Source: Paragordius varius (taxonomy: Eukaryota; Animalia; Nematomorpha). From it: DNA of 64,000 bases. Below are positions 1 to 64,000 of this stretch, piece by piece; the stretch's first letter is position 1, and the number at the start of each line of letters is the position of its first letter. The DNA lies in the NCBI GenBank assembly GCA_964247055.1, contig OZ176059.1:1550001-1614000 (forward strand), given 5' to 3'. Both the position numbers and the translations under genes were made by a program. A model generated the notes under the pieces. It was not told the DNA's origin and searched no databases. It saw only the letters and a list, made by a program, of their open reading frames with translations.

Positions 1-536
1 CACATAAAGTTTCGGCTTTAGCCCAAACAGGCTTAAAATCCTCAAATTTAGTTTTGTGACGACAGTATTCGGGAAACGCGATAATGAGTTGATCCAAATT
101 ACTAATATCTAATTCAGTCAAAGCTATAAAAATAATATAACATAATAATAATATACCAAATTGTACTGCTTCTATCACGATATCAGGATTCCATTCGTAC
201 ATAAAAAGTTTGGCTATAAAAATATTCAAAATATAATTTACCACTAATTTTTAAATTTGAGCGTTGTTCAGAATTTCCATTTGTATCATTTTTTGGCAGC
301 CGAAGAATTAAGGGGAATTCATTATTCTAATAATATAACCTATTATTACTACATTTATTTGTTGTTGATCTTCATATTTTTCATAATGTGACACGATCCG
401 CGTAATGATATCTTTGAGCTATCAAATTTAAATATTTTCTAACCTCTTCTGTGCTATTTTTATCCTTAAATGGGGAATAATTTAGGATATTTCGCGAGCT
501 AATGTATAAAATATTGGTGTGTAATTCGTCAATCAT
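1..536 (-). CDS. GCLM: Glutamate-cysteine ligase modifier subunit, 5' part (gene continues past the left edge)
   Basis: Exons 536-444, 418-353, 326-242, 213-157, 123-1 joined at GT-AG introns give one open frame: MIDELHTNILYISSRNILNYSPFKDKNSTEE/LKDIITRIVSHYEKYEDQQQIN/NNEFPLIL...EQRSNLKIS/AKLFMYEW...AVQF/ALTELDISNLDQLIIAFP...FKPVWAKAETLC. This parallels GCLM (GNLLNW...EEL; KVSAKLF; LDSVIIASP...LQPYWEELE). Recalled motifs only. Confidence 0.8.
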
Positions 537-643
537 ATGGCCTAAAATTAAAAAATGATTATGCCTTTTGATTAGCACACATGCATTTGTAAATTTTTAA
601 ATTCACGATAAAGTCAAATTTTTTATTGGTGGTTTGTTTTTTT

Positions 644-1813
644 ATGAATGGTTGCCAAAATATTCGACAAAAAATTATTAATCCATTAAGTTGGATTAAA
701 AATTCAACTAAACACAATTATGCACTTATAATATTAAATCTTAACCTTTTTAATCATGAAGAAAATGAAAACTTGCTATGTCCATATTTTAAAGTTTATC
801 AAAATTTTATTCATTCGCTATGGAATCAAGCCAATATTACAATTATAGCCGATGGGGGAATTCGGTTATTACATAAAATTTGGAACAACGGAAAAAGAAA
901 ATTTATTCCAGATTACATAGTCGGAGATTTCGATTCTGCTCCATCAGACCTATTAACCCTGTTTCAAAATTTGGGCTCTCACATAATACATTATCCGGAT
1001 GAATATCAAACAGATTTCACAAAGTGCCTTAGGATTTTAGCTAAATTGTATCCAAATTTTTTGCAATTTTTTGATGATTCAAATTTTACACAAGTTGTGC
1101 CATCACTACCGGGTCAATCTCTCATAGGCAACACTAATTTTGCTGATAACACCGATGGATTTGACATTTACGTTCTAGGTGGCTTACAGGGACGTTTTGA
1201 TCACATAATGGGTGCAATTAATACGCTCCACATTTTTTATAATAAATATGCCCACTTCAAATCACCGTTGTTAAAGCATGAGAAACAACAGATGGATAGC
1301 TATAACTTAACCCAGGTACCAACCATTGTTTTGTATTCATCGGAAAGTCTTGCCTTTCTTATATATCCTAAAATTAAATATTACATTTATATACCGGCCA
1401 AGTTTTATACGCTTTCATGCGGTATCATTCCATTTTATGGATCTCCCTGTAACGGCATCCAAACACGTGGTCTACGTTGGAATTTGCAATCATCTGACAC
1501 ATTGGCTTGGGGTCACATGATTAGTACATCTAACCGTTACAATGTAACGGAAATGAGCGACATGCCAAATGATAGCCAAACGATTGTTTGTACAAAAAAT
1601 TTGAATAATGGTATTTTAGCCAACAATAAAACACACACCAAAGTAATTTGCTGTGAAAACGTTAATGAAAATTTATTATTTCAGGTGAAAAAAGACAATG
1701 CAACTTCCACTAATAGGGATGATGGGAAATATGTATATATATATTCGGACGTCATTCCAGTTATTTGGACGATGGAATTACCTGATGATTTGTTTACATG
1801 CAGTGAAAGTTAA
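644..1813 (+). CDS. TPK1: Thiamine pyrophosphokinase, intronless, ~389 aa (first ATG 644; the ORF track starts at an upstream TTG)
   Basis: Motifs ADGG, PDYIVGDFDS, QTDFTKCL, LGGLQGRFDHIMGAINTL, CGIIP, TRGLRWNL, LAWGHMISTSN. Confidence 0.93.
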   Translation: MNGCQNIRQKIINPLSWIKNSTKHNYALIILNLNLFNHEENENLLCPYFKVYQNFIHSLWNQANITIIADGGIRLLHKIWNNGKRKFIPDYIVGDFDSAPSDLLTLFQNLGSHIIHYPDEYQTDFTKCLRILAKLYPNFLQFFDDSNFTQVVPSLPGQSLIGNTNFADNTDGFDIYVLGGLQGRFDHIMGAINTLHIFYNKYAHFKSPLLKHEKQQMDSYNLTQVPTIVLYSSESLAFLIYPKIKYYIYIPAKFYTLSCGIIPFYGSPCNGIQTRGLRWNLQSSDTLAWGHMISTSNRYNVTEMSDMPNDSQTIVCTKNLNNGILANNKTHTKVICCENVNENLLFQVKKDNATSTNRDDGKYVYIYSDVIPVIWTMELPDDLFTCSES

Positions 1814-2979
1814 TTATAAGTAAGCAGGAAATGTTCATAACTACTACAAGATTATTCCGATATTATATTGTTATTTGCATAAATTGCTCTTGTTGCATTA
1901 TTATAGTGCAATAGTTATAGTGTGTCTCAATCCGATTTTTTCAGCTATTACCTTAAATAATAATACTCATTTGTAATATGTTTATCTTATTTGTTACGTT
2001 TATAATTGTTAAAAAAACATGGTATATATAAAATTTAGGATACATTTTTATTATCTTTAATAAATTTAAAAAAAACAATCTTGGACTATTTTTTATAAAA
2101 AAGTTTAATTTGCGAGATACATTTAATTTTCCATAAAATTTGTTGATTTTGGTAGAATATTATTAATAACTATTTTAACCGGATTAAATTAATCCGCAAC
2201 TACAAATTTTAAGGGCGCAAAGGGGTTTTTTGTCCTGATTTTTAGAGTTCTTTCATCAAGTTACCCAATGGTTAAAATATTTAGTATTTACTAGCCATGC
2301 ATATGACCTTAAACTAAACAAATATTTTAATATTTTACTACTGTGCATATTTTACAATTAATACCTTGAAATGACGATTTTCATGAAGTTTTTTTTAGAA
2401 GTTATTATATTCAAAAATCAGCCGTTCAATATATGTCTATGATTGGTTAGCGGATTATTTACCGTGTGTTAATATTAATTTGACTGTTTGGATAGATTTT
2501 TTTATTTTCGCCTTGACCAAAAACAAGGAAAACGAACGGTTCCATATCGATTTCTGTATTATTCTTATTTCCTATATATATATATATATATATAAATTTC
2601 TCTGGTTATAAATAAAAACTTTTTAAGTTAATGGTATAAACACCCCTATTTTTTGGATAGATATTCAACGAATCTTAACTCAAATAATGGCTTTTTTTTT
2701 TAAATAAATAACCAAACAAATATATTTCTAATCAATCATTCATCAAATTACTATCCAAGCGCTTTATTTACAAGAAGCTACCAAAAACTGTTATTTACGT
2801 TTTGCGTAGGATTGTGTACCATTTTATCATAAATTTTAGACATCTGATTGGAGAATTACAGTATGTATGTGTAAATTCATTGTGCTACTTTTTCAACAAT
2901 CATTGCCCGATAACATATAAAGTAAGGGCCAATTGACCTATAGTTATTTAACCAATAATGATTCTCTTTGCTGTATAAA

Positions 2980-4038
2980 TAGGGTGACCAGATTTTTTAA
3001 TGGACAAAGTGGACATCACTTTTAAACATTTTGTACTAAAAATAACATCGTAAAATTATTTTTATAAAAAGTACAATTTATATAAGTATGAAAATATGTA
3101 TATTTTATTCCTTGATACATTGTTTATTTGAGTGAATTTGTTTAATCAGGTTGTTATATGATATTTTAAAATAATATTAAAATTTTCACAAGAATTAGTT
3201 GGTTAATTTTTATTTGACACATAAAATGGCTTTCAGAGTTTCAATATTTAATTTAGATCTTTCTGATGTCCACACCTGATTTACTGTAGAAAAGTCGCAC
3301 TGTTAGTTATAGGTAAAGATAGTGCGATTCCCGCAATTTTTGAAACTATTGTAAGGAACGTAAGTTTGTTTCAAAAGGATGCAATTTTCCAACCATTTGT
3401 TCTCTCCTGTTATTTCTTCTGATGGCCAATATTTGAGATTTACCTTATCAATATATTTTTTAACTAATGATATTTCATTGAAACATTATTTTTAGAGCAA
3501 TAACTATTTTGATGACATTTTTGTGAAATATAATCAAATGATTTTTGAACATCGTACCAATTACATTTTAGTTATGAAGTCCAACAAAAAAAATTAAAAT
3601 CACCAAATTGTACCATCAGTTGGTATTATAAAACCTCTTTATATGGTTTATGTGATATCCTGACGATTTATTGCACCTTGCTCTTTGAACTCGTTTATAT
3701 TGCGGATAGTAAACGGTAGATTATTTACTAAACATCTCTTGACATTGACATCTAATAAGTATAATGATGTTTAAAAAAAGATCAGCTTGATTCTTAAATA
3801 GTAGGATATTTGTCTTGTGATAGAAAGTAGGATTTTAAGGTATCATACACTTTCAAAAATTCTTTCGATAACTGGCAGAAGATCTAACTAACGTGTTTTA
3901 GTATCCAAGTATTTTCTGATATTTAATTTGTAAGAACACAAAAGAGTGCTAAACAATGATTTTAATATAAAATAAAATTTAATTGGATTATAAAAGTCGG
4001 GACTTTAAATACGTCGCGGGACGTGGTACGTTACCCTA
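2980..4038 (-). mobile_element. Decayed hAT DNA transposon
   Basis: Termini TAGGGTGAC (2980) and GTTACCCTA (4038). The minus strand at ~3215-3345 encodes a frameshifted hAT dimerisation-domain remnant (KIAGIALSLPITNSA.. FSTVNQVWTSERSKLNIETLKAILCVK). 8-bp flanks only partly match (TGTATAAA/TGTAAATG). Confidence 0.75.
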
Positions 4039-4581
4039 TGTAAATGCTATCTGGCAACATTTAATGAAAAAATAGCAATTATTTACTCGCATTGTATATA
4101 AAATTTACATTAAATTAAAAATGTTTACATCTTATTTGGCCAAGTCCGGTGTATAAAACTTAATAAATTGGTAAACTTATAGTAGTATTAATTAATAATT
4201 TATTAAATTACATATGTTTGCTTTGTTACAGGTTATTAATAGTTTGACATCAAATTTTTGGATTGTGTCCGTGGCTATGAATTATTTAAAAAGAATATTA
4301 CTTGTATCTAAAAACATTACTGATCAATTCATTTTGCCGTTAAATACTATCTACTTTAAAAAAATCGAATACCTTAAAATTAAATTTTTCTTTACATATA
4401 AATGTAAATTTAGCATAATATATTTTAAAGCGTTTTCCTCTATTACAATTATTTTTATGCTGGAGTGGGATGCATACTGAAAATGGCAGAAAAATAAATC
4501 AATAGTTTTTTAGTGTGATAGAAAAATTTAATATTTTAATACTTATTTTACTAGAGCTCTTAACAATCGAATCAGATATTA

Positions 4582-4773
4582 CAGTATGAGTAAGTATATC
4601 TTGCTAGAAAGTTATTAAAATCATTGCCCAATAGCATATGCAACAAAGAAAATTATTAATAATAATGTAAAGAGTTAAAAAAATAACTATAAGCCAATAA
4701 TACTGCTCTTTGTTAATTTATGCTATTTGGTAATAATTAATAACTTTTTAGCAATGTATACTTACTCATACTG
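4582..4773. mobile_element. MITE family A (TA|CAGTATGAGTAAGTATAC...CTCATACTG|TA), Tc1/mariner-type
   Basis: Long terminal inverted repeats and TA flanks. Other copies at 9858-10071, 10154-10464, ~13525-13690 (decayed), 23911-24111 and 54006-54446. Confidence 0.8.
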
Positions 4774-5158
4774 TAGTTTTATTTAACCGCTTGGCTTACA
4801 TATTTCATTTATTAATCTAAAAAATGAAAGAGATTACATAGTAAAAATTATATTTTATTTATAAACTAACATGCATATTAAAATGTAATCTATTATCCCA
4901 AATGAATGATACAAAATATCATGGCTAAACTGATTGTTTAATTAAATAATTTATTGAAAAAAAAATCAAAAAAATCGGTTAGGTTAAAATGAAAGCTTTT
5001 TCGTAATTATATAATTGTAAAAAAGAGAAAAGGACAACAGTGAAATCAGCAATTAAACTATTATCTTGATAATATCAAAGACCGAAATTGGTGTCTAAAA
5101 TTAATAAAGTCCAAGAGGCCCAACTTAAATTTATTAAGACCAAATCGTTCCAAATATA

Positions 5159-8100
5159 CAGTAACGAGCGCTATTACAGGCTATGTCTGTATTTTAAATG
5201 GCTAAAAAGGGTATTTAAGTATTAAAAATGTGTTGCCAAGTATAAATTTTTAATTTTATTAGTTACATATTTAATTAAACGCTGCATTTTTTATCATTTT
5301 CAAAATTGTAGCTAATAAAAAGAAAAACTTATACCTGGCTACTGACACGTAAATTAACACTCACATTCAAATTAGGGTATCTAAATACCCCAGAGTATCT
5401 TAAATTGATATTTTTTAAAAGCTACTGAAAGAAATGATCTTAATTTATTTTATGCTTCTATCCTGATAAAAATTATATAAATACGTCAAAATATCCAATA
5501 TTCTAAAAAAGTTCCATATCAAACTATTTCCACGCCATTTTTATTTTACAAAATTTTTGCAAAATATCGTCTTCATTTAATTTTAAGGATAAAATTAAGG
5601 CTAATTTATTATTTAAATTACATCTAACATTGATAGAAATAGAAAAAGCGGTTTAGTTTGTTTTATTTCTCAATTTTGCCATTGCATACATGTCACGTAT
5701 TGACTAAATTTTTACCTTTCGGTTTTAGCCTAAAATAAGTAATATCAAGTATTTTTGAATAAAATTTTTTATATATTTCGGTTCATTAATGTTATATAAG
5801 TGCAAAATTTTGCCATGGTTTCGATTCCTTCCATATTTTTTATAAAATTTAAATTTAAACAGTGGGGTATTTACAAACCCAAATTTGAATCGAAGGACTA
5901 AAATGAATGTGTTGTATCCAAGTGTTAATTTAAAGCTAATTTATAATTTGAATCACATATCAAGTATTTTTAAATAATTTTTTTTATATTTACATTATTG
6001 TTATATAGGGGCAAACTTTTGCCATGGTTCTAATTCAGTGATACTCAAACCGCGGCCCGCGGGCCGCATGCGGCCCTAAGAGTGCTTCAAAATTGCCCTA
6101 TGACCATATTGATACTTATATTATTTTTTTAACACATAAACGAATTTTCGATTATTTTAATATTAATTTATTTTCTTTAGATTTAATTTTGGTAGTTTTT
6201 ATTTTTTACCCAATTCGAAATGTAGAAAAATTTCCCTACATTATAATTTCAAAATTTTGGCACGCGTTGTTTCTGTATTCTATTTTCTTTTATATTTTGA
6301 AATTTTTATTGCATTCCTTTTTTGTATTTAAGCAAGCCTTTCACCCAAACTTGCATATACATAATCTTTTCATAGCTATCCTGCCTCATTTTTTATAGCT
6401 CATTCCCATAAAAATTTTTTTAAATAAACATCATTAGATTTCAACTTGTTTTTTATAGCGTAATTCAAATTATACTCCTATTTTTTGAAAAAATTTACAT
6501 AATATTTAAACATAAATTCAAAGGATGACATCTAATGCTAAAAAACTTGAATTATCCGATGAAAATCGCCCTTTAAAAAAAGAATGGGAAGAAAAAATCT
6601 TTGTCGTTTAAAATAAAAATGTTGTGACCTGCCATATATGTTAGGACAACATAATTATTAAAAAATACAATATTGAAAGAATTTTACAATCCATTATTCT
6701 TATAAATTACCAGAAAATCATGAGTAAAAACGAAAAATATAAAAAGATTAAGGAATTATACCAGAAAAATCTATGTCCATAGCTTTCTCCCAGGAAAAAG
6801 TTGTATAATTAGCTTCGTATGAAATTTGTTATATTTTAGGAAAAAATATGAAACCGTTTACTGATTCCGAACTAAAAGAATGTCTAATAAATGGTTGCAC
6901 TTTTTTATTTGATAAATCCATATAAAGATCAAATGATGAGGCAAATTAAAAAACTTTAATAGTCTAAATATATTTTTAACAATACATTATTGGCACTGGA
7001 AAACTGCAATTTTAGTATTGCTATTAATTCTAGCACTGATATTAGTACAACACCTCAATGTGCGCTCTTCGTAAGATTTTCGACCACATTATCAACGAAT
7101 ATAAAATTTTTACCGATGAATAATACCACGAAAGGAAGTGATTTTCTTGAAATAATTAACACTTTTTTCGATAATAATGGTATATCTATGAAAAATTGGT
7201 TTCGATAAGCACACATGGCTGTCCCTCTATGATTAGAATAACCAAAGGATATATTCCTCCTTTGAAAAACAAATATAATTTACAAAATATTTTATCATTT
7301 GATTGAAATATTCATCAAACTTGGTTTCGCGTATAAAAGAATCACTCAATTCAGTAATTAAAACGGTTGTGGATATAGTTAACCCCATCCGTGGCAGAGA
7401 ACTCAGCCGCCGTAAATTCAAATACCTTCTGAAAGATATCCACAGTGAGTTTGATTATCACTGTGAGATAGCAAAGTATAAATAGATTTTTCGTTTTAAG
7501 ACATGAAATATTATTTATTATAAAAGATAACAGAAAGTTTGACGAGGAAATTAATAGTGACATATGGTGGGTTTTATTAGCCTACCCTTGCGACATTTAT
7601 AAACTTTTTAATACGTCGTCAAGAAAGTAAAATAATCCAATTTGCTAATGAAATATCTTTTAAAAATTAATAATATAAACTAGATTTTATAAATTAAACA
7701 CTCCTATATTTTCCAACAAAAGATTCATGAAGAAAATATGGAATATACCGCGGAGATTAATTTAATAATAGATCATCTAACATTTTTATCTAATATAATT
7801 CAGATTTCAAAAATTAAGATATATTAAGAATTGCTTAAAACTCGTTGAAAATCCATGGCATATGGATTTATTCAATATTAAACAACTTGAGCATTTGGGT
7901 TTTGATCAGGGGCATCATTTCAGACTTCGTAGGTTTTAAAAATTCTAATTTGGATATTCAAAGATAATCGTAGAGAAGAAAGATATGTATGATGTGCCAA
8001 ATAAATATGAAAATATAAAAAAATGTGCTCAAGTTATTCTAACTCTTTTCCCTCAACTTATACAAGCGAGAAGTCTTATTCAAAAATAAAATATGCCAAG

Positions 8101-8552
8101 AATACATACAGAAACTGCTTAACCGATGATCATTGGTACGACGTATTAAGATTGGCCTGCCATGAGGTGAAACCAAATTTGTCAAAAAATATTGGTTAAT
8201 ATCGAAATAAAAATTGTTATCAAAATATTTTATTTTTTTAAACTAATGGTAAAACCAGTTTTTAGCTGGATAAATATGTGCATATGTGTTAAATAGCTAT
8301 GGAATATTTGCCATTATAAGGTTTATGGCCCTCGAAAAAAAAATATATTTTATTTGGCCCGTCAAATTTTTTTGGTGAGTACCACTGTTCTAATTGCTTT
8401 TAAATTTTTGAAGTATTTAATTTTAAACAAGCCTGTATACAAGGACCCTATTTGAATTGAAGAACTGAAATAAATGTGTTGTAACAAATGTCAAATACCT
8501 TTATAGCCATTTAAAATACAGATATGGCTTATAATAATATTGCTCGTTACTG
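5159..8552. mobile_element. MITE family F (~1 kb, TA|CAGTAACGAGC...GCTCGTTACTG|TA) interrupted by a hAT element
   Basis: ~60-bp imperfect TIRs at 5159 and 8552 with TA flanks. The internal sequence recurs at ~13740-14350 and ~22970-23335. Confidence 0.7.
6036..8387 (+). mobile_element. hAT transposon of Charlie/SPIN (GTF2IRD2-like) type with degraded transposase
   Basis: Perfect 8-bp TSD TTCTAATT (6028-6035 and 8388-8395). TIR CAGTGATACTCA/TGAGTACCACTG; subterminal GCGGCCCGCGGGCCGCATGCGGCCC. Broken ORF pieces: FSIAINSSTDISTTPQCALFVRF; VIKTVVDIVNPIRGRELSRRKFK; STYTSEKSYSKIKYAKNTYRNCLTDDH. Confidence 0.92.
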
Positions 8553-8559
8553 TAAATTG

Positions 8560-9604
8560 ATTACACACAAATTTTTACTTTTTTTAATGGCCATTCTTGT
8601 AAATTCAAAATTTAATTCATCAAAGTACATGGATATTATACCTGAAAAAAAATTGGTGTAACAAATACCTAGGTTTATCGATAATTTTTGGCCCCGATTT
8701 AACGTTTAAATCGAAATTTTCAAAATTTAAAGTTTTAGATATTTAGCCAAGTATGTTATTTCATTCGAAAGAGCGCGAAAAACTGTATCTTTCAAAAGGT
8801 AAGGTAATTTGAAACAATCTGATATAAAAGTTATTTGGCTCTGTATGGTCAAAATCTTCAACCCATGAATAATTTAATATTTCATAACTAATTTTAAAAT
8901 CATATAAATTATTTTAAAATGATTATTAGGATTTATTTATTTTTAAAAAAGTTTAAAAGCTTTTGGTTTGTTTTTTTAATATATTATCATTAATTTTACC
9001 TAGTGGATAATATAATGCATATTTATAACTGTAAATTTATTATATAATGTCTATAAAAGATCGTTTAAACTATATTCATAGAGTTATTTTGAAATTATAA
9101 GCCCTTTAAAGAAAATAATTAATATTGATATGATGGTAATTTTTAAAAAAATATGGCTGTTTTGAATGTAATAATATCAATAAATAAGTAGTGTTATTCA
9201 AAAAAAGTTTATTGTGTGTTATCTTTTTTAGGCAATCATTATCTCCATAAAGTTTCAGCTATTTTCATACAATAGTTTTAAAAATATATTAATTAAAAAA
9301 AACGCTCTCGCTTCGCGCGTTTGTCGCTCTCTATATCCAATATTAACTATCAAAGTAAAACGTATTAGTATGCATTATATTTCATTCTTTCGAATGGTAT
9401 ATTACAAATGGGCATTTGTTGTATAAATTCAGGGAAAATTCTTTTTAGCAAAATTTTGATAAAGAGGGCCCAAAATCATAAAAAGTCAAATTATACAAAA
9501 TTCTTAGATGGAATTAAAATTTTTATTTCACATTTAATGTTGAGATAATAATGAATATCAGAAAATGCAATAAACTCGAAAAGCAAAAAATTTGTTGTCC
9601 CGTG
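8560..9604. mobile_element. Non-autonomous element family E (~1.1 kb), left end eroded
   Basis: Collinear with 14690-15609 and the complete copy at 56161-57281; ends AAATTTGTTGTCC. Confidence 0.7.
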
Positions 9605-9782
9605 TTCTATATCCACATAGAATGGGTTTTATATAAAACAATAATAAACGGCAAGAAACATGCTAAAAGAACAAATTTAAACTGCTTTAAAAAGTTTTTG
9701 ATAGTTTTTATAAATATTATACAGTACGAATAAAATTCTATTATCATTAATTACTATTATGTCTTTTACAATAAAAGAAATA

Positions 9783-9907
9783 CAGTATGCATTTTTATTT
9801 TAATGGTTGCTTATTTCACACTACAGTAGGGCAATTTGCAATATACGAGCGTAGATACAGTATGAGTAAGTATACATTGTTAGAAAGTTATTATTTATTG
9901 CCAAATA

Positions 9908-9941
<34 letters not shown>

Positions 9942-10478
9942 CAAAGGGCAGTATTATTGGCTTATGCTTATTTTTTTTTACTATTATTAACCCATAATAC
10001 TGGCCTCTTTGTTTTATTTATTATTTGGCAATAAATAATAACTTTCTAGCAATGTATACTATCTCATACTGTATGTTTATTTATCATTTTGTTGTTTCTC
10101 CATAACTACTGTGTAGAAAATTGTCCTACTATAGTATGAAGTAAGCAACATTACAGTATGATTAAGTATATATATTGCTAGAAAGTTATAAATTATTGCC
10201 ATAGCATATGCAGCAAAGAGAATTATTATTGGCTAATAATAGTAAAAAGTAAAAAAATAACTATAAGCTTATAATACTGCCCTTTGTTGTATATGCTCAG
10301 CTCTATGGCAATATTTTAGTTTATATTTTAATTTTATTTTTTACGTTTGACAAAGATTACTTGTAGTAATCGAAATATCCTAATAAATTTATATTTTAGC
10401 TGAATTATAATTGCATAAATAATAATTAATAACTTTCAAGCAATGTATACTTATACTCATACTGTAAAATGCATACTG
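9783..10478. mobile_element. MITE family B (TA|CAGTATGCATTTT...AAAATGCATACTG|TA) carrying two family A insertions
   Basis: Removing 9858-10071 and 10154-10464 (each TA-flanked) restores a B element like 39533-39721 and 58087-~58266. Confidence 0.8.
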
Positions 10479-11294
10479 TATTTGGATAAAATCAAGAATG
10501 AAAATAAAAAAATACATTTTTTATGCTACACCAACAAGCCAATATTTTTTTACTGCCTCTATACTATCTGGCAATATTTATTAAGGAACTAGCAATCTAT
10601 ATTTATTCACCCCTTATACCCAAAAAGCTGTGTAAAATTAAGTAGGACTGTAAACTATAACTTTTAGGGATCTTTATATTGCGACGTAAACAGAAAAATC
10701 ATATTTGCGCTGACATGAATTTATCTTCATTTCTATACTGGAAGATCAAAAGACCCATGTAATTAATCAATAAAATAACTGTTATATCCAACTTAGTTAA
10801 CTGAAAATTAATAAACTTGATGATTCTCTCATTTAGTTTGAACCGATAAACCAAATTTGGTCATATTATGTATATTTGACCTCTCTTACTTCGCGTTTCA
10901 AATAGCGTAATACAATAAACTTTATTCAGCCTATAACTGCTTATCGTGATTTATATTTTTAAGATAATTTTTTTGAAATTTTGTCATTAAGATAACAACA
11001 CGAAACTAACTAACCTAAAATGATATTGATAAAAATTTGATTATTATTTAGAGGCAAGTGCCTACATATTTTTTGTACTTAAAACTGAGAGGTATTTTTT
11101 TGTTATCACGTGCAAATTTTAAAGGACTTTTAAATAATTCGAAATATTTATACCTATTTTAAAAATTATATCCGTTTTCACTGTATTCAAATGATACTTA
11201 CAACTTTATACATATACAAAAATTAAAATCATAAAATTATTCCTACCATTTTTTGCCATCAACTATAACTATAATTATATTATAAGTGATAAAA

Positions 11295-11758
11295 ATGTTT
11301 GTGTTTTTAGCTTTTATAACTCTCATCCTACCAGGAATTTATGATTCGCAATATCCAAACCCAGATTTAGGTACTATAATACCAAGTTTTGAAAAAAATT
11401 TATATTAATCAAATCAGGCTTCTTCGAAACAGAATACCTGAACCACATAAAACCGCAACCGGGTTCTTATTATTTTAGCAGAAGCTTGTTCCAATCGACC
11501 AGTAACCAACCATCCAGTTTCAAAACCACTTTTTTTGAATTGGCTCGAAGCCCTGATTTAAATTAAATCATTTTCAAACAACTTAGTTTTACAATAATAC
11601 CGTCTTGTCTATCAAGCATATATCCATATATAACTAATATCATGGTATAACCTATATTTCGTAAATATATAAATTGATCAATCTTACGCCAACAATTCTT
11701 TCTTGAAGAAGCGATCAAATTTTTTAAACCACACATTAAATTTTTTTAAATGAAATAG

Positions 11759-11798
<40 letters not shown>

Positions 11799-13419
11799 CA
11801 ATTTCACCCTTAAACAATTCAAATTCACCCTTGAACAATTCAAAATTCACACTCAAATAAAATATATGTTTTTTAAGATTCAAAATTACCTATATTTTAT
11901 ATATTTTTCAAAAATAAAAATTTTGATTTAAATTAAAATAATACTGAAAAAATAATAAACTATACCATAAACATATATTTCATATTAATAATGAATTATA
12001 CTAGTTCGAAAACACATAATTTATTTTTAGGGAGAATTTGAATTGTTCGAGGGTAAATTTGAATTGTTCAAGGGTTAACTTGAACTGTAAATGGTATATA
12101 TATATATATAGCGGAAAATCTAAATTATTATATAATAGATTGCCCACCCGATGCTCCCAGAGTATTTTGTTATGTCGATCCGTGTGATTTTGCGACATGT
12201 CCAAATTTTCCAAATGCCACTTGTCAAGCCAACTATTGTGGTGGCTGTAATGCCGAATTTTATTATAATGGAGAAAAGGTGGATTGTTTAACTGGTAAAT
12301 TAAGCTTTATAGTATAATTTATTTTGAAAGACAGTATTAAATTGTTGCCTGTTTTAATAAGTATGAATATTGCTTCTGCATATTTGAGCAAACTTTAAAA
12401 TTAATCAATTTTTTTTATAAAAAAATTTCATTTTTTAATCCAACATATGACAAAGATACTTTAGTTAGGAAGTCATTTTAATAATGGTAACAGTCATGCT
12501 ATTAAAGGCATTCATAACCGGTCAAAACCATATGCAAAAAGGGTTCTTTGTGATTTAAACCACACGTTTTTAGCATAAATATTTTTGTTAAAACACAAAA
12601 TCAAATAAATTTTTGTTTTATATTTTACAAAAAGATTGTCCCGATGACCAAGTGATTGTAAATTGTCTAGTGGAACCATGTTTGTTTGCAGTATGCCCTA
12701 GGTATCCTGGAGCTACATGTGTTTCAAATTATTGTGGTGGATGTAGGGCCAATTTCTATTATAGGGGAGCACTCGTTACAAATTGTGAAAAAGGTTAATT
12801 TTTTAATTATCTCTATAATTATTTTTTTTTTATTTTTTTTTAACTTAGTATTTGGATAATATATTACAGTATACACCCAGTTTATCGTTGACCAATTCAC
12901 ATTTTGTGTTGGCAAATTGATAATACAGTAACGTATGATATAAAAAACAGATTTTGTCCATAATTTTAAATTTTATGTTGAAAATGGGGTATAATGTTTT
13001 TTTGCAACCATTTGTTGTTTCTTACCTATATGCTATTGTATTGCCAATTAGCACAAAATAATGTAAAGTGGCCAACAATAAAGTGGGTACTGTATTTACA
13101 TGTTAATATTTACTGATTTTTCCCAAAATCTAGTTTGGATTTACCTTTTTTTATGATAGTTAAAGTGTGTATAACTGCCCTAAATATAATAATAAGTTTG
13201 CAGATATCAGTTTACACATTATAACTTATTTTTTGTTTGTCTCAAATAACCCAAGAATGTTCTCGACCACTTGTACGATGTAAACGGAATCCATGTGATG
13301 GTAAAACATGTCCAGCTTTTCCCCAAGCCGTATGTGTCCCCAATTATTGTAAACGATGTTCGGCCGAATTTTATCTCCCTTTCAATAGCACGCGCGTTAA
13401 TTGTAACCGACGATATTAA
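11295..13419 (+). CDS. Small secreted protein (184 aa): signal peptide plus three tandem 8-cysteine modules; family not recognised
   Basis: Exons 11295-11370 (MFVFLAFITLILPGIYDSQYPNPDL), 12139-12294, 12635-12793, 13256-13419. All introns are phase 1 GT-AG; 555 nt, open. Module consensus C-x6-8-C-x3-PC-x4-CP-x2-P-x-A-x-C-x2-NYC-x2-C-x-A-x-FY-x7-8-C. Confidence 0.8.
11795..12094. mobile_element. MITE family C (TA|CCATTTACAGTTCAAATTCACCC, 21-bp subterminal tandem repeats) inside a (TA)n tract
   Basis: Inverted arrays of CAAATTCACCCTTGAACAATT around an AT-rich core. Further copies at 18151-18414, 20184-20533, 20968-21903, ~22441-22693, 35204-35553, 37557-~37853, 47240-47461 and 54058-54290. Confidence 0.85.
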
Positions 13420-13425
13420 ATGTTT

Positions 13426-13464
<39 letters not shown>

Positions 13465-14369
13465 CATATAAATAAATATTTATTGATATTTTTTAATTTA
13501 TTAAATATTATTAATTTAATTCATATACCGTATGAGTAAGGATACTTTGCTAGTTTACTGTTAACTAATGCCAGATACCATATGCAGCCGAGCAAATTTT
13601 AATTGGCTAATAGAAAAAACAAGCGAAAAAATAACTATATGCCTATTATATTTCTCTTTTATTACAGTAAATAGCAAAATTAAATACTGTATATTTTTTT
13701 AGATATGGATCAGATTTTATTTGCAATATGTCCCTTCTCGGTACATATCTTAGTAGAGAACAAAATGTGTAATTATTAGGTTTTGATTAATATTGCATTT
13801 ATTTAACTTCGATTCAAATTGGGGTATCTAAGACAATGTTTAAATTGATATTTTTATCAAACTCGTGAAAGAAACGGTTCCAATTTAAATATATGTTTCT
13901 ATCCTAATAAAAAGTATATAAATAAGCTAAAATATTTATATAAAATTTAGTGATAAAAAAAAGTTTCGTATTAAACTGCTTGGACGCCATTTTTATCACA
14001 TTTTCTCAAAATATCATGTTTATTTGAATGTAAGTTTAAAATTAATTTTAGTTTTTTTATTAAAATCCCATTTAACATAGTTATAAACAGAAATAGTGGT
14101 ATATTTTGCATTATTTTTGTATTTTGCTTGTGCTCACATATCATGGCTAAAACCTTTTGGTTTTATCCCTGAATATGTAATATCAAATTTTGAATGAATA
14201 TTTTATTATATTTCGGTTCATTAAGTTATATAACAAACTTTTGCCATGGTTATTTATTTTTTGAAATATATATATTTAATCAAGCCTGGGGTATCTAACT
14301 ACACCAATATGAATCGAATGATTAAAATAAATGCGTTGTATCCAAGTGTTAATGATGGAGAATTTTTTT

Positions 14370-14620
14370 TTAATAAAAATAGCAACAAATCAAAATGCTG
14401 CTGATTTCGACAGTGTTCTTGAAGATGTCATGAAAGTGATTTTACCGGATGATTATATTGTGTTAGATAACGCCCTAATACACCATACGAAACATCAAAA
14501 CAAGAGAGATTTCTTATTTATGCCCGCTTAAAGTGCCCAATAAAATCCAATTAAAATTTCTTTTCCAAAAATAAAAAAGGACAGGTGAAATACTATTTTA
14601 ACAATGTGAAAGAATTAATT
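14370..14620 (+). pseudogene. IS630/Tc1-like DDE transposase fragment
   Basis: IVLDNALIHH...FLFMPA*SAQ*NPIKISFPKIK matches the DDE_3 pattern (DNAxxH...LPxYSPxLNPIE...K), with stops. Confidence 0.7.
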
Positions 14621-14689
14621 GATAACATAACTTAAATTCTTGAAAATATTCAGCACATTATGAGCACCCCAAATTTTAAAAAATATGTT

Positions 14690-15609
14690 TGGAAAACTAT
14701 CATCGGAACGTGAAAATAAGAGCCATGCATTTTATACCATTCGAAAGAGCACTAAAAACTGTATCTCGAATGGTATTTGGTCATTTAAATAAATCTGATG
14801 TAAAAGTTATTTGGGTTTATATGGTCAAAATTTTCAATCCTTATGTAAGTCAAAAATTTTACAGACAAACTAATTTAAAAATCATATTATTTTAATTTAA
14901 TTATTATGATTAACATTAGAAAAAAATAAAAATACAAACTTTGAAAAAGCTTATGCTTTTCTTTTTAATAAAAATTATTATTATCAAATTATTTTACCTA
15001 GTGGATACTAAAATATAGTTATAACTGTAAATTTATTATAAACAATCGTTAAAAAGGCAAAAATATCTTAAACTTTGTTTTTAGTCGTTGAAATTTGAAA
15101 TAAAGCTCCTTAAGAAAATAAAATAATATATATGGGATGTTAATTTTTTAAAAAACAAAAAACTTAAAAAAAGCTGTTTTGAATGGCATAAAAGCAATTA
15201 ATAAGTGTTATAATCAAAAAAAATTTCTTGTGATAATCTTTTCGGACATTCATTGCCATCTAAACAAAGTTTAAGCTATTTTCATCCATTAGTAATATAT
15301 TTACTAAGAAAAACGCTCCAATTTCACGCGTTTGACACTTCCTATGTCCAATATTAACTATCGATGTAAATCATATTAGTATGCATTTTATAGAATTTTT
15401 AATACTCTTTATGATATATTTGAATGATATATTACTGGGTATTTGTTGTATATTTAACTGAAAAACATTTTTAGAGGGCGCATAATCAAAAAAATCATAT
15501 TATACAAAATTCTTAGGTGGTATAAATTTTATTATAGTTATAATGTAAAAAGGATAGATATTAAAATATGCAAAAAAACTCGAGTGGCCGAAAAATTTGT
15601 TGTCTAGTG
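14690..15609. mobile_element. Family E copy (left-truncated)
   Basis: Collinear with 56161-57281; ends AAATTTGTTGTCTAGTG|TA. Confidence 0.7.
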
Positions 15610-15680
15610 TAAATGATATTTTATTAACATTTTTATGATATTTCTCAGTTTATCTAATTTTAGGGTGCTATATATAACAT

Positions 15681-16280
15681 TTGTACTTCAAGAGTGTCCT
15701 TGAACACTTCAAGTTTGTTGCTGAACATTTTATGTTTGTCCTTGAACATTTCAAGTTGGTTCTTAAACACCTCAAGATGGTTCTTGAACACCCTCAAGTT
15801 GGCAAATCGTATATCATTCATTATTTTATCGTTTTTAACCTATTTACTATTATTTAACATAAATTTTAAATCAATATTAACTTTTAATCATTGAGAAACC
15901 GTGTATCTTTGTAAATATCTTAAATTACTTTTAATATTTAATAAATTTTAACACGTTAAATATATAAGTTTTCTGGGTTATTATTTATAAATTTTCATTG
16001 AAAACATTCTAAAGTTTCCAATTTTGTTAAATTGGAAAAAAATTAGTTTAAAACAAAAAAGTGGTTTTTGAATAAAATTTATTTTAAATGAATAAATATA
16101 TAATAAATAAAGAAAATTAGGTTGAAGAATAATAAAATAAAAAATACATCCAAAAATTATGGTTAAATCAAAATTTAAAATTTTAAGGACCAACTTAAAG
16201 TGTTAAAGGACCAACTTAAAGTGTTAAAGGACCAACTTAAAGTGTTAAAGGACCAACTTAAAGTGTTCAAGGGCCAAAGA
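15681..16280. mobile_element. MITE family D (CCATTTGCACTTCAAGAG..., 21-bp subterminal repeats CAAGTTGGTCCTTGAACACTT), eroded ends
   Basis: Inverted 21-bp arrays at both ends. Other copies at ~18960-19384, ~38240-38780, ~38890-39523 and the intact 58924-59557. Confidence 0.75.
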
Positions 16281-16798
16281 TATAAAATCAATATAAACTA
16301 CCCTATATATATATTTGTATAAGCTAATAAAAATTAAAATTTTTACACATAATAAATAACAATAGAAACAAGTGGATATTGAAAAACAATAAAATTAAAT
16401 ATGGTATGCTATATGATAAATATCAAGTTTTGTGTAAGTAATGAATCCATGTAGTGCGAAATTATTTGACGGTGCTATAAAGTTTAAACAAAGTAAAAGA
16501 GTATTCTGTATGCGTTTATAATGTACACAGCAATGTAATCAATAAAAAAAACTGCAAAGCAAGCTTTCTCATTAATGCCAACGTCTACAGTATATGGACA
16601 CAAACATTTAATAGAAAAAAATAAATTTTAACCACACATATATATTAGCTAAATACCGGCGGTAAACAAATATACAAATTCTACAAAGTATTAGCGTTTT
16701 AAAAGGCTAAATACATACATAAATTCATAAAAAAATCAATCAATGGTAAAAAATTTGGATTTGTTAAGCAAAATGTATATTGTGTAAAATGAAAATTT

Positions 16799-19700
16799 TT
16801 AGTTTGCAGAATTTGAGGTTGATGTCGCGGTTGTCGTAGCAGTAAACGAAGTACCAAGCCGACATAAAAAGGCAATAGTTTTGTAAATCAGTGCTTTAAT
16901 TATAGCCGGACATTTGGGGTGACTTGCTAATTCTTGGATCGCCATACGTAACTCGGAAAATATTATTCTACACATATTTAAATTTTTATACATATTTTTT
17001 TGTAATACCATCGATCATTCGAAATGAACAAATTATAAAAAGTTATTTCATTTTTTTAAATTAACAACCAAAATATAAAATCCCCAATCTTTTTAAGTCA
17101 CGAAACCGTGTATCCACTAATATTTCTGTTATAACTGTAACTGTGATACAGTATTTAAACGCATTGTTCATTATAAAAAAAATAGTTAATACCTGCAATA
17201 TGGGTTACGTTGAGATGTGTATCGAAACGTTAAAAAGCGATAGTATACAAATGGTAGAAATAAATTGCTTCGACCCCTGTAATTTATAAATATATAAAAA
17301 TTATAAAATCGATAGGATTATTTTGATTTGTGCCCATTTAATATATATATGTGATTTTATATCATAAGTAATTATAAAAAGTACTTAAAATTTTTTTTGG
17401 AATTGATGTAATATATAAAAGGTATTATAAAATTTTGATATGAAACACCCGTAACATATGTGCAAAACATATAATACTCGATAGAATAAAAGTGAAAATT
17501 GTTGTGAATATTGAAGAGCAATTTTGAAATAAAAAATTTAATTAATGCCTAATCATTACGTGTTAAATCCCTTTCCTTTGCTATCTTTAAGATTTTTATT
17601 AACAATTTTGGGCCTTTAAGGGTAAATTAAAATGAAAAAAAAAAAACTTACGTGAATACGCTAAAAATTATGGCTGGCATAATGAATATTTCAGTGCAAG
17701 CTATAAGACGTAACATACTCACTTGTTGACCATTCAATTGGGTTAACCCGTTTCGAATTATTGGGATATTCACATGGAATGCCTTTTTGTTCAGTCAATA
17801 CAGTAAAAAAAATTTTTTTTTCCAAAAAAAAAAACAACCATACTTTTTTTAAACTTTAATTTTTCTTTTATAAATTATTGTTTTAGGTGGACAAATAAGG
17901 GGAATAGACATACATGTAAATTGGTAGGACTTTCAATTATATATATATATATATATACAAAAGATGCCATCTAGAGTTGTGTAGAAAAAAAATGAATATC
18001 CGTCTCCTTTTTAAAAAAACAATTAAAAAATTTCAGTTTTTTTACTATTTCAATCTTTATATGTGATAGTTTTTTTTCATTTAAAACATTTAGAATGATC
18101 ATGGGAGTATTTAATATGGTATTTTATAAAATAACTATAATTTATATATACCATTTACAATCCAAATTCACACTCGAACAATTCAAATTCACCCTAAAAA
18201 TAAATTATGTGTTTTCGAACTAATATAGTCATCATCAAAAAGAAATATATTCTTATAGCATAGTTTATTATTTTTTCAGTATTGTATTAATTTTAAACGT
18301 AATTTTTATTTTTAAAAATATAAAAAGATATAGATTATTTTTAATCTTAAAAAACGCATAATTTATTTTAGGGTGAATTTGAATTGTTTAAGGGTGAATT
18401 TGAACTGTAAATGGTATATAAATATATATTGTATTTGAGAATTAACTTACATCAAGCACTTTTTGGGTAAAGGCCAAGGAATGTAGGAAAGCAAATAGAA
18501 ACGGAGGTACAACGGATACTAATTATATTATAATATTATATTATTAAAGTCGAAAATACCAATCCTTAAAGAGTTTATATACCAAGAGCTGTAAATTTTC
18601 AAAAACTATTTACTTAAAACAAACTAGAATAGAGTATGATTATATTTTTACTGTAATTTTGTTACGCCCTAAGAAATTTCGATATATGACATATTAATTG
18701 ATAAGAAAATTAAGATTCATTAATTTATGAGTGAAGCATATATATAGAAATTATTTTTTTTAAAATAATACTTAAAACTACATATACAAAGTATTGGTTT
18801 CTTTCACATATAATTTTAATAAAAATTAACAAATTTTTTGTGGTATATCCATCATTTTTGAAGCGCCTTAAACTTAAGTAACTCTTGTTTAATTTACTCC
18901 ATTTCACATCCTGTATATAAAATAACCCTATTATGTCGATTATTTAATTTTGTATACCATTTGAACTTCATTCAAGTTGGTCCTTAAAATTTTTAATTTT
19001 AATTCATAATTTTTGCATTTTTTTTTATTTTTTATCAAAAACCACTTTTTTGTTTCAAACTAAATTTTTTCCAATTTAACAAAATTATTAACTTTTAAAT
19101 TTGCAATAAAAAATTGTTAATAATAGCCCAGAAAAACTATTTATTTATTAATTACGTGTTTTATAAATATCCAAAATAATTTCAAGAAATTAACAAAGAT
19201 ATACGGTGCCTCAATGATTAAAAGTTAATATTGGTTTAAAATTTATCGTAAATGATAGAAAATAGGTTAAAAACGATAAAATAGATGAATGATATTCGAT
19301 TTGATTGGTAAAAAGTTAAAAACATTACAAAAAAGTCAAAGGACCTACTTAAAGTGTTCAAGGACACTCTTAAAGTGCAAATGGTATATATGGAAAAGTA
19401 TTGGTAATTTCTTAACATCATCAAACAAAGCTTATAACACACACCACCTATTATGGCCCTGCTATTTATAGTATAATTTATACATGTGATGATAACTTAC
19501 GTGTAATTTGACGTGCAAAAAATAAGAAAATAGCACTAAACATCAAATAATGACAACTATCTTCCGTCAGGATTTGGGCTAAAAAAGCGCGCGAAAAACG
19601 CCGCTGAACCCCACCAGCGCCGTTAACGGTCGGTCCTTGGCCGCCCGCCGCCGCCATCGTGCGTAAATGTAAGCGGAGAGCGGAAACTGCGGCATTTGCT

Positions 19701-22700
19701 ATGAGTATTCTTTGATACCAACTATGTTGCTTACTAAAGCAGAATCAAAAAAAAGAAAGAGAAATATAAATATTTGGTATAATTTTTTTAAAGCCTATTA
19801 TTATCAATAACCCTTTTTTTAAACAATCTTTTTTGAAACAAAATTTTTCAAATGTAATGTGTAGGTAGACCATACTTTTTTTTGGAAAAAGCAAACATAC
19901 AACATAAATTTTTATAGTTTTTAAATGTCCATAAATTTTTGTAATATTTTATCCATATATTGTATCAAAATAATAGGCCATCTCCCAATATTTAAGAAAT
20001 ATCACAGAGGCATTTGATTAAAAAACATAACATTGGAATCGGAATCGAAACCAGTCAGTTCTCTTTCCAATCCATGGTTATAAAATAGATGTACTTTATA
20101 TAAAATTTGATAATTTCAATTTTCTATTACCAAAAAAAAATAAATCGATATAAAGTAAAAGAGAGTTTTTTTTACATCATATACCATTTACAGCTCAAAT
20201 TCACCCTCAAACAATTCAAATTCACCCTCAAACGATTCATATTCACCCTAAAAATAAATCATGAAATTTCTGGCTAATATAACTCAACATTAAAATTAAA
20301 TATATTTGTATGACAAAGTTTATTATTTTTTCAGTATTATTTTGATTACATACAAAATTTGTTTTTCCTTAAAATATAAAAAAATATAAGTAATATATAA
20401 TCTTAAAAAACACATAATTTATTTTAGGGTGAATTTAAATTGTTCGAGGGTGAATTTGAATTGTTTAAGGGTGAATTTGAATTGTTCAAGGATGAATTTG
20501 AATTATTTAAGAGTGAATTTGAACTGTAAATGGTATATTTGGTATGATTTTTTTCAAAGCCTATTATTATTATTATCAAACGATTGAATACGGAATGTAT
20601 TAACCAATTTTTTGAAACAAAATTTTTCATATAATGTGTAGGTAGATCATACTTTTTTTTGCAAAAAGCAAATATACAACATAAATTTTTATAGTTTTTA
20701 TATGTCCATAAATTTTTGTAATATTTTATCCATATATTGTATCAAAATAATAGGCCATCTCCCAATATTTAAGAAAGCTAAAATGATATCAGAGGAGGAT
20801 TAAAAAACATAACATTGGAATTGGAATCAAAACCAGTCAGTTCTCTTTCCAATCCATGGTTATAAATAGATGTATTTTATATAAAATTGCTAATTTCAAT
20901 TTTCTACCAAAAAAATATATGGATATATAAGGTAAATTAAAAGAAAGTTTTTTTTACATATAATATACCATTTACAGCTCAAATTCACCCTCAAACAATT
21001 CAAATTCACACTAAAATAAATTATGACCCATGTTCGCGTAAGTATTACTTGCATCCTTATGCTTAAATCCTTATACTTACGTCCTTATGCTTACATTTTT
21101 GAATAAAAATAATCCATTCATCAAAAGTCTGCTCCTAGTAGACTTATTAAAATTTCAAAGTGGCATAACTTTAAGAATATTGCGAATTTTAGAATTCTGT
21201 AAATTGGAGGTCCAATTTTTAAAACCTATAAATAATTTGTTATATATACATTATTTTCTAATCTCCAATTTAAAAAATTTAAAAACAGGTAGTTTTTTTT
21301 ATTTCACAAAGTAATATTTCAATTTTGATAACTCAAAAAATCTAAAAATATAGTTGGATAAAATGCATACCTATTTCTTTTAAAAAACCTTTGATTTTGC
21401 ATGCATGTGGATTTATCTATTTTTTAACAGGGGTTGTGTAAACCCCTTTTAATGCCAAAAGATTGAAGCAACATTACTCAAACCTATAAATTATTTGTTA
21501 AATATACTTTACTTTCTATCCTCCAATTTAGAGAATTTAAAAATTCACATTATTTTTAAAGTTATGCCACTTTGAAATTTTAATCAGTCTACTAGGAGCA
21601 AACTTATGATGAATGTATTATTTTATTTAAAAATGTAAGCATAAGGATTTAAGCATAAGGACGCAAGTAATACTCACCCGAACATGGGTCTATGTGTTTT
21701 CGAACTAATATAACTCATTACTAATATGAAATATATCTTTATGGCATAGTTTATTATTTTTTCAGTATTATTTTTTAATTTAAAACAAAATTTTATTTTT
21801 TAAAAATATATAAAAGTATAAGTAATTTTTAATTTAAAAAAATAGATATTTTATTTAAGGGTTAATTTAAGAATTTTTAAGGGTGAATTTGAATGGTAAA
21901 TGGTATATTATAACCCTGTGAACACAAATTACATACTACATTTGTTGGTAATTATCAAATATGAGTTGATTGACTAAAGAACGCCTGAATTAAATTTTTT
22001 ATTATACACATGAAATATTAAATAAAGATTTCAATCTACCAATCCAATCTACTATAAAAAAAATTATACGTGACAAATTAAATTTCTATATTACAGTAGG
22101 CGTATTTAAAGAAACAACAAATGTCCATAATAATTATATACACAAAAAATTTGATGTCCATAATCATAGTAACATAGTATAGAAAAATTATTTAATAATT
22201 TTAATTTTAACCATCTATTGTTTTTAACCTATACACGCCTGTATATTAACCAATTAACCAAAAATAAAGTGAATGTAAATTATTATGCAATAATAAATTC
22301 GATAAATCTTACCCAATTAAGGGGAGTAGGAAAAAGAACATTGATACAACTATGACAAGTCGGAGTAACCATAAGACACCATCAAGTTTAGAGTTGAGGA
22401 GAAATTGCTAAACGATATATATAAAAACAAAAATCAAAGTTACCCTTGAACAATTCAAATTCACCCTAAAAATAAATTATAAAATTTCCGTCTAATATAA
22501 CTCATCATTAAAATATTAAATATATTTTTATGGCAAAGTTTATTATTTTTTTTCAGTATTATTTTGATTACATACAAAATTTCTTTTTTTTAATAAAATT
22601 TTTTTTAAAAAAACATATAATTTATTTAAGGGTGAATTTGAATTGTTCAAGGGTGAATTTGAATTGTTTAAGGGTGAATTTGAACTGTAAATGTATAAAA

Positions 22701-23576
22701 ATGAAAACATATTTTAAATAATCTTAAATTATATAAAAAGAAAGATTTTAAATTAAATTGCAACTTTTTTATAAATATGAATATATTACAAGGAATATAG
22801 GATTAAAATGAAAATTATACAGATAAAAGTAAAAACTAAATACGAATTTTTTTTTAAAAAAAAATACTTTTTTATTCATATTTGCCATACATACAACAAA
22901 TTGAGTGTTACCAATTTACTATTCCGTAATTTTGCAATGCAACACAAAACAATGATTTTTATTTAACACTTTGAATCAAAATGGGGTATCTAAATACCAG
23001 ACTAATAAGTTAATATTTTAAAAAAAAACCACTAAAAGAAACGGTACCAATTTAAATATATGCTTCTATCCAAATATAAATTAAATATCTAAATAAAATT
23101 TCGTTTTTTAAAATTGACCAAATTTTTACCTTTCGATTTTAGCTTATAAGTAATATCAAGTATTTTTAAATAAGATTTCGGTTAATTAATGTAATATAAG
23201 TGCAAAATTTTGCCATGGTTTCGATTCCTTCCATATTTTTTAATGAATTTAATTTTAAACAAGCCTGTGGTATTCAACTACCCCATTTTGAATCGAAGGA
23301 CAAAAATGAATGTGTTGTATCCAGGTGTTAAATAATCACAAAGTTTAAAAAATATGGCTGTCTCTGTTTGATAAAAAATTTACATTACTTTTGTCTGTAT
23401 AATTACAATTTTTTCTATATATTTATATATATATATATATAATTTACAATTCCATTATTCGTTGGGTTTGATGTAGAGTTAGGATTGTTGTTTCTCGTAT
23501 TGGTATTATTTGTAGTTTGATTTGAATCATTTCGACGATTGCCATTATTGTCACCACTTATATTTTCCTCAGTCAT
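16799..23576 (-). CDS. TMEM33: Transmembrane protein 33 (UPF0121/Pom33 family), 302 aa, 7 exons
   Basis: Exons 23576-23448, 22407-22313, 19733-19501, 18518-18451, 17782-17652, 17276-17193, 16967-16799 (909 nt, phases consistent). Motifs KLDGVLWLLRL, WYQRILIANA..SALRLH, SRAFLAQILTEDSCHYL, IACTEIFIMP, PFVYYRFLTFRYTSQRNPYCR. Confidence 0.93.
19769..21020. repeat. ~766-bp tandem duplication in TMEM33 intron 2; each unit ends in a family C element
   Basis: 19769-~20260 aligns with 20535-~21020, including the same C insertion point (…ATACCATTTACAGCTCAAATTC). Confidence 0.85.
21025..21690. mobile_element. 666-bp MITE with ~130-bp TIRs (GACCCATGTTC...GAACATGGGTC) and a 3-bp TAT duplication, nested in a family C element
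   Basis: The empty C site AAATTATGTGTT is split as AAAT-TAT-[element]-TAT-GTGTT. Confidence 0.85.
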
Positions 23577-23910
23577 TTGTGTGTTGTCACAAGTTTTTTT
23601 GTACGTAGGGCTAAGCTTTTTTTTAAATTCACGGGTTTTATGTTATGTTTATGGATATGAATTGGTAAATTATCTAAAACAGTGTGTTAATATAAAACAT
23701 AACCATATATGTATGTAGCATGCATATTTGAAAAAAAAACTATGCGATTAATTTCTATAAATAAATTCAATGCCAATATACAGAGGTTTTTATATGTAAA
23801 AAATGATTTTAAAACTAGTAAAATGCTTTTTATATAAAAAATGTAATCTCACCTTTTGGATGCAAATATTTGTAAACACTTAAAATAAAAATTACAACTA
23901 GTTATAATTA

Positions 23911-24111
23911 CAGTATGAGTAAGTATACATGGCTAGAAATTTTTTTATTAATTATTGCCAAATAGTAAATACAACAAAGGGAAGTAATATTGGCTAATAA
24001 TAGTAAAAAGTGAAAAATAACCATATAAGCCAATAATACTGCCCTTTGTTGTATTTAATATTTGGCAATAATTAATAAAAAATTTCTAGCCATGTATACT
24101 TACTCTAACTG
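23911..24111. mobile_element. MITE family A
   Basis: TA|CAGTATGAGTAAGTATAC ... GTATACTTACTCTAACTG|TA. Confidence 0.8.
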
Positions 24112-24542
24112 TATTTTTATTGCATGAAAAATTTAGTAAGACGTATCTATATATGACACCCAAGTAAATTACAGCATCTTTGAAAACTCTTTTGCATAAA
24201 AATTTGTCGCTATCATTTTTCACCAATATAACTCTAAGACACTACCCAAAAAATGGTTAAAAATTTAGATGAATGGTGCTGACACCGCCGCAGACCATGA
24301 GCGGCATAAAGCCCTAAAAGATCTTTTTATAGCCTTAAATAAGTTTTGAAATATTTATAATTACTTAATAACTGTATCTAAAAAGCTATGCAATGTTTAT
24401 CGGTATTTAGAGTGCACGGCCCTTTTTACATATTCATTTTTTTAGTCTTTACAATTTTTTTTGCTGAAACCACTAGTTTAGATATTAAAACACCCTTGAA
24501 GCAAAATTATAACAATGGCATTAATAATAATTTATTTTTCTG

Positions 24543-25634
24543 TTAATCTTCGACAAATTCATGTACGTCATAGAGTTTAGCAAAATTTTGGATAAAATAT
24601 GGTATAGTCATATCAACTGTAATATTTTTGCGTAAAATGTCCGTTATAGAAGTGACAACTAAGGAGTCTTCTAAATTTTGTCGTCCATTTTTGGGAGAGT
24701 CAAAACGATTCGTCTGCTGCAAAGAATTATTGATTTTGGTCAAACAATCTTGTTTTGTGGACTCAAATTCGCTTTTAAGATTATTTTTGTTTTCACTTAG
24801 TAATGAAGATGTTTGAAGATGTTGTGAAAGACCACATGGATCTATATACCTATACCATTTAAGGTTAACGTTACAATTTAGTGCGACACCATGAGAGGTG
24901 TAAAAATTGGCAAATCTTACACCAAGGGCCCCAACCTTTTGTGGTGACAAGGCTATAAAAGTTTCATTTAAACACTCCACCGGTTTTGAATCCGTTGTTA
25001 ATAATAACGAATCAAAATTTGTTTTAACTGTCATTTGTGAATTAGGAGTAATCAGCTGTTTAACTTCAGGTATATACCAGCTACCTGTTAGCGATGAGGG
25101 TGTTACTTTACTGTATATATAAGGCGTTTGTAAATCTCTACATGTTAATGTCATACTGTAAATTAAATTATTCACATGGATCCGAATAAAATTTAGACTA
25201 GTTTGATTAGCCTGTGATATCGTTTCGCTATCTTGGTAATTTGATGTTAACCGATCTAAGTATGGAGGACTGAATACAGAACGTAAATTTAAGATGGGAT
25301 ATGCAATTAATTGTCCTGGTCCATGGAATGTTATTAAGCCACCTCGATTAGTTTCGTAATATTCAGCCCCTTGTTCCATTAAAAATTTTTTGTTAACAGT
25401 ATAAATCGTGTCTTTAGCAGGTATATTTCCATCTTTATACTTTCGAATACCCACGGTATAAACAGGATTATGTTGTAAAAGTATAAGGATCCCTAATATT
25501 TTTTCATCCCGTTTGATTATGTCCAAAGCTCTTTCCTGTACTTTCAAACCTTCTGCATAACTTACTATTCCTAACTTCCAAAGTTTAAATATTCTTTTGC
25601 ATAAAAATAAAAAATAAAAGGCTTACCTTTTCAT
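24543..25634 (-). CDS. LIPT2: Octanoyltransferase LIPT2/LipB; 8-nt first exon (25634-25627), 33-nt intron, exon 2 at 25593-24543
   Basis: MKR/IFKLWKLGIVSYAEGLKVQE...LQHNPVYTVGIR...TNRGGLITFHGPGQLIAYPILNL...KVGALGVRF...TSHGVALNCNVNLKWYRYIDPCGL. Unspliced, the start reads ATG AAA AGG TAA, so the GTAAGC...AG intron is required. Confidence 0.9.
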
Positions 25635-25704
25635 AAGTCTCGGCAATGGTATGAAGAATGGGATGAGAAGTAATCAGAAAAACAACTTTTTGCAGAACGG
25701 TCGA

Positions 25705-28700
25705 ATGAAAGTAATAAATAAGCATGTTACGAATCCTATCAAGCAAAAATCTCATCTTTTCCATAAAAACCCAAAATTGTATGAAGAGGAAGTAATTAAA
25801 ATTATGATTAACCTATAAATTAGTTTTTACAGCAGTATAATCAGTTCATAATTTTATACAATGCCTTAAAATTGAACCCACATGCTGAGCATAAAGAATT
25901 TGCCAACTCTATTGTATCCTTGTCAAAGGTTAATGCCCATTATAATTGTAAGGTTGTACCATACTATAAAGATAAACAGGAGGAATTCAAAATGGTTTGC
26001 ATTGATAGTCTTAAAATTACTTCACATCCCGAAATGAAATTGGTTTTATTTTTATTGGTTTACATTTTTTTGTTTTAGATCCTTTGTAAAATTACAATGG
26101 GTTTAAGGCAACGCAAAATAATTGATACAATGACCTTTGCCCAACTTATGTTAGATTGCATACTTTCTTTACATCAAACAAGTTTCGATCAATCATCCAA
26201 TGATATAAAATTACAATCATCTGAATCTAATAACTCAATTACGCCTTCCACATCGCTTTACAAAAATGAATATAAGAAAAAAATGCGGAATTTAATTATA
26301 TCATTCCTGGTGAACGATATGAAAAATGAAAATTCACGTCATAAAAATCCCAACCTAAACTCCAAACTTCAAACCTTTTTATATCAAATTTATTCGGCAA
26401 ACACTTATGATTCCAGCAATAACACCAACAACAATAATAATAATTTTCGAATCGATGATGATTTTAAGGCTTTTGCTAAAACTGCCCTACTCATAACTAT
26501 GCGGCTTTACATCAAAGGGATTTGGAATGATGGGAAAACGGTTAATTTTTTGGCTCAAGCTTGTTTCTCCCGCATAGCTAATGTAAGTTAAATCCAAAAT
26601 ATTACCTTCTTTTTGGTTTCGTCACATACTGGTTATATTATTATGGAGATAAAACTGTAAAAGATTAAGACAAATATTTTTTTATATTAACACCACATTA
26701 TACATTTTTACAATTTCTAGCCTAGGTTATGTATGGATAAAATTAGAGTTTACAATAGTATGGCTTTCCTTTTAATAACTATTTGATTTTTAGTGTTTAT
26801 ATATTTAAGGTTATAATATTCTGTTTTGTTGTTAACACACTCAATTCATGTTGCATCAGTTATTTTGTATTTGAATATTATATATATATTTCGTGTTAAA
26901 GCTTATCTGTTGTTGAGAATAACGATTGTGTAACGTCTACGCAAATAAGGCATGCACACATAAAAAGAACTTGTGATATAATAGCCAGTCACTTTTTTAT
27001 TTTGGTTTTCTTTTTATCGCTCAACTCTATTTTAATATACCATATTGCTATACGTGAATAAATCAACTTTTCATTTGGTGCCGTGTTAGCTTTCAATGAG
27101 CCAAGCGTTGGACATTTCAAAACTGGTTTTGGAGCCTTTTAAGGAACCGATGAATTTTACGCAATATATACGTCACATCAGGAGAGTCATAAATTTCAAA
27201 AATATCGAATCCAATGACACCACAATGAAACGCACCTTTCTCGCTTTCGGCGGTATTCAAGTAATAATGAAAATCGAAACTTTAGCATACCCAAAACTCA
27301 TAGATGACATGGAATGGGAGGAAATTGCAACCTTGGCCACTCAGATATTATTTACCAATCAGCAGCCTATGGTTGATTCGAGTTGAATTCTACCGATTAA
27401 AAAAAATGCCAGATGAATCAGTCATGGATTTCCTGGAACGTCTGAAAGCAAAGTGTGAAGCCGGGAAATTTGAAGGGGATATTCAGTCAAAATTACGCGA
27501 TTTATTCCTGGTAGGTCTTGAAAATCCCAGAGTCGAACGCGAAATTCAATCCAAATATCCAGATGGCAAAAAGGACGGGGGTCCGGTAACCCTTCAAGCG
27601 ATTGTAGACATCGCTTATTCCTATGAATTAGAAGATAAAAAGGTTCACAACATCAGAGATAATAATGATATGAACAATAATAATACAAGTGAACTTCCTT
27701 CAAGTATCCAACCAGTTGTTAATGATAATAATACAATCAATCAAATAACCCGAAAGATATGTAGTAATTGTGGGTATCGACATGGTTCCGCCATTTGTCC
27801 GGCAAAAGGAAAACGGTGTTTCAATTGCGACAAATGGAATCATTTCAGCACAGTATGCAAGGCAACGTTCCGACGGCCGTCAATCCGCACCATGACTAGC
27901 CCGAACAACACCCCCCGGATTTAAGTATTAATAAATAATATACCAACAACGTTTATCTACGATACGGGCGCCGAGGTATCCGTTATTGACAAGCGCACTT
28001 GGGTAAATATTGGTCGACCTCGTTTGCTCCCAGGTCCAAATTTGCGAACCTACAATGATGGCCCGATAGAAGTACTCGGAAAATCGATAATTTCAGTGGT
28101 TTTGAACGAAGTGCGTGGTGACGCAAACTAACCCACCAAGTATTGCCCCAAACCCCTTGTTGGAAGCATCTGTTTCGATCAACAAGGGAAAACGGTCGTT
28201 AAATGGCATTAAAGCGGGGGGCCTGGTTAGCAAGCTTTTTGCTTTCGCGAATTCACTATCATCTGCCGGGGTCCACCGCCAAGGTGTATTCTTTCCACTT
28301 AACTTGTGTAAGGTTGCTAGGTGTGGGTGACAGTTTGGTATAAACCGCTCATGAAAATTTATTTAGCCTAAGAACGAACGTAGCTCAGTTTTGTTTGTAG
28401 GTGTCGGACAATTTTTAATGGCCTCTAATTTTTCATTGGACGGCTCAATACCTTGGTCAGAAATCACGTACCCCATGTATTTTACTCGTGAGATACCAAT
28501 TTGCAATTTGTCTCGGCGCAATCGTAATCCCGCCTCTTGTAACCTTCTAAATACTTCCCTTAATCTTTGATCATGTTCCTCCCTGGTAGCTCCGGAAATT
28601 AAGACATCATCCAGGTACACACAAATACCAGGTATGTCCTTTAAAAGATTGTCCATGCATCTTTGAAAGATCATAGGTGCTGAAGTTAATCCGAATGGAA

Positions 28701-31700
28701 GTCGTTGGTAAGCATAAAACCCTTTGTGAGTTGTGATGGTTACTAGCGTCTGTGACGCCTGGTCTATCGGAAATTGTAAGTAAGCATCTTTCAGGTCTAA
28801 AGTGGAAAAAATTATCCCATTTGCCACTTTGGTGGCCAACTCGTCAAAAGTAGGTATCAGATGGGAATCCTTTGCTAAATAACGGTTGATACTAATTCGG
28901 AAATCGGCACATATCCTAATTTCTCCATTTTCTTTAATTATATTTACTGTGGGAGAGGCCCATGTTATTAGGGTTTGGGTCGGATCGATAGGTCGGAGTA
29001 TTTTGAGTTTAATTAATCTATCAATTTCATTTTCTACTAAAGGTTTTAGAGTTAAAGGTACCCTACGACAAGGAAAAACTTTAGGTTTGGCCCCGGGGTC
29101 GATAAATAATTTTATTGGGGGCCCCTTGAAAGTACCTATTTCAAACCGTAATCAGAAAAAGATTTAATATACACGGTTTTGAAACGCAATTATTGAACGA
29201 ATTAAGGAAAAATATAGTAAAAATGTAAAACTAGATATTATATTGAAAAGTTGATTTATTCACGTATAGCAATATGGTATATTAAAATAGAGTTGAGCGA
29301 TAAAAAGAAAACCAAAATAAAAAAGTGAGTGGCTATTGTATCACAAGTTGTTTTATGTGTGCATGCCTTATTTGCGTAGACGTTACACAATCGTTATTCT
29401 CAACAACAGATAAGCTTTAACACGAAATATATATATAATATTCAAATACAAAATAACTGATGCACCATGAATTGAGTGTGTTAACAAAATAGAATATTAT
29501 AACCTTACATTACTTTCCCCCTAAGTTGACCACGGGGGCTGTCGTGTTCGTACATTATACCTATAAGTTTAAACGATCGGGAGGCTGCCGTCTTCTTAGC
29601 GGATATCTACGCTCGGGTAGGTCAGAAACCTCCTTTACCACGTCGGGTGTGGCCTCTACAGGCGTCAGCGATTCTGGGGCTACGTCTTGCCATGAGGTAG
29701 CAGGAGTTGGGGCATGGACTATTTGAGATTCCGAGGTGGGATGGAAGGTTTGTTCGGAGTGAGCTCCCTCCACATGACCCAGGACACTTTCGACGCTAGG
29801 ATATTTATGCTCTATTAAGGGATTAGTTTCGTATGAATTCCCTCCTGACCTACGTCGTAATTGATCTACATGTTTACGTTTTCGAATCCCTTCCTCATCT
29901 TGCACTTCATACGAGAGTAACCCCCTTCTCTCCAGAATGTGACCTGGCCCCCAGCCTAAGGCCATTTCATTTTTAATATAGACCGGATCGTCTTGTTGGA
30001 ATTCGCGTCTCGATTCATTTTCGTGCTCTATAAATTCGACAGGGGTTGTTTTTACCCAAGAGATAGGATTGTGTACACGCCGTCTTAGGAATATGGCGGA
30101 AGGCGTTTCTTTTAGCGAAGAATGCATGCTAGTGAATAAAGGACCGTGTTGATAGCTTCATATGCATGCATTTGTTGGGTCTTAGTAGCGGCATATTTCG
30201 TTTTTAATGTCTTTATTACTCTCTCTACTAGGCCGTTTGTTTTGGGGTGATAGGGTGCTGCACAGATGTGCTTTATATTCATCTGATTTAGGAGAGTCGT
30301 AAATTCTCTTGAAGTAAAAAACGTGGCATTATCGGTCACAATTTGGCGGGGAAAACCAAATCGTGCGATGTGTTTTTCCAGGCAATTTAAAACGCTTTGA
30401 CTCGTTATTGATTTAAGAAGATCTATCTCTACCCACCGTGAGGCGCTATCGATAGTCACTAACCAATAATATCCGTCCACCGGTCCAGCAACATCTATAT
30501 GTAACCTTTCCCATGTCAAAGTGTTAAAATTCCATCGATAGGGAAGATTTTCAGGTGCGTTAGGTCGATAGGTTTGGCAAGCCTCGCACCTTTCCACATA
30601 ATTCGCTAGATCGGTGTCTAATTCGGGCCAAAATACCGAACACCGGGCTTGGGCTTTCATTGTTTTTAGCCCGCTGTGTCCCGTATGCAGAAGTTGCAAT
30701 ATCGTTTCCTGCATCGCTTGTGGTATCACTAAGCGATCATTCAGGTATAACAGATTATAACAACACTCCAAGTCGTTTTTATGTTTTAAAAAAGGTTTCA
30801 GATCTTTGTAGATCCAACCGTTTGTCCTGAGAGCATTTTTAACTTTTGATAACCGTTGGTCAGTGATTGTTGCCTCTTCGACCACTTTCTTATTTACATC
30901 CAGCGTTTTTAGAGCCAAAAATCGTACCTGCTTGGTGGCCGCGTCATCTTCATCATCTGGTTGGCTATGCTCTATGGGAAGTCTCGACAACTCGTCGACT
31001 AAGTTTTCTTCCCCTTTCTTGTAAAATATTTCATACGCGTACCCGATGGTATTCGATATTCACCTGTCAGCAGTTTGCTATTATTAATGTTGTTCATGTC
31101 TCTCTTCCGCCCAAATACTGACACTAGCGGTTTATGATCTGTATATATCTCGACGGTCTTCCATATATAAAGTATTTAAATTTTTCTAGGGCAAACACTA
31201 TGGCCTTGGCCTCTTTTTCGATCGTGGAATAACCCTTTTCTGCTATTGAACAAGTTCGTGACGCGTAAAAAATTGGGCGTTTCCCCTGTGGGGTAAGTCG
31301 TAGACTTGTTAAACATCTTACAGTACTTCTTCATTATTGATACAAATGGGATGAACCAATTGAGCTTTTTAATGTCTAAGACGTGGGAAAGTAATCCCTG
31401 GTCTGTAGGGTTAGTCTCTGATCTTACTCCTACCGATGTGTCGGGAGGGGAAAAGTATCCACTTTGGGAAATTAATCTTTTATTTGTGTCTTTTTGAGCT
31501 TCACAAATGTAACTAATTCCTGGGGAATCCAAGAGCTTCTGAAAGATCAGGAGCTTTTCAGGATCTGGGTTTGACCAGTTGATTCCGTCAATTTTGACTG
31601 GATTGTCGTTGGTAATCGCTTCACCGTCTGGGTGTGCAAGTGGGTTCCAAGGGTATGGAAGTCTTCCATTGCTTAATCCTGATCTAGCTTTTTGGATGGC

Positions 31701-34700
31701 ACCCTTACATTAGCAGAATTTACTTCGGTGTTTTATTTTACATCAAAGTTTTAACTCTTCAAGATGAAGTCGGAGATCTATCAATAGATCAAGCCAAAAC
31801 CCTAGCCGCTTCTAAGAAGGCATGGAAATTTTCAAATCTCCCTGTCCCCGGACCATTAGTTACATTTTTTCAAGCTATAACCCCGTCCAAAGTGAACTTT
31901 GCTTCAGCAAATTTTGCCTACCCCAGAATTCCAGACAAAGTCGGACCACCAATTCTTGGTGACACCGAGACCGATAAGAAGGTGGAGTACTTGTTACCTC
32001 AACTAAACCTCCTTTACGGATTATTACGAGGATTCTCTAGCCAAAAAAGCTAGAACAGGATTAAGCAATGGAAGACTTCCATACCCTTGGAACCCACTTG
32101 CACACCCAGACGGTGAAGCGATTACCAACGACAATCCAGTCAAAATTGACGGAATCAACTGGTCAAACCCAGAACCTGAAAAGCTCCTGATCCTTCAGAA
32201 GCTCTTGGATTCCCCAGGAATTAGTTACATTTGTGAAGCTCAAAACGACACAAATAAAAGATTTTCCCAAAATGGATACTTTTCCCCTCCCGACACATCG
32301 GTAGGAGTAAGATCAGAGACTAACCCTACAGACCAGGGATTACTTTCCCACGTCTTAGACATTAAAAAGCTCAATTGGTTCATACCATTTGTATCAATAA
32401 TGAAGAAGTACTGTAAGATGTTTAACAAGTCTACGACTTACCCCACAGGGGAAACGCCCAATTTTTTACGCGTCACAAACTTGTTCAATAGCAGAAAAGG
32501 GTTATTCCACGATCGAAAAAGAGGTCAAGGCCATAGTGTTTGCCCTAGAAAAATTTAAATACTTTATATATGGAAGACCGTTCGAGATATATACAGATCA
32601 TAAACCGCTAGTGTCAGTATTTGGGCGGAAGAGAGACATGAACAACATTAATAATAGCAAACTGCTGACAGGTGAATATCGAATACCATCGGGTACGCGT
32701 ATGAAATATTTTACAAGAAAGGGGAAGAAAACTTAGTCGACGAGTTGTCGAGACTTCCCATAGAGCATAGCCAACCAGATGATGAAGATGACGCGGCCAC
32801 CAAGCAGGTACGATTTTTGGCTCTAAAAACGCTGGATGTAAATAAGAAAGTGGTCGAAGAGGCAACAATCACTGACCAACGGTTATCAAAAGTTAAAAAT
32901 GCTCTCAGGACAAACGGTTGGATCTACAAAGATCTGAAACCTTTTTTAAAACATAAAAACGACTTGGAGTGTTGTTATAATCTGTTATACCTGAATGATC
33001 GCTTAGTGATACCACAAGCGATGCAGGAAACGATATTGCAACTTCTGCATACGGGACACAGCGGGCTAAAAACAATGAAAGCCCAAGCCCGGTGTTCGGT
33101 ATTTTGGCCCGAATTAGACACCGATCTAGCGAATTATGTGGAAAGGTGCGAGGCTTGCCAAACCTATCGACCTAACGCACCTGAAAATCTTCCCTATCGA
33201 TGGAATTTTAACACTTTGACATGGGAAAGGTTACATATAGATGTTGCTGGACCGGTGGACGGATATTATTGGTTAGTGACTATCGATAGCGCCTCACGGT
33301 GGGTAGAGATAGATCTTCTTAAATCAATAACGAGTCAAAGCGTTTTAAATTGCCTGGAAAAACACATCGCACGATTTGGTTTTCCCCGCCAAATTGTGAC
33401 CGATAATGCCACGTTTTTTACTTCAAGAGAATTTACGACTCTCCTAAATCAGATGAATATAAAGCACATCTGTGCAGCACCCTATCACCCCAAAACAAAC
33501 GGCCTAGTAGAGAGAGTAATAAAGACATTAAAAACGAAATATGCCGCTACTAAGACCCAACAAATGCATGCATATGAAGCTATCAACACGGTCCTTTATT
33601 CACTAGCATGCATTCTTCGCTAAAAGAAACGCCTTCCGCCATATTCCTAAGACGGCGTGTACACAATCCTATCTCTTGGGTAAAAACAACCCCTGTCGAA
33701 TTTATAGAGCACGAAAATGAATCGAGACGCGAATTCCAACAAGACGATCCGGTCTATATTAAAAATGAAATGGCCTTAGGCTGGGGGCCAGGTCACATTC
33801 TGGAGAGAAGGGGGTTACTCTCGTATGAAGTGCAAGATGAGGAAGGGATTCGAAAACGTAAACATGTAGATCAATTACGACGTAGGTCAGGAGGGAATTC
33901 ATACGAAACTAATCCCTTAATAGAGCATAAATATCCTAGCGTCGAAAGTGTCCTGGGTCATGTGGAGGGAGCTCACTCCGAACAAACCTTCCATCCCACC
34001 TCGGAATCTCAAATAGTCCATGCCCCAACTCCTGCTACCTCATGGCAAGACGTAGCCCCAGAATCGCTGACGCCTGTAGAGGCCACACCCGACGTGGTAA
34101 AGGAGGTTTCTGACCTACCCGAGCGTAGATATCCGCTAAGAAGACGGCAGCCTCCCGATCGTTTAAACTTATAGGTATAATGTACGAACACGACAGCCCC
34201 CGTGGTCAACTTAGGGGGAAAGTAATGTAAGGTTATAATATTCTATTTTGTTAACACACTCAATTCATGGTGCATCAGTTATTTTGTATTTGAATATTAT
34301 ATATATATTTCGTGTTAAAGCTTATCTGTTGTTGAGAATAACGATTGTGTAACGTCTACGCAAATAAGGCATGCACACATAAAAAGAACTTGTGATATAA
34401 TAGCCAGTCACTTTTTTATTTTGGTTTTCTTTTTATCGCTCAACTCTATTTTAATATACCATATTGCTATACGTGAATAAATCAACTTTTCAATATAATA
34501 TCTAGTTTTACATTTTTTTACTATATTTTTCCTTAATTCGTTCAATAATTGCGTTTCTAAACCGTGTATATTAAATCTTTTTCTGATTACGGTTTGAAAA
34601 TGTGGGGTTTGTTTGTTGTTTTATGCAGATAAAATAAACTTTGTCAAGTTACATAAATTTAACATTAATAATATCTAATTGAGTGGGTAACGACGAGAGT

Positions 34701-37305
34701 TTGTAATGTAAATGATGTTAGAATCGTCGTAAAATAACGCAAAAATAAAAATAATTTTATTAATTCTCAAATTTTCGCCATAGGCATCATCAGGAGATTA
34801 GTTATTTAATTTTTATTTTCTTATATTATATATATTTTTCTTAACTAATCTCATGATGATGCCTATGGCGAAAATTTGAGAATTAATAAAATTATTTTTA
34901 TTTTTGCGTTATTTTACGACGATTCTAACATCATTAATAATATCTATTATTTGGGTTTGGAAAAATCGGTATTTCACAAAATTCTTGTGTATTATCTCTT
35001 TTTTGCATAGTTTTTTTTAATTTTGTCTTCATATTTTCGAAAATATATATGTAGATTTTTTTCAAACTTAGATTATGTCAATGGCAATACGATTTTTCTT
35101 GAATCCAAACGATTTCAAAGTTGATGAAGACAATGATCCCAGCTGCTCAGCGACAAAAGTTTTATTCATAAATTATTTACAGTATTTATGTTTAATTGAT
35201 ATACCATTTACAGTTCAAATTCACCCTTGAACAATTCAAATTCACCCTCGAACAATTCAAATTCACCCTAAAAATAAATTATGTGTTTTCGAACTAACAT
35301 AACTCATTATTTATATAAAATATATCTTTATGGCATAATTTATTATTTTTTCAGTATTATTTTAATTTAAAACAAAATTTTATTTTTTAAAAAATAGATT
35401 AAAATATACGTAATTTTTAATCTTAAAAAACATGTTATTTATTTGAGGGTGAATTTGAATTGTTCGAGGGTGAATTTGAATTGTTCAAGGGTGAATTTGA
35501 ATTGTTTAAAGGTGAATTTGAATTGTTTAAGGGTGAATTTGAAGTGTATTTGGTATATATAGTGGAATGTTAATAACCATCACGCCTATAAACTAATAAT
35601 TACATCGCCGGTTTGTTTAACACTAACAAGTTAAATGAATTTGCGGATTTATTAATTACATAATTTGAAGGGTCAAATTTGAAAACTTATGAGGCCTTCT
35701 AATAAATATTTTTAAATTAAAACATTTTTTAATCATATGATTGTTAAAAATTTACTACGAATCAAACAATATAACTACCATTTATTTATGCACTTTCTTT
35801 GTTAATTTATTTCAAGATTGTTTAAAAGGAATATCAAAATAATTTATGTTTCGTAAATAGCGCACCTTATTTTTAATGTTATAAAATTTTAAAATTTTTG
35901 GAGGCTTAAATTGGATTTATTACCCCTGAATTAGATCATGTTGATTATTTACCGGTTTTTAAGTTTAAAATGTGTTAATTTTTAAGTTGTGTCATTATTT
36001 TAAGTCAGTTATGTTTCACGTCGCCACAAGCATACTTTATGGGTCCAAAAACAATAAGGAAATTATATATAATCATTTTATACTCTTTTTTACTAAAAGA
36101 ATCGAAATATTAGTAAAATAAACTATAAAATTAATTAAAAATTATTCAATTTTAATATTATATTCCCAAAACATGGGTCATGATAACCATATTGAGTTAT
36201 ATATATTTCTCCTATGTCATTAGGGTAGGGGGGGGAGCATACATTTTATTTCCAAACATGAAATATTTTAAAATGGTTAAAAATTATATTTTTTTCGTAG
36301 TATTTAATTATTTTTTGATTCATATTTTATCTGGTGAAAAAAAACTACCATATTGTAACAAAGAATTTACTTTAAATATAATTTTTATCGTTTTAAATAT
36401 AAAATTTTTTTTTAATTATCAAAAAATTATTTATTTTAGTCTAATGATGGCACACTAAATGCCGCCGATATTATGAAACGCAGTAAAATAACGAAAAAAA
36501 CTCGAAGTCGAAAGAAACAAACCGCGCGACAATTGAAAGCGCTCGTAAAACGCACCACTGCGACAGTGGATAAGGAAGGAATTACAATGTTTAATAGTAA
36601 TACACAAAAACTGATTGATTACCTTTATGATTCTCAAGGTTGTTTTTTTGCATATAAAACTTAACTTGACAAATTTATTTAAAATGTGCTTGATTAATAA
36701 TTCGATTGATTTGAGTTGATAAAACAGTGTGTGTGGAAGAATTGTATAATGAATTTAAAAAAATTGTCTTAAAAACCTTATTAGATAAGACTACTTTGAG
36801 GGAAATGGCGATTGATTAATATGCATGATGATTATTTTGACAAGAAATATTAGTATAGTTATGATTTAAAATGCAAAAATTGCGATTTTTATATCAGTTA
36901 ATATAATTGAAAATTACTTTAACATCGCTGCATTAATCCAAATTACAAAACAGTCTAATATTAAAACCCTTTGTAATAATACTTATTAATAACCAATCGA
37001 ATATCTTAAAATAAATTGTTTAAAAAATTATCTATCGTCGTAATTTACGGAAAAATTATATCATATTTTTTTATTTGTGTATAGAATTTGCTGAAAAATT
37101 ATTCCTACAATTACAACATCGCAATGAAGGGTTTGAGATACGGAGTATTAGTATAGATTTAGTTTCACGTATTATTGGTCTACATAAGGTAATAAATAAA
37201 TATATATATTTATAATGGTCAAATTACATATAATATTGTTTCCATTTTTTTAAATCGTTTTAGCATACCTGAGTGTTTAAAATTCTAATTAACACTTTAT
37301 TATTA

Positions 37306-37346
<41 letters not shown>

Positions 37347-37849
37347 TACAGTATGCATACTGTAATATTGATCAATTTTCATTATTGTTGGACAATTGGT
37401 ATGGTAATACACTAGCGTATGATATAAAACAAATTTCGTCCATTAAATAAACAAAGACGTTGTAATTTCAACCATTTGTTGATTTTATTACGCATACGCT
37501 ATTGTATTCGTTACTAGAATGTGAATTGATCCTATATATATATATATATGTATATACCATTTACTTGAACAATTCAAATTCACCCTCAAATAAAATATAT
37601 ATTTTTTTTTAAGATTAAAAATTACCTATATTTTATATTTTTAAAAAATAAAAATTTTGTTTTAAATTAAAATACAAACTATACCATAAACATATATTTC
37701 ATATTAATAATGAATTATATTAGTTCGAAAACACATAATTTATTTTTAGAATAAATTTGAATTGTTTAAGAGGGTGAATTTGAATTGTTTAAGGGTGAAT
37801 TTGAATTGTTCAAGGGTGATGAATTTGAATTGTTCAAGGGTGAATTTTA

Positions 37850-37930
<81 letters not shown>

Positions 37931-40900
37931 TTCGTTTTTTTAGCTACAAATTCCAAATTTTTATCCATACATTCAACGTTATCTACAACCGCACCAAAGT
38001 AATGTTACAAAGCTACTTTTATACACGGTTCAAGCTACGCATGAGATGGTCCCTCCTGAGGTATTAATTGTTTCCATTTTAATTTTAACCAAATTTTGAA
38101 ATAATTAGTTAAGAAAACAATTATATTTCACACACACACATAAAAAAGTTTATGAGTTTTCAAATAATTTATATATAATAATAATGTGATAATTTACTTT
38201 TTAATGCTATGCGATAAATTTAAATATATGAACATTTTAAGTTCACTTCAAGTTGGTCCTTAAACACTTCAAGTTGGACTTTAAAGATTTTAAATTTTGA
38301 TTCAATCATAATTTTTGCATGTAATTTTTTATTTTATTATTTTTTAACCTAATTTGCTTTATTTATAATATAAATTTATTCATTTAGAAATAAAAATATT
38401 TATTAAAAAACTACTTTTTTATTTTAAACTAATTTTTTTCCAATTTAACAAAATTAACTTTTATATGTTAATGAAAAATGTAAATAATAAAACTTATATA
38501 TTTTTTAATTAGGTGTGAAAATCTTATAAATATCCAAAATAATTTTATGAAATTAATAAATATATACGGCTTTTCAATGATTTAAAGTTGATATTGATTT
38601 AAAATTTTTTGTTAAATAATTGAAAATACGTCAGAAACAATAAAATAGATGAATGATTTACGATTTCATTGATTAACGTATCAAAACAAAAAAGCCAAAG
38701 GACCAACTTAAAGTGTTTAAGGACCAACTGAAGTGTTCAAGGACCAACTTGAAATTTTCAAGGACACGCTTGAAACGCAATTTAAAAGGTAAACGATAAA
38801 TTTTATTAGTATATCTTTTTAAAATTACACTTAATTGGCAGTGATATATGATGTTGGTGGTTTTTCCAAATATACAATTCTAATTATCCATTTGCTCTTC
38901 AAGAGTGTCCTTGAACACTTCAAGTTGGTCCTTGAACATTTCAAGTTGGTCCTTTGACTTTTTTTGTTTTTAACTTTTATGAATCAAATCGCTTATCATT
39001 CATCTATTTTATCGTTTTTATTTTATTATTATTTAACAGGGGTTTTATATCAATATCCACTTTCTGGGTTATTATTTACAATTTTTCATTGAAAACATTT
39101 AAAAGTTAATAATTTTGTTAAACTTAAAAAAAATTAGTTTGAAACTTAAATGTTTTTGAACAAAAAAATTTTATTAATGAATAAATATATAATAAATAAT
39201 AAAGAATATTAGGGTAAAAAATAATAAAATAAAAAAATACATACAAAAATCATAGTTAAATCAAAATAAAAATTATAAAGACCAACTTGAACTGTTCAAG
39301 GACACTCTTGAAGTGCAAATGGTATATTTACAATTTTTTATTGAAAACAGTAAAAGTTTAGTTTGAAACAAAAAAGTGGTTTTTGAACAAAAAATTTTAA
39401 TTTTGAATAAATAAATAAATAAAGAATATTTGGTTAAAAAATAATAAAATAAAAAAAAACATGCAAAAATCATGGTATAATTAAAATTCGAAAATTTTAA
39501 CGACCAACTTGAAGTGCAAATGGTTTGTATTACAGTAGGCATTGTAATGCTATTTATTTTACACTATAGCAGAGGGTAATTTGCAACACAGGAGTGTATG
39601 GAAAAAAGAAAGGACCTAATTGTTTTATCAACATTTTGTTGTTTTTTCCATACACTATTGTGACGCAAATTGCCCTCTACTATAGTGTGAAATAAGCAAG
39701 CAACCCTTAAGTTGCATACTGTATATTAGGCTGTTAAATAATATAATTGGTTATATATATAGAAAAAAAGGTTTTTTTTACCTTTTGATATTCATTTTTA
39801 TTTTTAATTAAAAGTAAAGAATAATCCCTATTTAATTATTAGTAATAAGGCGTTTCACAATTATTTATTCCATTTATTTGCAATATTTTTTATAAATCAA
39901 AAACTTTTGATTAATTTTTCGACTTTAAAAGACATTTTATATCTTAAACAAAAAATTTTACTTTTCTCTTAAAGAAATTCCTTACAGTTATAGATTTTAT
40001 AATATATATTATAGACGCTCAAACCTATAGTTATGTGTATAGCTAATAATTTTATAACGGAAAAAAATTCGGGGGAAGTTATAACAGTTGGTCTTAACGC
40101 TATCCGTGAATTGTGTAATCGAAACGCATTAGTTATGGATAAGGATTTACTCAATGATTTGGAGATGTATAAAACATACAAGTAAGTTTTTTTAGGCATT
40201 TTATTTGATTATAATAATATATTATAAATGGTGTTTTAATCTAAATGAGAAATAAAATAAATATTCATTATTTTTTGATTTGATATTTGATTGCTTATTT
40301 TTGTAAATACTAATGATTTCTTAAAACTCAACGTTTTGAACATGATACAAATCATACATAAAATTATCGTTTTCTACCCTTTAAATTATATTTTTCACAA
40401 TATCCAATCAAATAGAGGCTTACATAAAAAATATTGTTTAAAATATGCATTTTTTCACGCCTCTGATTTATAAATAATAAATTTAAAATATTTACCAGTA
40501 GTCTAGAGAGTAGTAACTGATTAAAAATATCACGAGTCAAAAGCTTTCAATATCTTGTCACGAAAAATAAGTTTAATGGCATAAAAATTAAATTTAGGTA
40601 TCGTCTTAGTCATTGTATCCATATAGAAGCTGCTTGTAATATTTGCGATCTTGCCAGGCGTTATCATTAATGTTGACGACACTTAACTCATTATTTATTG
40701 TTTTTTCTCCCAGTTAAAAGTTGGTCTACCCCTGCGATTGTTACCTTCGGGATGTACGGATACAATTTTATTTGTCAATTGATTGTTCTGGAGCACGTTT
40801 GATGTGTCCGAAATATCTAAGCCTATTTTTTGTGTTCATAATATTTAAAGGTTTGATTTGGTACAGTTGATGCAAATTCAATTAACTTATTGGGGTCCAA

Positions 40901-43900
40901 TGAATTTAGCATCCGCTTTTCTATGTTCATTAGTTTTTTCTCGATTAAATGTGTCATTGGCCATGTCTCGCTTCCATACAGGAGTATGGGACATATGCCA
41001 AATTTGTATATCAAGCCTTTGTTTTTTGCAGATATATGTTTATTTTTGAGCACTATTTTAAGTTGATGGTATTTTACCCAAACCTGTTGGGATCTACATT
41101 GAACTGTCTGGTTTATTCCACATAGGCAATGTATGACATCGCCCAAGTATTTAAAATTATTAACAACTTCGATTTTGGCATCTGACATATAAAGGTAATT
41201 TAGAAAAGTAGGTGAGTGATTTATAACTTTATTTTTGAATTTAATGTAAAAAACTGGTTTTCTTCCTTTTTTTTCGACAGAAATAAGAATGTGGTTATGG
41301 CTTCACGTAGCCTTATAAATTTGTTTCGAACCGCTAACCCCGGGATGTTGCTTAAAGCCGATAGAGGGCGTGTTAATCGAGATTGGAAAAATGTACAGCC
41401 TGCTCCATATGGTACAGCAAATACAGTGGTAATTTTAATTTTCTATATTACTACAAACTTTTATTTAAAAGTTTAAACTTTAAAAACTTTTTTAATTTGA
41501 AATTGGAACCAATTTGAGGCGGGAAAGTTTTTTCAAAATGATTTTTTTTCAATGGTTAACTACCATGAAGGAGGATTTATTTCAATGTTTATACCATATG
41601 TGTGATTTAATTGATGACAGTTATTTCTATTTTTTAGAATTTAAACAATTTTTTTACACACACTTGAAAAGAGGTTTAATGGTACCAAAATAATAAAATT
41701 AGGATATCAAAAAGCAAAAGTTATTATATATATTTAAAATAATCACACCATTTTATAATTTTCGCCTCTAAACAATTATCTCTTAATATATTGTACACAG
41801 CTGAGAAAATCATTCATTTTATTATCTATTTAGTTTTTTTTACACAAACTATTCATTTTATTGGGGTAATTTTTATTACTCGTAGAATTATATTTATTTA
41901 AAAATTTGAGTATAATTATTACACAATAAAATGTTTTTATTTTATTTTAAACCTTAATTGTAACTTTTAAAGTTAAATTACACGGACACTTGAAAAAAGG
42001 CTAATTGTAATAAACAGCAGGCGTTTTTGATTAATATTTTTACAGTATGCATTTTAATGTCTGTTAAGTAATTTTATTGCCTGCCAAATAACATAAATGG
42101 TTTATCAAAAGCGTAAAATACTGACCCACGAAATTATTTCGTAGTACACATATGAAAGAGGATTGACGTGAGAATTAACATAGGCTTTAATTTGATGGAT
42201 ATTTTGTAATGTTAAATGAGAATATTAAAGCAATTTATGTTAACATTTGTAATATTGTTGTTACGTATTTAGATGCGGAATTTTGTGGGTTTTTATCTTT
42301 GATAAATTAATAAATAGTAAAATACGTATTTTAAGATATTTTATGTTTATTATTCCTAAATTTAATAATAAATATTTTTAAACATGCTAAATACCTGTAT
42401 TAATTAATCTTGGTATTATAATTTTATATAGTTGTTATTACTAATTAAAAAAACACAGGTAAATATATATTTGTGAAAATTTAAGTAGATTTTTGTCTTT
42501 TATGTTTTGCATTATTTTTATCAGGTAAAAATTGCGGTTTTTAATAAATTTCCTAAAAATTTAGTTTTTTTTTGTTTTTTAGGTTTTGCATTGTTAGTTG
42601 TAATTAATTACTACATATTTTGGACATTATAATAAATAGAGGTAAAAATTGCGGTTTTTAATAAATTTACTAAAAATTTAGTTTTTTAGGTTTTGCATTG
42701 TTAATTGTTAACTACTACATATTTTGGACATTTTAATAATTACAGGTAAAAATTGCGGTTTTTAACAAATTTAGTAAAAATTTTGTTTTTTTGCTTTTTT
42801 AGGTTTTGCAAATTGTAATTAACTACTACATATTTTGGACATTTTAATAATTACAGGTAAAAATTGCGGTTTTTAACAAATTCAGTAAAAATTTAGTTTT
42901 TTTTGTTTTTTTAGGTTTTGCATTGTTAATTGTAACTAACTACTGCATATTTTGGACATTTTAATAATTACAGGTAAAAATTGCGGTTTTTAACAAATTC
43001 AGTAAAAATTTAGTTTTTTTTTGTTTTTTTAGGTTTTGCATTGTTAATTGTAACTAACTACTACATATTTTGGACATTATAATAAATAGAGGTAAAAATT
43101 GCGGTTTTTAATAAATTTACTAAAAATTTAGTTTTTTAGGTTTTGCATTGTTAATTGTAATTAACTACTACATATTTTGGAAATTTTAATAAATACAGGT
43201 GAAAATGGCGGTTTTTAACAAATTTCAAATGTAACATTTTTTGTATCTTGTATCATTGTTATTTAATTAATTACTAAATATTTTGGACATTTAAAAAACT
43301 TGTGTAAATGGCGGTTTTTATTAAATTAGTAAATTTTATTTTTTGTTCAACCTTGCTAATTTATTTATCACTATATATTTGTGATACATTGATATATACA
43401 GGTAAAAATTACTATGACTTGCGGTTTTTTGAATTTTTTAAAATATTTTTTTTCTATTGATAACTTATATAATAAATATAGTTAACATATCTGAGTAGGT
43501 AAAAATGCATGTTACGGTTTTATGTTTGACATTTTATTTTCCATCAACTATTTATATTTTAACAAACAACTTATGTCACCAAAGATTGAAAATAAGATCA
43601 AGATATATAAAACATCTTTTAAAGTATCTGAATATCGCCAAATATAAATAAATTTATTTAAATTATAAATGTATAATTATACAAAATATTCATATTATGT
43701 TTGAAATTAACATTCTTCTTATTGATATTAATACAGGTAATTTGTTTATATAAATGATGTACGATGCGGTGTGCGTTCATGATGATATGGATTGAAGAAT
43801 AGTATAAGATGTAGATAATCCTGAAAATTTTAATCACCATCATTTTTTAGGTAGATTCTATCACCTAAAATATAAGATAATTGATATATTAGAAAATTGA

Positions 43901-46900
43901 TACCTGGATTAAATATTGGGGGAAACATTCATAGTTTGAAAGACAACTCAAAAGGTTGACTTGGCTTTTTAACAACTAAATTTGCAAAAAAATATTTTCT
44001 TCATGATAAAAAATTCAAAAATGATACTTTATGTTTTTTTCGTTCTACCATCATAAACTATAAATATGAAAATGCTTATATGATTTCACCATATCAATGA
44101 CGTCAAATAGAAAATAGAAACAAATAATTTTTTTCAAAAGCTTGGAATGCAACAGCACTCCAAAAGCAGGCAACACTAACATTGTTTGCTTTGGTGAAGA
44201 ATAATTTTTTATATTTATAGTTTAGGATGGTAAAACGAAAACGTAAAATAAGGTATCATTTTTGAATTTTTATCATGAAGAAAATATTTTTTTGCAAATT
44301 TAGTTGTTAAAAAGCCAAGTCAACCTTTTGAGTTCCCTTTCAAACTATGAATGTTTCCCCCAATATTTAATCCAGGTATCAATTTTCTAATATATCAATT
44401 ATCTTATATTTTAGGTGATAGAATCTACCTAAAAAATGATGGTGATTAAAATTTTCAGGATTATCTACATCTTATACTATTCTTCAATCCATATGATCAT
44501 CATGAACGCACACCACATCGTACATCATTTATATAAACAAATTACCTGTATTAATATCAATAAGAAGAATGTTAATTTCAAACAATGAATATTTTGTATA
44601 ATTATACATTTATAATTTAAAAAAATTTATTTATATTTGGCGATATTCAGATACTTTAAAAAAGGTTTTATATATCTTGATCTTATTTACAATCTTTGGT
44701 GACATAAGTTGTTTGTTAAAATATAAATAGTTGATGGAAAATAAAATGTCAAACATAAAACCGTAACATGCATTTTTACCTACTCAGATATGTTAACTAT
44801 ATTTATTATATAAGTTATCAATGTAAAAAAAATATTTTAAAAAATTCAAAAAACCGCAAGTCATAGTAATTTTTACCTGTATATATCAATGTATCACAAA
44901 TATATAGTGATAAATAAATTAGCAAGGTTGAACAAAAAATAAAATTTACTAATTTAATAAAAACCGCAATTTACACAAGTTTTTTAAATGTCCAAAATAT
45001 TTAGTAATTAATTAAATAACAATGATACAAGATACAAAAAATGTTACATTTGAAATTTGTTAAAAACCTCCATTTTCACCTGTATTTATTAAAATTTCCA
45101 AATATGTAGTAATTAATTACAATTAACAATATTAAATAAAAAAACAAGAAAATATTAAATTTTATTAAATATAAAAACAACCTCATTTTTTACCTTTATT
45201 AATTGAAATGTCCAAAATTAATTAATTACAATTAACAATGAAAATCCTCTAAAACAAAAAAATTAATTTTTTACTAAATTTTGTAATTATTATAATGTCC
45301 AAAATATGCAGTAGTTAGTTACAATTAACAATGCAAAACCTAAAAAAACAAAAAAAACTAAATTTTTACTGAATTTGTTAAAAACCGCAATTTTTACCTG
45401 TAATTATTAAAATGTCCAAAATATATAGTAGTTAATTACAATTAACAATGCAAAACCTAAAAAAACAAAAAAAACTAAATTTTTACTAAATTTGTTAAAA
45501 ACCGCAATTTTTACCTGTAATTATTAAAATGTCCAAAATATGTAGTAGTTAATTACAATTTGCAAAACCTAAAAAAGCAAAAAAACAAAATTTTTACTAA
45601 ATTTGTTAAAAACCGCAATTTTTACCTGTAATTATTAAAATGTCCAAAATATGTAGTAGTTAACAATTAACAATGCAAAACCTAAAAAACTAAATTTTTA
45701 GTAAATTTATTAAAAACCGCAATTTTTACCTCTATTTATTATAATGTCCAAAATATGTAGTAATTAATTACAACTAACAATGCAAAACCTAAAAAACAAA
45801 AAAAAACTAAATTTTTAGGAAATTTATTAAAAACCGCAATTTTTACCTGATAAAAATAATGCAAAACATAAAAGACAAAAATCTACTTAAATTTTCACAA
45901 ATATATATTTACCTGTGTTTTTTTAATTAGTAATAACAACTATATAAAATTATAATACCAAGATTAATTAATACAGGTATTTAGCATGTTTAAAAATATT
46001 TATTATTAAATTTAGGAATAATAAACATAAAATATCTTAAAATACGTATTTTACTATTTATTAATTTATCAAAGATAAAAACCCACAAAATTCCGCATCT
46101 AAATACGTAACAACAATATTACAAATGTTAACATAAATTGCTTTAATATTCTCATTTAACATTACAAAATATCCATCAAATTAAAGCCTATGTTAATTCT
46201 CACGTCAATCCTCTTTCATATGTGTACTACGAAATAATTTCGTGGGTCAGTATTTTACGCTTTTGATAAACCATTTATGTTATTTGGCAGGCAATAAAAT
46301 TACTTAACAGACATTAAAATGCATACTGTAGTTGCAAGCATGGCACACCATCCAGTTTGATTTCAAGATTCCTGTATAATTTATATTTAAAACTTAGCTT
46401 TTAAGTTATACATTTTTTAAAATATTTAGTATATCAAAAAATAAATGCATCTTTTAAAGTCATTTAAACGGGACTTCATTAAAGCTAATTGTAATAAACG
46501 GTGTTTTCCAAACAAAAATTAGTTGTAAGCGTACCCATCTGAGAAGAAATGGCTCACTTGAAGTTTTTTTAGCCAAAAATTTAGGTTTATCATAAAAATA
46601 TTTCGAAAACCTTAGTATAATAAAATTTAATTTTTCTATAAACATTAGTTTTTTTAGCATATTTACCTTTTTCTAAATCATTCACTTATAATTCTATGAT
46701 TTTAGAATGAAGATCCATTGGAAGGTTTCACCCAATTAGCATCGGAAAGAATGTTAACACAAGATGAATTGGATAGGATAACGCATTTAAGGAAAAAACA
46801 AAATAGCAACAACACTAATAATAGCTCTAAAGAAAATAATCAAGATTCTAACCGGGTGGAAAAAAATACAGACCAAAACTTTGAAATTGAAAGCGAAGAC

Positions 46901-49115
46901 GAAAGGTTTGGTTTTAGCTTACAATAAATTTACGGCGAAAATTATAAAGACACGTGTTTAAAAGGCTGTTTATTATAATTTAAGCTTTGATTTTTTTTTC
47001 TATAAAATACTTATCGGTTTTAGGTACCATGAAATAAGGCATAATTCTGGTCAAACGTACATTTTTTTATATTACACAATTGTAATATGGTTAAAAAAAT
47101 ATGCAAGTATGGTTTTTTGTATCATCTCAATTTTTTACTGTATTTATGAAGCTTTTAAACGTCGTCATTTCCTAAGAGGATGGTATATTTTTACTACATT
47201 TAGATGGGACTATTGTATATTCATATACAGTAATATATACCATTTACAATTCAAATTCACCCTCAAAATAAATTATCTGTTTTTGGGCTAATATAACTTA
47301 TTATCAATATGGAATTTATCTTTATGGCTTATTTTAATTACAAACAAAACTCCTTTTTTTAGAAATATGAAAAAAATATAGATAAATTAATCTTAAAAAA
47401 ATATATGATAGATTTTAGAGTGAATTTGTATTGTGTAAGGGTGAATATGAAGTGTAAATGGTATAATATGGTATTTTTATATTTAGAGAGATAAACTATA
47501 ATGTTTCAGATATGAAATAAGGCAATTAATTTAAATTTTAAAATAATTGAGCTTAAATTATGTGCGTATCCAGTTAGTTTTTATCCTGGGATATGAAACA
47601 TAGATAAATATTAGAAATGTGTTTAATAATTTAATAAAATTTATATTAGTTGAAATAATGATTATATACAATTATCATTAAATAAAAATAAAATGTTCCT
47701 GATGTTTTTTTGTGTTTTCCAAATTTAATGTAATATAATTTATAAAAAATTTGGAACTTAATTTATTTATTTTTACTTATAATAAAAAATAAATATTTAT
47801 ATTATTTATACAATTTTTTTCATAGCGACACCGATCCAATGAATGAAACCATGATTGATGATAACCAAAGCGAGGACGACAATAATAGTGATATAAATAA
47901 TTGTGACAATTCTTCCAGTTGTTTCTCAGAAGATCTTTGTTCTGAAAATAGTAGTATTGATTATAGCGAAAAAGACCACAATAATGAAATAAACTCATGC
48001 AATGATAGGTCAGAACAACAGTTCAAATTAACTTTAATAAATTCTAATGCTGAAAATGTTAGTTTAAGTTCTGACACCTCAGAATCTAACTCAGACTCAG
48101 ATGATGAAGAAAATAATGGCGGTCTCCCGACCCTTGGTGACATTGAACGCATATATAAAGTCCCTAAAATGACAAAAGAAGCTAGGATACAAGCCTTAAA
48201 GGATAGTCGACATGAAGGTAATACGATTTTGCATTTGTTTAACTTAAATTTTTATAAATTATACTCATTTTTAAAGGGTTTTTAAAAAAAATTAAAAAGT
48301 ATAAAAAATTTGTTTTATTTTGCAACGCGTTTGGGTAAATTTTTTATTATTGTTGAGAATTGATGATTGTACTGTTTATATAATTATATATGGATTTTCT
48401 TTCCTTTATTATGAGTTTTTTTTCGATAAATAGGGCTTATAAAATAATTAGCTCATACTCATTCATAATTCAATATTTTGGAAATATGTTTGTTAACTTA
48501 TCGAATATATAATAATAATAATAAAACTAAGGTTATACCCCGTATTATATGTTTACAAAAAGCATTTAAAATAATTTTATAAGTTTTAATTTTCATCTCT
48601 ATTTATGGATTTTTATTATTAATTCACACTAATGCATATCTGTTTATATTTACATAAATAAACCAGTATTAATTAGCTTGACATATACAGGGTAAAAAAC
48701 TAACTTTTAAACAGTTTATAAAAAATTGTAAAGTTACATTTTTGCATTTCATTTGTGTGTTTAAGATCGCTTCATCAAACGACGACAAATGGATCAAAAA
48801 CGTAGGAAAGATCGGAAAAAGGGTAGTAATAATAATAGTCTAGCTAATTTGCAAAGTATCAACTCCATGTCATCCGTTATAACGGGCCAACCCAATTCGA
48901 TTAAAAAGCAAAATCCATCAAGTGCGGGTGGTGGTAGAGCTATAACTAATCGTGATAAAGCCAAACGCAAACCATTCATGATGATCCGGTCCAAACTTAT
49001 GAGACGGAAAAAGCAAAAAAAACGGACCGCCGGTAGCGGAAATAATAGGGGCGGACGGAAACGCAATCAAGGTAAACACAATAAAAAACCGGCTAGAAAA
49101 GCGTTTAGAGCCTAG
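25705..49115 (+). CDS. SDAD1: Protein SDA1 homolog (60S ribosome biogenesis), 12 exons, ~857 aa
   Basis: Exons 25705-25791 (in-frame ATGs also at 25651 and 25663), 25824-26042, 26079-26582, 35072-35158, 36440-36638, 37085-37188, 37944-38060, 40015-40181, 41281-41428, 46706-46905, 47826-48217, 48766-49115 (2574 nt, phases consistent). Motifs [79 protein letters not shown]...[29 protein letters not shown]. Confidence 0.92.
26804..27073 (+). repeat. 5' LTR
   Basis: Near-identical to 34226-34492 (a few substitutions and one 3-bp indel). Confidence 0.9.
27076..27085 (+). other. Primer-binding site, probably tRNA-His
   Basis: TGGTGCCGTG 2 nt after the LTR end; complementary to the 3' end of tRNA-His as recalled. 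Confidence 0.7.
27096..28110 (+). pseudogene. Gypsy gag (zinc knuckle) and aspartic protease; one frameshift and one in-frame stop
   Basis: ORFs 27096-27386 and 27304-27924 overlap by a frameshift. CSNCGYRH...[14 protein letters not shown]. The protease ([12 protein letters not shown], 27952 onward) is in the same frame after TAA 27922-27924. Confidence 0.88.
28115..29139 (-). pseudogene. Inverted Gypsy reverse transcriptase plus RNase H N-terminus
   Basis: Minus strand reads [11 protein letters not shown]...WASP...IRICADFR...[12 protein letters not shown]...YQRLPFG...VYLDDVLI...ELRSFLG...[17 protein letters not shown], opposite in orientation to gag-PR. Confidence 0.92.
29139..31695 (-). 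repeat. Left arm of 2.56-kb inverted duplication (host flank, LTR 29244-29509, PPT, integrase, RNase H C-terminus, viral 3' part)
   Basis: Reverse complement of 32041-34599; ORFs 30112-30990 and 29561-30127 give the same proteins as 32745-33623 and 33608-34174. Confidence 0.95.
31694..32436 (+). other. Endogenous viral element: partitivirus-like capsid protein fragment (~245 aa, one +1 frameshift in an A-run at ~32043-32048)
   Basis: Translation: [23 protein letters not shown]...[18 protein letters not shown]...[36 protein letters not shown]...[10 protein letters not shown]...[21 protein letters not shown]. Three spaced motifs match alpha/betapartitivirus capsids as I recall them (WHP..SRLY..VLFY..L; IPGPL..FF; WF..V..IM.KY...F..S). 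It is not Gypsy sequence. Confidence 0.7.
32437..34174 (+). pseudogene. Gypsy RNase H C-terminus plus integrase (HHCC, DDE), frameshifted
   Basis: [13 protein letters not shown]...[19 protein letters not shown]...YTDHKPL; LHTGH...CEAC; HIDVAGP...VTDNA...[11 protein letters not shown]. Confidence 0.92.
34213..34492 (+). repeat. Polypurine tract (34213-34225) and 3' LTR (34226-34492)
   Basis: AGGGGGAAAGTAA then TGTAAGG...TTTTCA, followed by the TSD ATATA. Confidence 0.9.
34711..34935. repeat. 225-bp near-perfect palindrome (94-bp arms, 37-nt loop)
   Basis: 34711-34804 pairs with 34842-34935; the first 82 bp are perfect, then one mismatch. Confidence 0.9.
35204..35553. mobile_element. MITE family C, complete
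   Basis: TA|CCATTTACAGTTC... with three left and four right 21-bp units ...TTTGG|TA. Confidence 0.85.
38240..39523. mobile_element. Cluster of family D MITEs
   Basis: Paired inverted 21-bp GGACCAACTTGAAG arrays at ~38240/38780 and ~38890/39325, plus an extra half at ~39330-39523. Confidence 0.7.
39533..39721. mobile_element. MITE family B
   Basis: TA|CAGTAGGCATT...GCATACTG|TA, with internal CACTATAGC/TAGAGGGCAATTTG inverted repeats. Confidence 0.7.
40560..41190 (-). mobile_element. RTE-clade LINE 3' remnant
   Basis: [11 protein letters not shown]...LLYGSETW...KRML (ORF 40823-41188), then [10 protein letters not shown] near 40730. Confidence 0.8.
42043..46328. mobile_element. 4.3-kb foldback-type element: ~2-kb inverted arms with internal ~110-120-bp tandem repeats and a ~143-bp spacer
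   Basis: TA|CAGTATGCATTTTAATG...CATTAAAATGCATACTG|TA. Arms 42043-44067 and 44211-46328. AGGTAAAAATTGCGGTTTTT units at ~42520-43330 are mirrored at ~44960-45850. No ORF. Confidence 0.9.
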
Positions 49116-49390
49116 TTTCTGTGGGATTTTATGGCGATTTTACTATTATTGTTGCTTTGTTTATACGCAAATTGTTGTTTGTGAAATAAATTTCAACTTT
49201 GTTGGTTTATTACTTTACTTTTGTATATAATTTATGGGAAATATGTTGTATAGATTTTTTAAAACGTCTTATTCGAATCAAAACTCCAATATATGTAAAA
49301 AAAACTTTTTAGTTATTAAATATTTAAGTTTTTATATTTTTTATCGAAAATAAGTATTAGGTAAATAGATATAGATAAAAATTGCGTTTA

Positions 49391-51696
49391 TCTATTTATT
49401 TATAAAAATAGAAAAAGGTGGCTTTGTGATCTGTTTCCGAAAAACCGGTAGACCCATTCAAATCCAAATATAGAAAAAATATGATCATTAATGAATGCCC
49501 CGACAATAGCTGCCCTTTTTTAGAATTAGGCCCCCAGTTCGGGCCCATACCGTGTAAAAAATGGGTTTAAGTCCACAGAAATCGTGTCTTTGGGACAATT
49601 TTCCGGAAAACGTGTTGGACCATTCGATTTCAAATATGATTTTTTTCACTTATTTTCGATTGCGCCGAACATAGTCGTCTCGCTTTTTTAACTTAGGCCC
49701 TCTTTTTACCCGCTTGCCCCGTAAAATGCCATTTTATGAAAAAAACTTAGTCCATAAAAATAATTTTTTGAATGTATTTTTTGCGCAGGGTATGAGACCG
49801 TATTATTTAATGAGAATCACAGATATTCCCTGTTGAAAGGCAAATTCAGTCGTGCGTTTATTATATTGGGTGCTGGGTAAGGAAATACCCGTTAAAAACT
49901 GTCCCAGCATATCAAAATCGCTGCCTTTGGGGCCTTAATTTCAGAAAATCTATCAGGCCATATGAGTTAAATAGGTGCTTAAAATATTACCCGTAACAAG
50001 GCAAAAATTTAGGTTGTACGGTTTAAAAAATTCACCACCATAAAATGATTTTTTAGTTTTGAGGCAATATTTCCAAAAAATAATGAGAGCATATGGAATC
50101 AATCATGATTCCAGGTATTCTCCGTAAAAAGGCATAAATTTTAATCAAGCACTTTTTTGTATCAGCCTCTGGGTAGGGAGATACCCGCCTAAAATTGCGC
50201 CATCATATCGTTGCGTTGTTTAGGGTTAATTTTCAGAAAACTTATCAGGCCATATAACTTCTATAAAGGCCTGAAATAATACCTGTAAAAAGGCAAAAAT
50301 GTAAGCCGAGCGGTTTTTTAAATTAGCGGTTAAATAGGCTCTTAACGCCCTAAAAAATGAGCTATCATAAAACTGTTATTTAATTTTGAAGCCATTCTTC
50401 CATAAACTATTAAGAGTAATGGAATGAATGATGATTCCAGGTATTCCCAGGGTAGGGAGATACCCGCCTAAAACTGCGCCACCATATCAGAATTGCGTTG
50501 TTTAGGAGTTAATTTTCAGAAATCAGGCCATATAAATTTTATAAGGGCCTGAAATATTACCCGTAAAAAGACATAAATTTAAGTCGGCGGATTTTTAAAA
50601 TTAGCGCTTAAGGGTCTGGGTAGGGGGCTACCCGCGTAAAAATGCTTCACTCTAACGATACAGCATGCCTATGGAGCCAAATTTCAGAAAACTTATGATT
50701 TATGTGAGTTCAATAAGTACCTAAAATATTTATTCCCCCTTAAAAAACAAATATTTTAGTATAGGTGGTTATATCAATGAGATGCTAAGAAAAGTTTTGC
50801 GCCCTGAAAAATTCGTCGCCATAGAACAATTTTTTGGTTTTGAAGCAATATTTCCAAGAACTTATAGGAACATATTGACATTATAATTCCAGATATTCCG
50901 CATTTAAGGACAAAAATTTTGCCCGACGTTTTCTTATATATGCCTCAGGGTAAGAAACTACCCGCCAAAAACTGCGCCACTAGATAGAAATTGCGTTGTT
51001 TTGGAACTAATCTAAAACATATGCCATATGAGCTCATTTAAATTTCGAAATATTACCCGTAACTAGATAAAAATTAAGGTCAGGCCTTTATTTATTAGCC
51101 GTTAATTTGGGCCCTTTATGCTCTAAGAATACGCCATCATGTAACGATTATTTAGTGTTGAGGTATTTTTTTTAACACATTAGACGCCCTATAAAGGCAA
51201 AAAATTTAACTTAGCACTTTTCCATATAGGCCTATGGTTAGGGGTCTACCTGTTTAAAACTGAGACGCCATATAAAAATGGCGTGGTTTTGGAGCTAATT
51301 TTAAAAAAACTTATACGAGTTTAATGAATTACTGGGGAATTATAATATCACTTCCTTTAAAAGGGGACTACAAATTACTTTTTAGATCTTTTGATCCTAG
51401 CTGTGTTAACACAATTTCAAAAGAAAACTTTTAACCATGATTTCGTAAAACGAAAATCTTAAAATAAATCCAATGATAGTTGGATATTAACTTTAATAAG
51501 AGATAGTTTAAATATGGTCAATTTCGAGTAAACAATATTTGAGCCTATGCAAAATTCCGTACAAAAATAATAAAGACATTCATTTTATTAAATAAGTTTC
51601 TTATTATTTTTTTATCTCCATTATCTCTATTTGCAAATTATTAAAAACAATTATCGGTGAGACTACGTCACAGCGAAGCGTGACAGGGCCAGCTAA
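49391..51696 (+). mobile_element. Non-autonomous Helitron-like element with internal degenerate tandem repeats
   Basis: A|TCTATTTATTTATAAAAAT at the 5' end; 3' hairpin GTCACAGCGAAGCGTGAC (51667-51684) then CTAA|T (CTRR). No TSD, A|T target. GC-richer interior with recurring GGGTAGGGAGATACCCGCCTAAAACTGCGCC units (~49870, 50170, 50450, 50615, 50945, 51235). Confidence 0.65.
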
Positions 51697-51894
51697 TATT
51701 TTATAAATGTGTAGAAATTAAATATAATTTATTAACTCGGCAGATATATATAACTTATACATAATAATCAAAAACTAACAAAATTGATATGCATATGTAT
51801 ACATAATATTAATCTCAATCAAATAATATTAAACTTAACAAATATACTTAGATTACATAAATTCATATGAATTAAATATATCCATTGGAATAGT

Positions 51895-51936
<42 letters not shown>

Positions 51937-52788
51937 AGTTATTATAACTTTAACCTTACATATATTTATATGTTTTATCCAAAAAATGGCAGTTTTTTTG
52001 TATAATAACCAATATTATTTGGAGCTGCTTGTCAAAAAAATTTCATTAATCTCAAATCAAAAATATATCTTTTACTTACGGCAAACTTTAAAAATAACGC
52101 AATTTGAAAATATAAATATATTTTTACATATAAGTATAACAATAACAATTTTTTTATATATAAATACAATTATTCTAGCATATAATGAACTACATTTCAG
52201 TTAAATTAAGGTTGATGGTGATTGGGTCTTTCGCGCATTCATTGTTATGAATGAATACAACACATCCTCATTCGAGGTTATATGTCTAAAAAAAATTTGT
52301 ATAAAAAACCGTTGAGAAAAAGCATTAAATGCTAAATAATAGATATATATATATATAATTTACTATTATAATATATGAAAAAGTGTAAATTAAATAGTTT
52401 ATATTAGATAGTATCAGACGTATCAAAATGGTTTAGAAAAATAGCTGTAAACCACTACTCATATTTTAAGGGTTGTAAAAGTTTGATAGGTAGCTTATTT
52501 TACATGGTAAGTTATGTGCCGGTCCTTATTTTAATTGTACTAAATAAAAGTGGTATAACAAAATAAAAAATGTTAATTAACTGTGCCCCGCCCCCCTCCC
52601 CCCTTCTTTTTTAAAAAATCTGTGTTTGAGAGACCGATATAATATTGATAAAAAATTAACCACCTTGTTTTAAACTCTGATCATTTATTGCTCTTTGATT
52701 GTCATTTTTTGAATATTTTGATTTTAACCATTAAATCAATTAGAATTGAAATTATCGATGGCTAAGCATTTTTTATGGTATATAAAAA

Positions 52789-55700
52789 TCATTTTATATC
52801 ATCGCATTCATCAGTTTGAGTGGCATCTTCTAAGACCAAATTTTCGTATTCATTAGCAACGTATTCGTCCCATTTACTAAGTAACTGGCATTCATTATAT
52901 TCCGACATAGATTTCTGCGCATAACGTTAAAGCAATAAAAATATAAAATGATGTATTTTGTATTTAAGTTGATTATATTTTATGGAAAAATTAAGAAAAA
53001 ATGGGATTTTCACGAATGGTTCTGCTAGATTTATACAATTTTTTATTATAAATTTTAAATATAATATATTTGTAATACAGTAAAAATCGAAAGTCACGGA
53101 AAGGTATATAAAAATATTTGTTTTTTCAAAAGACAACCATATTTTAAACCTTACTTTTTCCTATATAAACTATTATTTACATTTGTAAAATAGAATTAAT
53201 TGTATTACTAATATATATTTATTTAAAAACTTAAGATTTAAAAAATATGGTTATCGTTTGAAGTGTATTCCATATATTTTTACAGCCGTATAATTTCAAT
53301 TTTTACTTAATTTTTCATATGAAAGGGTTTAAAAAACTTTAAAATTTACTCAATAAAAAATACTAAATTAAAATGTAAAAATTTGATATGTTCTATTTGT
53401 AGACACAGGTATATAAAATGATTGGATACAATATTTTATTTAATTCCGCGATTCAACAACTGTGAGATTATAACCGGGGGTGTAACCTAAATTGTTTTTA
53501 ATTTATCGTCCAAGTATTTTTTGTAACTAAAAAAAGTTTTGAAACAAAATATTCCAGTTTACAAAGAAGTATTTGTCAAAATAAGTTAAATCCAATACTC
53601 TTATTTTGACAGAATGGTACTAATTTTGGTTTCATTTTTATAATTCACACATACCTCAGTTTGGTTGGTGAGATAATATAATAAAAAATAAACCTATTAG
53701 CGCATACATTTTATGTATTCACCCATTCCAAAAAATCAAAAAAATATCAAGTTTTTTTGTTAAATAAAACACATTAAATAAGGTTAAATATTGTGTTAAA
53801 AATTCAAAAAAATCAAAAAATGTTGTACTACCAAAACACACCCATGTTTTAATTTCCGAATAGGTTTTAAGAAAAATATTTGTGGCTCCGGTTCCACCTC
53901 CCGTAATTAGAAACAATTTTCCACATATTTTCTTGCCTGCAATTGGCTAAGCCTGATTTGCTCATTTTTTTAACAAGCTATCCAACCATTTTATAAGATA
54001 ATATACAGTATGAGTAAGTATACATTGTTAGAAAGTTTTGAATTATTGCCAAATATACCATTTACAATACAAATTCCCCCTTAAACAACTCAAATTCACC
54101 CTTGAAAAGTTCAAATTCACCCTCAAATAAATTATATGTTTTTTAAGATTAAAAATTACCTGTCACAAAGATATATTTCATATTAATAATGAGTTAATTA
54201 GTTCGAAAACACATAAATTATTTTTAGGGTGAATTTGAATTGTTCGAGGGTGAGTTTGAATTGTTAAAGGGAAATTTAAACTATAAAAGGTATAGTAAAT
54301 ACTACAAAGGGCAGTTTTATTGGCTTATAATAGTATAAAGTGAAAAAATAACTATAAGCCAATAATACTGCCCTCTTTGTTGTATTTACTATTTGGCAAT
54401 AATTAATAACTTTGTAGCAATGTATACTACTTACTCATACATACTGTAATGTAAAAAAGTGCTCTACATATCTAAAAAATTATTCCTACCTTTAATGGTG
54501 CAAATGATTCCTTCTGTTCAAATTCCAAATATTTGTCAACGTTGAAAAACGTGTCAAAAAATGTGCTGGACATTTTGCTTCGTTTCAAATCGGTTAGGGT
54601 TATGAATGGAAAGTTTGTTGGCATAACTATATCTAACATCTAAACAAGAATGATTAAAGTTAATATTGCCGTTAAAATAAATTCTAATGTTAGAGGATTA
54701 TTTTTTCTTTTGGTGTGTTTGGGTAAATACCCAAAGTTAAAATCAAAATAGAAACAGTTTAACACCTTTTACAGTAAAAGTTACGGATAAAACGTAAAAA
54801 TATAAAGACAAATATTTTTTCAAAAGACGGCTGTACTTTTTTAAACCGGATTTTTTTAAATAAATTGAAAATAGTGAATAGACATGTAAATATGTAACAC
54901 AATCAATAATATAATTTATGGTTATAATAATTAAAAAAGTAGGATTTTAGAAAAAAAATATTTGTCTTTATATTTTACGTTTTGTCCGTATAATTTCAAT
55001 TTTTACTGTATATATACATATATAACCTGTTTTAAAGTATCATCAAAAGTTAACGGTTCCATGCCTAAACTTTCAAGGCGTTTCATTTGTTCCTCATAAA
55101 AATAATGCAATTCATAAGGTGACAAATGTCCATCACCATCTAAATCCATGCAACGGAACCAATATTCAATGCTAAAATTATAATATATGCTTAATATAAA
55201 ATATAAGAAAAGATTAAAATTATCAATTGATATATAACAATCGTTTATGCTGGATATTTCATACTTTTGGGGTTATAACATTAAAATTTGGAATATTAAG
55301 ATTCACAAAGAGTTAATACGAGTTTAACAAATTTAAATTGTTATTATGATATGAATAATTGGTTTGAAAAATAATGATTTAAGACATATATTTACCTGTT
55401 AGATGTTGTTATATTAATTTTCACGAACAAAAATATGTCCATTTTAAGCTTAATAACACACTAAAATATAATTTTAATAATAAATTACAGTAAAAATAGA
55501 AATTATACGGACAAAACCTAATTTTTTCTAAAAGACAACCATACTTTTAAAATCATGATTAATTTAAATTTAACTCATTGTTTTAAATTTCAAAGTATAA
55601 AATAGAGATGTGTATCGGTAACATAATCAAATTTTAAGCTTAATAACACACTAAAATATAATTTTAATAATAAATTACAGTAAAAATAGAAATTATACGG

Positions 55701-58700
55701 ACAAAACCTAATTTTTTCTAAAAGACAACCATACTTTTAAAATCATGATTAATTTAAATTTAACTCATTGTTTTAAATTTCAAAGTATAAAATAGAGATG
55801 TGTATCGGTAACATAATCAATTATATATTTTAGGCTTGTTATTAAGTATTTACTAGGATTACTTAGGTTTAAAAAACTATGGTTGTTTTTTTGAAAAAAA
55901 TATTTGTCTCTATATTTTTGCGTTTTGTCCGTATAAACTTAATTTTTAAAGTAAATGCTTTTAAGGCAAACCTTGTGGGTTGATTTTTATCCTCTTCTGC
56001 TATAAGAAACCAGACAAATTCCGGATATGACATTTTATTTTCCTTTCGTAGATCAGTTCTATGCATTTAAATTAATTTATACATTTATCAAAACATTTAA
56101 ATTGACTATATCCCATAATTTAAAGAAAGTGAAATAATATAATTATTAGGGGGAAGATAACACTAGACAACAAATTTTAACTTTTTTTAACTGCCATTCA
56201 TGTAAATTTTAAAATTATTTTATTAAAATACATAATTATTATATCTGAAAAGAAAATTGGTCTAGCATGCAAGAATTTTTTTATATTAAAGTTTATCGAT
56301 AATTTTTGGCCCCGATTTAACATTAAACTCAAAATTTCGAAAATCAAACGTTTTAGATATGAAGCCATGTATTTTATATCATTCGAAAGAGCGCAAAAAA
56401 CTGCATCTTTTAAATGGTAATATGTCATTTAAATCAATCGGCTGTAAAAGTTATTTGGATTTAAATGGTCGAAATTTTTAATCCTTAAATAAGTCAAAAA
56501 TTTTACAGATGAACTAATTTGAAAACCATGTAAACTATTTTAATATATTTATTAGGGTTATATTAGTATTTAATTAAAAAAAAATGTTTGAAAAAGCTTT
56601 TGGTTTGCTTTTTTAATAAAAATTAATATTATCGTAAATATTTTACCTAGTGGATCCTAAAATGCATAGTTATAACTGTAAATTTATTAGATAATGGCTA
56701 TAAAAGATCAAAACCTTAAACTTTGTTTTCATCTTTAAAATTTCGAAATTATCAGCCTCGTAAAGAAAATAAATTAATATTGATGAGATGGTAATTTTTA
56801 AAAAACAAAAATACTTAAAAATGGCTGTTTTGAGTGACATAAAAGCAATAAAAAATGTTTTAATCAAAAAAACTTTCTTGTGTTATCTTTTTTGGACATT
56901 CATCACCATCTAAAAAAAGTTTGAGCTATTTTCATTCATTAGTTTTAAAAATATAATAATTAAAAAAAATGCTCTCGCTTCGCGCGTTTGTCGCTCTCCC
57001 TGTCCAATATTAACTGTCGATGTAATACATATTAGTATGCATTTTATAGAGTTTTTATTACTCTTTCGAATGATATATTACAAATGGGCATTACTTGTAT
57101 ATTTTCAAAGAAAAACATTTTGTAGTAAAATTTTGATAAAGAGGGCGCATAATCGAAAAAATCAAATTATACAAAATTCTTCCAACGAGTTATAATTTTT
57201 ATTTCAGATTTACTGTTAAAATGATACTAAATGTCAGAAATTGCAAAAAACTCGAGTGGCAGAAAAATTTGTTGTCCAATGTAATAGTAAATAAAATTTT
57301 AAACCTTGTAACTGCTCCCGAAAATATTCGATCAATTATTCTGGATGATAGGGCTAAATTGCACATAAATTATTAATATATATATAAGTGATAAATTTTT
57401 ATTTTTGGAGTTTAAAAATTTTACCCTCAAACCTTGACCAATCCAAAATATTATTTTATTAATAAAAACGCATTTAAGAAAAAATTACCATAATCCCCAT
57501 GTCGACTCAAGTCCTTTTTATCTATGATAAGATCGTGATCCGTATCTAGTTCCCAGAATTTGCAGTAAATAACGTAGAAATGTTCGTACGAAAAGTAGGA
57601 ATAAAATTTATTTATATCATTCTCGTGTTCTAACCGTTCGATTTCCTAAAAAAGGGTGCAAAAAAATATATTTCTTTTACAGTAAAAATTAATTTATACA
57701 TAGACAATTTTAAAACCTATCACCTCTGATATTTATTTTACAATCCAAGAGGATAAATTATATTTATACTGTCTTTTAGTTTCCACGTTTTATCTGTAAA
57801 ATTTTAATTTTTACTGTATATGTAAAAACAAATATTGTTTATTATATTGTAAAACGATTTCCCATTTAATAACACATTGAATATATAAAATTAAAAAAAG
57901 TTAATTTATATTGAAAAAAAATTAATCTCCTCACTTTGAGCAAATTAGATCTTCGGAGTTCGGGTAAAACTATGTACCCGGTCCAAGACCGGTTGATGGT
58001 GAAAAAAATTCGAGATATAACCTTAAGAATAAACATAAACAAGTATAATATGTTATAGAAAAAAGGGACTACAAAAAATATATTTACAGTATGCATTTTA
58101 ATGGTTGCTTATTTCACACTATAGTTGGGCAATTTGCAATACAGTAGTGTATGGTATAAACAACAAAATGTTGGATTAACAATTATTTCCTTTCTCTTTT
58201 CCATAAACTCCTGTGTTTCAAATTGCCCTACTATAGTTTAAAATAAGCAACAATTAAAATACATATACCATATATAGATTTCTTTTAATAAAATTTAAAG
58301 TCGCAAACAAAAATTATTTATGCATTTACCGTGTCTGTTTGCGCTTTCAAAAATTACCAGTCATTCATTTAACATATGTTAACCACATGAAAGATTCAAT
58401 ATAAATGGCATGAAATTTATATTCACTCGTAAATTTTTTCGTAAAATATTAGAAAATCTCAATTAATTTGTGTGTTGTTAAAATTATTCGCAATATCTGC
58501 CATTCAAAACCCGAATTTAGTTACAAGTTTTTATCTACAACTAATATGCTTCAATAAAGGTGTTAAATGCCTGATAACTATTTAATACAAAGAATTTATT
58601 TGTCATTTAATATATTATATATTAACCGTTTGTATATATCGATCATGGAATTCTGTAACATCTTGCAAAAATTCCAAACCAGGGTGTGTATCTATAATAT

Positions 58701-61700
58701 CCTATTTCATAAGATAAAACGTTTTTTTAAAAAAAAATTAAAAAATTGAAATAAATTTAAAAAACAATAAAATTAGAGCAACCTGTACAAATAATTCTAA
58801 ATCTTCGGGATAAATGCCTTTAGCACCGGGTACCGTGACCATATAATAAAATTGAGAGGCATTATCATAATACTTGGATTTAAACCTGAAAAGTAGCAAA
58901 TAAAAGTATAGAGTATATATATACCATTTGCACTTCAAGAGTGTCCTTTAACACTTCAAGTTGGTCCTTGAACATTTCAAGTTGGTCCTTGAACAGTTCA
59001 AGTTGATCCTTGAACAGTTCAAGTTGATCCTTTGACTTTTTTGTATTGTTTTTAACTTTATCAATCAAATCGTAAATAATTCATGTATTTTATTTTTTTT
59101 AACCTATTTTTATTATTTAACATATAAATCGATATCAACTTTTAATCTTTGAGAAACCACATATCTTTATTAATTTCTTAAATAATTTTGGATATTTATA
59201 AGATTTTAACACGAAATGAAAAAATATATAAGTTGTGTGGGTTATTAATTAAAATTTTTCATTAAAAACAATTAAAAGTCAATAATTTTGTTCAAGTGAA
59301 AAAAAATAGTTGAAACAAAAAAGTGGTTTTTCAATTAAAAATTAATTTTTAATTGAATAAATATATAATAAATATAGAAAATTAAATTAATAAATAATAA
59401 AAAAATTTTAAGGACCAACTTAAAATGTTCAAGGACCAACTTGAAATGTTCAAGGACCAAGAAATGAGCAAGGACCAACTTGAATTGTTCAAGGACCAAC
59501 TTGAACTGTTCAAGGACCAACTTGAAGTGTTCAAGGACACTCTTGAAATGCAAATGGTATAATTCAAAATACCAAAAACAAAGGTTTTACATTTTAAGAG
59601 TTACCAAAATTATAAATTTAAATGCAAACATTTTTTTAATTGCCTACGCTTCTTCATAAATGTAAGAGATATCAATATTATTAGCACAAAACAAATTATT
59701 TATAAGAATAGACGAGAGCTTAAAATGGTAAGACTATGGGGTGCGCGATAATAATATTAAGATGGCCTTAGACAAAATGTTTTTAAAATTTTTTAGGTGT
59801 AATGTTAAAATATTTTACTCAAATCTATTCTAGTTGGGACCAAGTTATAAGTGTAAAATTTAAAATAAATTTATAGCTTTACTTGGTGTAAAAATCGATA
59901 AACATATTAACGGTTATTTCGGATTTTTCTTCAATCGAGTTTGTAATAGTTTTATCTTTTGTATCATTCACAAGAGTAGTATTAATATTATTAAAATTGT
60001 CATTTTCTGAGTCATTTAGAATGGCATTAAATACGATACTTTTCCAATACATGGGCCATTTACATACCTATTAGGCATAAAAATAATTAAAATTTACAGT
60101 TAATTTATGTCAAAACTGATTTTTTTAAAATTGATAATTTTAATTTGTTTAAGGATCCTAATTGCTCGGTAAAATTAAATATTAAGTCCGCTGGAATAGG
60201 AATATAATATTTTAAAAGAAAAATCTGACCTTGCTCAATTTTCGATTAACAGTTGTTTCTTGTTATTTACAAGTTAAAAAACCGGCTAATATATTTGTAT
60301 ATATAAATAAGGGTAAAAACTGAATTTACAAAAATTTTTGTTGAATAATCTCCAATTTTGAATGCGGCCTAAACGGAAGGAATTGGAAGGTTATAATTTC
60401 ATCTAATGAATATTCCCTAAATTTAAATTAATACCATTTTCCCTTCATATACATTTTAGCAAAGGTTTGTAGGCTAATACATATAATTTAAGAATAATTT
60501 GTTGATTAGTGATAACATATATAAAGCTAACATTCCATGGTGAATTATATTTTGTGGTTTACCAGGTTAATGATTGATTTTATCAGATGGATTATATGAA
60601 GGCCCTAAGAAACCCAAAAAATAAGTGTGCAAACACCTAAGAGAAATGGCGAAATGCGTTAAACACTGAATATTTTTTTAATAATTTTCACGTTTAAATT
60701 TTAGGACAAGACCTTCCGCATTTACTTATATTATATAGCTTAAGTGGTATTATTGCTACATATGAGAACATGTTATGGCTAAATAATCATCTGTTTATCG
60801 TATTCTGTTTTTTGCATTTTTTTTCTCATATCAAATTTTATTTTATCTTAAGAAGCAAAAGGGACCTTAAAATTTAAACTATATATTTTATGTGTTAAAT
60901 ATAAAGATAAAAATATACCTTCAACAAAGCCATAAACTCGGGCGATGAATATTCCGATATAACGTTATTTGGTTTTACAGCTTGATAGATGCGTTGTATC
61001 TCTTCTATCGCCTCTTTAAAACAGATACTATACTGTTCAAAATTATTTTGATTAACTGACACTTTCATCTTTATTTTTCGACATGTTTTCTTACCATTTT
61101 CTGTTAGGGATGAAGCATTGGACGCCTCACAGTTTGAATCGTTCTTTTGCATGGTAAAATTATTTGAAAGAGTGTTGGAATGCATCGTTTGTTGATTACC
61201 ATTACTATGTGTAGGCGTGGTAAATTTATGCGAGGTTAAGGAAAAAATATTATCATTGCCATCAATTGGGCGGCCAAATGGAAAATGGAATCGTGGTACC
61301 TCAATAAATTTGATGATTTGATTGCAGGGTGCTTTATCTACTAATGCATTATTTTTGGTGATAATACTGTTATGATTATTTCCGTCATTTACAGGTGAAT
61401 TCAGCGTATAAATATTTTGTGTTTTTTGCGCTAAATTTGAATCTTTTCCAACAATAACCGCAGAAATAAATTGCGTCATAATTGCTCCAGACGACATTTC
61501 CAATAAGTCATAAGGTACGGTAGTTTTGAGTAATGGTTGATTAAGTAGGTTTTGAGATTGCTCAACCATTGGTTTATAATATGAATAAGGTACATCATTA
61601 TCGAAAGATTTTGTCCCTTTAAATTGTGTAGCGGGGTATAGGGTGGACACAATCTAATTTTATACAGTAAAAATGGTAATTATACAGACAAAACGTAAAA

Positions 61701-62120
61701 ATTAAAAACCAAGTATTTTTTTAATACACAACCATATTTTTTAAACTTGATTTGTTTAAATTTCACTCATCGTTTGGGTTTGCGAAATGGGAATCAGAGT
61801 TCTAAATTGTTAATACACTCATTTTTAGTATCTTAAATTGTAATTTTATAGGTTATGTATGAAAATTCAAGGTTCAAAAAATCATGGTTGTCTTTTTAAA
61901 AAAAAAATATTTGTCTTGTATGCAAATTTAGCAAAACTAAAACCAAATATATTTATATATTGATATTAAAATTTCAATAAATATTCGGAATTATATAACA
62001 AAATATATATATTGACACCTTCACTTTTGTAAATTTAAACTTCTGAGCATTTCGAATTTACAGCTTTATTAGAAAATTTCTAGAATTCACCTTTAAAAAT
62101 TTTTCATCACCTTCAATCAT
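52789..62120 (-). CDS. Protein phosphatase 2A regulatory subunit B'' (PR72/PPP2R3 family, EF-hands), ~642 aa
   Basis: Exons 62120-62091 (tentative first), 61653-60919, 60067-59883, 58885-58783, 58701-58627, 58021-57935, 57645-57489, 57353-57305, 56058-55972, 55171-55027, 54639-54490, 52914-52789; phases consistent. Motifs [100 protein letters not shown]. Confidence 0.92.
54006..54446. mobile_element. Family A MITE with a nested family C element (54058-54290)
   Basis: C is inserted at a TA in A (…GCCAAATA|C…GG|TATAGTAAATAC). Confidence 0.85.
54772..55008. mobile_element. MITE family H (TA|CAGTAAAA...TACGGACAAAACG)
   Basis: TIRs and TA flanks. Relatives at ~53078-53306, ~55488-55950, 57680-57816 and ~61665-61930. 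Confidence 0.7.
55441..55820. repeat. Exact 190-bp tandem duplication
   Basis: 55441-55630 equals 55631-55820 by eye. Confidence 0.9.
56161..57281. mobile_element. Family E, complete (~1.12 kb; CACTAGACAACAAATTT...AAATTTGTTGTCCAATG|TA)
   Basis: Terminal inverted repeats; collinear with two other copies in the window. Confidence 0.75.
58087..58266. mobile_element. MITE family B, uninterrupted
   Basis: TA|CAGTATGCATTTTAATGGTTGCTTATTTCACACTATAG...CTATAGTTTAAAATAAGCAAC; right terminus eroded. Confidence 0.7.
58924..59557. mobile_element. MITE family D, complete
   Basis: TA|CCATTTGCACTTCAAGAG...CTCTTGAAATGCAAATGG|TA with 21-bp arrays on both sides. Confidence 0.88.
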
Positions 62121-62700
62121 TGCTACTTACCCTTGGGAAAAATAAATAACCAATTATGATCTATATATTTTTAGCATAGTTTATTTTTCTATCAGATATT
62201 AATTTGTAAATATTATAATTTTTTTGATTTCATATATAAATTGTTAATTTTATGCCTTCAAGTAAATTAAAAAAATACAAATTAAACTTATAACTGAAAA
62301 ATTTAATTTCGTTAGATGCCATTTTCGTCAAAGATGGCAATAAGTAATATAATAACTAAAATTATTAAAGCATTAACTAATTTATATTTTTACAGGTTAT
62401 TAATTGCAAATAAATAAATTTATAACCAAATATCATTTCAAATAAGTATTTATCTTTTTCATCATTTTTTTGTTGAGAACCCGAAATGGATTCTAGCATA
62501 AAATCAATAGTTATATGTATAAAACGTTTACAAACAGTAGGTAGCTAGCTAGCTTATCATTTAAAAACGCTTTTATCTTAATTGGGTTAGATATCACCCA
62601 GGGAGGGGGTATTTATATATATATAAAATAACCCAATTTTCGTTAGACCGTAACACATTAGATTTATTCTAATTTATCAAAAAATTTATTTCATGCAATT

Positions 62701-63756
62701 ATGAATGATTCTTCTTCTTATTCTCCGTACGTTTTTAAAATCTGTAGCAATTCTCGTAACTTGGTAAAATATACGGGGTACTTCGATATAACCCGTTATA
62801 CTCAATTGTTATGTATCATAGTGTTGAGTGCTTTGGGTATTAGCCTGAATGGTTGGATAGGCTTAGTGCTACATTGCTGGTACAAAAGTTTGAAAACTAA
62901 TTATGATTTGCACACTTCACAGCAAACGGTGATGAGAAAGCGAGCAAATTTACATGCATATCAGTATGTCAAAGGTCTGGCCCTCAGTAATGGACTCTTG
63001 TGCCTTTTTACGTTGGCTTGGTATGTGTGGAGTTTAATTTTATGGAGACAGTTTACGAAAATATTTTATCCCAGTAGTAGTTCCGAAATTAATGACAATA
63101 CTATTGTTGTTGATTACAGTAGAGCTAATACAATCATCTCTATGTATCGCACCTCGAAATACAATGGAACAATTTTTAGTGCAAATATCAACTCTAATAG
63201 ATCTATCATGTGTCCGTACATCATACAAATTGGTGATGAGTTTGATAAACACTTAAATTCTTCCTTTTCCTTTTATTATTATTATATTTCAGCTACAAAA
63301 TATCATGACTACATGGGTAATCAAAAAATCGAAAGTCAAATCTTATCCAAAATTATTCAATCTTTACAACACTTATCCCTGGCACTTAAATGGCGAGCCT
63401 TGTTAATAAGGTATGGTATGTCCTACCTCCTACCCTGGGGTCAAAAAATTGCATTTGTCCGCACGGTGGCCCTAATAAGTGACAGATATATCGCCATCAG
63501 ATATCCCACAAGGAGTAAAAGTTTGAGAGCTAATCCAGCTTACACCCTATTCCCATACCTTATGTCATTCCTGATATTATTGACTGAAATTCCAAACATA
63601 TATATCCGTGCCATTCAAATATACCCAATAACTATATATAGCGTGTCCAATTACATGGCTGATGCAAAAAGTAAGCCTATATATGTGAATAAATGTATCT
63701 GGTTAAAGTGTAGGAGTTTAATAGTTAGTAATGGGCAAGTGACTAAAATTGATTAA
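62701..63756 (+). CDS. Class A (rhodopsin-like, probably peptide) GPCR; TM1-TM4 only, remainder probably beyond the window
   Basis: TM1 LLCIIVLSALGISLNGWIGLVL; TM2 YVKGLALSNGLLCL; TM3 ending ISDRYIAIRYP; TM4 LILLTEIP. Possible donor at 63738/63739. Confidence 0.75.
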   Translation: MNDSSSYSPYVFKICSNSRNLVKYTGYFDITRYTQLLCIIVLSALGISLNGWIGLVLHCWYKSLKTNYDLHTSQQTVMRKRANLHAYQYVKGLALSNGLLCLFTLAWYVWSLILWRQFTKIFYPSSSSEINDNTIVVDYSRANTIISMYRTSKYNGTIFSANINSNRSIMCPYIIQIGDEFDKHLNSSFSFYYYYISATKYHDYMGNQKIESQILSKIIQSLQHLSLALKWRALLIRYGMSYLLPWGQKIAFVRTVALISDRYIAIRYPTRSKSLRANPAYTLFPYLMSFLILLTEIPNIYIRAIQIYPITIYSVSNYMADAKSKPIYVNKCIWLKCRSLIVSNGQVTKID

Positions 63757-64000
63757 CGCGATTAATATTTGTATGCCTCTTTAAACTTTACATATTATAG
63801 TATAAAAAGGAAAGGGTGAACTACTTTACATAGAACTCTTTTTTGAAGCAAACAGCTTTGTGTTGTAGAAATTATGGACATAATAACAGGGTAGACGGAT
63901 GATGATATAACTTTTTAAACAGCATCACCCCTATTTTTTAATAAGACTGGTGTATCCACTTTAATATATCATCGATTTGGTCATTTGTTCAAACGTATAA

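What the first reader, a model, noticed from the sequence alone, without database searches (positions are those of the whole stretch)
31694..32436. Partitivirus-like capsid gene fragment captured inside a Gypsy retrotransposon
About 740 bp of non-retroelement coding sequence, mostly invisible in the ORF track (no start codon, one frameshift), translates to ~245 aa. It carries three correctly ordered motifs I recall from alpha/betapartitivirus capsids: [34 protein letters not shown] and [20 protein letters not shown]. Partitiviruses are dsRNA viruses with no DNA stage or integrase. Recombination of non-retroviral RNA with LTR retrotransposons during reverse transcription is the established route to such endogenous viral elements, but a copy with both junctions inside pol, both LTRs and the TSD preserved is an unusually direct record. 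It also points to a probably undescribed virus of this host or its symbionts.
Basis: partly seen in the sequence, partly recalled or inferred. Interest (0 to 1): 0.95.

Follow-up and report, generated by a model that had tools for sequence, protein, structure and literature searches.

The report
Partitivirus capsid fossil folded into palindrome
A 746-base piece of a partitivirus coat-protein gene is joined into the RNase H region of a dead Gypsy retrotransposon, likely captured by reverse transcription, and an inverted duplication has turned half of it into a long palindrome that would make double-stranded RNA if the surrounding predicted intron of an animal-like host gene is transcribed.

Summary
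The identity is confirmed. 31694-32439 encodes residues ~128-378 of an alphapartitivirus-like capsid, in two frames. Piece 1 has 114 hits at E<=1e-3, including Lotus ILR2 and a cluster holding a named partitivirus capsid. A profile of these hits finds piece 2 collinearly (E 2.6e-8), and the folded best hit matches partitivirus capsids.

The 'intact record' is wrong. Only the 3' junction (virus|RNase H, 32439|32440) is in pol. The virus 5' end abuts a 2.55-kb inverted copy of its own 3' half plus RH-C, integrase, LTR and 107 bp of flank. RT/RH-N is inverted against the protease. Both LTRs and an ATATA target-site duplication survive. Contigs from two studies bridge the fold-back junction, so it is not an assembly artefact.

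Public runs hold further copies, including a diverged relative with mostly synonymous changes, which points to repeated capture of an undescribed virus lineage.

Best mechanism: a retrotransposon-RT template switch at RNase H, then fold-back repair of the free viral end (0.6). Partitivirus EVEs and LTR-captured EVEs are known kinds. The new twist is a ~395-bp viral stem inside a predicted SDA1 intron; small-RNA output is untested.

The parts
31694..32439 (+). Alphapartitivirus-like capsid gene fragment (aa ~128-378 of ~500), one frameshift near 32043-32048, same sense as the element
31694..32043 (+). Unduplicated 350-nt viral spacer (loop of the palindrome)
   Evidence: X2 contig depth 162 vs 283-305 for the duplicated part
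29139..31693 (-). Inverted duplicate of 32044-34599: viral 3' half (31295-31693), RH-C, integrase, LTR (29244-29509), 105-107 bp of 3' genomic flank
   Evidence: junction 31693|31694 bridged in X1 and X2
26804..27073 (+). 5' LTR (TT...CA), preceded by ATATA (26799-26803), followed by a tRNA-type primer-binding site
   Evidence: flank|LTR junction bridged by an X2 contig
27090..28138 (+). gag (frameshifted, two Cys/His knuckles) and aspartyl protease, truncated at 28138
28139..29138 (-). RT and N-terminal half of RNase H, inverted in place; 133 nt of the PR-RT linker missing
   Evidence: Pfam RVT_1 and RT_RNaseH_2; best PDB hit Ty3 RT; intact X6 contig
32440..34225 (+). C-terminal RNase H, integrase (H2C2, rve), polypurine tract; resumes 10 nt after the point where RH-N stops in intact copies
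34226..34492 (+). 3' LTR (TG...CA), followed by ATATA (34493-34497)
26079..26591 (+). SDA1 exon upstream of the element, with a GTAAGT donor-like site at 26583-26588; later SDA1-like pieces at 47746-49115 place the element in a predicted intron
   Evidence: (downstream hits below curated cut-off)

Best explanation
This is a decayed piece of an alphapartitivirus-like capsid gene joined into the RNase H of a Gypsy element, likely made when the element's reverse transcriptase jumped from its own RNA onto viral capsid mRNA, and likely rearranged afterwards by fold-back repair of the viral end. Shown: the capsid identity; the same-sense virus|RH-C junction with 10 nt of RNase H lost; the inverted RT block; the 2.55-kb inverted duplicate with a 350-nt spacer; the LTRs and target-site duplication. 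Inferred: the template switch; that the hybrid cDNA either integrated whole (double switch) or, more likely, was a one-switch product with a free viral end written into a resident copy through its RH-integrase-LTR homology; that this free end snapped back on 2-3 nt of microhomology and copied itself through to the flank before joining the flipped RT fragment. The locus cannot make capsid or transpose. Its only plausible activity is hairpin RNA from intron read-through (predicted, untested).
For: Identity. Junction: intact family contigs in 4 of 4 runs join RH-N (28139) to RH-C (31294, equivalent to 32440) through 10 nt and start matching the stretch exactly at 32440. The virus is co-oriented with the element. 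The family is abundant (X2 contig depth ~8,300 vs 177 at the flank junction; a rough measure). Fold-back signature: single-copy spacer and short inverted microhomology, as described for inverted duplications in PMC3907307 (abstract). The duplicate contains genomic flank, so it was copied after insertion at this locus. Precedent: same-orientation gypsy/EVE pairs (10.1101/127498, passages); virus-Ty3 hybrids without homology (PMC6797480, passages); cDNA inserting at pre-existing copies by Rad52 annealing (PMC11042837, abstract).
Against: No RH-N|virus junction was seen in the window or in the 5 runs laid. The virus|RH-C junction has only 28 pol-side letters in its one public contig, under the tool's 31-letter rule. 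X1 holds a 226-nt piece of the same viral sequence between AT-rich flanks unlike this element, and X4 holds a close copy with a different 5' neighbour, so viral cDNA may enter this genome without the element. Partitivirus RdRps are reported to have RT activity of their own (PMC8557412, abstract). Timing is unresolved: the arms differ 0 in 1625 nt across integrase but 6 substitutions in 396 nt of the viral part, and X2 lacks some of these differences.
Confidence: 0.6

Rival explanations
1. Break-repair capture: a resident, intact element broke in RNase H (and in the PR-RT linker). A free viral cDNA, made by any RT or by the viral RdRp, was ligated to the RH-C end. Inversion and fold-back duplication belong to the same repair event, and an RH-N|virus junction never existed.
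For: Explains without coincidence why the RT-block breakpoint lies within 10 nt of the capture site. The J1 and J2 junctions are blunt. A viral fragment sits in AT-rich DNA in X1. RdRp RT activity is reported (PMC8557412 abstract; PMC12027680 section 3.4).
Against: Landing in an LTR element, in its sense, is unlikely for a random break (inference from depth ratios). The 0/1625-nt identity of the integrase arms suggests duplication later than capture unless gene conversion homogenised them.
Confidence: 0.25
2. Secondary copy: the viral piece was copied from an older EVE elsewhere in the genome (templated insertion, or a co-packaged EVE transcript), not from live virus.
For: X4 has a ~98.4% identical copy with another 5' neighbour. 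5 of the 6 listed changes are non-synonymous or a stop, plus indels, i.e. neutral decay. X1 has a second near-identical piece.
Against: Independent captures of one persistent virus followed by decay give the same pattern. A more distant copy shows 7 of 8 listed changes synonymous, so separate captures from evolving virus did occur.
Confidence: 0.12
3. The palindrome is an amplification or assembly chimera, or the viral piece is contaminating RNA or symbiont sequence.
For: A second large fold-back lies at 42041-46330. The junctions at 28138|28139 and 29138|29139 were not seen bridged in the part of table 8 shown. Run types are not on record.
Against: 31693|31694 is bridged by contigs from two studies (X1: 149/138 nt each side; X2: 42/392). 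The duplicated part has about twice the depth of the spacer in X2, and spacer depth matches the flank (162 vs 177). At most one of the two may be the source sample.
Confidence: 0.03

Closest known systems
Partitivirus CP-like sequences (PCLS; ILR2/AtPCLS1 in plants; CP-LPs in insects, a nematode and a mite) - PMC3136472, PMC12027680
   Same: Same capsid family; Lotus ILR2 is the third-best hit (E 4.8e-13); nuclear, decayed or partial.
   Different: Animal-like host; internal 250-codon pseudogene rather than a retained gene; base-resolved junction inside a Gypsy RNase H; half of it duplicated as a palindrome.
eBxnv-1 nodavirus EVE in a Bel/Pao LTR element of Bursaphelenchus xylophilus (PMC5177903)
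   Same: Single-copy non-retroviral RNA virus sequence between two LTRs with PBS, PPT and pol remnants; copy-choice RT capture proposed.
   Different: That is a +ssRNA virus RdRp, expressed, in Bel/Pao. This is a dsRNA-virus capsid in Ty3/gypsy, broken, with only one pol junction and a fold-back duplication.
Aedes aegypti vDNA/EVE-Ty3/gypsy hybrids (PMC6797480; 10.1101/127498)
   Same: Co-oriented virus-gypsy joins without homology; small-RNA immunity as the proposed use.
   Different: Those are mainly flavi-, rhabdo- and chuvirus EVEs in piRNA clusters. Here the predicted output is a hairpin from a housekeeping-gene intron.
Intronic inverted-repeat pararetroviral integrations of tomato (PMC9868043)
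   Same: Rearranged endogenous virus as an inverted repeat in an intron.
   Different: There it is a plant DNA pararetrovirus with siRNA output shown. Here it is a non-retroviral dsRNA virus, an animal-like host, and no expression data.
Dicephalospora rufocornea partitivirus 1 (Alphapartitivirus, PMC10751708)
   Same: Named member of the capsid family (E 1.3e-102 to the profile); 28% identical to piece 1 over 113 aa.
   Different: Distant; piece 2 does not align pairwise. The closest relatives are unnamed ~507-aa proteins (27-37% identity).

Membership tests
Partitiviridae capsid-derived sequence | Sequence homology to partitivirus coat proteins | tested here: met
   114 hits at E<=1e-3; named links ILR2, Leucocybe candicans partitivirus 1 capsid (cluster mate), DicePV1 coat protein
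Partitiviridae capsid-derived sequence | Partitivirus capsid fold | tested here: met
   Tested on the best hit P0001, not on the insert: pLDDT 87.4; BFVD top E 3e-38; top PDB hits 8phh, 7ncr, 3es5
Partitiviridae capsid-derived sequence | Relatives encoded singly on ~1.4-2.4 kb segments | tested here: met
   26 of 29 hits looked up lie on contigs <=2.1 kb; L001 is one ORF on 1767 nt with an interrupted A-tail
Alphapartitivirus (genus) | RdRp phylogeny of the cognate virus | not testable with these tools
   No RdRp segment available. Capsid trees put both pieces on long branches among alpha-like capsids with weak support
Ty3/gypsy LTR retrotransposon | LTRs with TG...CA, PBS, PPT and target-site duplication | tested here: met
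   the 5' LTR begins TT; chance match of two local 5-mers is 0.004
Ty3/gypsy LTR retrotransposon | gag-PR-RT-RH-INT order | tested here: met
   Met in the intact family contig (X6; domains); disrupted by inversion in this copy
Mag clade of Ty3/gypsy | RT phylogeny with Mag references | not tested
   Resemblance (two gag knuckles, no env) is recalled only
Retrotransposon-captured EVE (double template switch, integrated whole) | Both virus ends joined to element sequence | tested here: not met
   3' end yes; the 5' end joins the inverted duplicate
Retrotransposon-captured EVE (double template switch, integrated whole) | Virus co-oriented with the element and element continuity kept at the junction | tested here: met
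   Same sense; only 10 nt of RNase H missing
Fold-back inverted duplication | Single-copy spacer between inverted arms, with short inverted microhomology | tested here: met
   350-nt spacer at half the depth of the arms in X2; 2-3 nt microhomology, near chance level
Hairpin-RNA / siRNA-producing EVE locus | Transcription through both arms and small RNAs from the stem | not testable with these tools
   Stem predicted (-806 kcal/mol); no small-RNA data on hand

The most novel reading that the evidence does not exclude
The fold-back turned a captured dsRNA-virus capsid fragment into a natural intron-hairpin RNAi locus. SDA1 read-through would yield a ~2.5-kb stem whose inner ~395 bp are viral, giving heritable siRNA defence against both a persistent, undescribed partitivirus of this animal lineage and its most active Gypsy family. 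This would explain why an unstable palindrome is shared by unrelated samples.
Probability: 0.13. Interest if true: 0.75.

Novelty: new variant of a known kind. Interest (0 to 1): 0.45.

Why it matters
It is solid evidence that an alphapartitivirus-like lineage, a group known mostly from fungi and plants, reached the germline of this animal-like host more than once: near-identical and ~86%-identical copies exist in public runs. It gives a base-resolved virus|pol junction for the debated route of non-retroviral endogenisation, and shows that an apparently tidy LTR capture can hide a one-sided junction. The palindrome makes one open question directly testable with a single small-RNA library: whether EVEs act through hairpin siRNA rather than piRNA in animals. 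Without that result it is one more EVE of a known kind.

Tried and rejected
No hit:
- Pfam on both pieces, on 15 hits (one sub-cut-off FlgA_N) and on all 72 alignment members (one weak SSAP_Sak). Pfam's partitivirus capsid models did not fire.
- PDB by sequence.
- Word-index protein search of each piece against longer proteins.
- ESM Atlas on piece 1. On P0001 it gave partitivirus-type capsid clusters at 0.96-0.97 but with low recognition.
- IMG/VR.

Other dead ends:
- No whole genome is held, so copy number and other EVE loci could not be mapped.
- No RNA holder listed.
- The host taxon was not identified. The TPK1 exact look-up failed. TPK1 scores 107-113 bits against three 247-277-aa PDB entries and 54-63 against three longer ones; that these are mammalian vs yeast is recalled. 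A literature probe for nematomorph partitiviruses was a guess from memory and gave nothing relevant.
- One JGI hit is labelled 'glutaredoxin-related protein'; treated as a mislabel given.
- Earlier scan notes held nothing on this locus.

Rejected:
- Cellular or transposon origin of the insert.
- Sequencing error as the cause of the frameshift.
- Use of arm divergence as a clock, because it is mosaic and sample-dependent.
- Composition as evidence: insert GC 0.415-0.418 equals the element's 0.40-0.42, against 0.33 for host genes.
Full report
1. OBSERVATION. The three motifs are present in order. The insert reads as two stop-free frames, 31694-32050 (119 aa) and 32049-32438 (130 aa), broken once in an A-run near 32043-32048. 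Contigs of X1 and X2 cross the break with no gap.

2. IDENTITY. phmmer of piece 1 against 1.84 billion representatives gave 114 hits at E<=1e-3, 8 of them at <=1e-10, mostly 480-530 aa with the match starting near residue 110-150. I looked up 29 of the 114. 26 lie on contigs of 2.1 kb or less. One is Lotus japonicus ILR2 (third-best hit), one clusters with the Leucocybe candicans partitivirus 1 capsid, one is a Notodromas monacha protein and one carries a discordant 'glutaredoxin-related' label; the rest are hypothetical or unnamed. A profile of 75 full-length hits, chosen by piece 1 alone, scanned against 1376 six-frame segments of the window returned 3: piece 1 (E 1e-34), piece 2 (2.3e-8; best domain 2.6e-8) and its inverted copy (6.7e-9). 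They are collinear at profile positions 115-231 and 249-344. The best of 500 shuffles of piece 2 scored 2.6 bits against 31.2. Against P0001 the pieces cover residues 129-243 and 252-378. The 72-sequence alignment retrieves the DicePV1 coat protein at E 1.3e-102 (1 named among 9 hits), an Alphapartitivirus according to PMC10751708 (passages). The model of P0001, not of the insert, has pLDDT 87.4. In BFVD it has 52 matches at E<=0.001; 33 of the 50 listed are named, all viral coat/capsid proteins or Galbut Orf1. Its top PDB hits are partitivirus particles 8phh (E 5e-4), 7ncr and 3es5. Identity to the best pairwise hits is 27-44%, far below the 80% capsid species line quoted in PMC10751708, so the virus is undescribed within these databases. 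Trees on 44 and 43 rows place both pieces on long branches with weak support; the genus rests on capsid relatives only.

3. ANATOMY. From left to right: ATATA; 5' LTR 26804-27073; PBS; gag; protease to 28138 (+); RT and RH-N 29138 to 28139 (-); an inverted duplicate 31693 to 29139 of 32044-34599; virus 31694-32439 (+); RH-C from 32440; integrase; PPT; 3' LTR 34226-34492; ATATA. Intact family members in 4 of 4 runs join RH-N to RH-C through 10 nt, and an X6 contig gives the colinear gag-PR-(133 nt)-RT-RH-INT order. The virus therefore sits exactly at a break in RNase H, in the element's sense, but only its 3' end touches pol. Its 5' end meets the inverted copy of its own 3' half across a 350-nt spacer. 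That junction is bridged by contigs in X1 (study P1) and X2 (study P2). In X2 the spacer contig has depth 162, the duplicated parts 283 and 305, the flank-LTR contig 177 and the intact RH contig 8307 (a rough measure). One of these runs may be the source sample. The virus|RH-C junction occurs in both arms of the window; its public contig has only 28 pol-side letters, so it does not count as bridged. The junctions at 28138 and 29138 were not seen bridged in the rows shown (1372 rows were hidden). The element lies between SDA1 pieces on the same strand, so in a predicted intron; the downstream Pfam hits are below cut-off and 41216-41473 gave no SDA1 hit. The host looks animal by TPK1 (organisms of those entries recalled) and was not identified further.

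4. OTHER COPIES. Seven runs from 4 studies hold the stretch or part of it, 4 of them half its words or more; I laid 5. X1 has an extra 226-nt piece between AT-rich loose ends. X4 has a ~98.4% copy with a different 5' neighbour, in which 5 of 6 listed changes are non-synonymous or a stop. X2 and X4 have an ~86% copy with 7 of 8 listed changes synonymous; only 8 of its 14-17 differences were listed. In X4 that copy leaves the window's sequence exactly at 32439, which marks the junction from the viral side. The first pattern is pseudogene decay and the second is divergence under selection, so related viruses were captured more than once (inference).

5. MECHANISM. Co-orientation and a join inside pol fit copy-choice by the element's RT, as proposed or shown elsewhere (PMC5177903, PMC6797480, 10.1101/127498; passages read). 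A one-switch hybrid cDNA with a free viral end, annealed into a resident copy (pathway in PMC11042837, abstract), removes it: the free end snaps back and copies virus, RH-C, integrase, LTR and 107 bp of flank, then joins the flipped RT fragment. The spacer-plus-microhomology signature matches PMC3907307 (abstract). I give the RT route 0.6 (about 0.35 one switch, 0.25 double switch), break capture of free viral cDNA 0.25, a secondary copy from an older EVE 0.12 and artefact 0.03. These are judgements, not computed values. Confidence in the capsid identity is about 0.98.

6. CONSEQUENCE. The element is dead, and the viral piece lacks a start and both ends. If the intron is read through, 31295-32439 folds as a ~395-bp stem (-806 kcal/mol; expected for any such palindrome, no shuffle control), extended by about 2.1 kb of element sequence. 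Intronic inverted-repeat viral integrations feed siRNAs in tomato (PMC9868043, abstract). Nothing here shows expression, and internal LTR polyadenylation could cut the transcript.

7. NOVELTY. Partitivirus capsid EVEs are known in plants, insects, a nematode and a mite (PMC3136472 passages; PMC12027680 abstract and sections 2.6, 3.4), and LTR-captured RNA-virus EVEs are known. In the listings of four searches (titles and abstract starts, only the papers cited here opened) I saw no partitivirus piece inside a Gypsy pol. In the listing I saw no hairpin-forming non-retroviral EVE in an animal. The library lacks most subscription papers, I opened no supplements, and EVE tables in supplements may hold such cases.

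Noticed in passing
window 42041-46330: A second large fold-back palindrome (arms 996 + 518 + 242 nt, 98-99%, 238-nt centre) built of ~104-118-nt AT-rich tandem units, also between SDA1-like exons.
   Followed up: no
runs X2 and X4, matching window 32319-32439: A more distant copy of the capsid sequence (14 differences in 105 nt; 17 in 121). 7 of the 8 listed changes are synonymous. In X4 it runs on past 32439 into non-pol sequence. Probably a second capture from a related virus.
   Followed up: partly
run X1, matching window 31809-32034: A 226-nt near-identical viral piece with AT-rich loose ends on both sides, i.e. a second locus without this element; low depth.
   Followed up: partly
run X4, matching window 31698-32047: A close copy (4 differences in 247 nt) with a different 5' neighbour and two alleles carrying indels and a stop.
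   Followed up: partly
window 29139-31693 vs 32044-34599: Arm divergence is mosaic: 0/1625 nt across integrase but ~1-2% at both ends, and X2 lacks some of the differences. This suggests gene conversion between the arms, or consensus errors.
   Followed up: partly
window 34711-34935 and many 21-nt tandem units (e.g. 35206-35560): A MITE-like 225-nt palindrome of very high depth in public runs, and an abundant 21-nt-unit repeat family.
   Followed up: no
window 593-1813 (+), 24543-25622 (-), 62662-63756 (+): Host genes: thiamine pyrophosphokinase and a lipoyl/octanoyl transferase with long insertions, and an unassigned membrane-protein-like ORF.
   Followed up: partly
P0035 (CAG0921761.1): An 895-aa protein from Notodromas monacha on a 32.8-kb contig carries two matches to the same capsid family; possibly another animal EVE.
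   Followed up: no

What the first reader, a model, noticed from the sequence alone, without database searches (positions are those of the whole stretch)
29139..34599. 5.46-kb inverted duplication centred on the viral fragment: a potential intronic hairpin source of antiviral and anti-TE small RNA
Arms 29139-31695 and 32041-34599 (~2.56 kb) flank a 345-bp loop. About 400 bp of viral sequence plus RH, integrase and LTR lie in the stem. The whole structure is inside intron 3 of SDA1, an essential ribosome-biogenesis gene, so it should be transcribed constitutively without its own promoter and could fold into long dsRNA for Dicer or ADAR. The arms include ~105 bp of host DNA beyond the 3' LTR, so the duplication was a DNA-level event after integration. 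Function as heritable immunity is inference.
Basis: partly seen in the sequence, partly recalled or inferred. Interest (0 to 1): 0.88.

Follow-up and report, generated by a model that had tools for sequence, protein, structure and literature searches.

The report
Inverted duplication in a dead retrotransposon
A broken Ty3/gypsy-type retrotransposon inside an intron of the ribosome-biogenesis gene SDA1 carries a real 2.56-kb inverted duplication that would fold into long double-stranded RNA if transcribed, but its centre is not demonstrably viral and no function is shown.

Summary
Arms 29139-31695 and 32041-34599 are 99.3% complementary around a 345-nt loop, and each arm includes 105-107 nt of host DNA beyond an LTR.

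The structure lies within one rearranged Ty3/gypsy LTR retrotransposon (26804-34492; three LTR copies, 5-nt target-site duplication, PBS, PPT). The element sits on the sense strand in an early intron of SDA1.

The retrotransposon is dead. Its RT segment is inverted, RNase H is split, and gag and pol carry stops and frameshifts.

The "viral fragment" (loop plus 405 nt per arm, 31696-32445 as unique sequence) has two long open stretches and element-like base composition. No similarity to any virus or other protein was found by Pfam in six frames or by PDB sequence search. An exhaustive HMMER search of the stem part and a word-index search of the loop part also found none.

The arms differ at 18 sites, all near the arm ends, and the middle 1803 nt are identical. 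That pattern fits a genuine DNA-level fold-back or template-switch event rather than an assembly chimera, but only reads can prove it.

Production of hairpin RNA is a reasonable inference. Antiviral immunity is unsupported. Precedents exist in maize Mu killer, tomato pararetroviral inverted repeats and nematode and fly hairpin loci. This is a new member of a known kind, of modest interest.

The parts
26097..26582 (+). SDA1 exon upstream of the insertion (SDA1_HEAT profile 67-152; human SDA1 homologue residues 129-212), followed by a GT donor
26799..26803 (.). Left copy of the 5-nt target-site duplication (ATATA); the right copy is 34493-34497
   Evidence: read directly
26804..27073 (+). 5' LTR (270 nt), followed two bases later by a TGG-starting primer-binding-site-like sequence
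27090..27921 (+). gag-like ORF region, no Pfam family; broken by one frameshift; one in-frame stop separates it from protease (possibly the native gag/pol boundary)
27925..28125 (+). Retropepsin, N-terminal about three quarters only; cut off by the junction with the inverted segment, which lies within about 28105-28137
28128..29138 (-). Segment B, inverted: reverse transcriptase plus the N-terminal half of RNase H (Ty3 Gag-Pol 591-903); one in-frame stop
29139..29243 (-). Left arm, outer end: inverted copy (105 nt) of the host flank 34493-34599
29244..29509 (-). Left arm: inverted LTR copy (266 nt); four alignment columns private to this copy
29510..31291 (-). Left arm: inverted copy of PPT, integrase and the C-terminal half of RNase H; three frameshifts
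31292..31695 (-). Left arm, inner end: inverted copy of the unidentified sequence X
31696..32040 (+). Loop L (345 nt, single copy); open on the + strand over its whole length (open stretch 31688-32050, 121 codons); no homologue found
32041..32445 (+).
32446..34225 (+). Right arm: C-terminal half of RNase H (Ty3 Gag-Pol 917-972), integrase (H2C2 zinc domain and rve core; Ty3 1081-1297), a C-terminal region with no Pfam family, and the polypurine tract; two frameshifts
34226..34492 (+). Right arm: 3' LTR (267 nt)
34493..34599 (+). Right arm, outer end: host intron DNA (107 nt) that is copied in the left arm
37024..37212 (+). Open stretch holding a downstream SDA1 exon (SDA1_HEAT profile 235-276); further exons lie in 37944-38096 (271-314) and 40015-40182 (310-364)

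Best explanation
A Ty3/gypsy-type LTR retrotransposon integrated, in sense orientation, into an early intron of SDA1. Later one or a few DNA repair or replication accidents rearranged it. The RT segment was inverted. A 750-nt stretch of unidentified coding-like DNA (L-X) became joined to the second half of RNase H. A fold-back then copied X, RNase H (C-terminal half), integrase, the 3' LTR and 107 nt of host flank in inverse orientation, leaving L as a 345-nt spacer. The result is an inert element remnant and most probably a neutral or slightly harmful by-product. Any + strand transcript that crosses it, whether SDA1 pre-mRNA or a transcript from the 5' LTR, must fold into about 2.5 kb of near-perfect dsRNA, including 1.8 kb without a mismatch. 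That dsRNA would be a substrate for ADAR in the nucleus and, if it reaches Dicer, a source of small RNAs against this retrotransposon family. This is an anti-transposon effect of the Mu killer type, not a demonstrated antiviral one. Shown: the anatomy, the element's family, the intronic position, the post-integration origin and the fold. Inferred: the repair mechanism, transcription and any processing.
For: Palindrome. One element with a target-site duplication, PBS and PPT. Ty3/gypsy identity: Pfam RVT_1, RT_RNaseH(_2), Integrase_H2C2, rve and retropepsin; best solved relatives are Ty3 RT 4ol8 and Ty3 Gag-Pol 7q5b. Segments B and C meet at adjoining positions of RNase H (Pfam profile 46 against 52; Ty3 903 against 917), so L-X has no counterpart in the family. 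The host flank in both arms places the event after integration. Arm differences: 13 substitutions and 5 indel events, all within the 541 nt next to the loop and the 215 nt next to the outer junction, with the middle 1803 nt identical. None of 200000 random placements gave such a gap. All four arm-to-arm differences in the LTR are private to the left arm, with the 5' LTR as outgroup. Hairpin fold. SDA1 exons on both sides on the + strand. AATAAA and ATTAAA hexamers are rarer in the element (1.8 per kb) than in the host intron beyond it (4.5 per kb), so read-through is plausible. Precedents for fold-back duplications with spacers: PMC3907307. Precedents for hairpin-forming inverted duplications of mobile or viral DNA: PMC3440606, PMC9868043, PMC7084138, PMC5392987.
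Against: There are no reads, so an assembly chimera is not excluded. There are no expression or small-RNA data. Intronic dsRNA is nuclear and may be edited or degraded rather than diced; in C. elegans ADAR editing keeps such palindromes out of RNAi (PMC7084138). Whether any active copy of this family exists to be silenced is unknown. The fold-back junction shows only 0-2 nt of possible microhomology, which does not favour any one repair pathway. The source of L-X is unknown.
Confidence: 0.6

Rival explanations
1. Assembly or library artefact: a palindromic chimeric read (missed adapter, amplification fold-back) was built into the contig, and the organism has only the right arm.
For: Palindromes are a known chimera type. 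No read-level evidence is available. None of the window's ORFs tried is on record elsewhere, so no second assembly could be compared.
Against: There is a 345-nt single-copy spacer. The arms differ by 13 substitutions, 8 of them transversions, and 5 indels, clustered at the arm ends rather than scattered. The left LTR has four private differences. The left arm is joined to a further inverted RT segment, which a simple fold-back read would not produce. The window has no N.
Confidence: 0.12
2. One reading: the centre is a fragment of an exogenous virus (an endogenous viral element), and the intronic hairpin is kept by selection as heritable antiviral and anti-transposon RNA immunity.
For: L-X is foreign to the Ty3/gypsy pol layout. 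It is open on one strand more than chance allows: the two longest open stretches on one strand sum to a value reached in 5 of 5000 simulations. Its GC content (41-42%) is unlike the host's (23-32%). The host genome and its relatives seem unsampled in the protein collections, so a negative search is weaker than usual. The concept has precedents in plants (PMC9868043).
Against: No viral Pfam family in any of six frames. No PDB match. The exhaustive HMMER search of X against 1.84 billion proteins returned only three hits, none of them viral; the one I aligned (P0001) is a weak 26%-identity match repeated across FN3 repeats, and the other two matched in 7-12 separate stretches. The word-index search of L found nothing. 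The element's own gag also lacks any Pfam family, so an unidentified transposon ORF explains L-X equally well. The GC content equals that of the retrotransposon. There is no evidence of selection: the structure sits in a decayed element.
Confidence: 0.06
3. Two independent insertions of the same family, head to head, rather than a duplication.
For: Nested and adjacent insertions of one family are common.
Against: Both arms carry the same 105-107 nt of host flank beyond the LTR and the same X-to-RNase H junction. The left copy has no 5' part of its own. 1803 nt are identical between arms, while the element's own 5' and 3' LTRs differ by 2.2%.
Confidence: 0.02
4. An old palindrome kept uniform by arm-to-arm gene conversion, not a recent event with error-prone synthesis near its junctions.
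For: Divergence at the arm ends (2.2-2.8%) is close to the 5' against 3' LTR divergence (2.2%), while the middle is identical. Palindrome arms in other genomes are known to be homogenised except near their borders (my own knowledge).
Against: All LTR differences lie on the left arm and none on the right. Substitutions are rich in transversions. Both fit mutagenic copying better, though the numbers are small.
Confidence: 0.2

Closest known systems
Maize Mu killer (Slotkin et al. 2005, cited in PMC9868043; PMC3440606)
   Same: A natural partial inverted duplication of a mobile element. It is proposed to be transcribed by read-through from a host gene into a hairpin RNA of about 4 kb that yields siRNAs.
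   Different: Mu killer is a DNA transposon in a plant and its heritable silencing has been demonstrated. Here the element is an LTR retrotransposon in an unidentified AT-rich eukaryote (probably an animal; not tested), lies inside an intron, and has no expression or silencing data.
Tomato inverted-repeat pararetroviral integrations (PMC9868043)
   Same: Rearranged integrations of reverse-transcribing elements, in introns or between genes, arranged as inverted repeats of hundreds to thousands of bp. They are proposed as hairpin sources of heritable RNA-based immunity.
   Different: In tomato the sequences are recognisably viral and 22-nt siRNAs map to the arms. Here the recognisable part is a Ty3/gypsy retrotransposon and the extra part is unidentified.
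Palindromic repeats within C. elegans genes, and Drosophila hairpin-RNA loci (PMC7084138, PMC5392987)
   Same: Long inverted repeats transcribed as part of genes, forming dsRNA that is edited by ADAR or diced into endo-siRNAs.
   Different: Those are mostly short DNA-transposon or tandem-derived hairpins with measured small RNAs. This one has 2.56-kb arms and nothing has been measured.
Fold-back inverted duplications with a spacer (PMC3907307)
   Same: Two inverted arms separated by a short single-copy spacer, with arms running into flanking unique DNA.
   Different: The human cases span kilobases to megabases at chromosome ends. This one is local (5.5 kb) and part of a multi-junction rearrangement inside one transposon.
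Ty3 of yeast (Metaviridae; PDB 4ol8, 7q5b)
   Same: Best solved relatives of the RT, RNase H and integrase pieces. The inferred domain order is also PR-RT-RH-IN.
   Different: The relationship is distant (E-values from 1e-35 down to 3e-4). The element here is rearranged and broken.

Membership tests
Ty3/gypsy LTR retrotransposon (Metaviridae) | Direct long terminal repeats bounding the element, with a target-site duplication | tested here: met
   LTRs 26804-27073 and 34226-34492 are 97.8% identical. A 5-nt ATATA lies on both sides. The 3' LTR starts TG and ends CA; the 5' LTR start carries one substitution.
Ty3/gypsy LTR retrotransposon (Metaviridae) | Primer-binding site after the 5' LTR and polypurine tract before the 3' LTR | tested here: met
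   A TGG-starting sequence lies two bases after the 5' LTR, and a purine run lies just before the 3' LTR. The priming tRNA was not identified.
Ty3/gypsy LTR retrotransposon (Metaviridae) | pol domains in the order PR-RT-RH-IN, with closest relatives in the Ty3/gypsy group | tested here: met
   Pfam domains. Best PDB hits are Ty3 RT and Gag-Pol, with pieces mapping to 591-829, 831-903, 917-972 and 1081-1297. The order is inferred from pieces compared apart, because the RT segment now lies inverted.
Endogenous viral element of a non-retroviral virus | Significant protein or nucleotide similarity to an exogenous virus | tested here: not met
   Six-frame Pfam scan: no viral family. PDB: none. HMMER of X against 1.84 billion representatives: three hits, none viral and none convincing. 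Word-index search of L: none. L was not searched exhaustively, and nucleotide virus collections were not searched (step left out).
Hairpin-RNA / endo-siRNA locus | Long inverted repeat able to fold into an extended hairpin on one transcript | tested here: met
   2.56-kb arms 99.3% identical. Inner 1441 nt fold with MFE -1077 kcal/mol.
Hairpin-RNA / endo-siRNA locus | Transcription through both arms, and Dicer-dependent small RNAs from the arms but not the loop | not testable with these tools
   No expression or small-RNA data are available here.
Mu killer-type silencing locus | Inverted partial duplication of a mobile element placed so that a host promoter reads through it | tested here: met
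   The duplication lies inside an SDA1 intron on the transcribed strand. Only the architecture was tested; actual read-through transcription could not be tested here.
Mu killer-type silencing locus | Trans-silencing of active copies of the same family | not testable with these tools
   The rest of the genome is not available. No other copy lies in the window.
Fold-back / template-switch inverted duplication | Inverted arms separated by a single-copy spacer and extending into flanking unique DNA | tested here: met
   345-nt loop. 105-107 nt of host flank in both arms.
Fold-back / template-switch inverted duplication | Microhomology at the novel junctions | tested here: inconclusive
   0-2 nt are possible at the loop junction. 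The ends of segments B and C share a few identical bases. The other junctions lack the original partner sequence.
Assembly chimera | Arms that are copies of one molecule (identical apart from random errors), usually with no spacer | tested here: not met
   18 clustered differences, 13 of them substitutions, and a 345-nt spacer. Read support itself is not testable here.

The most novel reading that the evidence does not exclude
L-X is a piece of an unsampled virus, or of another invader, captured next to a gypsy-type element. It was then turned by a fold-back duplication into a long hairpin inside a constitutively expressed essential gene, giving its host (probably an animal) a heritable, promoter-independent source of small RNAs against that invader. 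This would be an animal counterpart of the tomato pararetroviral hairpins.
Probability: 0.05. Interest if true: 0.8.

Novelty: new member of a known kind. Interest (0 to 1): 0.3.

Why it matters
If the palindrome is real and transcribed, it is a clean natural example of how one repair accident turns a dead retrotransposon into a long-dsRNA source under a housekeeping promoter. That is the first step proposed for Mu killer-type silencing loci and for some small-RNA genes. The non-uniform arm divergence could also help to tell error-prone repair synthesis from arm-to-arm gene conversion.

Tried and rejected
(1) Identifying L-X. Pfam on open stretches and on all 26 six-frame pieces, PDB sequence search, the exhaustive HMMER job on X and the word-index search on L all found nothing usable. 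The three HMMER hits are an FN3-repeat protein, a CHU_C protein and a protein with only scattered sub-threshold Pfam matches. They matched in 5, 12 and 7 separate stretches, and the one I aligned showed the same weak 26%-identity match repeated across its repeats.
(2) AlphaFold2 on L and X without an alignment gave pLDDT 45 and 39. I did not run fold search, because matches to such models are meaningless.
(3) tblastn of L and X against the window found no other copy and no likeness to the element's gag.
(4) Host identification. Exact look-ups of host ORFs and of element ORFs in the protein collection were not on record. The SDA1-exon homologue search found nothing because of the length window. 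Rfam and tRNA scans were empty.
(5) My last homologue search, on integrase, was wasted by too strict an E-value cut-off of 1e-20, so no full-length relatives were obtained and the family is placed only by Pfam and PDB.
(6) The exon or exons for SDA1_HEAT profile 152-235 and the N-terminal exon or exons were not found.
(7) 'Two head-to-head insertions' was rejected because both arms share the host flank.
(8) L-X as the missing protease end and linker was rejected: it is too long and has no likeness.
Full report
OBSERVATION. The repeat finder reports collinear inverted blocks of 1803 nt (100%), 319 nt (99%), 220 nt (98%), 147 nt (95%) and 85 nt (99%). blastn joins them into one alignment, 29139-31693 against 32044-34599, 99.26% over 2559 columns. 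Read by eye, the arms reach 31695 and 32041, so the loop is 345 nt. The window has no N. As RNA, the inner 1441 nt fold into a near-perfect hairpin, MFE -1077 kcal/mol.

WHAT SURROUNDS IT. The window is very AT-rich (22-31% GC), except for 28-34 kb at 41-42%. A third copy of a 267-270-nt repeat lies at 26804-27073. It is direct with 34226-34492 (97.8%) and inverted with 29244-29509 (96.3%). The outer pair are the LTRs of one element, 26804-34492. The same 5 nt (ATATA) flank it on both sides. A TGG-starting primer-binding-like site follows the 5' LTR, and a purine tract precedes the 3' LTR.

Pfam and PDB searches of the open stretches, each searched apart, give these pieces:
- gag-like ORFs at 27090-27921 on the + strand, with no Pfam family.
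- The first three quarters of a retropepsin at 27925 to about 28125 on the + strand.
- On the MINUS strand, reverse transcriptase and the first half of RNase H at 29138 down to about 28128 (RVT_1 3-205; RT_RNaseH_2 1-46; Ty3 Gag-Pol 7q5b 591-829 and 831-903).
- In the right arm on the + strand, the second half of RNase H from 32446 (RT_RNaseH_2 52-100; Ty3 917-972) and integrase (Integrase_H2C2, rve; Ty3 1081-1297).

The best solved relatives are Ty3 RT (4ol8) and Ty3 Gag-Pol (7q5b), so this is a Ty3/gypsy (Metaviridae-type) LTR retrotransposon. On the + strand the order is A (LTR-gag-PR), B' (RT and RH N-half, inverted), h' (host flank copy), C' (LTR, IN, RH C-half, inverted), X', loop L, X, C, h. 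That makes at least four novel junctions.

STATE OF THE ELEMENT'S GENES (counts only):
- gag has one frameshift.
- One in-frame stop lies between gag and protease; it may be the native boundary.
- Protease has lost its C-terminal end at a rearrangement junction.
- The RT/RNase H segment is inverted and has one in-frame stop.
- RNase H is split in two by the rearrangement, with L-X in between.
- The RNase H-integrase part has two frameshifts in the right arm and three in the left arm.
The element is dead.

THE 'VIRAL FRAGMENT'. Segments B and C end and begin at adjoining positions of RNase H. The 750 nt between them in the unique reading (loop 31696-32040 plus X 32041-32445) therefore have no counterpart in the family.

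It looks like decayed coding sequence. Two overlapping open stretches on the + strand (121 and 183 codons, one frame change between them) sum to a value reached in 5 of 5000 composition-matched simulations. Its GC content (41-42%) equals that of the retrotransposon's interior (41-44%) and not that of the host's exons (26-33%) or introns (23%).

I could not show it to be viral:
- No Pfam family at E up to 10 for the long stretches.
- No viral family in any of the 26 six-frame pieces.
- No PDB sequence match.
- The exhaustive HMMER search of X against 1.84 billion representatives gave three hits, none viral. They matched in 5, 12 and 7 separate stretches, and the one I aligned is a weak 26%-identity match repeated across FN3 repeats.
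- The word-index search of L gave nothing.
- Single-sequence structure models were too poor to search with (pLDDT 45 and 39).

The negative result is weaker than it sounds. The element's own gag has no Pfam family either. None of the window's ORFs tried is in the collections. L was never searched exhaustively. The fair statement is: unidentified, transposon-like in composition, not shown to be viral.

POST-INTEGRATION ORIGIN AND REALITY. Both arms run 105-107 nt past the LTR into host intron DNA, and that flank begins with the target-site duplication.

The arms differ by 13 substitutions (8 transversions) and 5 indel events. All lie in the 541 nt next to the loop or the 215 nt next to the outer junction, and 1803 nt in the middle are identical. 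None of 200000 random placements of 18 differences leaves such a gap. With the 5' LTR as outgroup, all four LTR differences between the arms are private to the left arm.

A chimeric read would give identical arms or scattered errors, usually with no spacer, and would not explain the inverted RT segment. I therefore take the palindrome as real (about 0.85), but only reads can settle it. The clustered differences fit either error-prone repair synthesis near template switches or arm-to-arm gene conversion in the middle. I cannot tell which.

The simplest mechanism is a fold-back or multi-template-switch event of the kind described for inverted duplications with spacers (PMC3907307). This is inference. 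The loop junction offers only 0-2 nt of microhomology.

POSITION IN SDA1. SDA1_HEAT matches lie on the + strand at about 26097-26582 (profile 67-152; residues 129-212 of the human homologue in PDB 8fl2), followed by a GT donor. Further matches lie at 37024-37212 (235-276), 37944-38096 (271-314) and 40015-40182 (310-364). The element is thus inside an SDA1 intron, in the sense orientation.

I searched the exons one by one by reference and built no joined model. The exon or exons for profile 152-235 and for the N-terminus were not found, so 'intron 3' is unverified; at least one coding exon must lie upstream. That SDA1 is essential and broadly expressed is established knowledge from yeast and human, not tested here.

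'No promoter of its own' is inaccurate, because three LTR copies are present. Poly(A) hexamers are rarer in the element (1.8 per kb) than in the host intron beyond it (4.5 per kb), so read-through is plausible.

HOW IT MOST LIKELY WORKS. Shown: any + strand transcript crossing 29139-34599 carries both arms and will form about 2.5 kb of dsRNA. Inferred: such intronic dsRNA would be edited by ADAR and/or diced. The small RNAs would match the RNase H-integrase-LTR part of this retrotransposon family and the unidentified X. Whether this matters depends on active copies existing, which is unknown. The most likely status is a neutral by-product with potential anti-transposon activity. Antiviral immunity is unsupported.

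COMPARISON AND NOVELTY. The idea is not new. Mu killer is a natural inverted duplication of MuDR read through from a flanking gene (PMC3440606). Tomato carries intronic and intergenic inverted-repeat pararetroviral integrations that yield siRNAs (PMC9868043). C. elegans genes carry palindromic repeats that ADAR keeps out of RNAi (PMC7084138). Drosophila has hairpin loci that give Dicer-2-dependent esiRNAs (PMC5392987). This locus would be a new member of that kind: structurally clear, functionally untested. Interest 0.3.

STEPS LEFT OUT AND SLIPS.

Two slips occurred in my reasoning only; nothing from them was sent to a tool, saved or used. First, I recalled from memory a stretch of a human SDA1-homologue N-terminus and a few protease motif letters. 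Second, while reading the two RNase H ends I wrote out a short string running across the junction between segments B and C. I stopped there and do not repeat either here.

Noticed in passing
window 34704-34942: A second, small palindrome (101-nt arms, 96% complementary, 37-nt spacer) lies 105 nt beyond the outer end of the right arm. It could be a MITE or fold-back element, and might have helped stall replication near the breakpoint.
   Followed up: no
window 11795-12099, 18157-18408, 20171-20538, 21691-21897, 22431-22688, 35191-35558, 37564-37867, 47246-47455, 54050-54294: A MITE-like repeat family, 70-91% identical between copies, with internal 21-nt tandem units in both orientations. It is scattered through introns and intergenic DNA, and one copy lies 600 nt downstream of the palindrome.
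   Followed up: partly
window 29139-34599 (arm comparison): Arm differences are confined to both arm ends, are rich in transversions (8 of 13), and within the LTR are all on the left arm. This pattern is not clock-like.
   Followed up: partly
window 644-1810 (+) and 24543-25547 (-): A single-ORF thiamin pyrophosphokinase gene. A lipoyl ligase A/B catalytic-domain exon lies head to head with SDA1, about 550 nt from the SDA1 exon, which suggests a shared bidirectional promoter region.
   Followed up: no
window 26097-26582: The SDA1 exon carries an Asn-rich low-complexity insertion relative to the human homologue, in keeping with the extreme AT content. The host organism could not be identified.
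   Followed up: no
window 19027-19324 and 38396-38688: Direct repeats 77-87% identical lie 19.4 kb apart, on either side of the SDA1 5' region. This is another dispersed repeat family.
   Followed up: no
window 33578-34171 (+) and 27090-27921 (+): The roughly 200-residue region after the integrase core and the whole gag have no Pfam family. The integrase piece found no relative at E 1e-20 among 587 candidates, so the element belongs to a poorly sampled lineage.
   Followed up: partly
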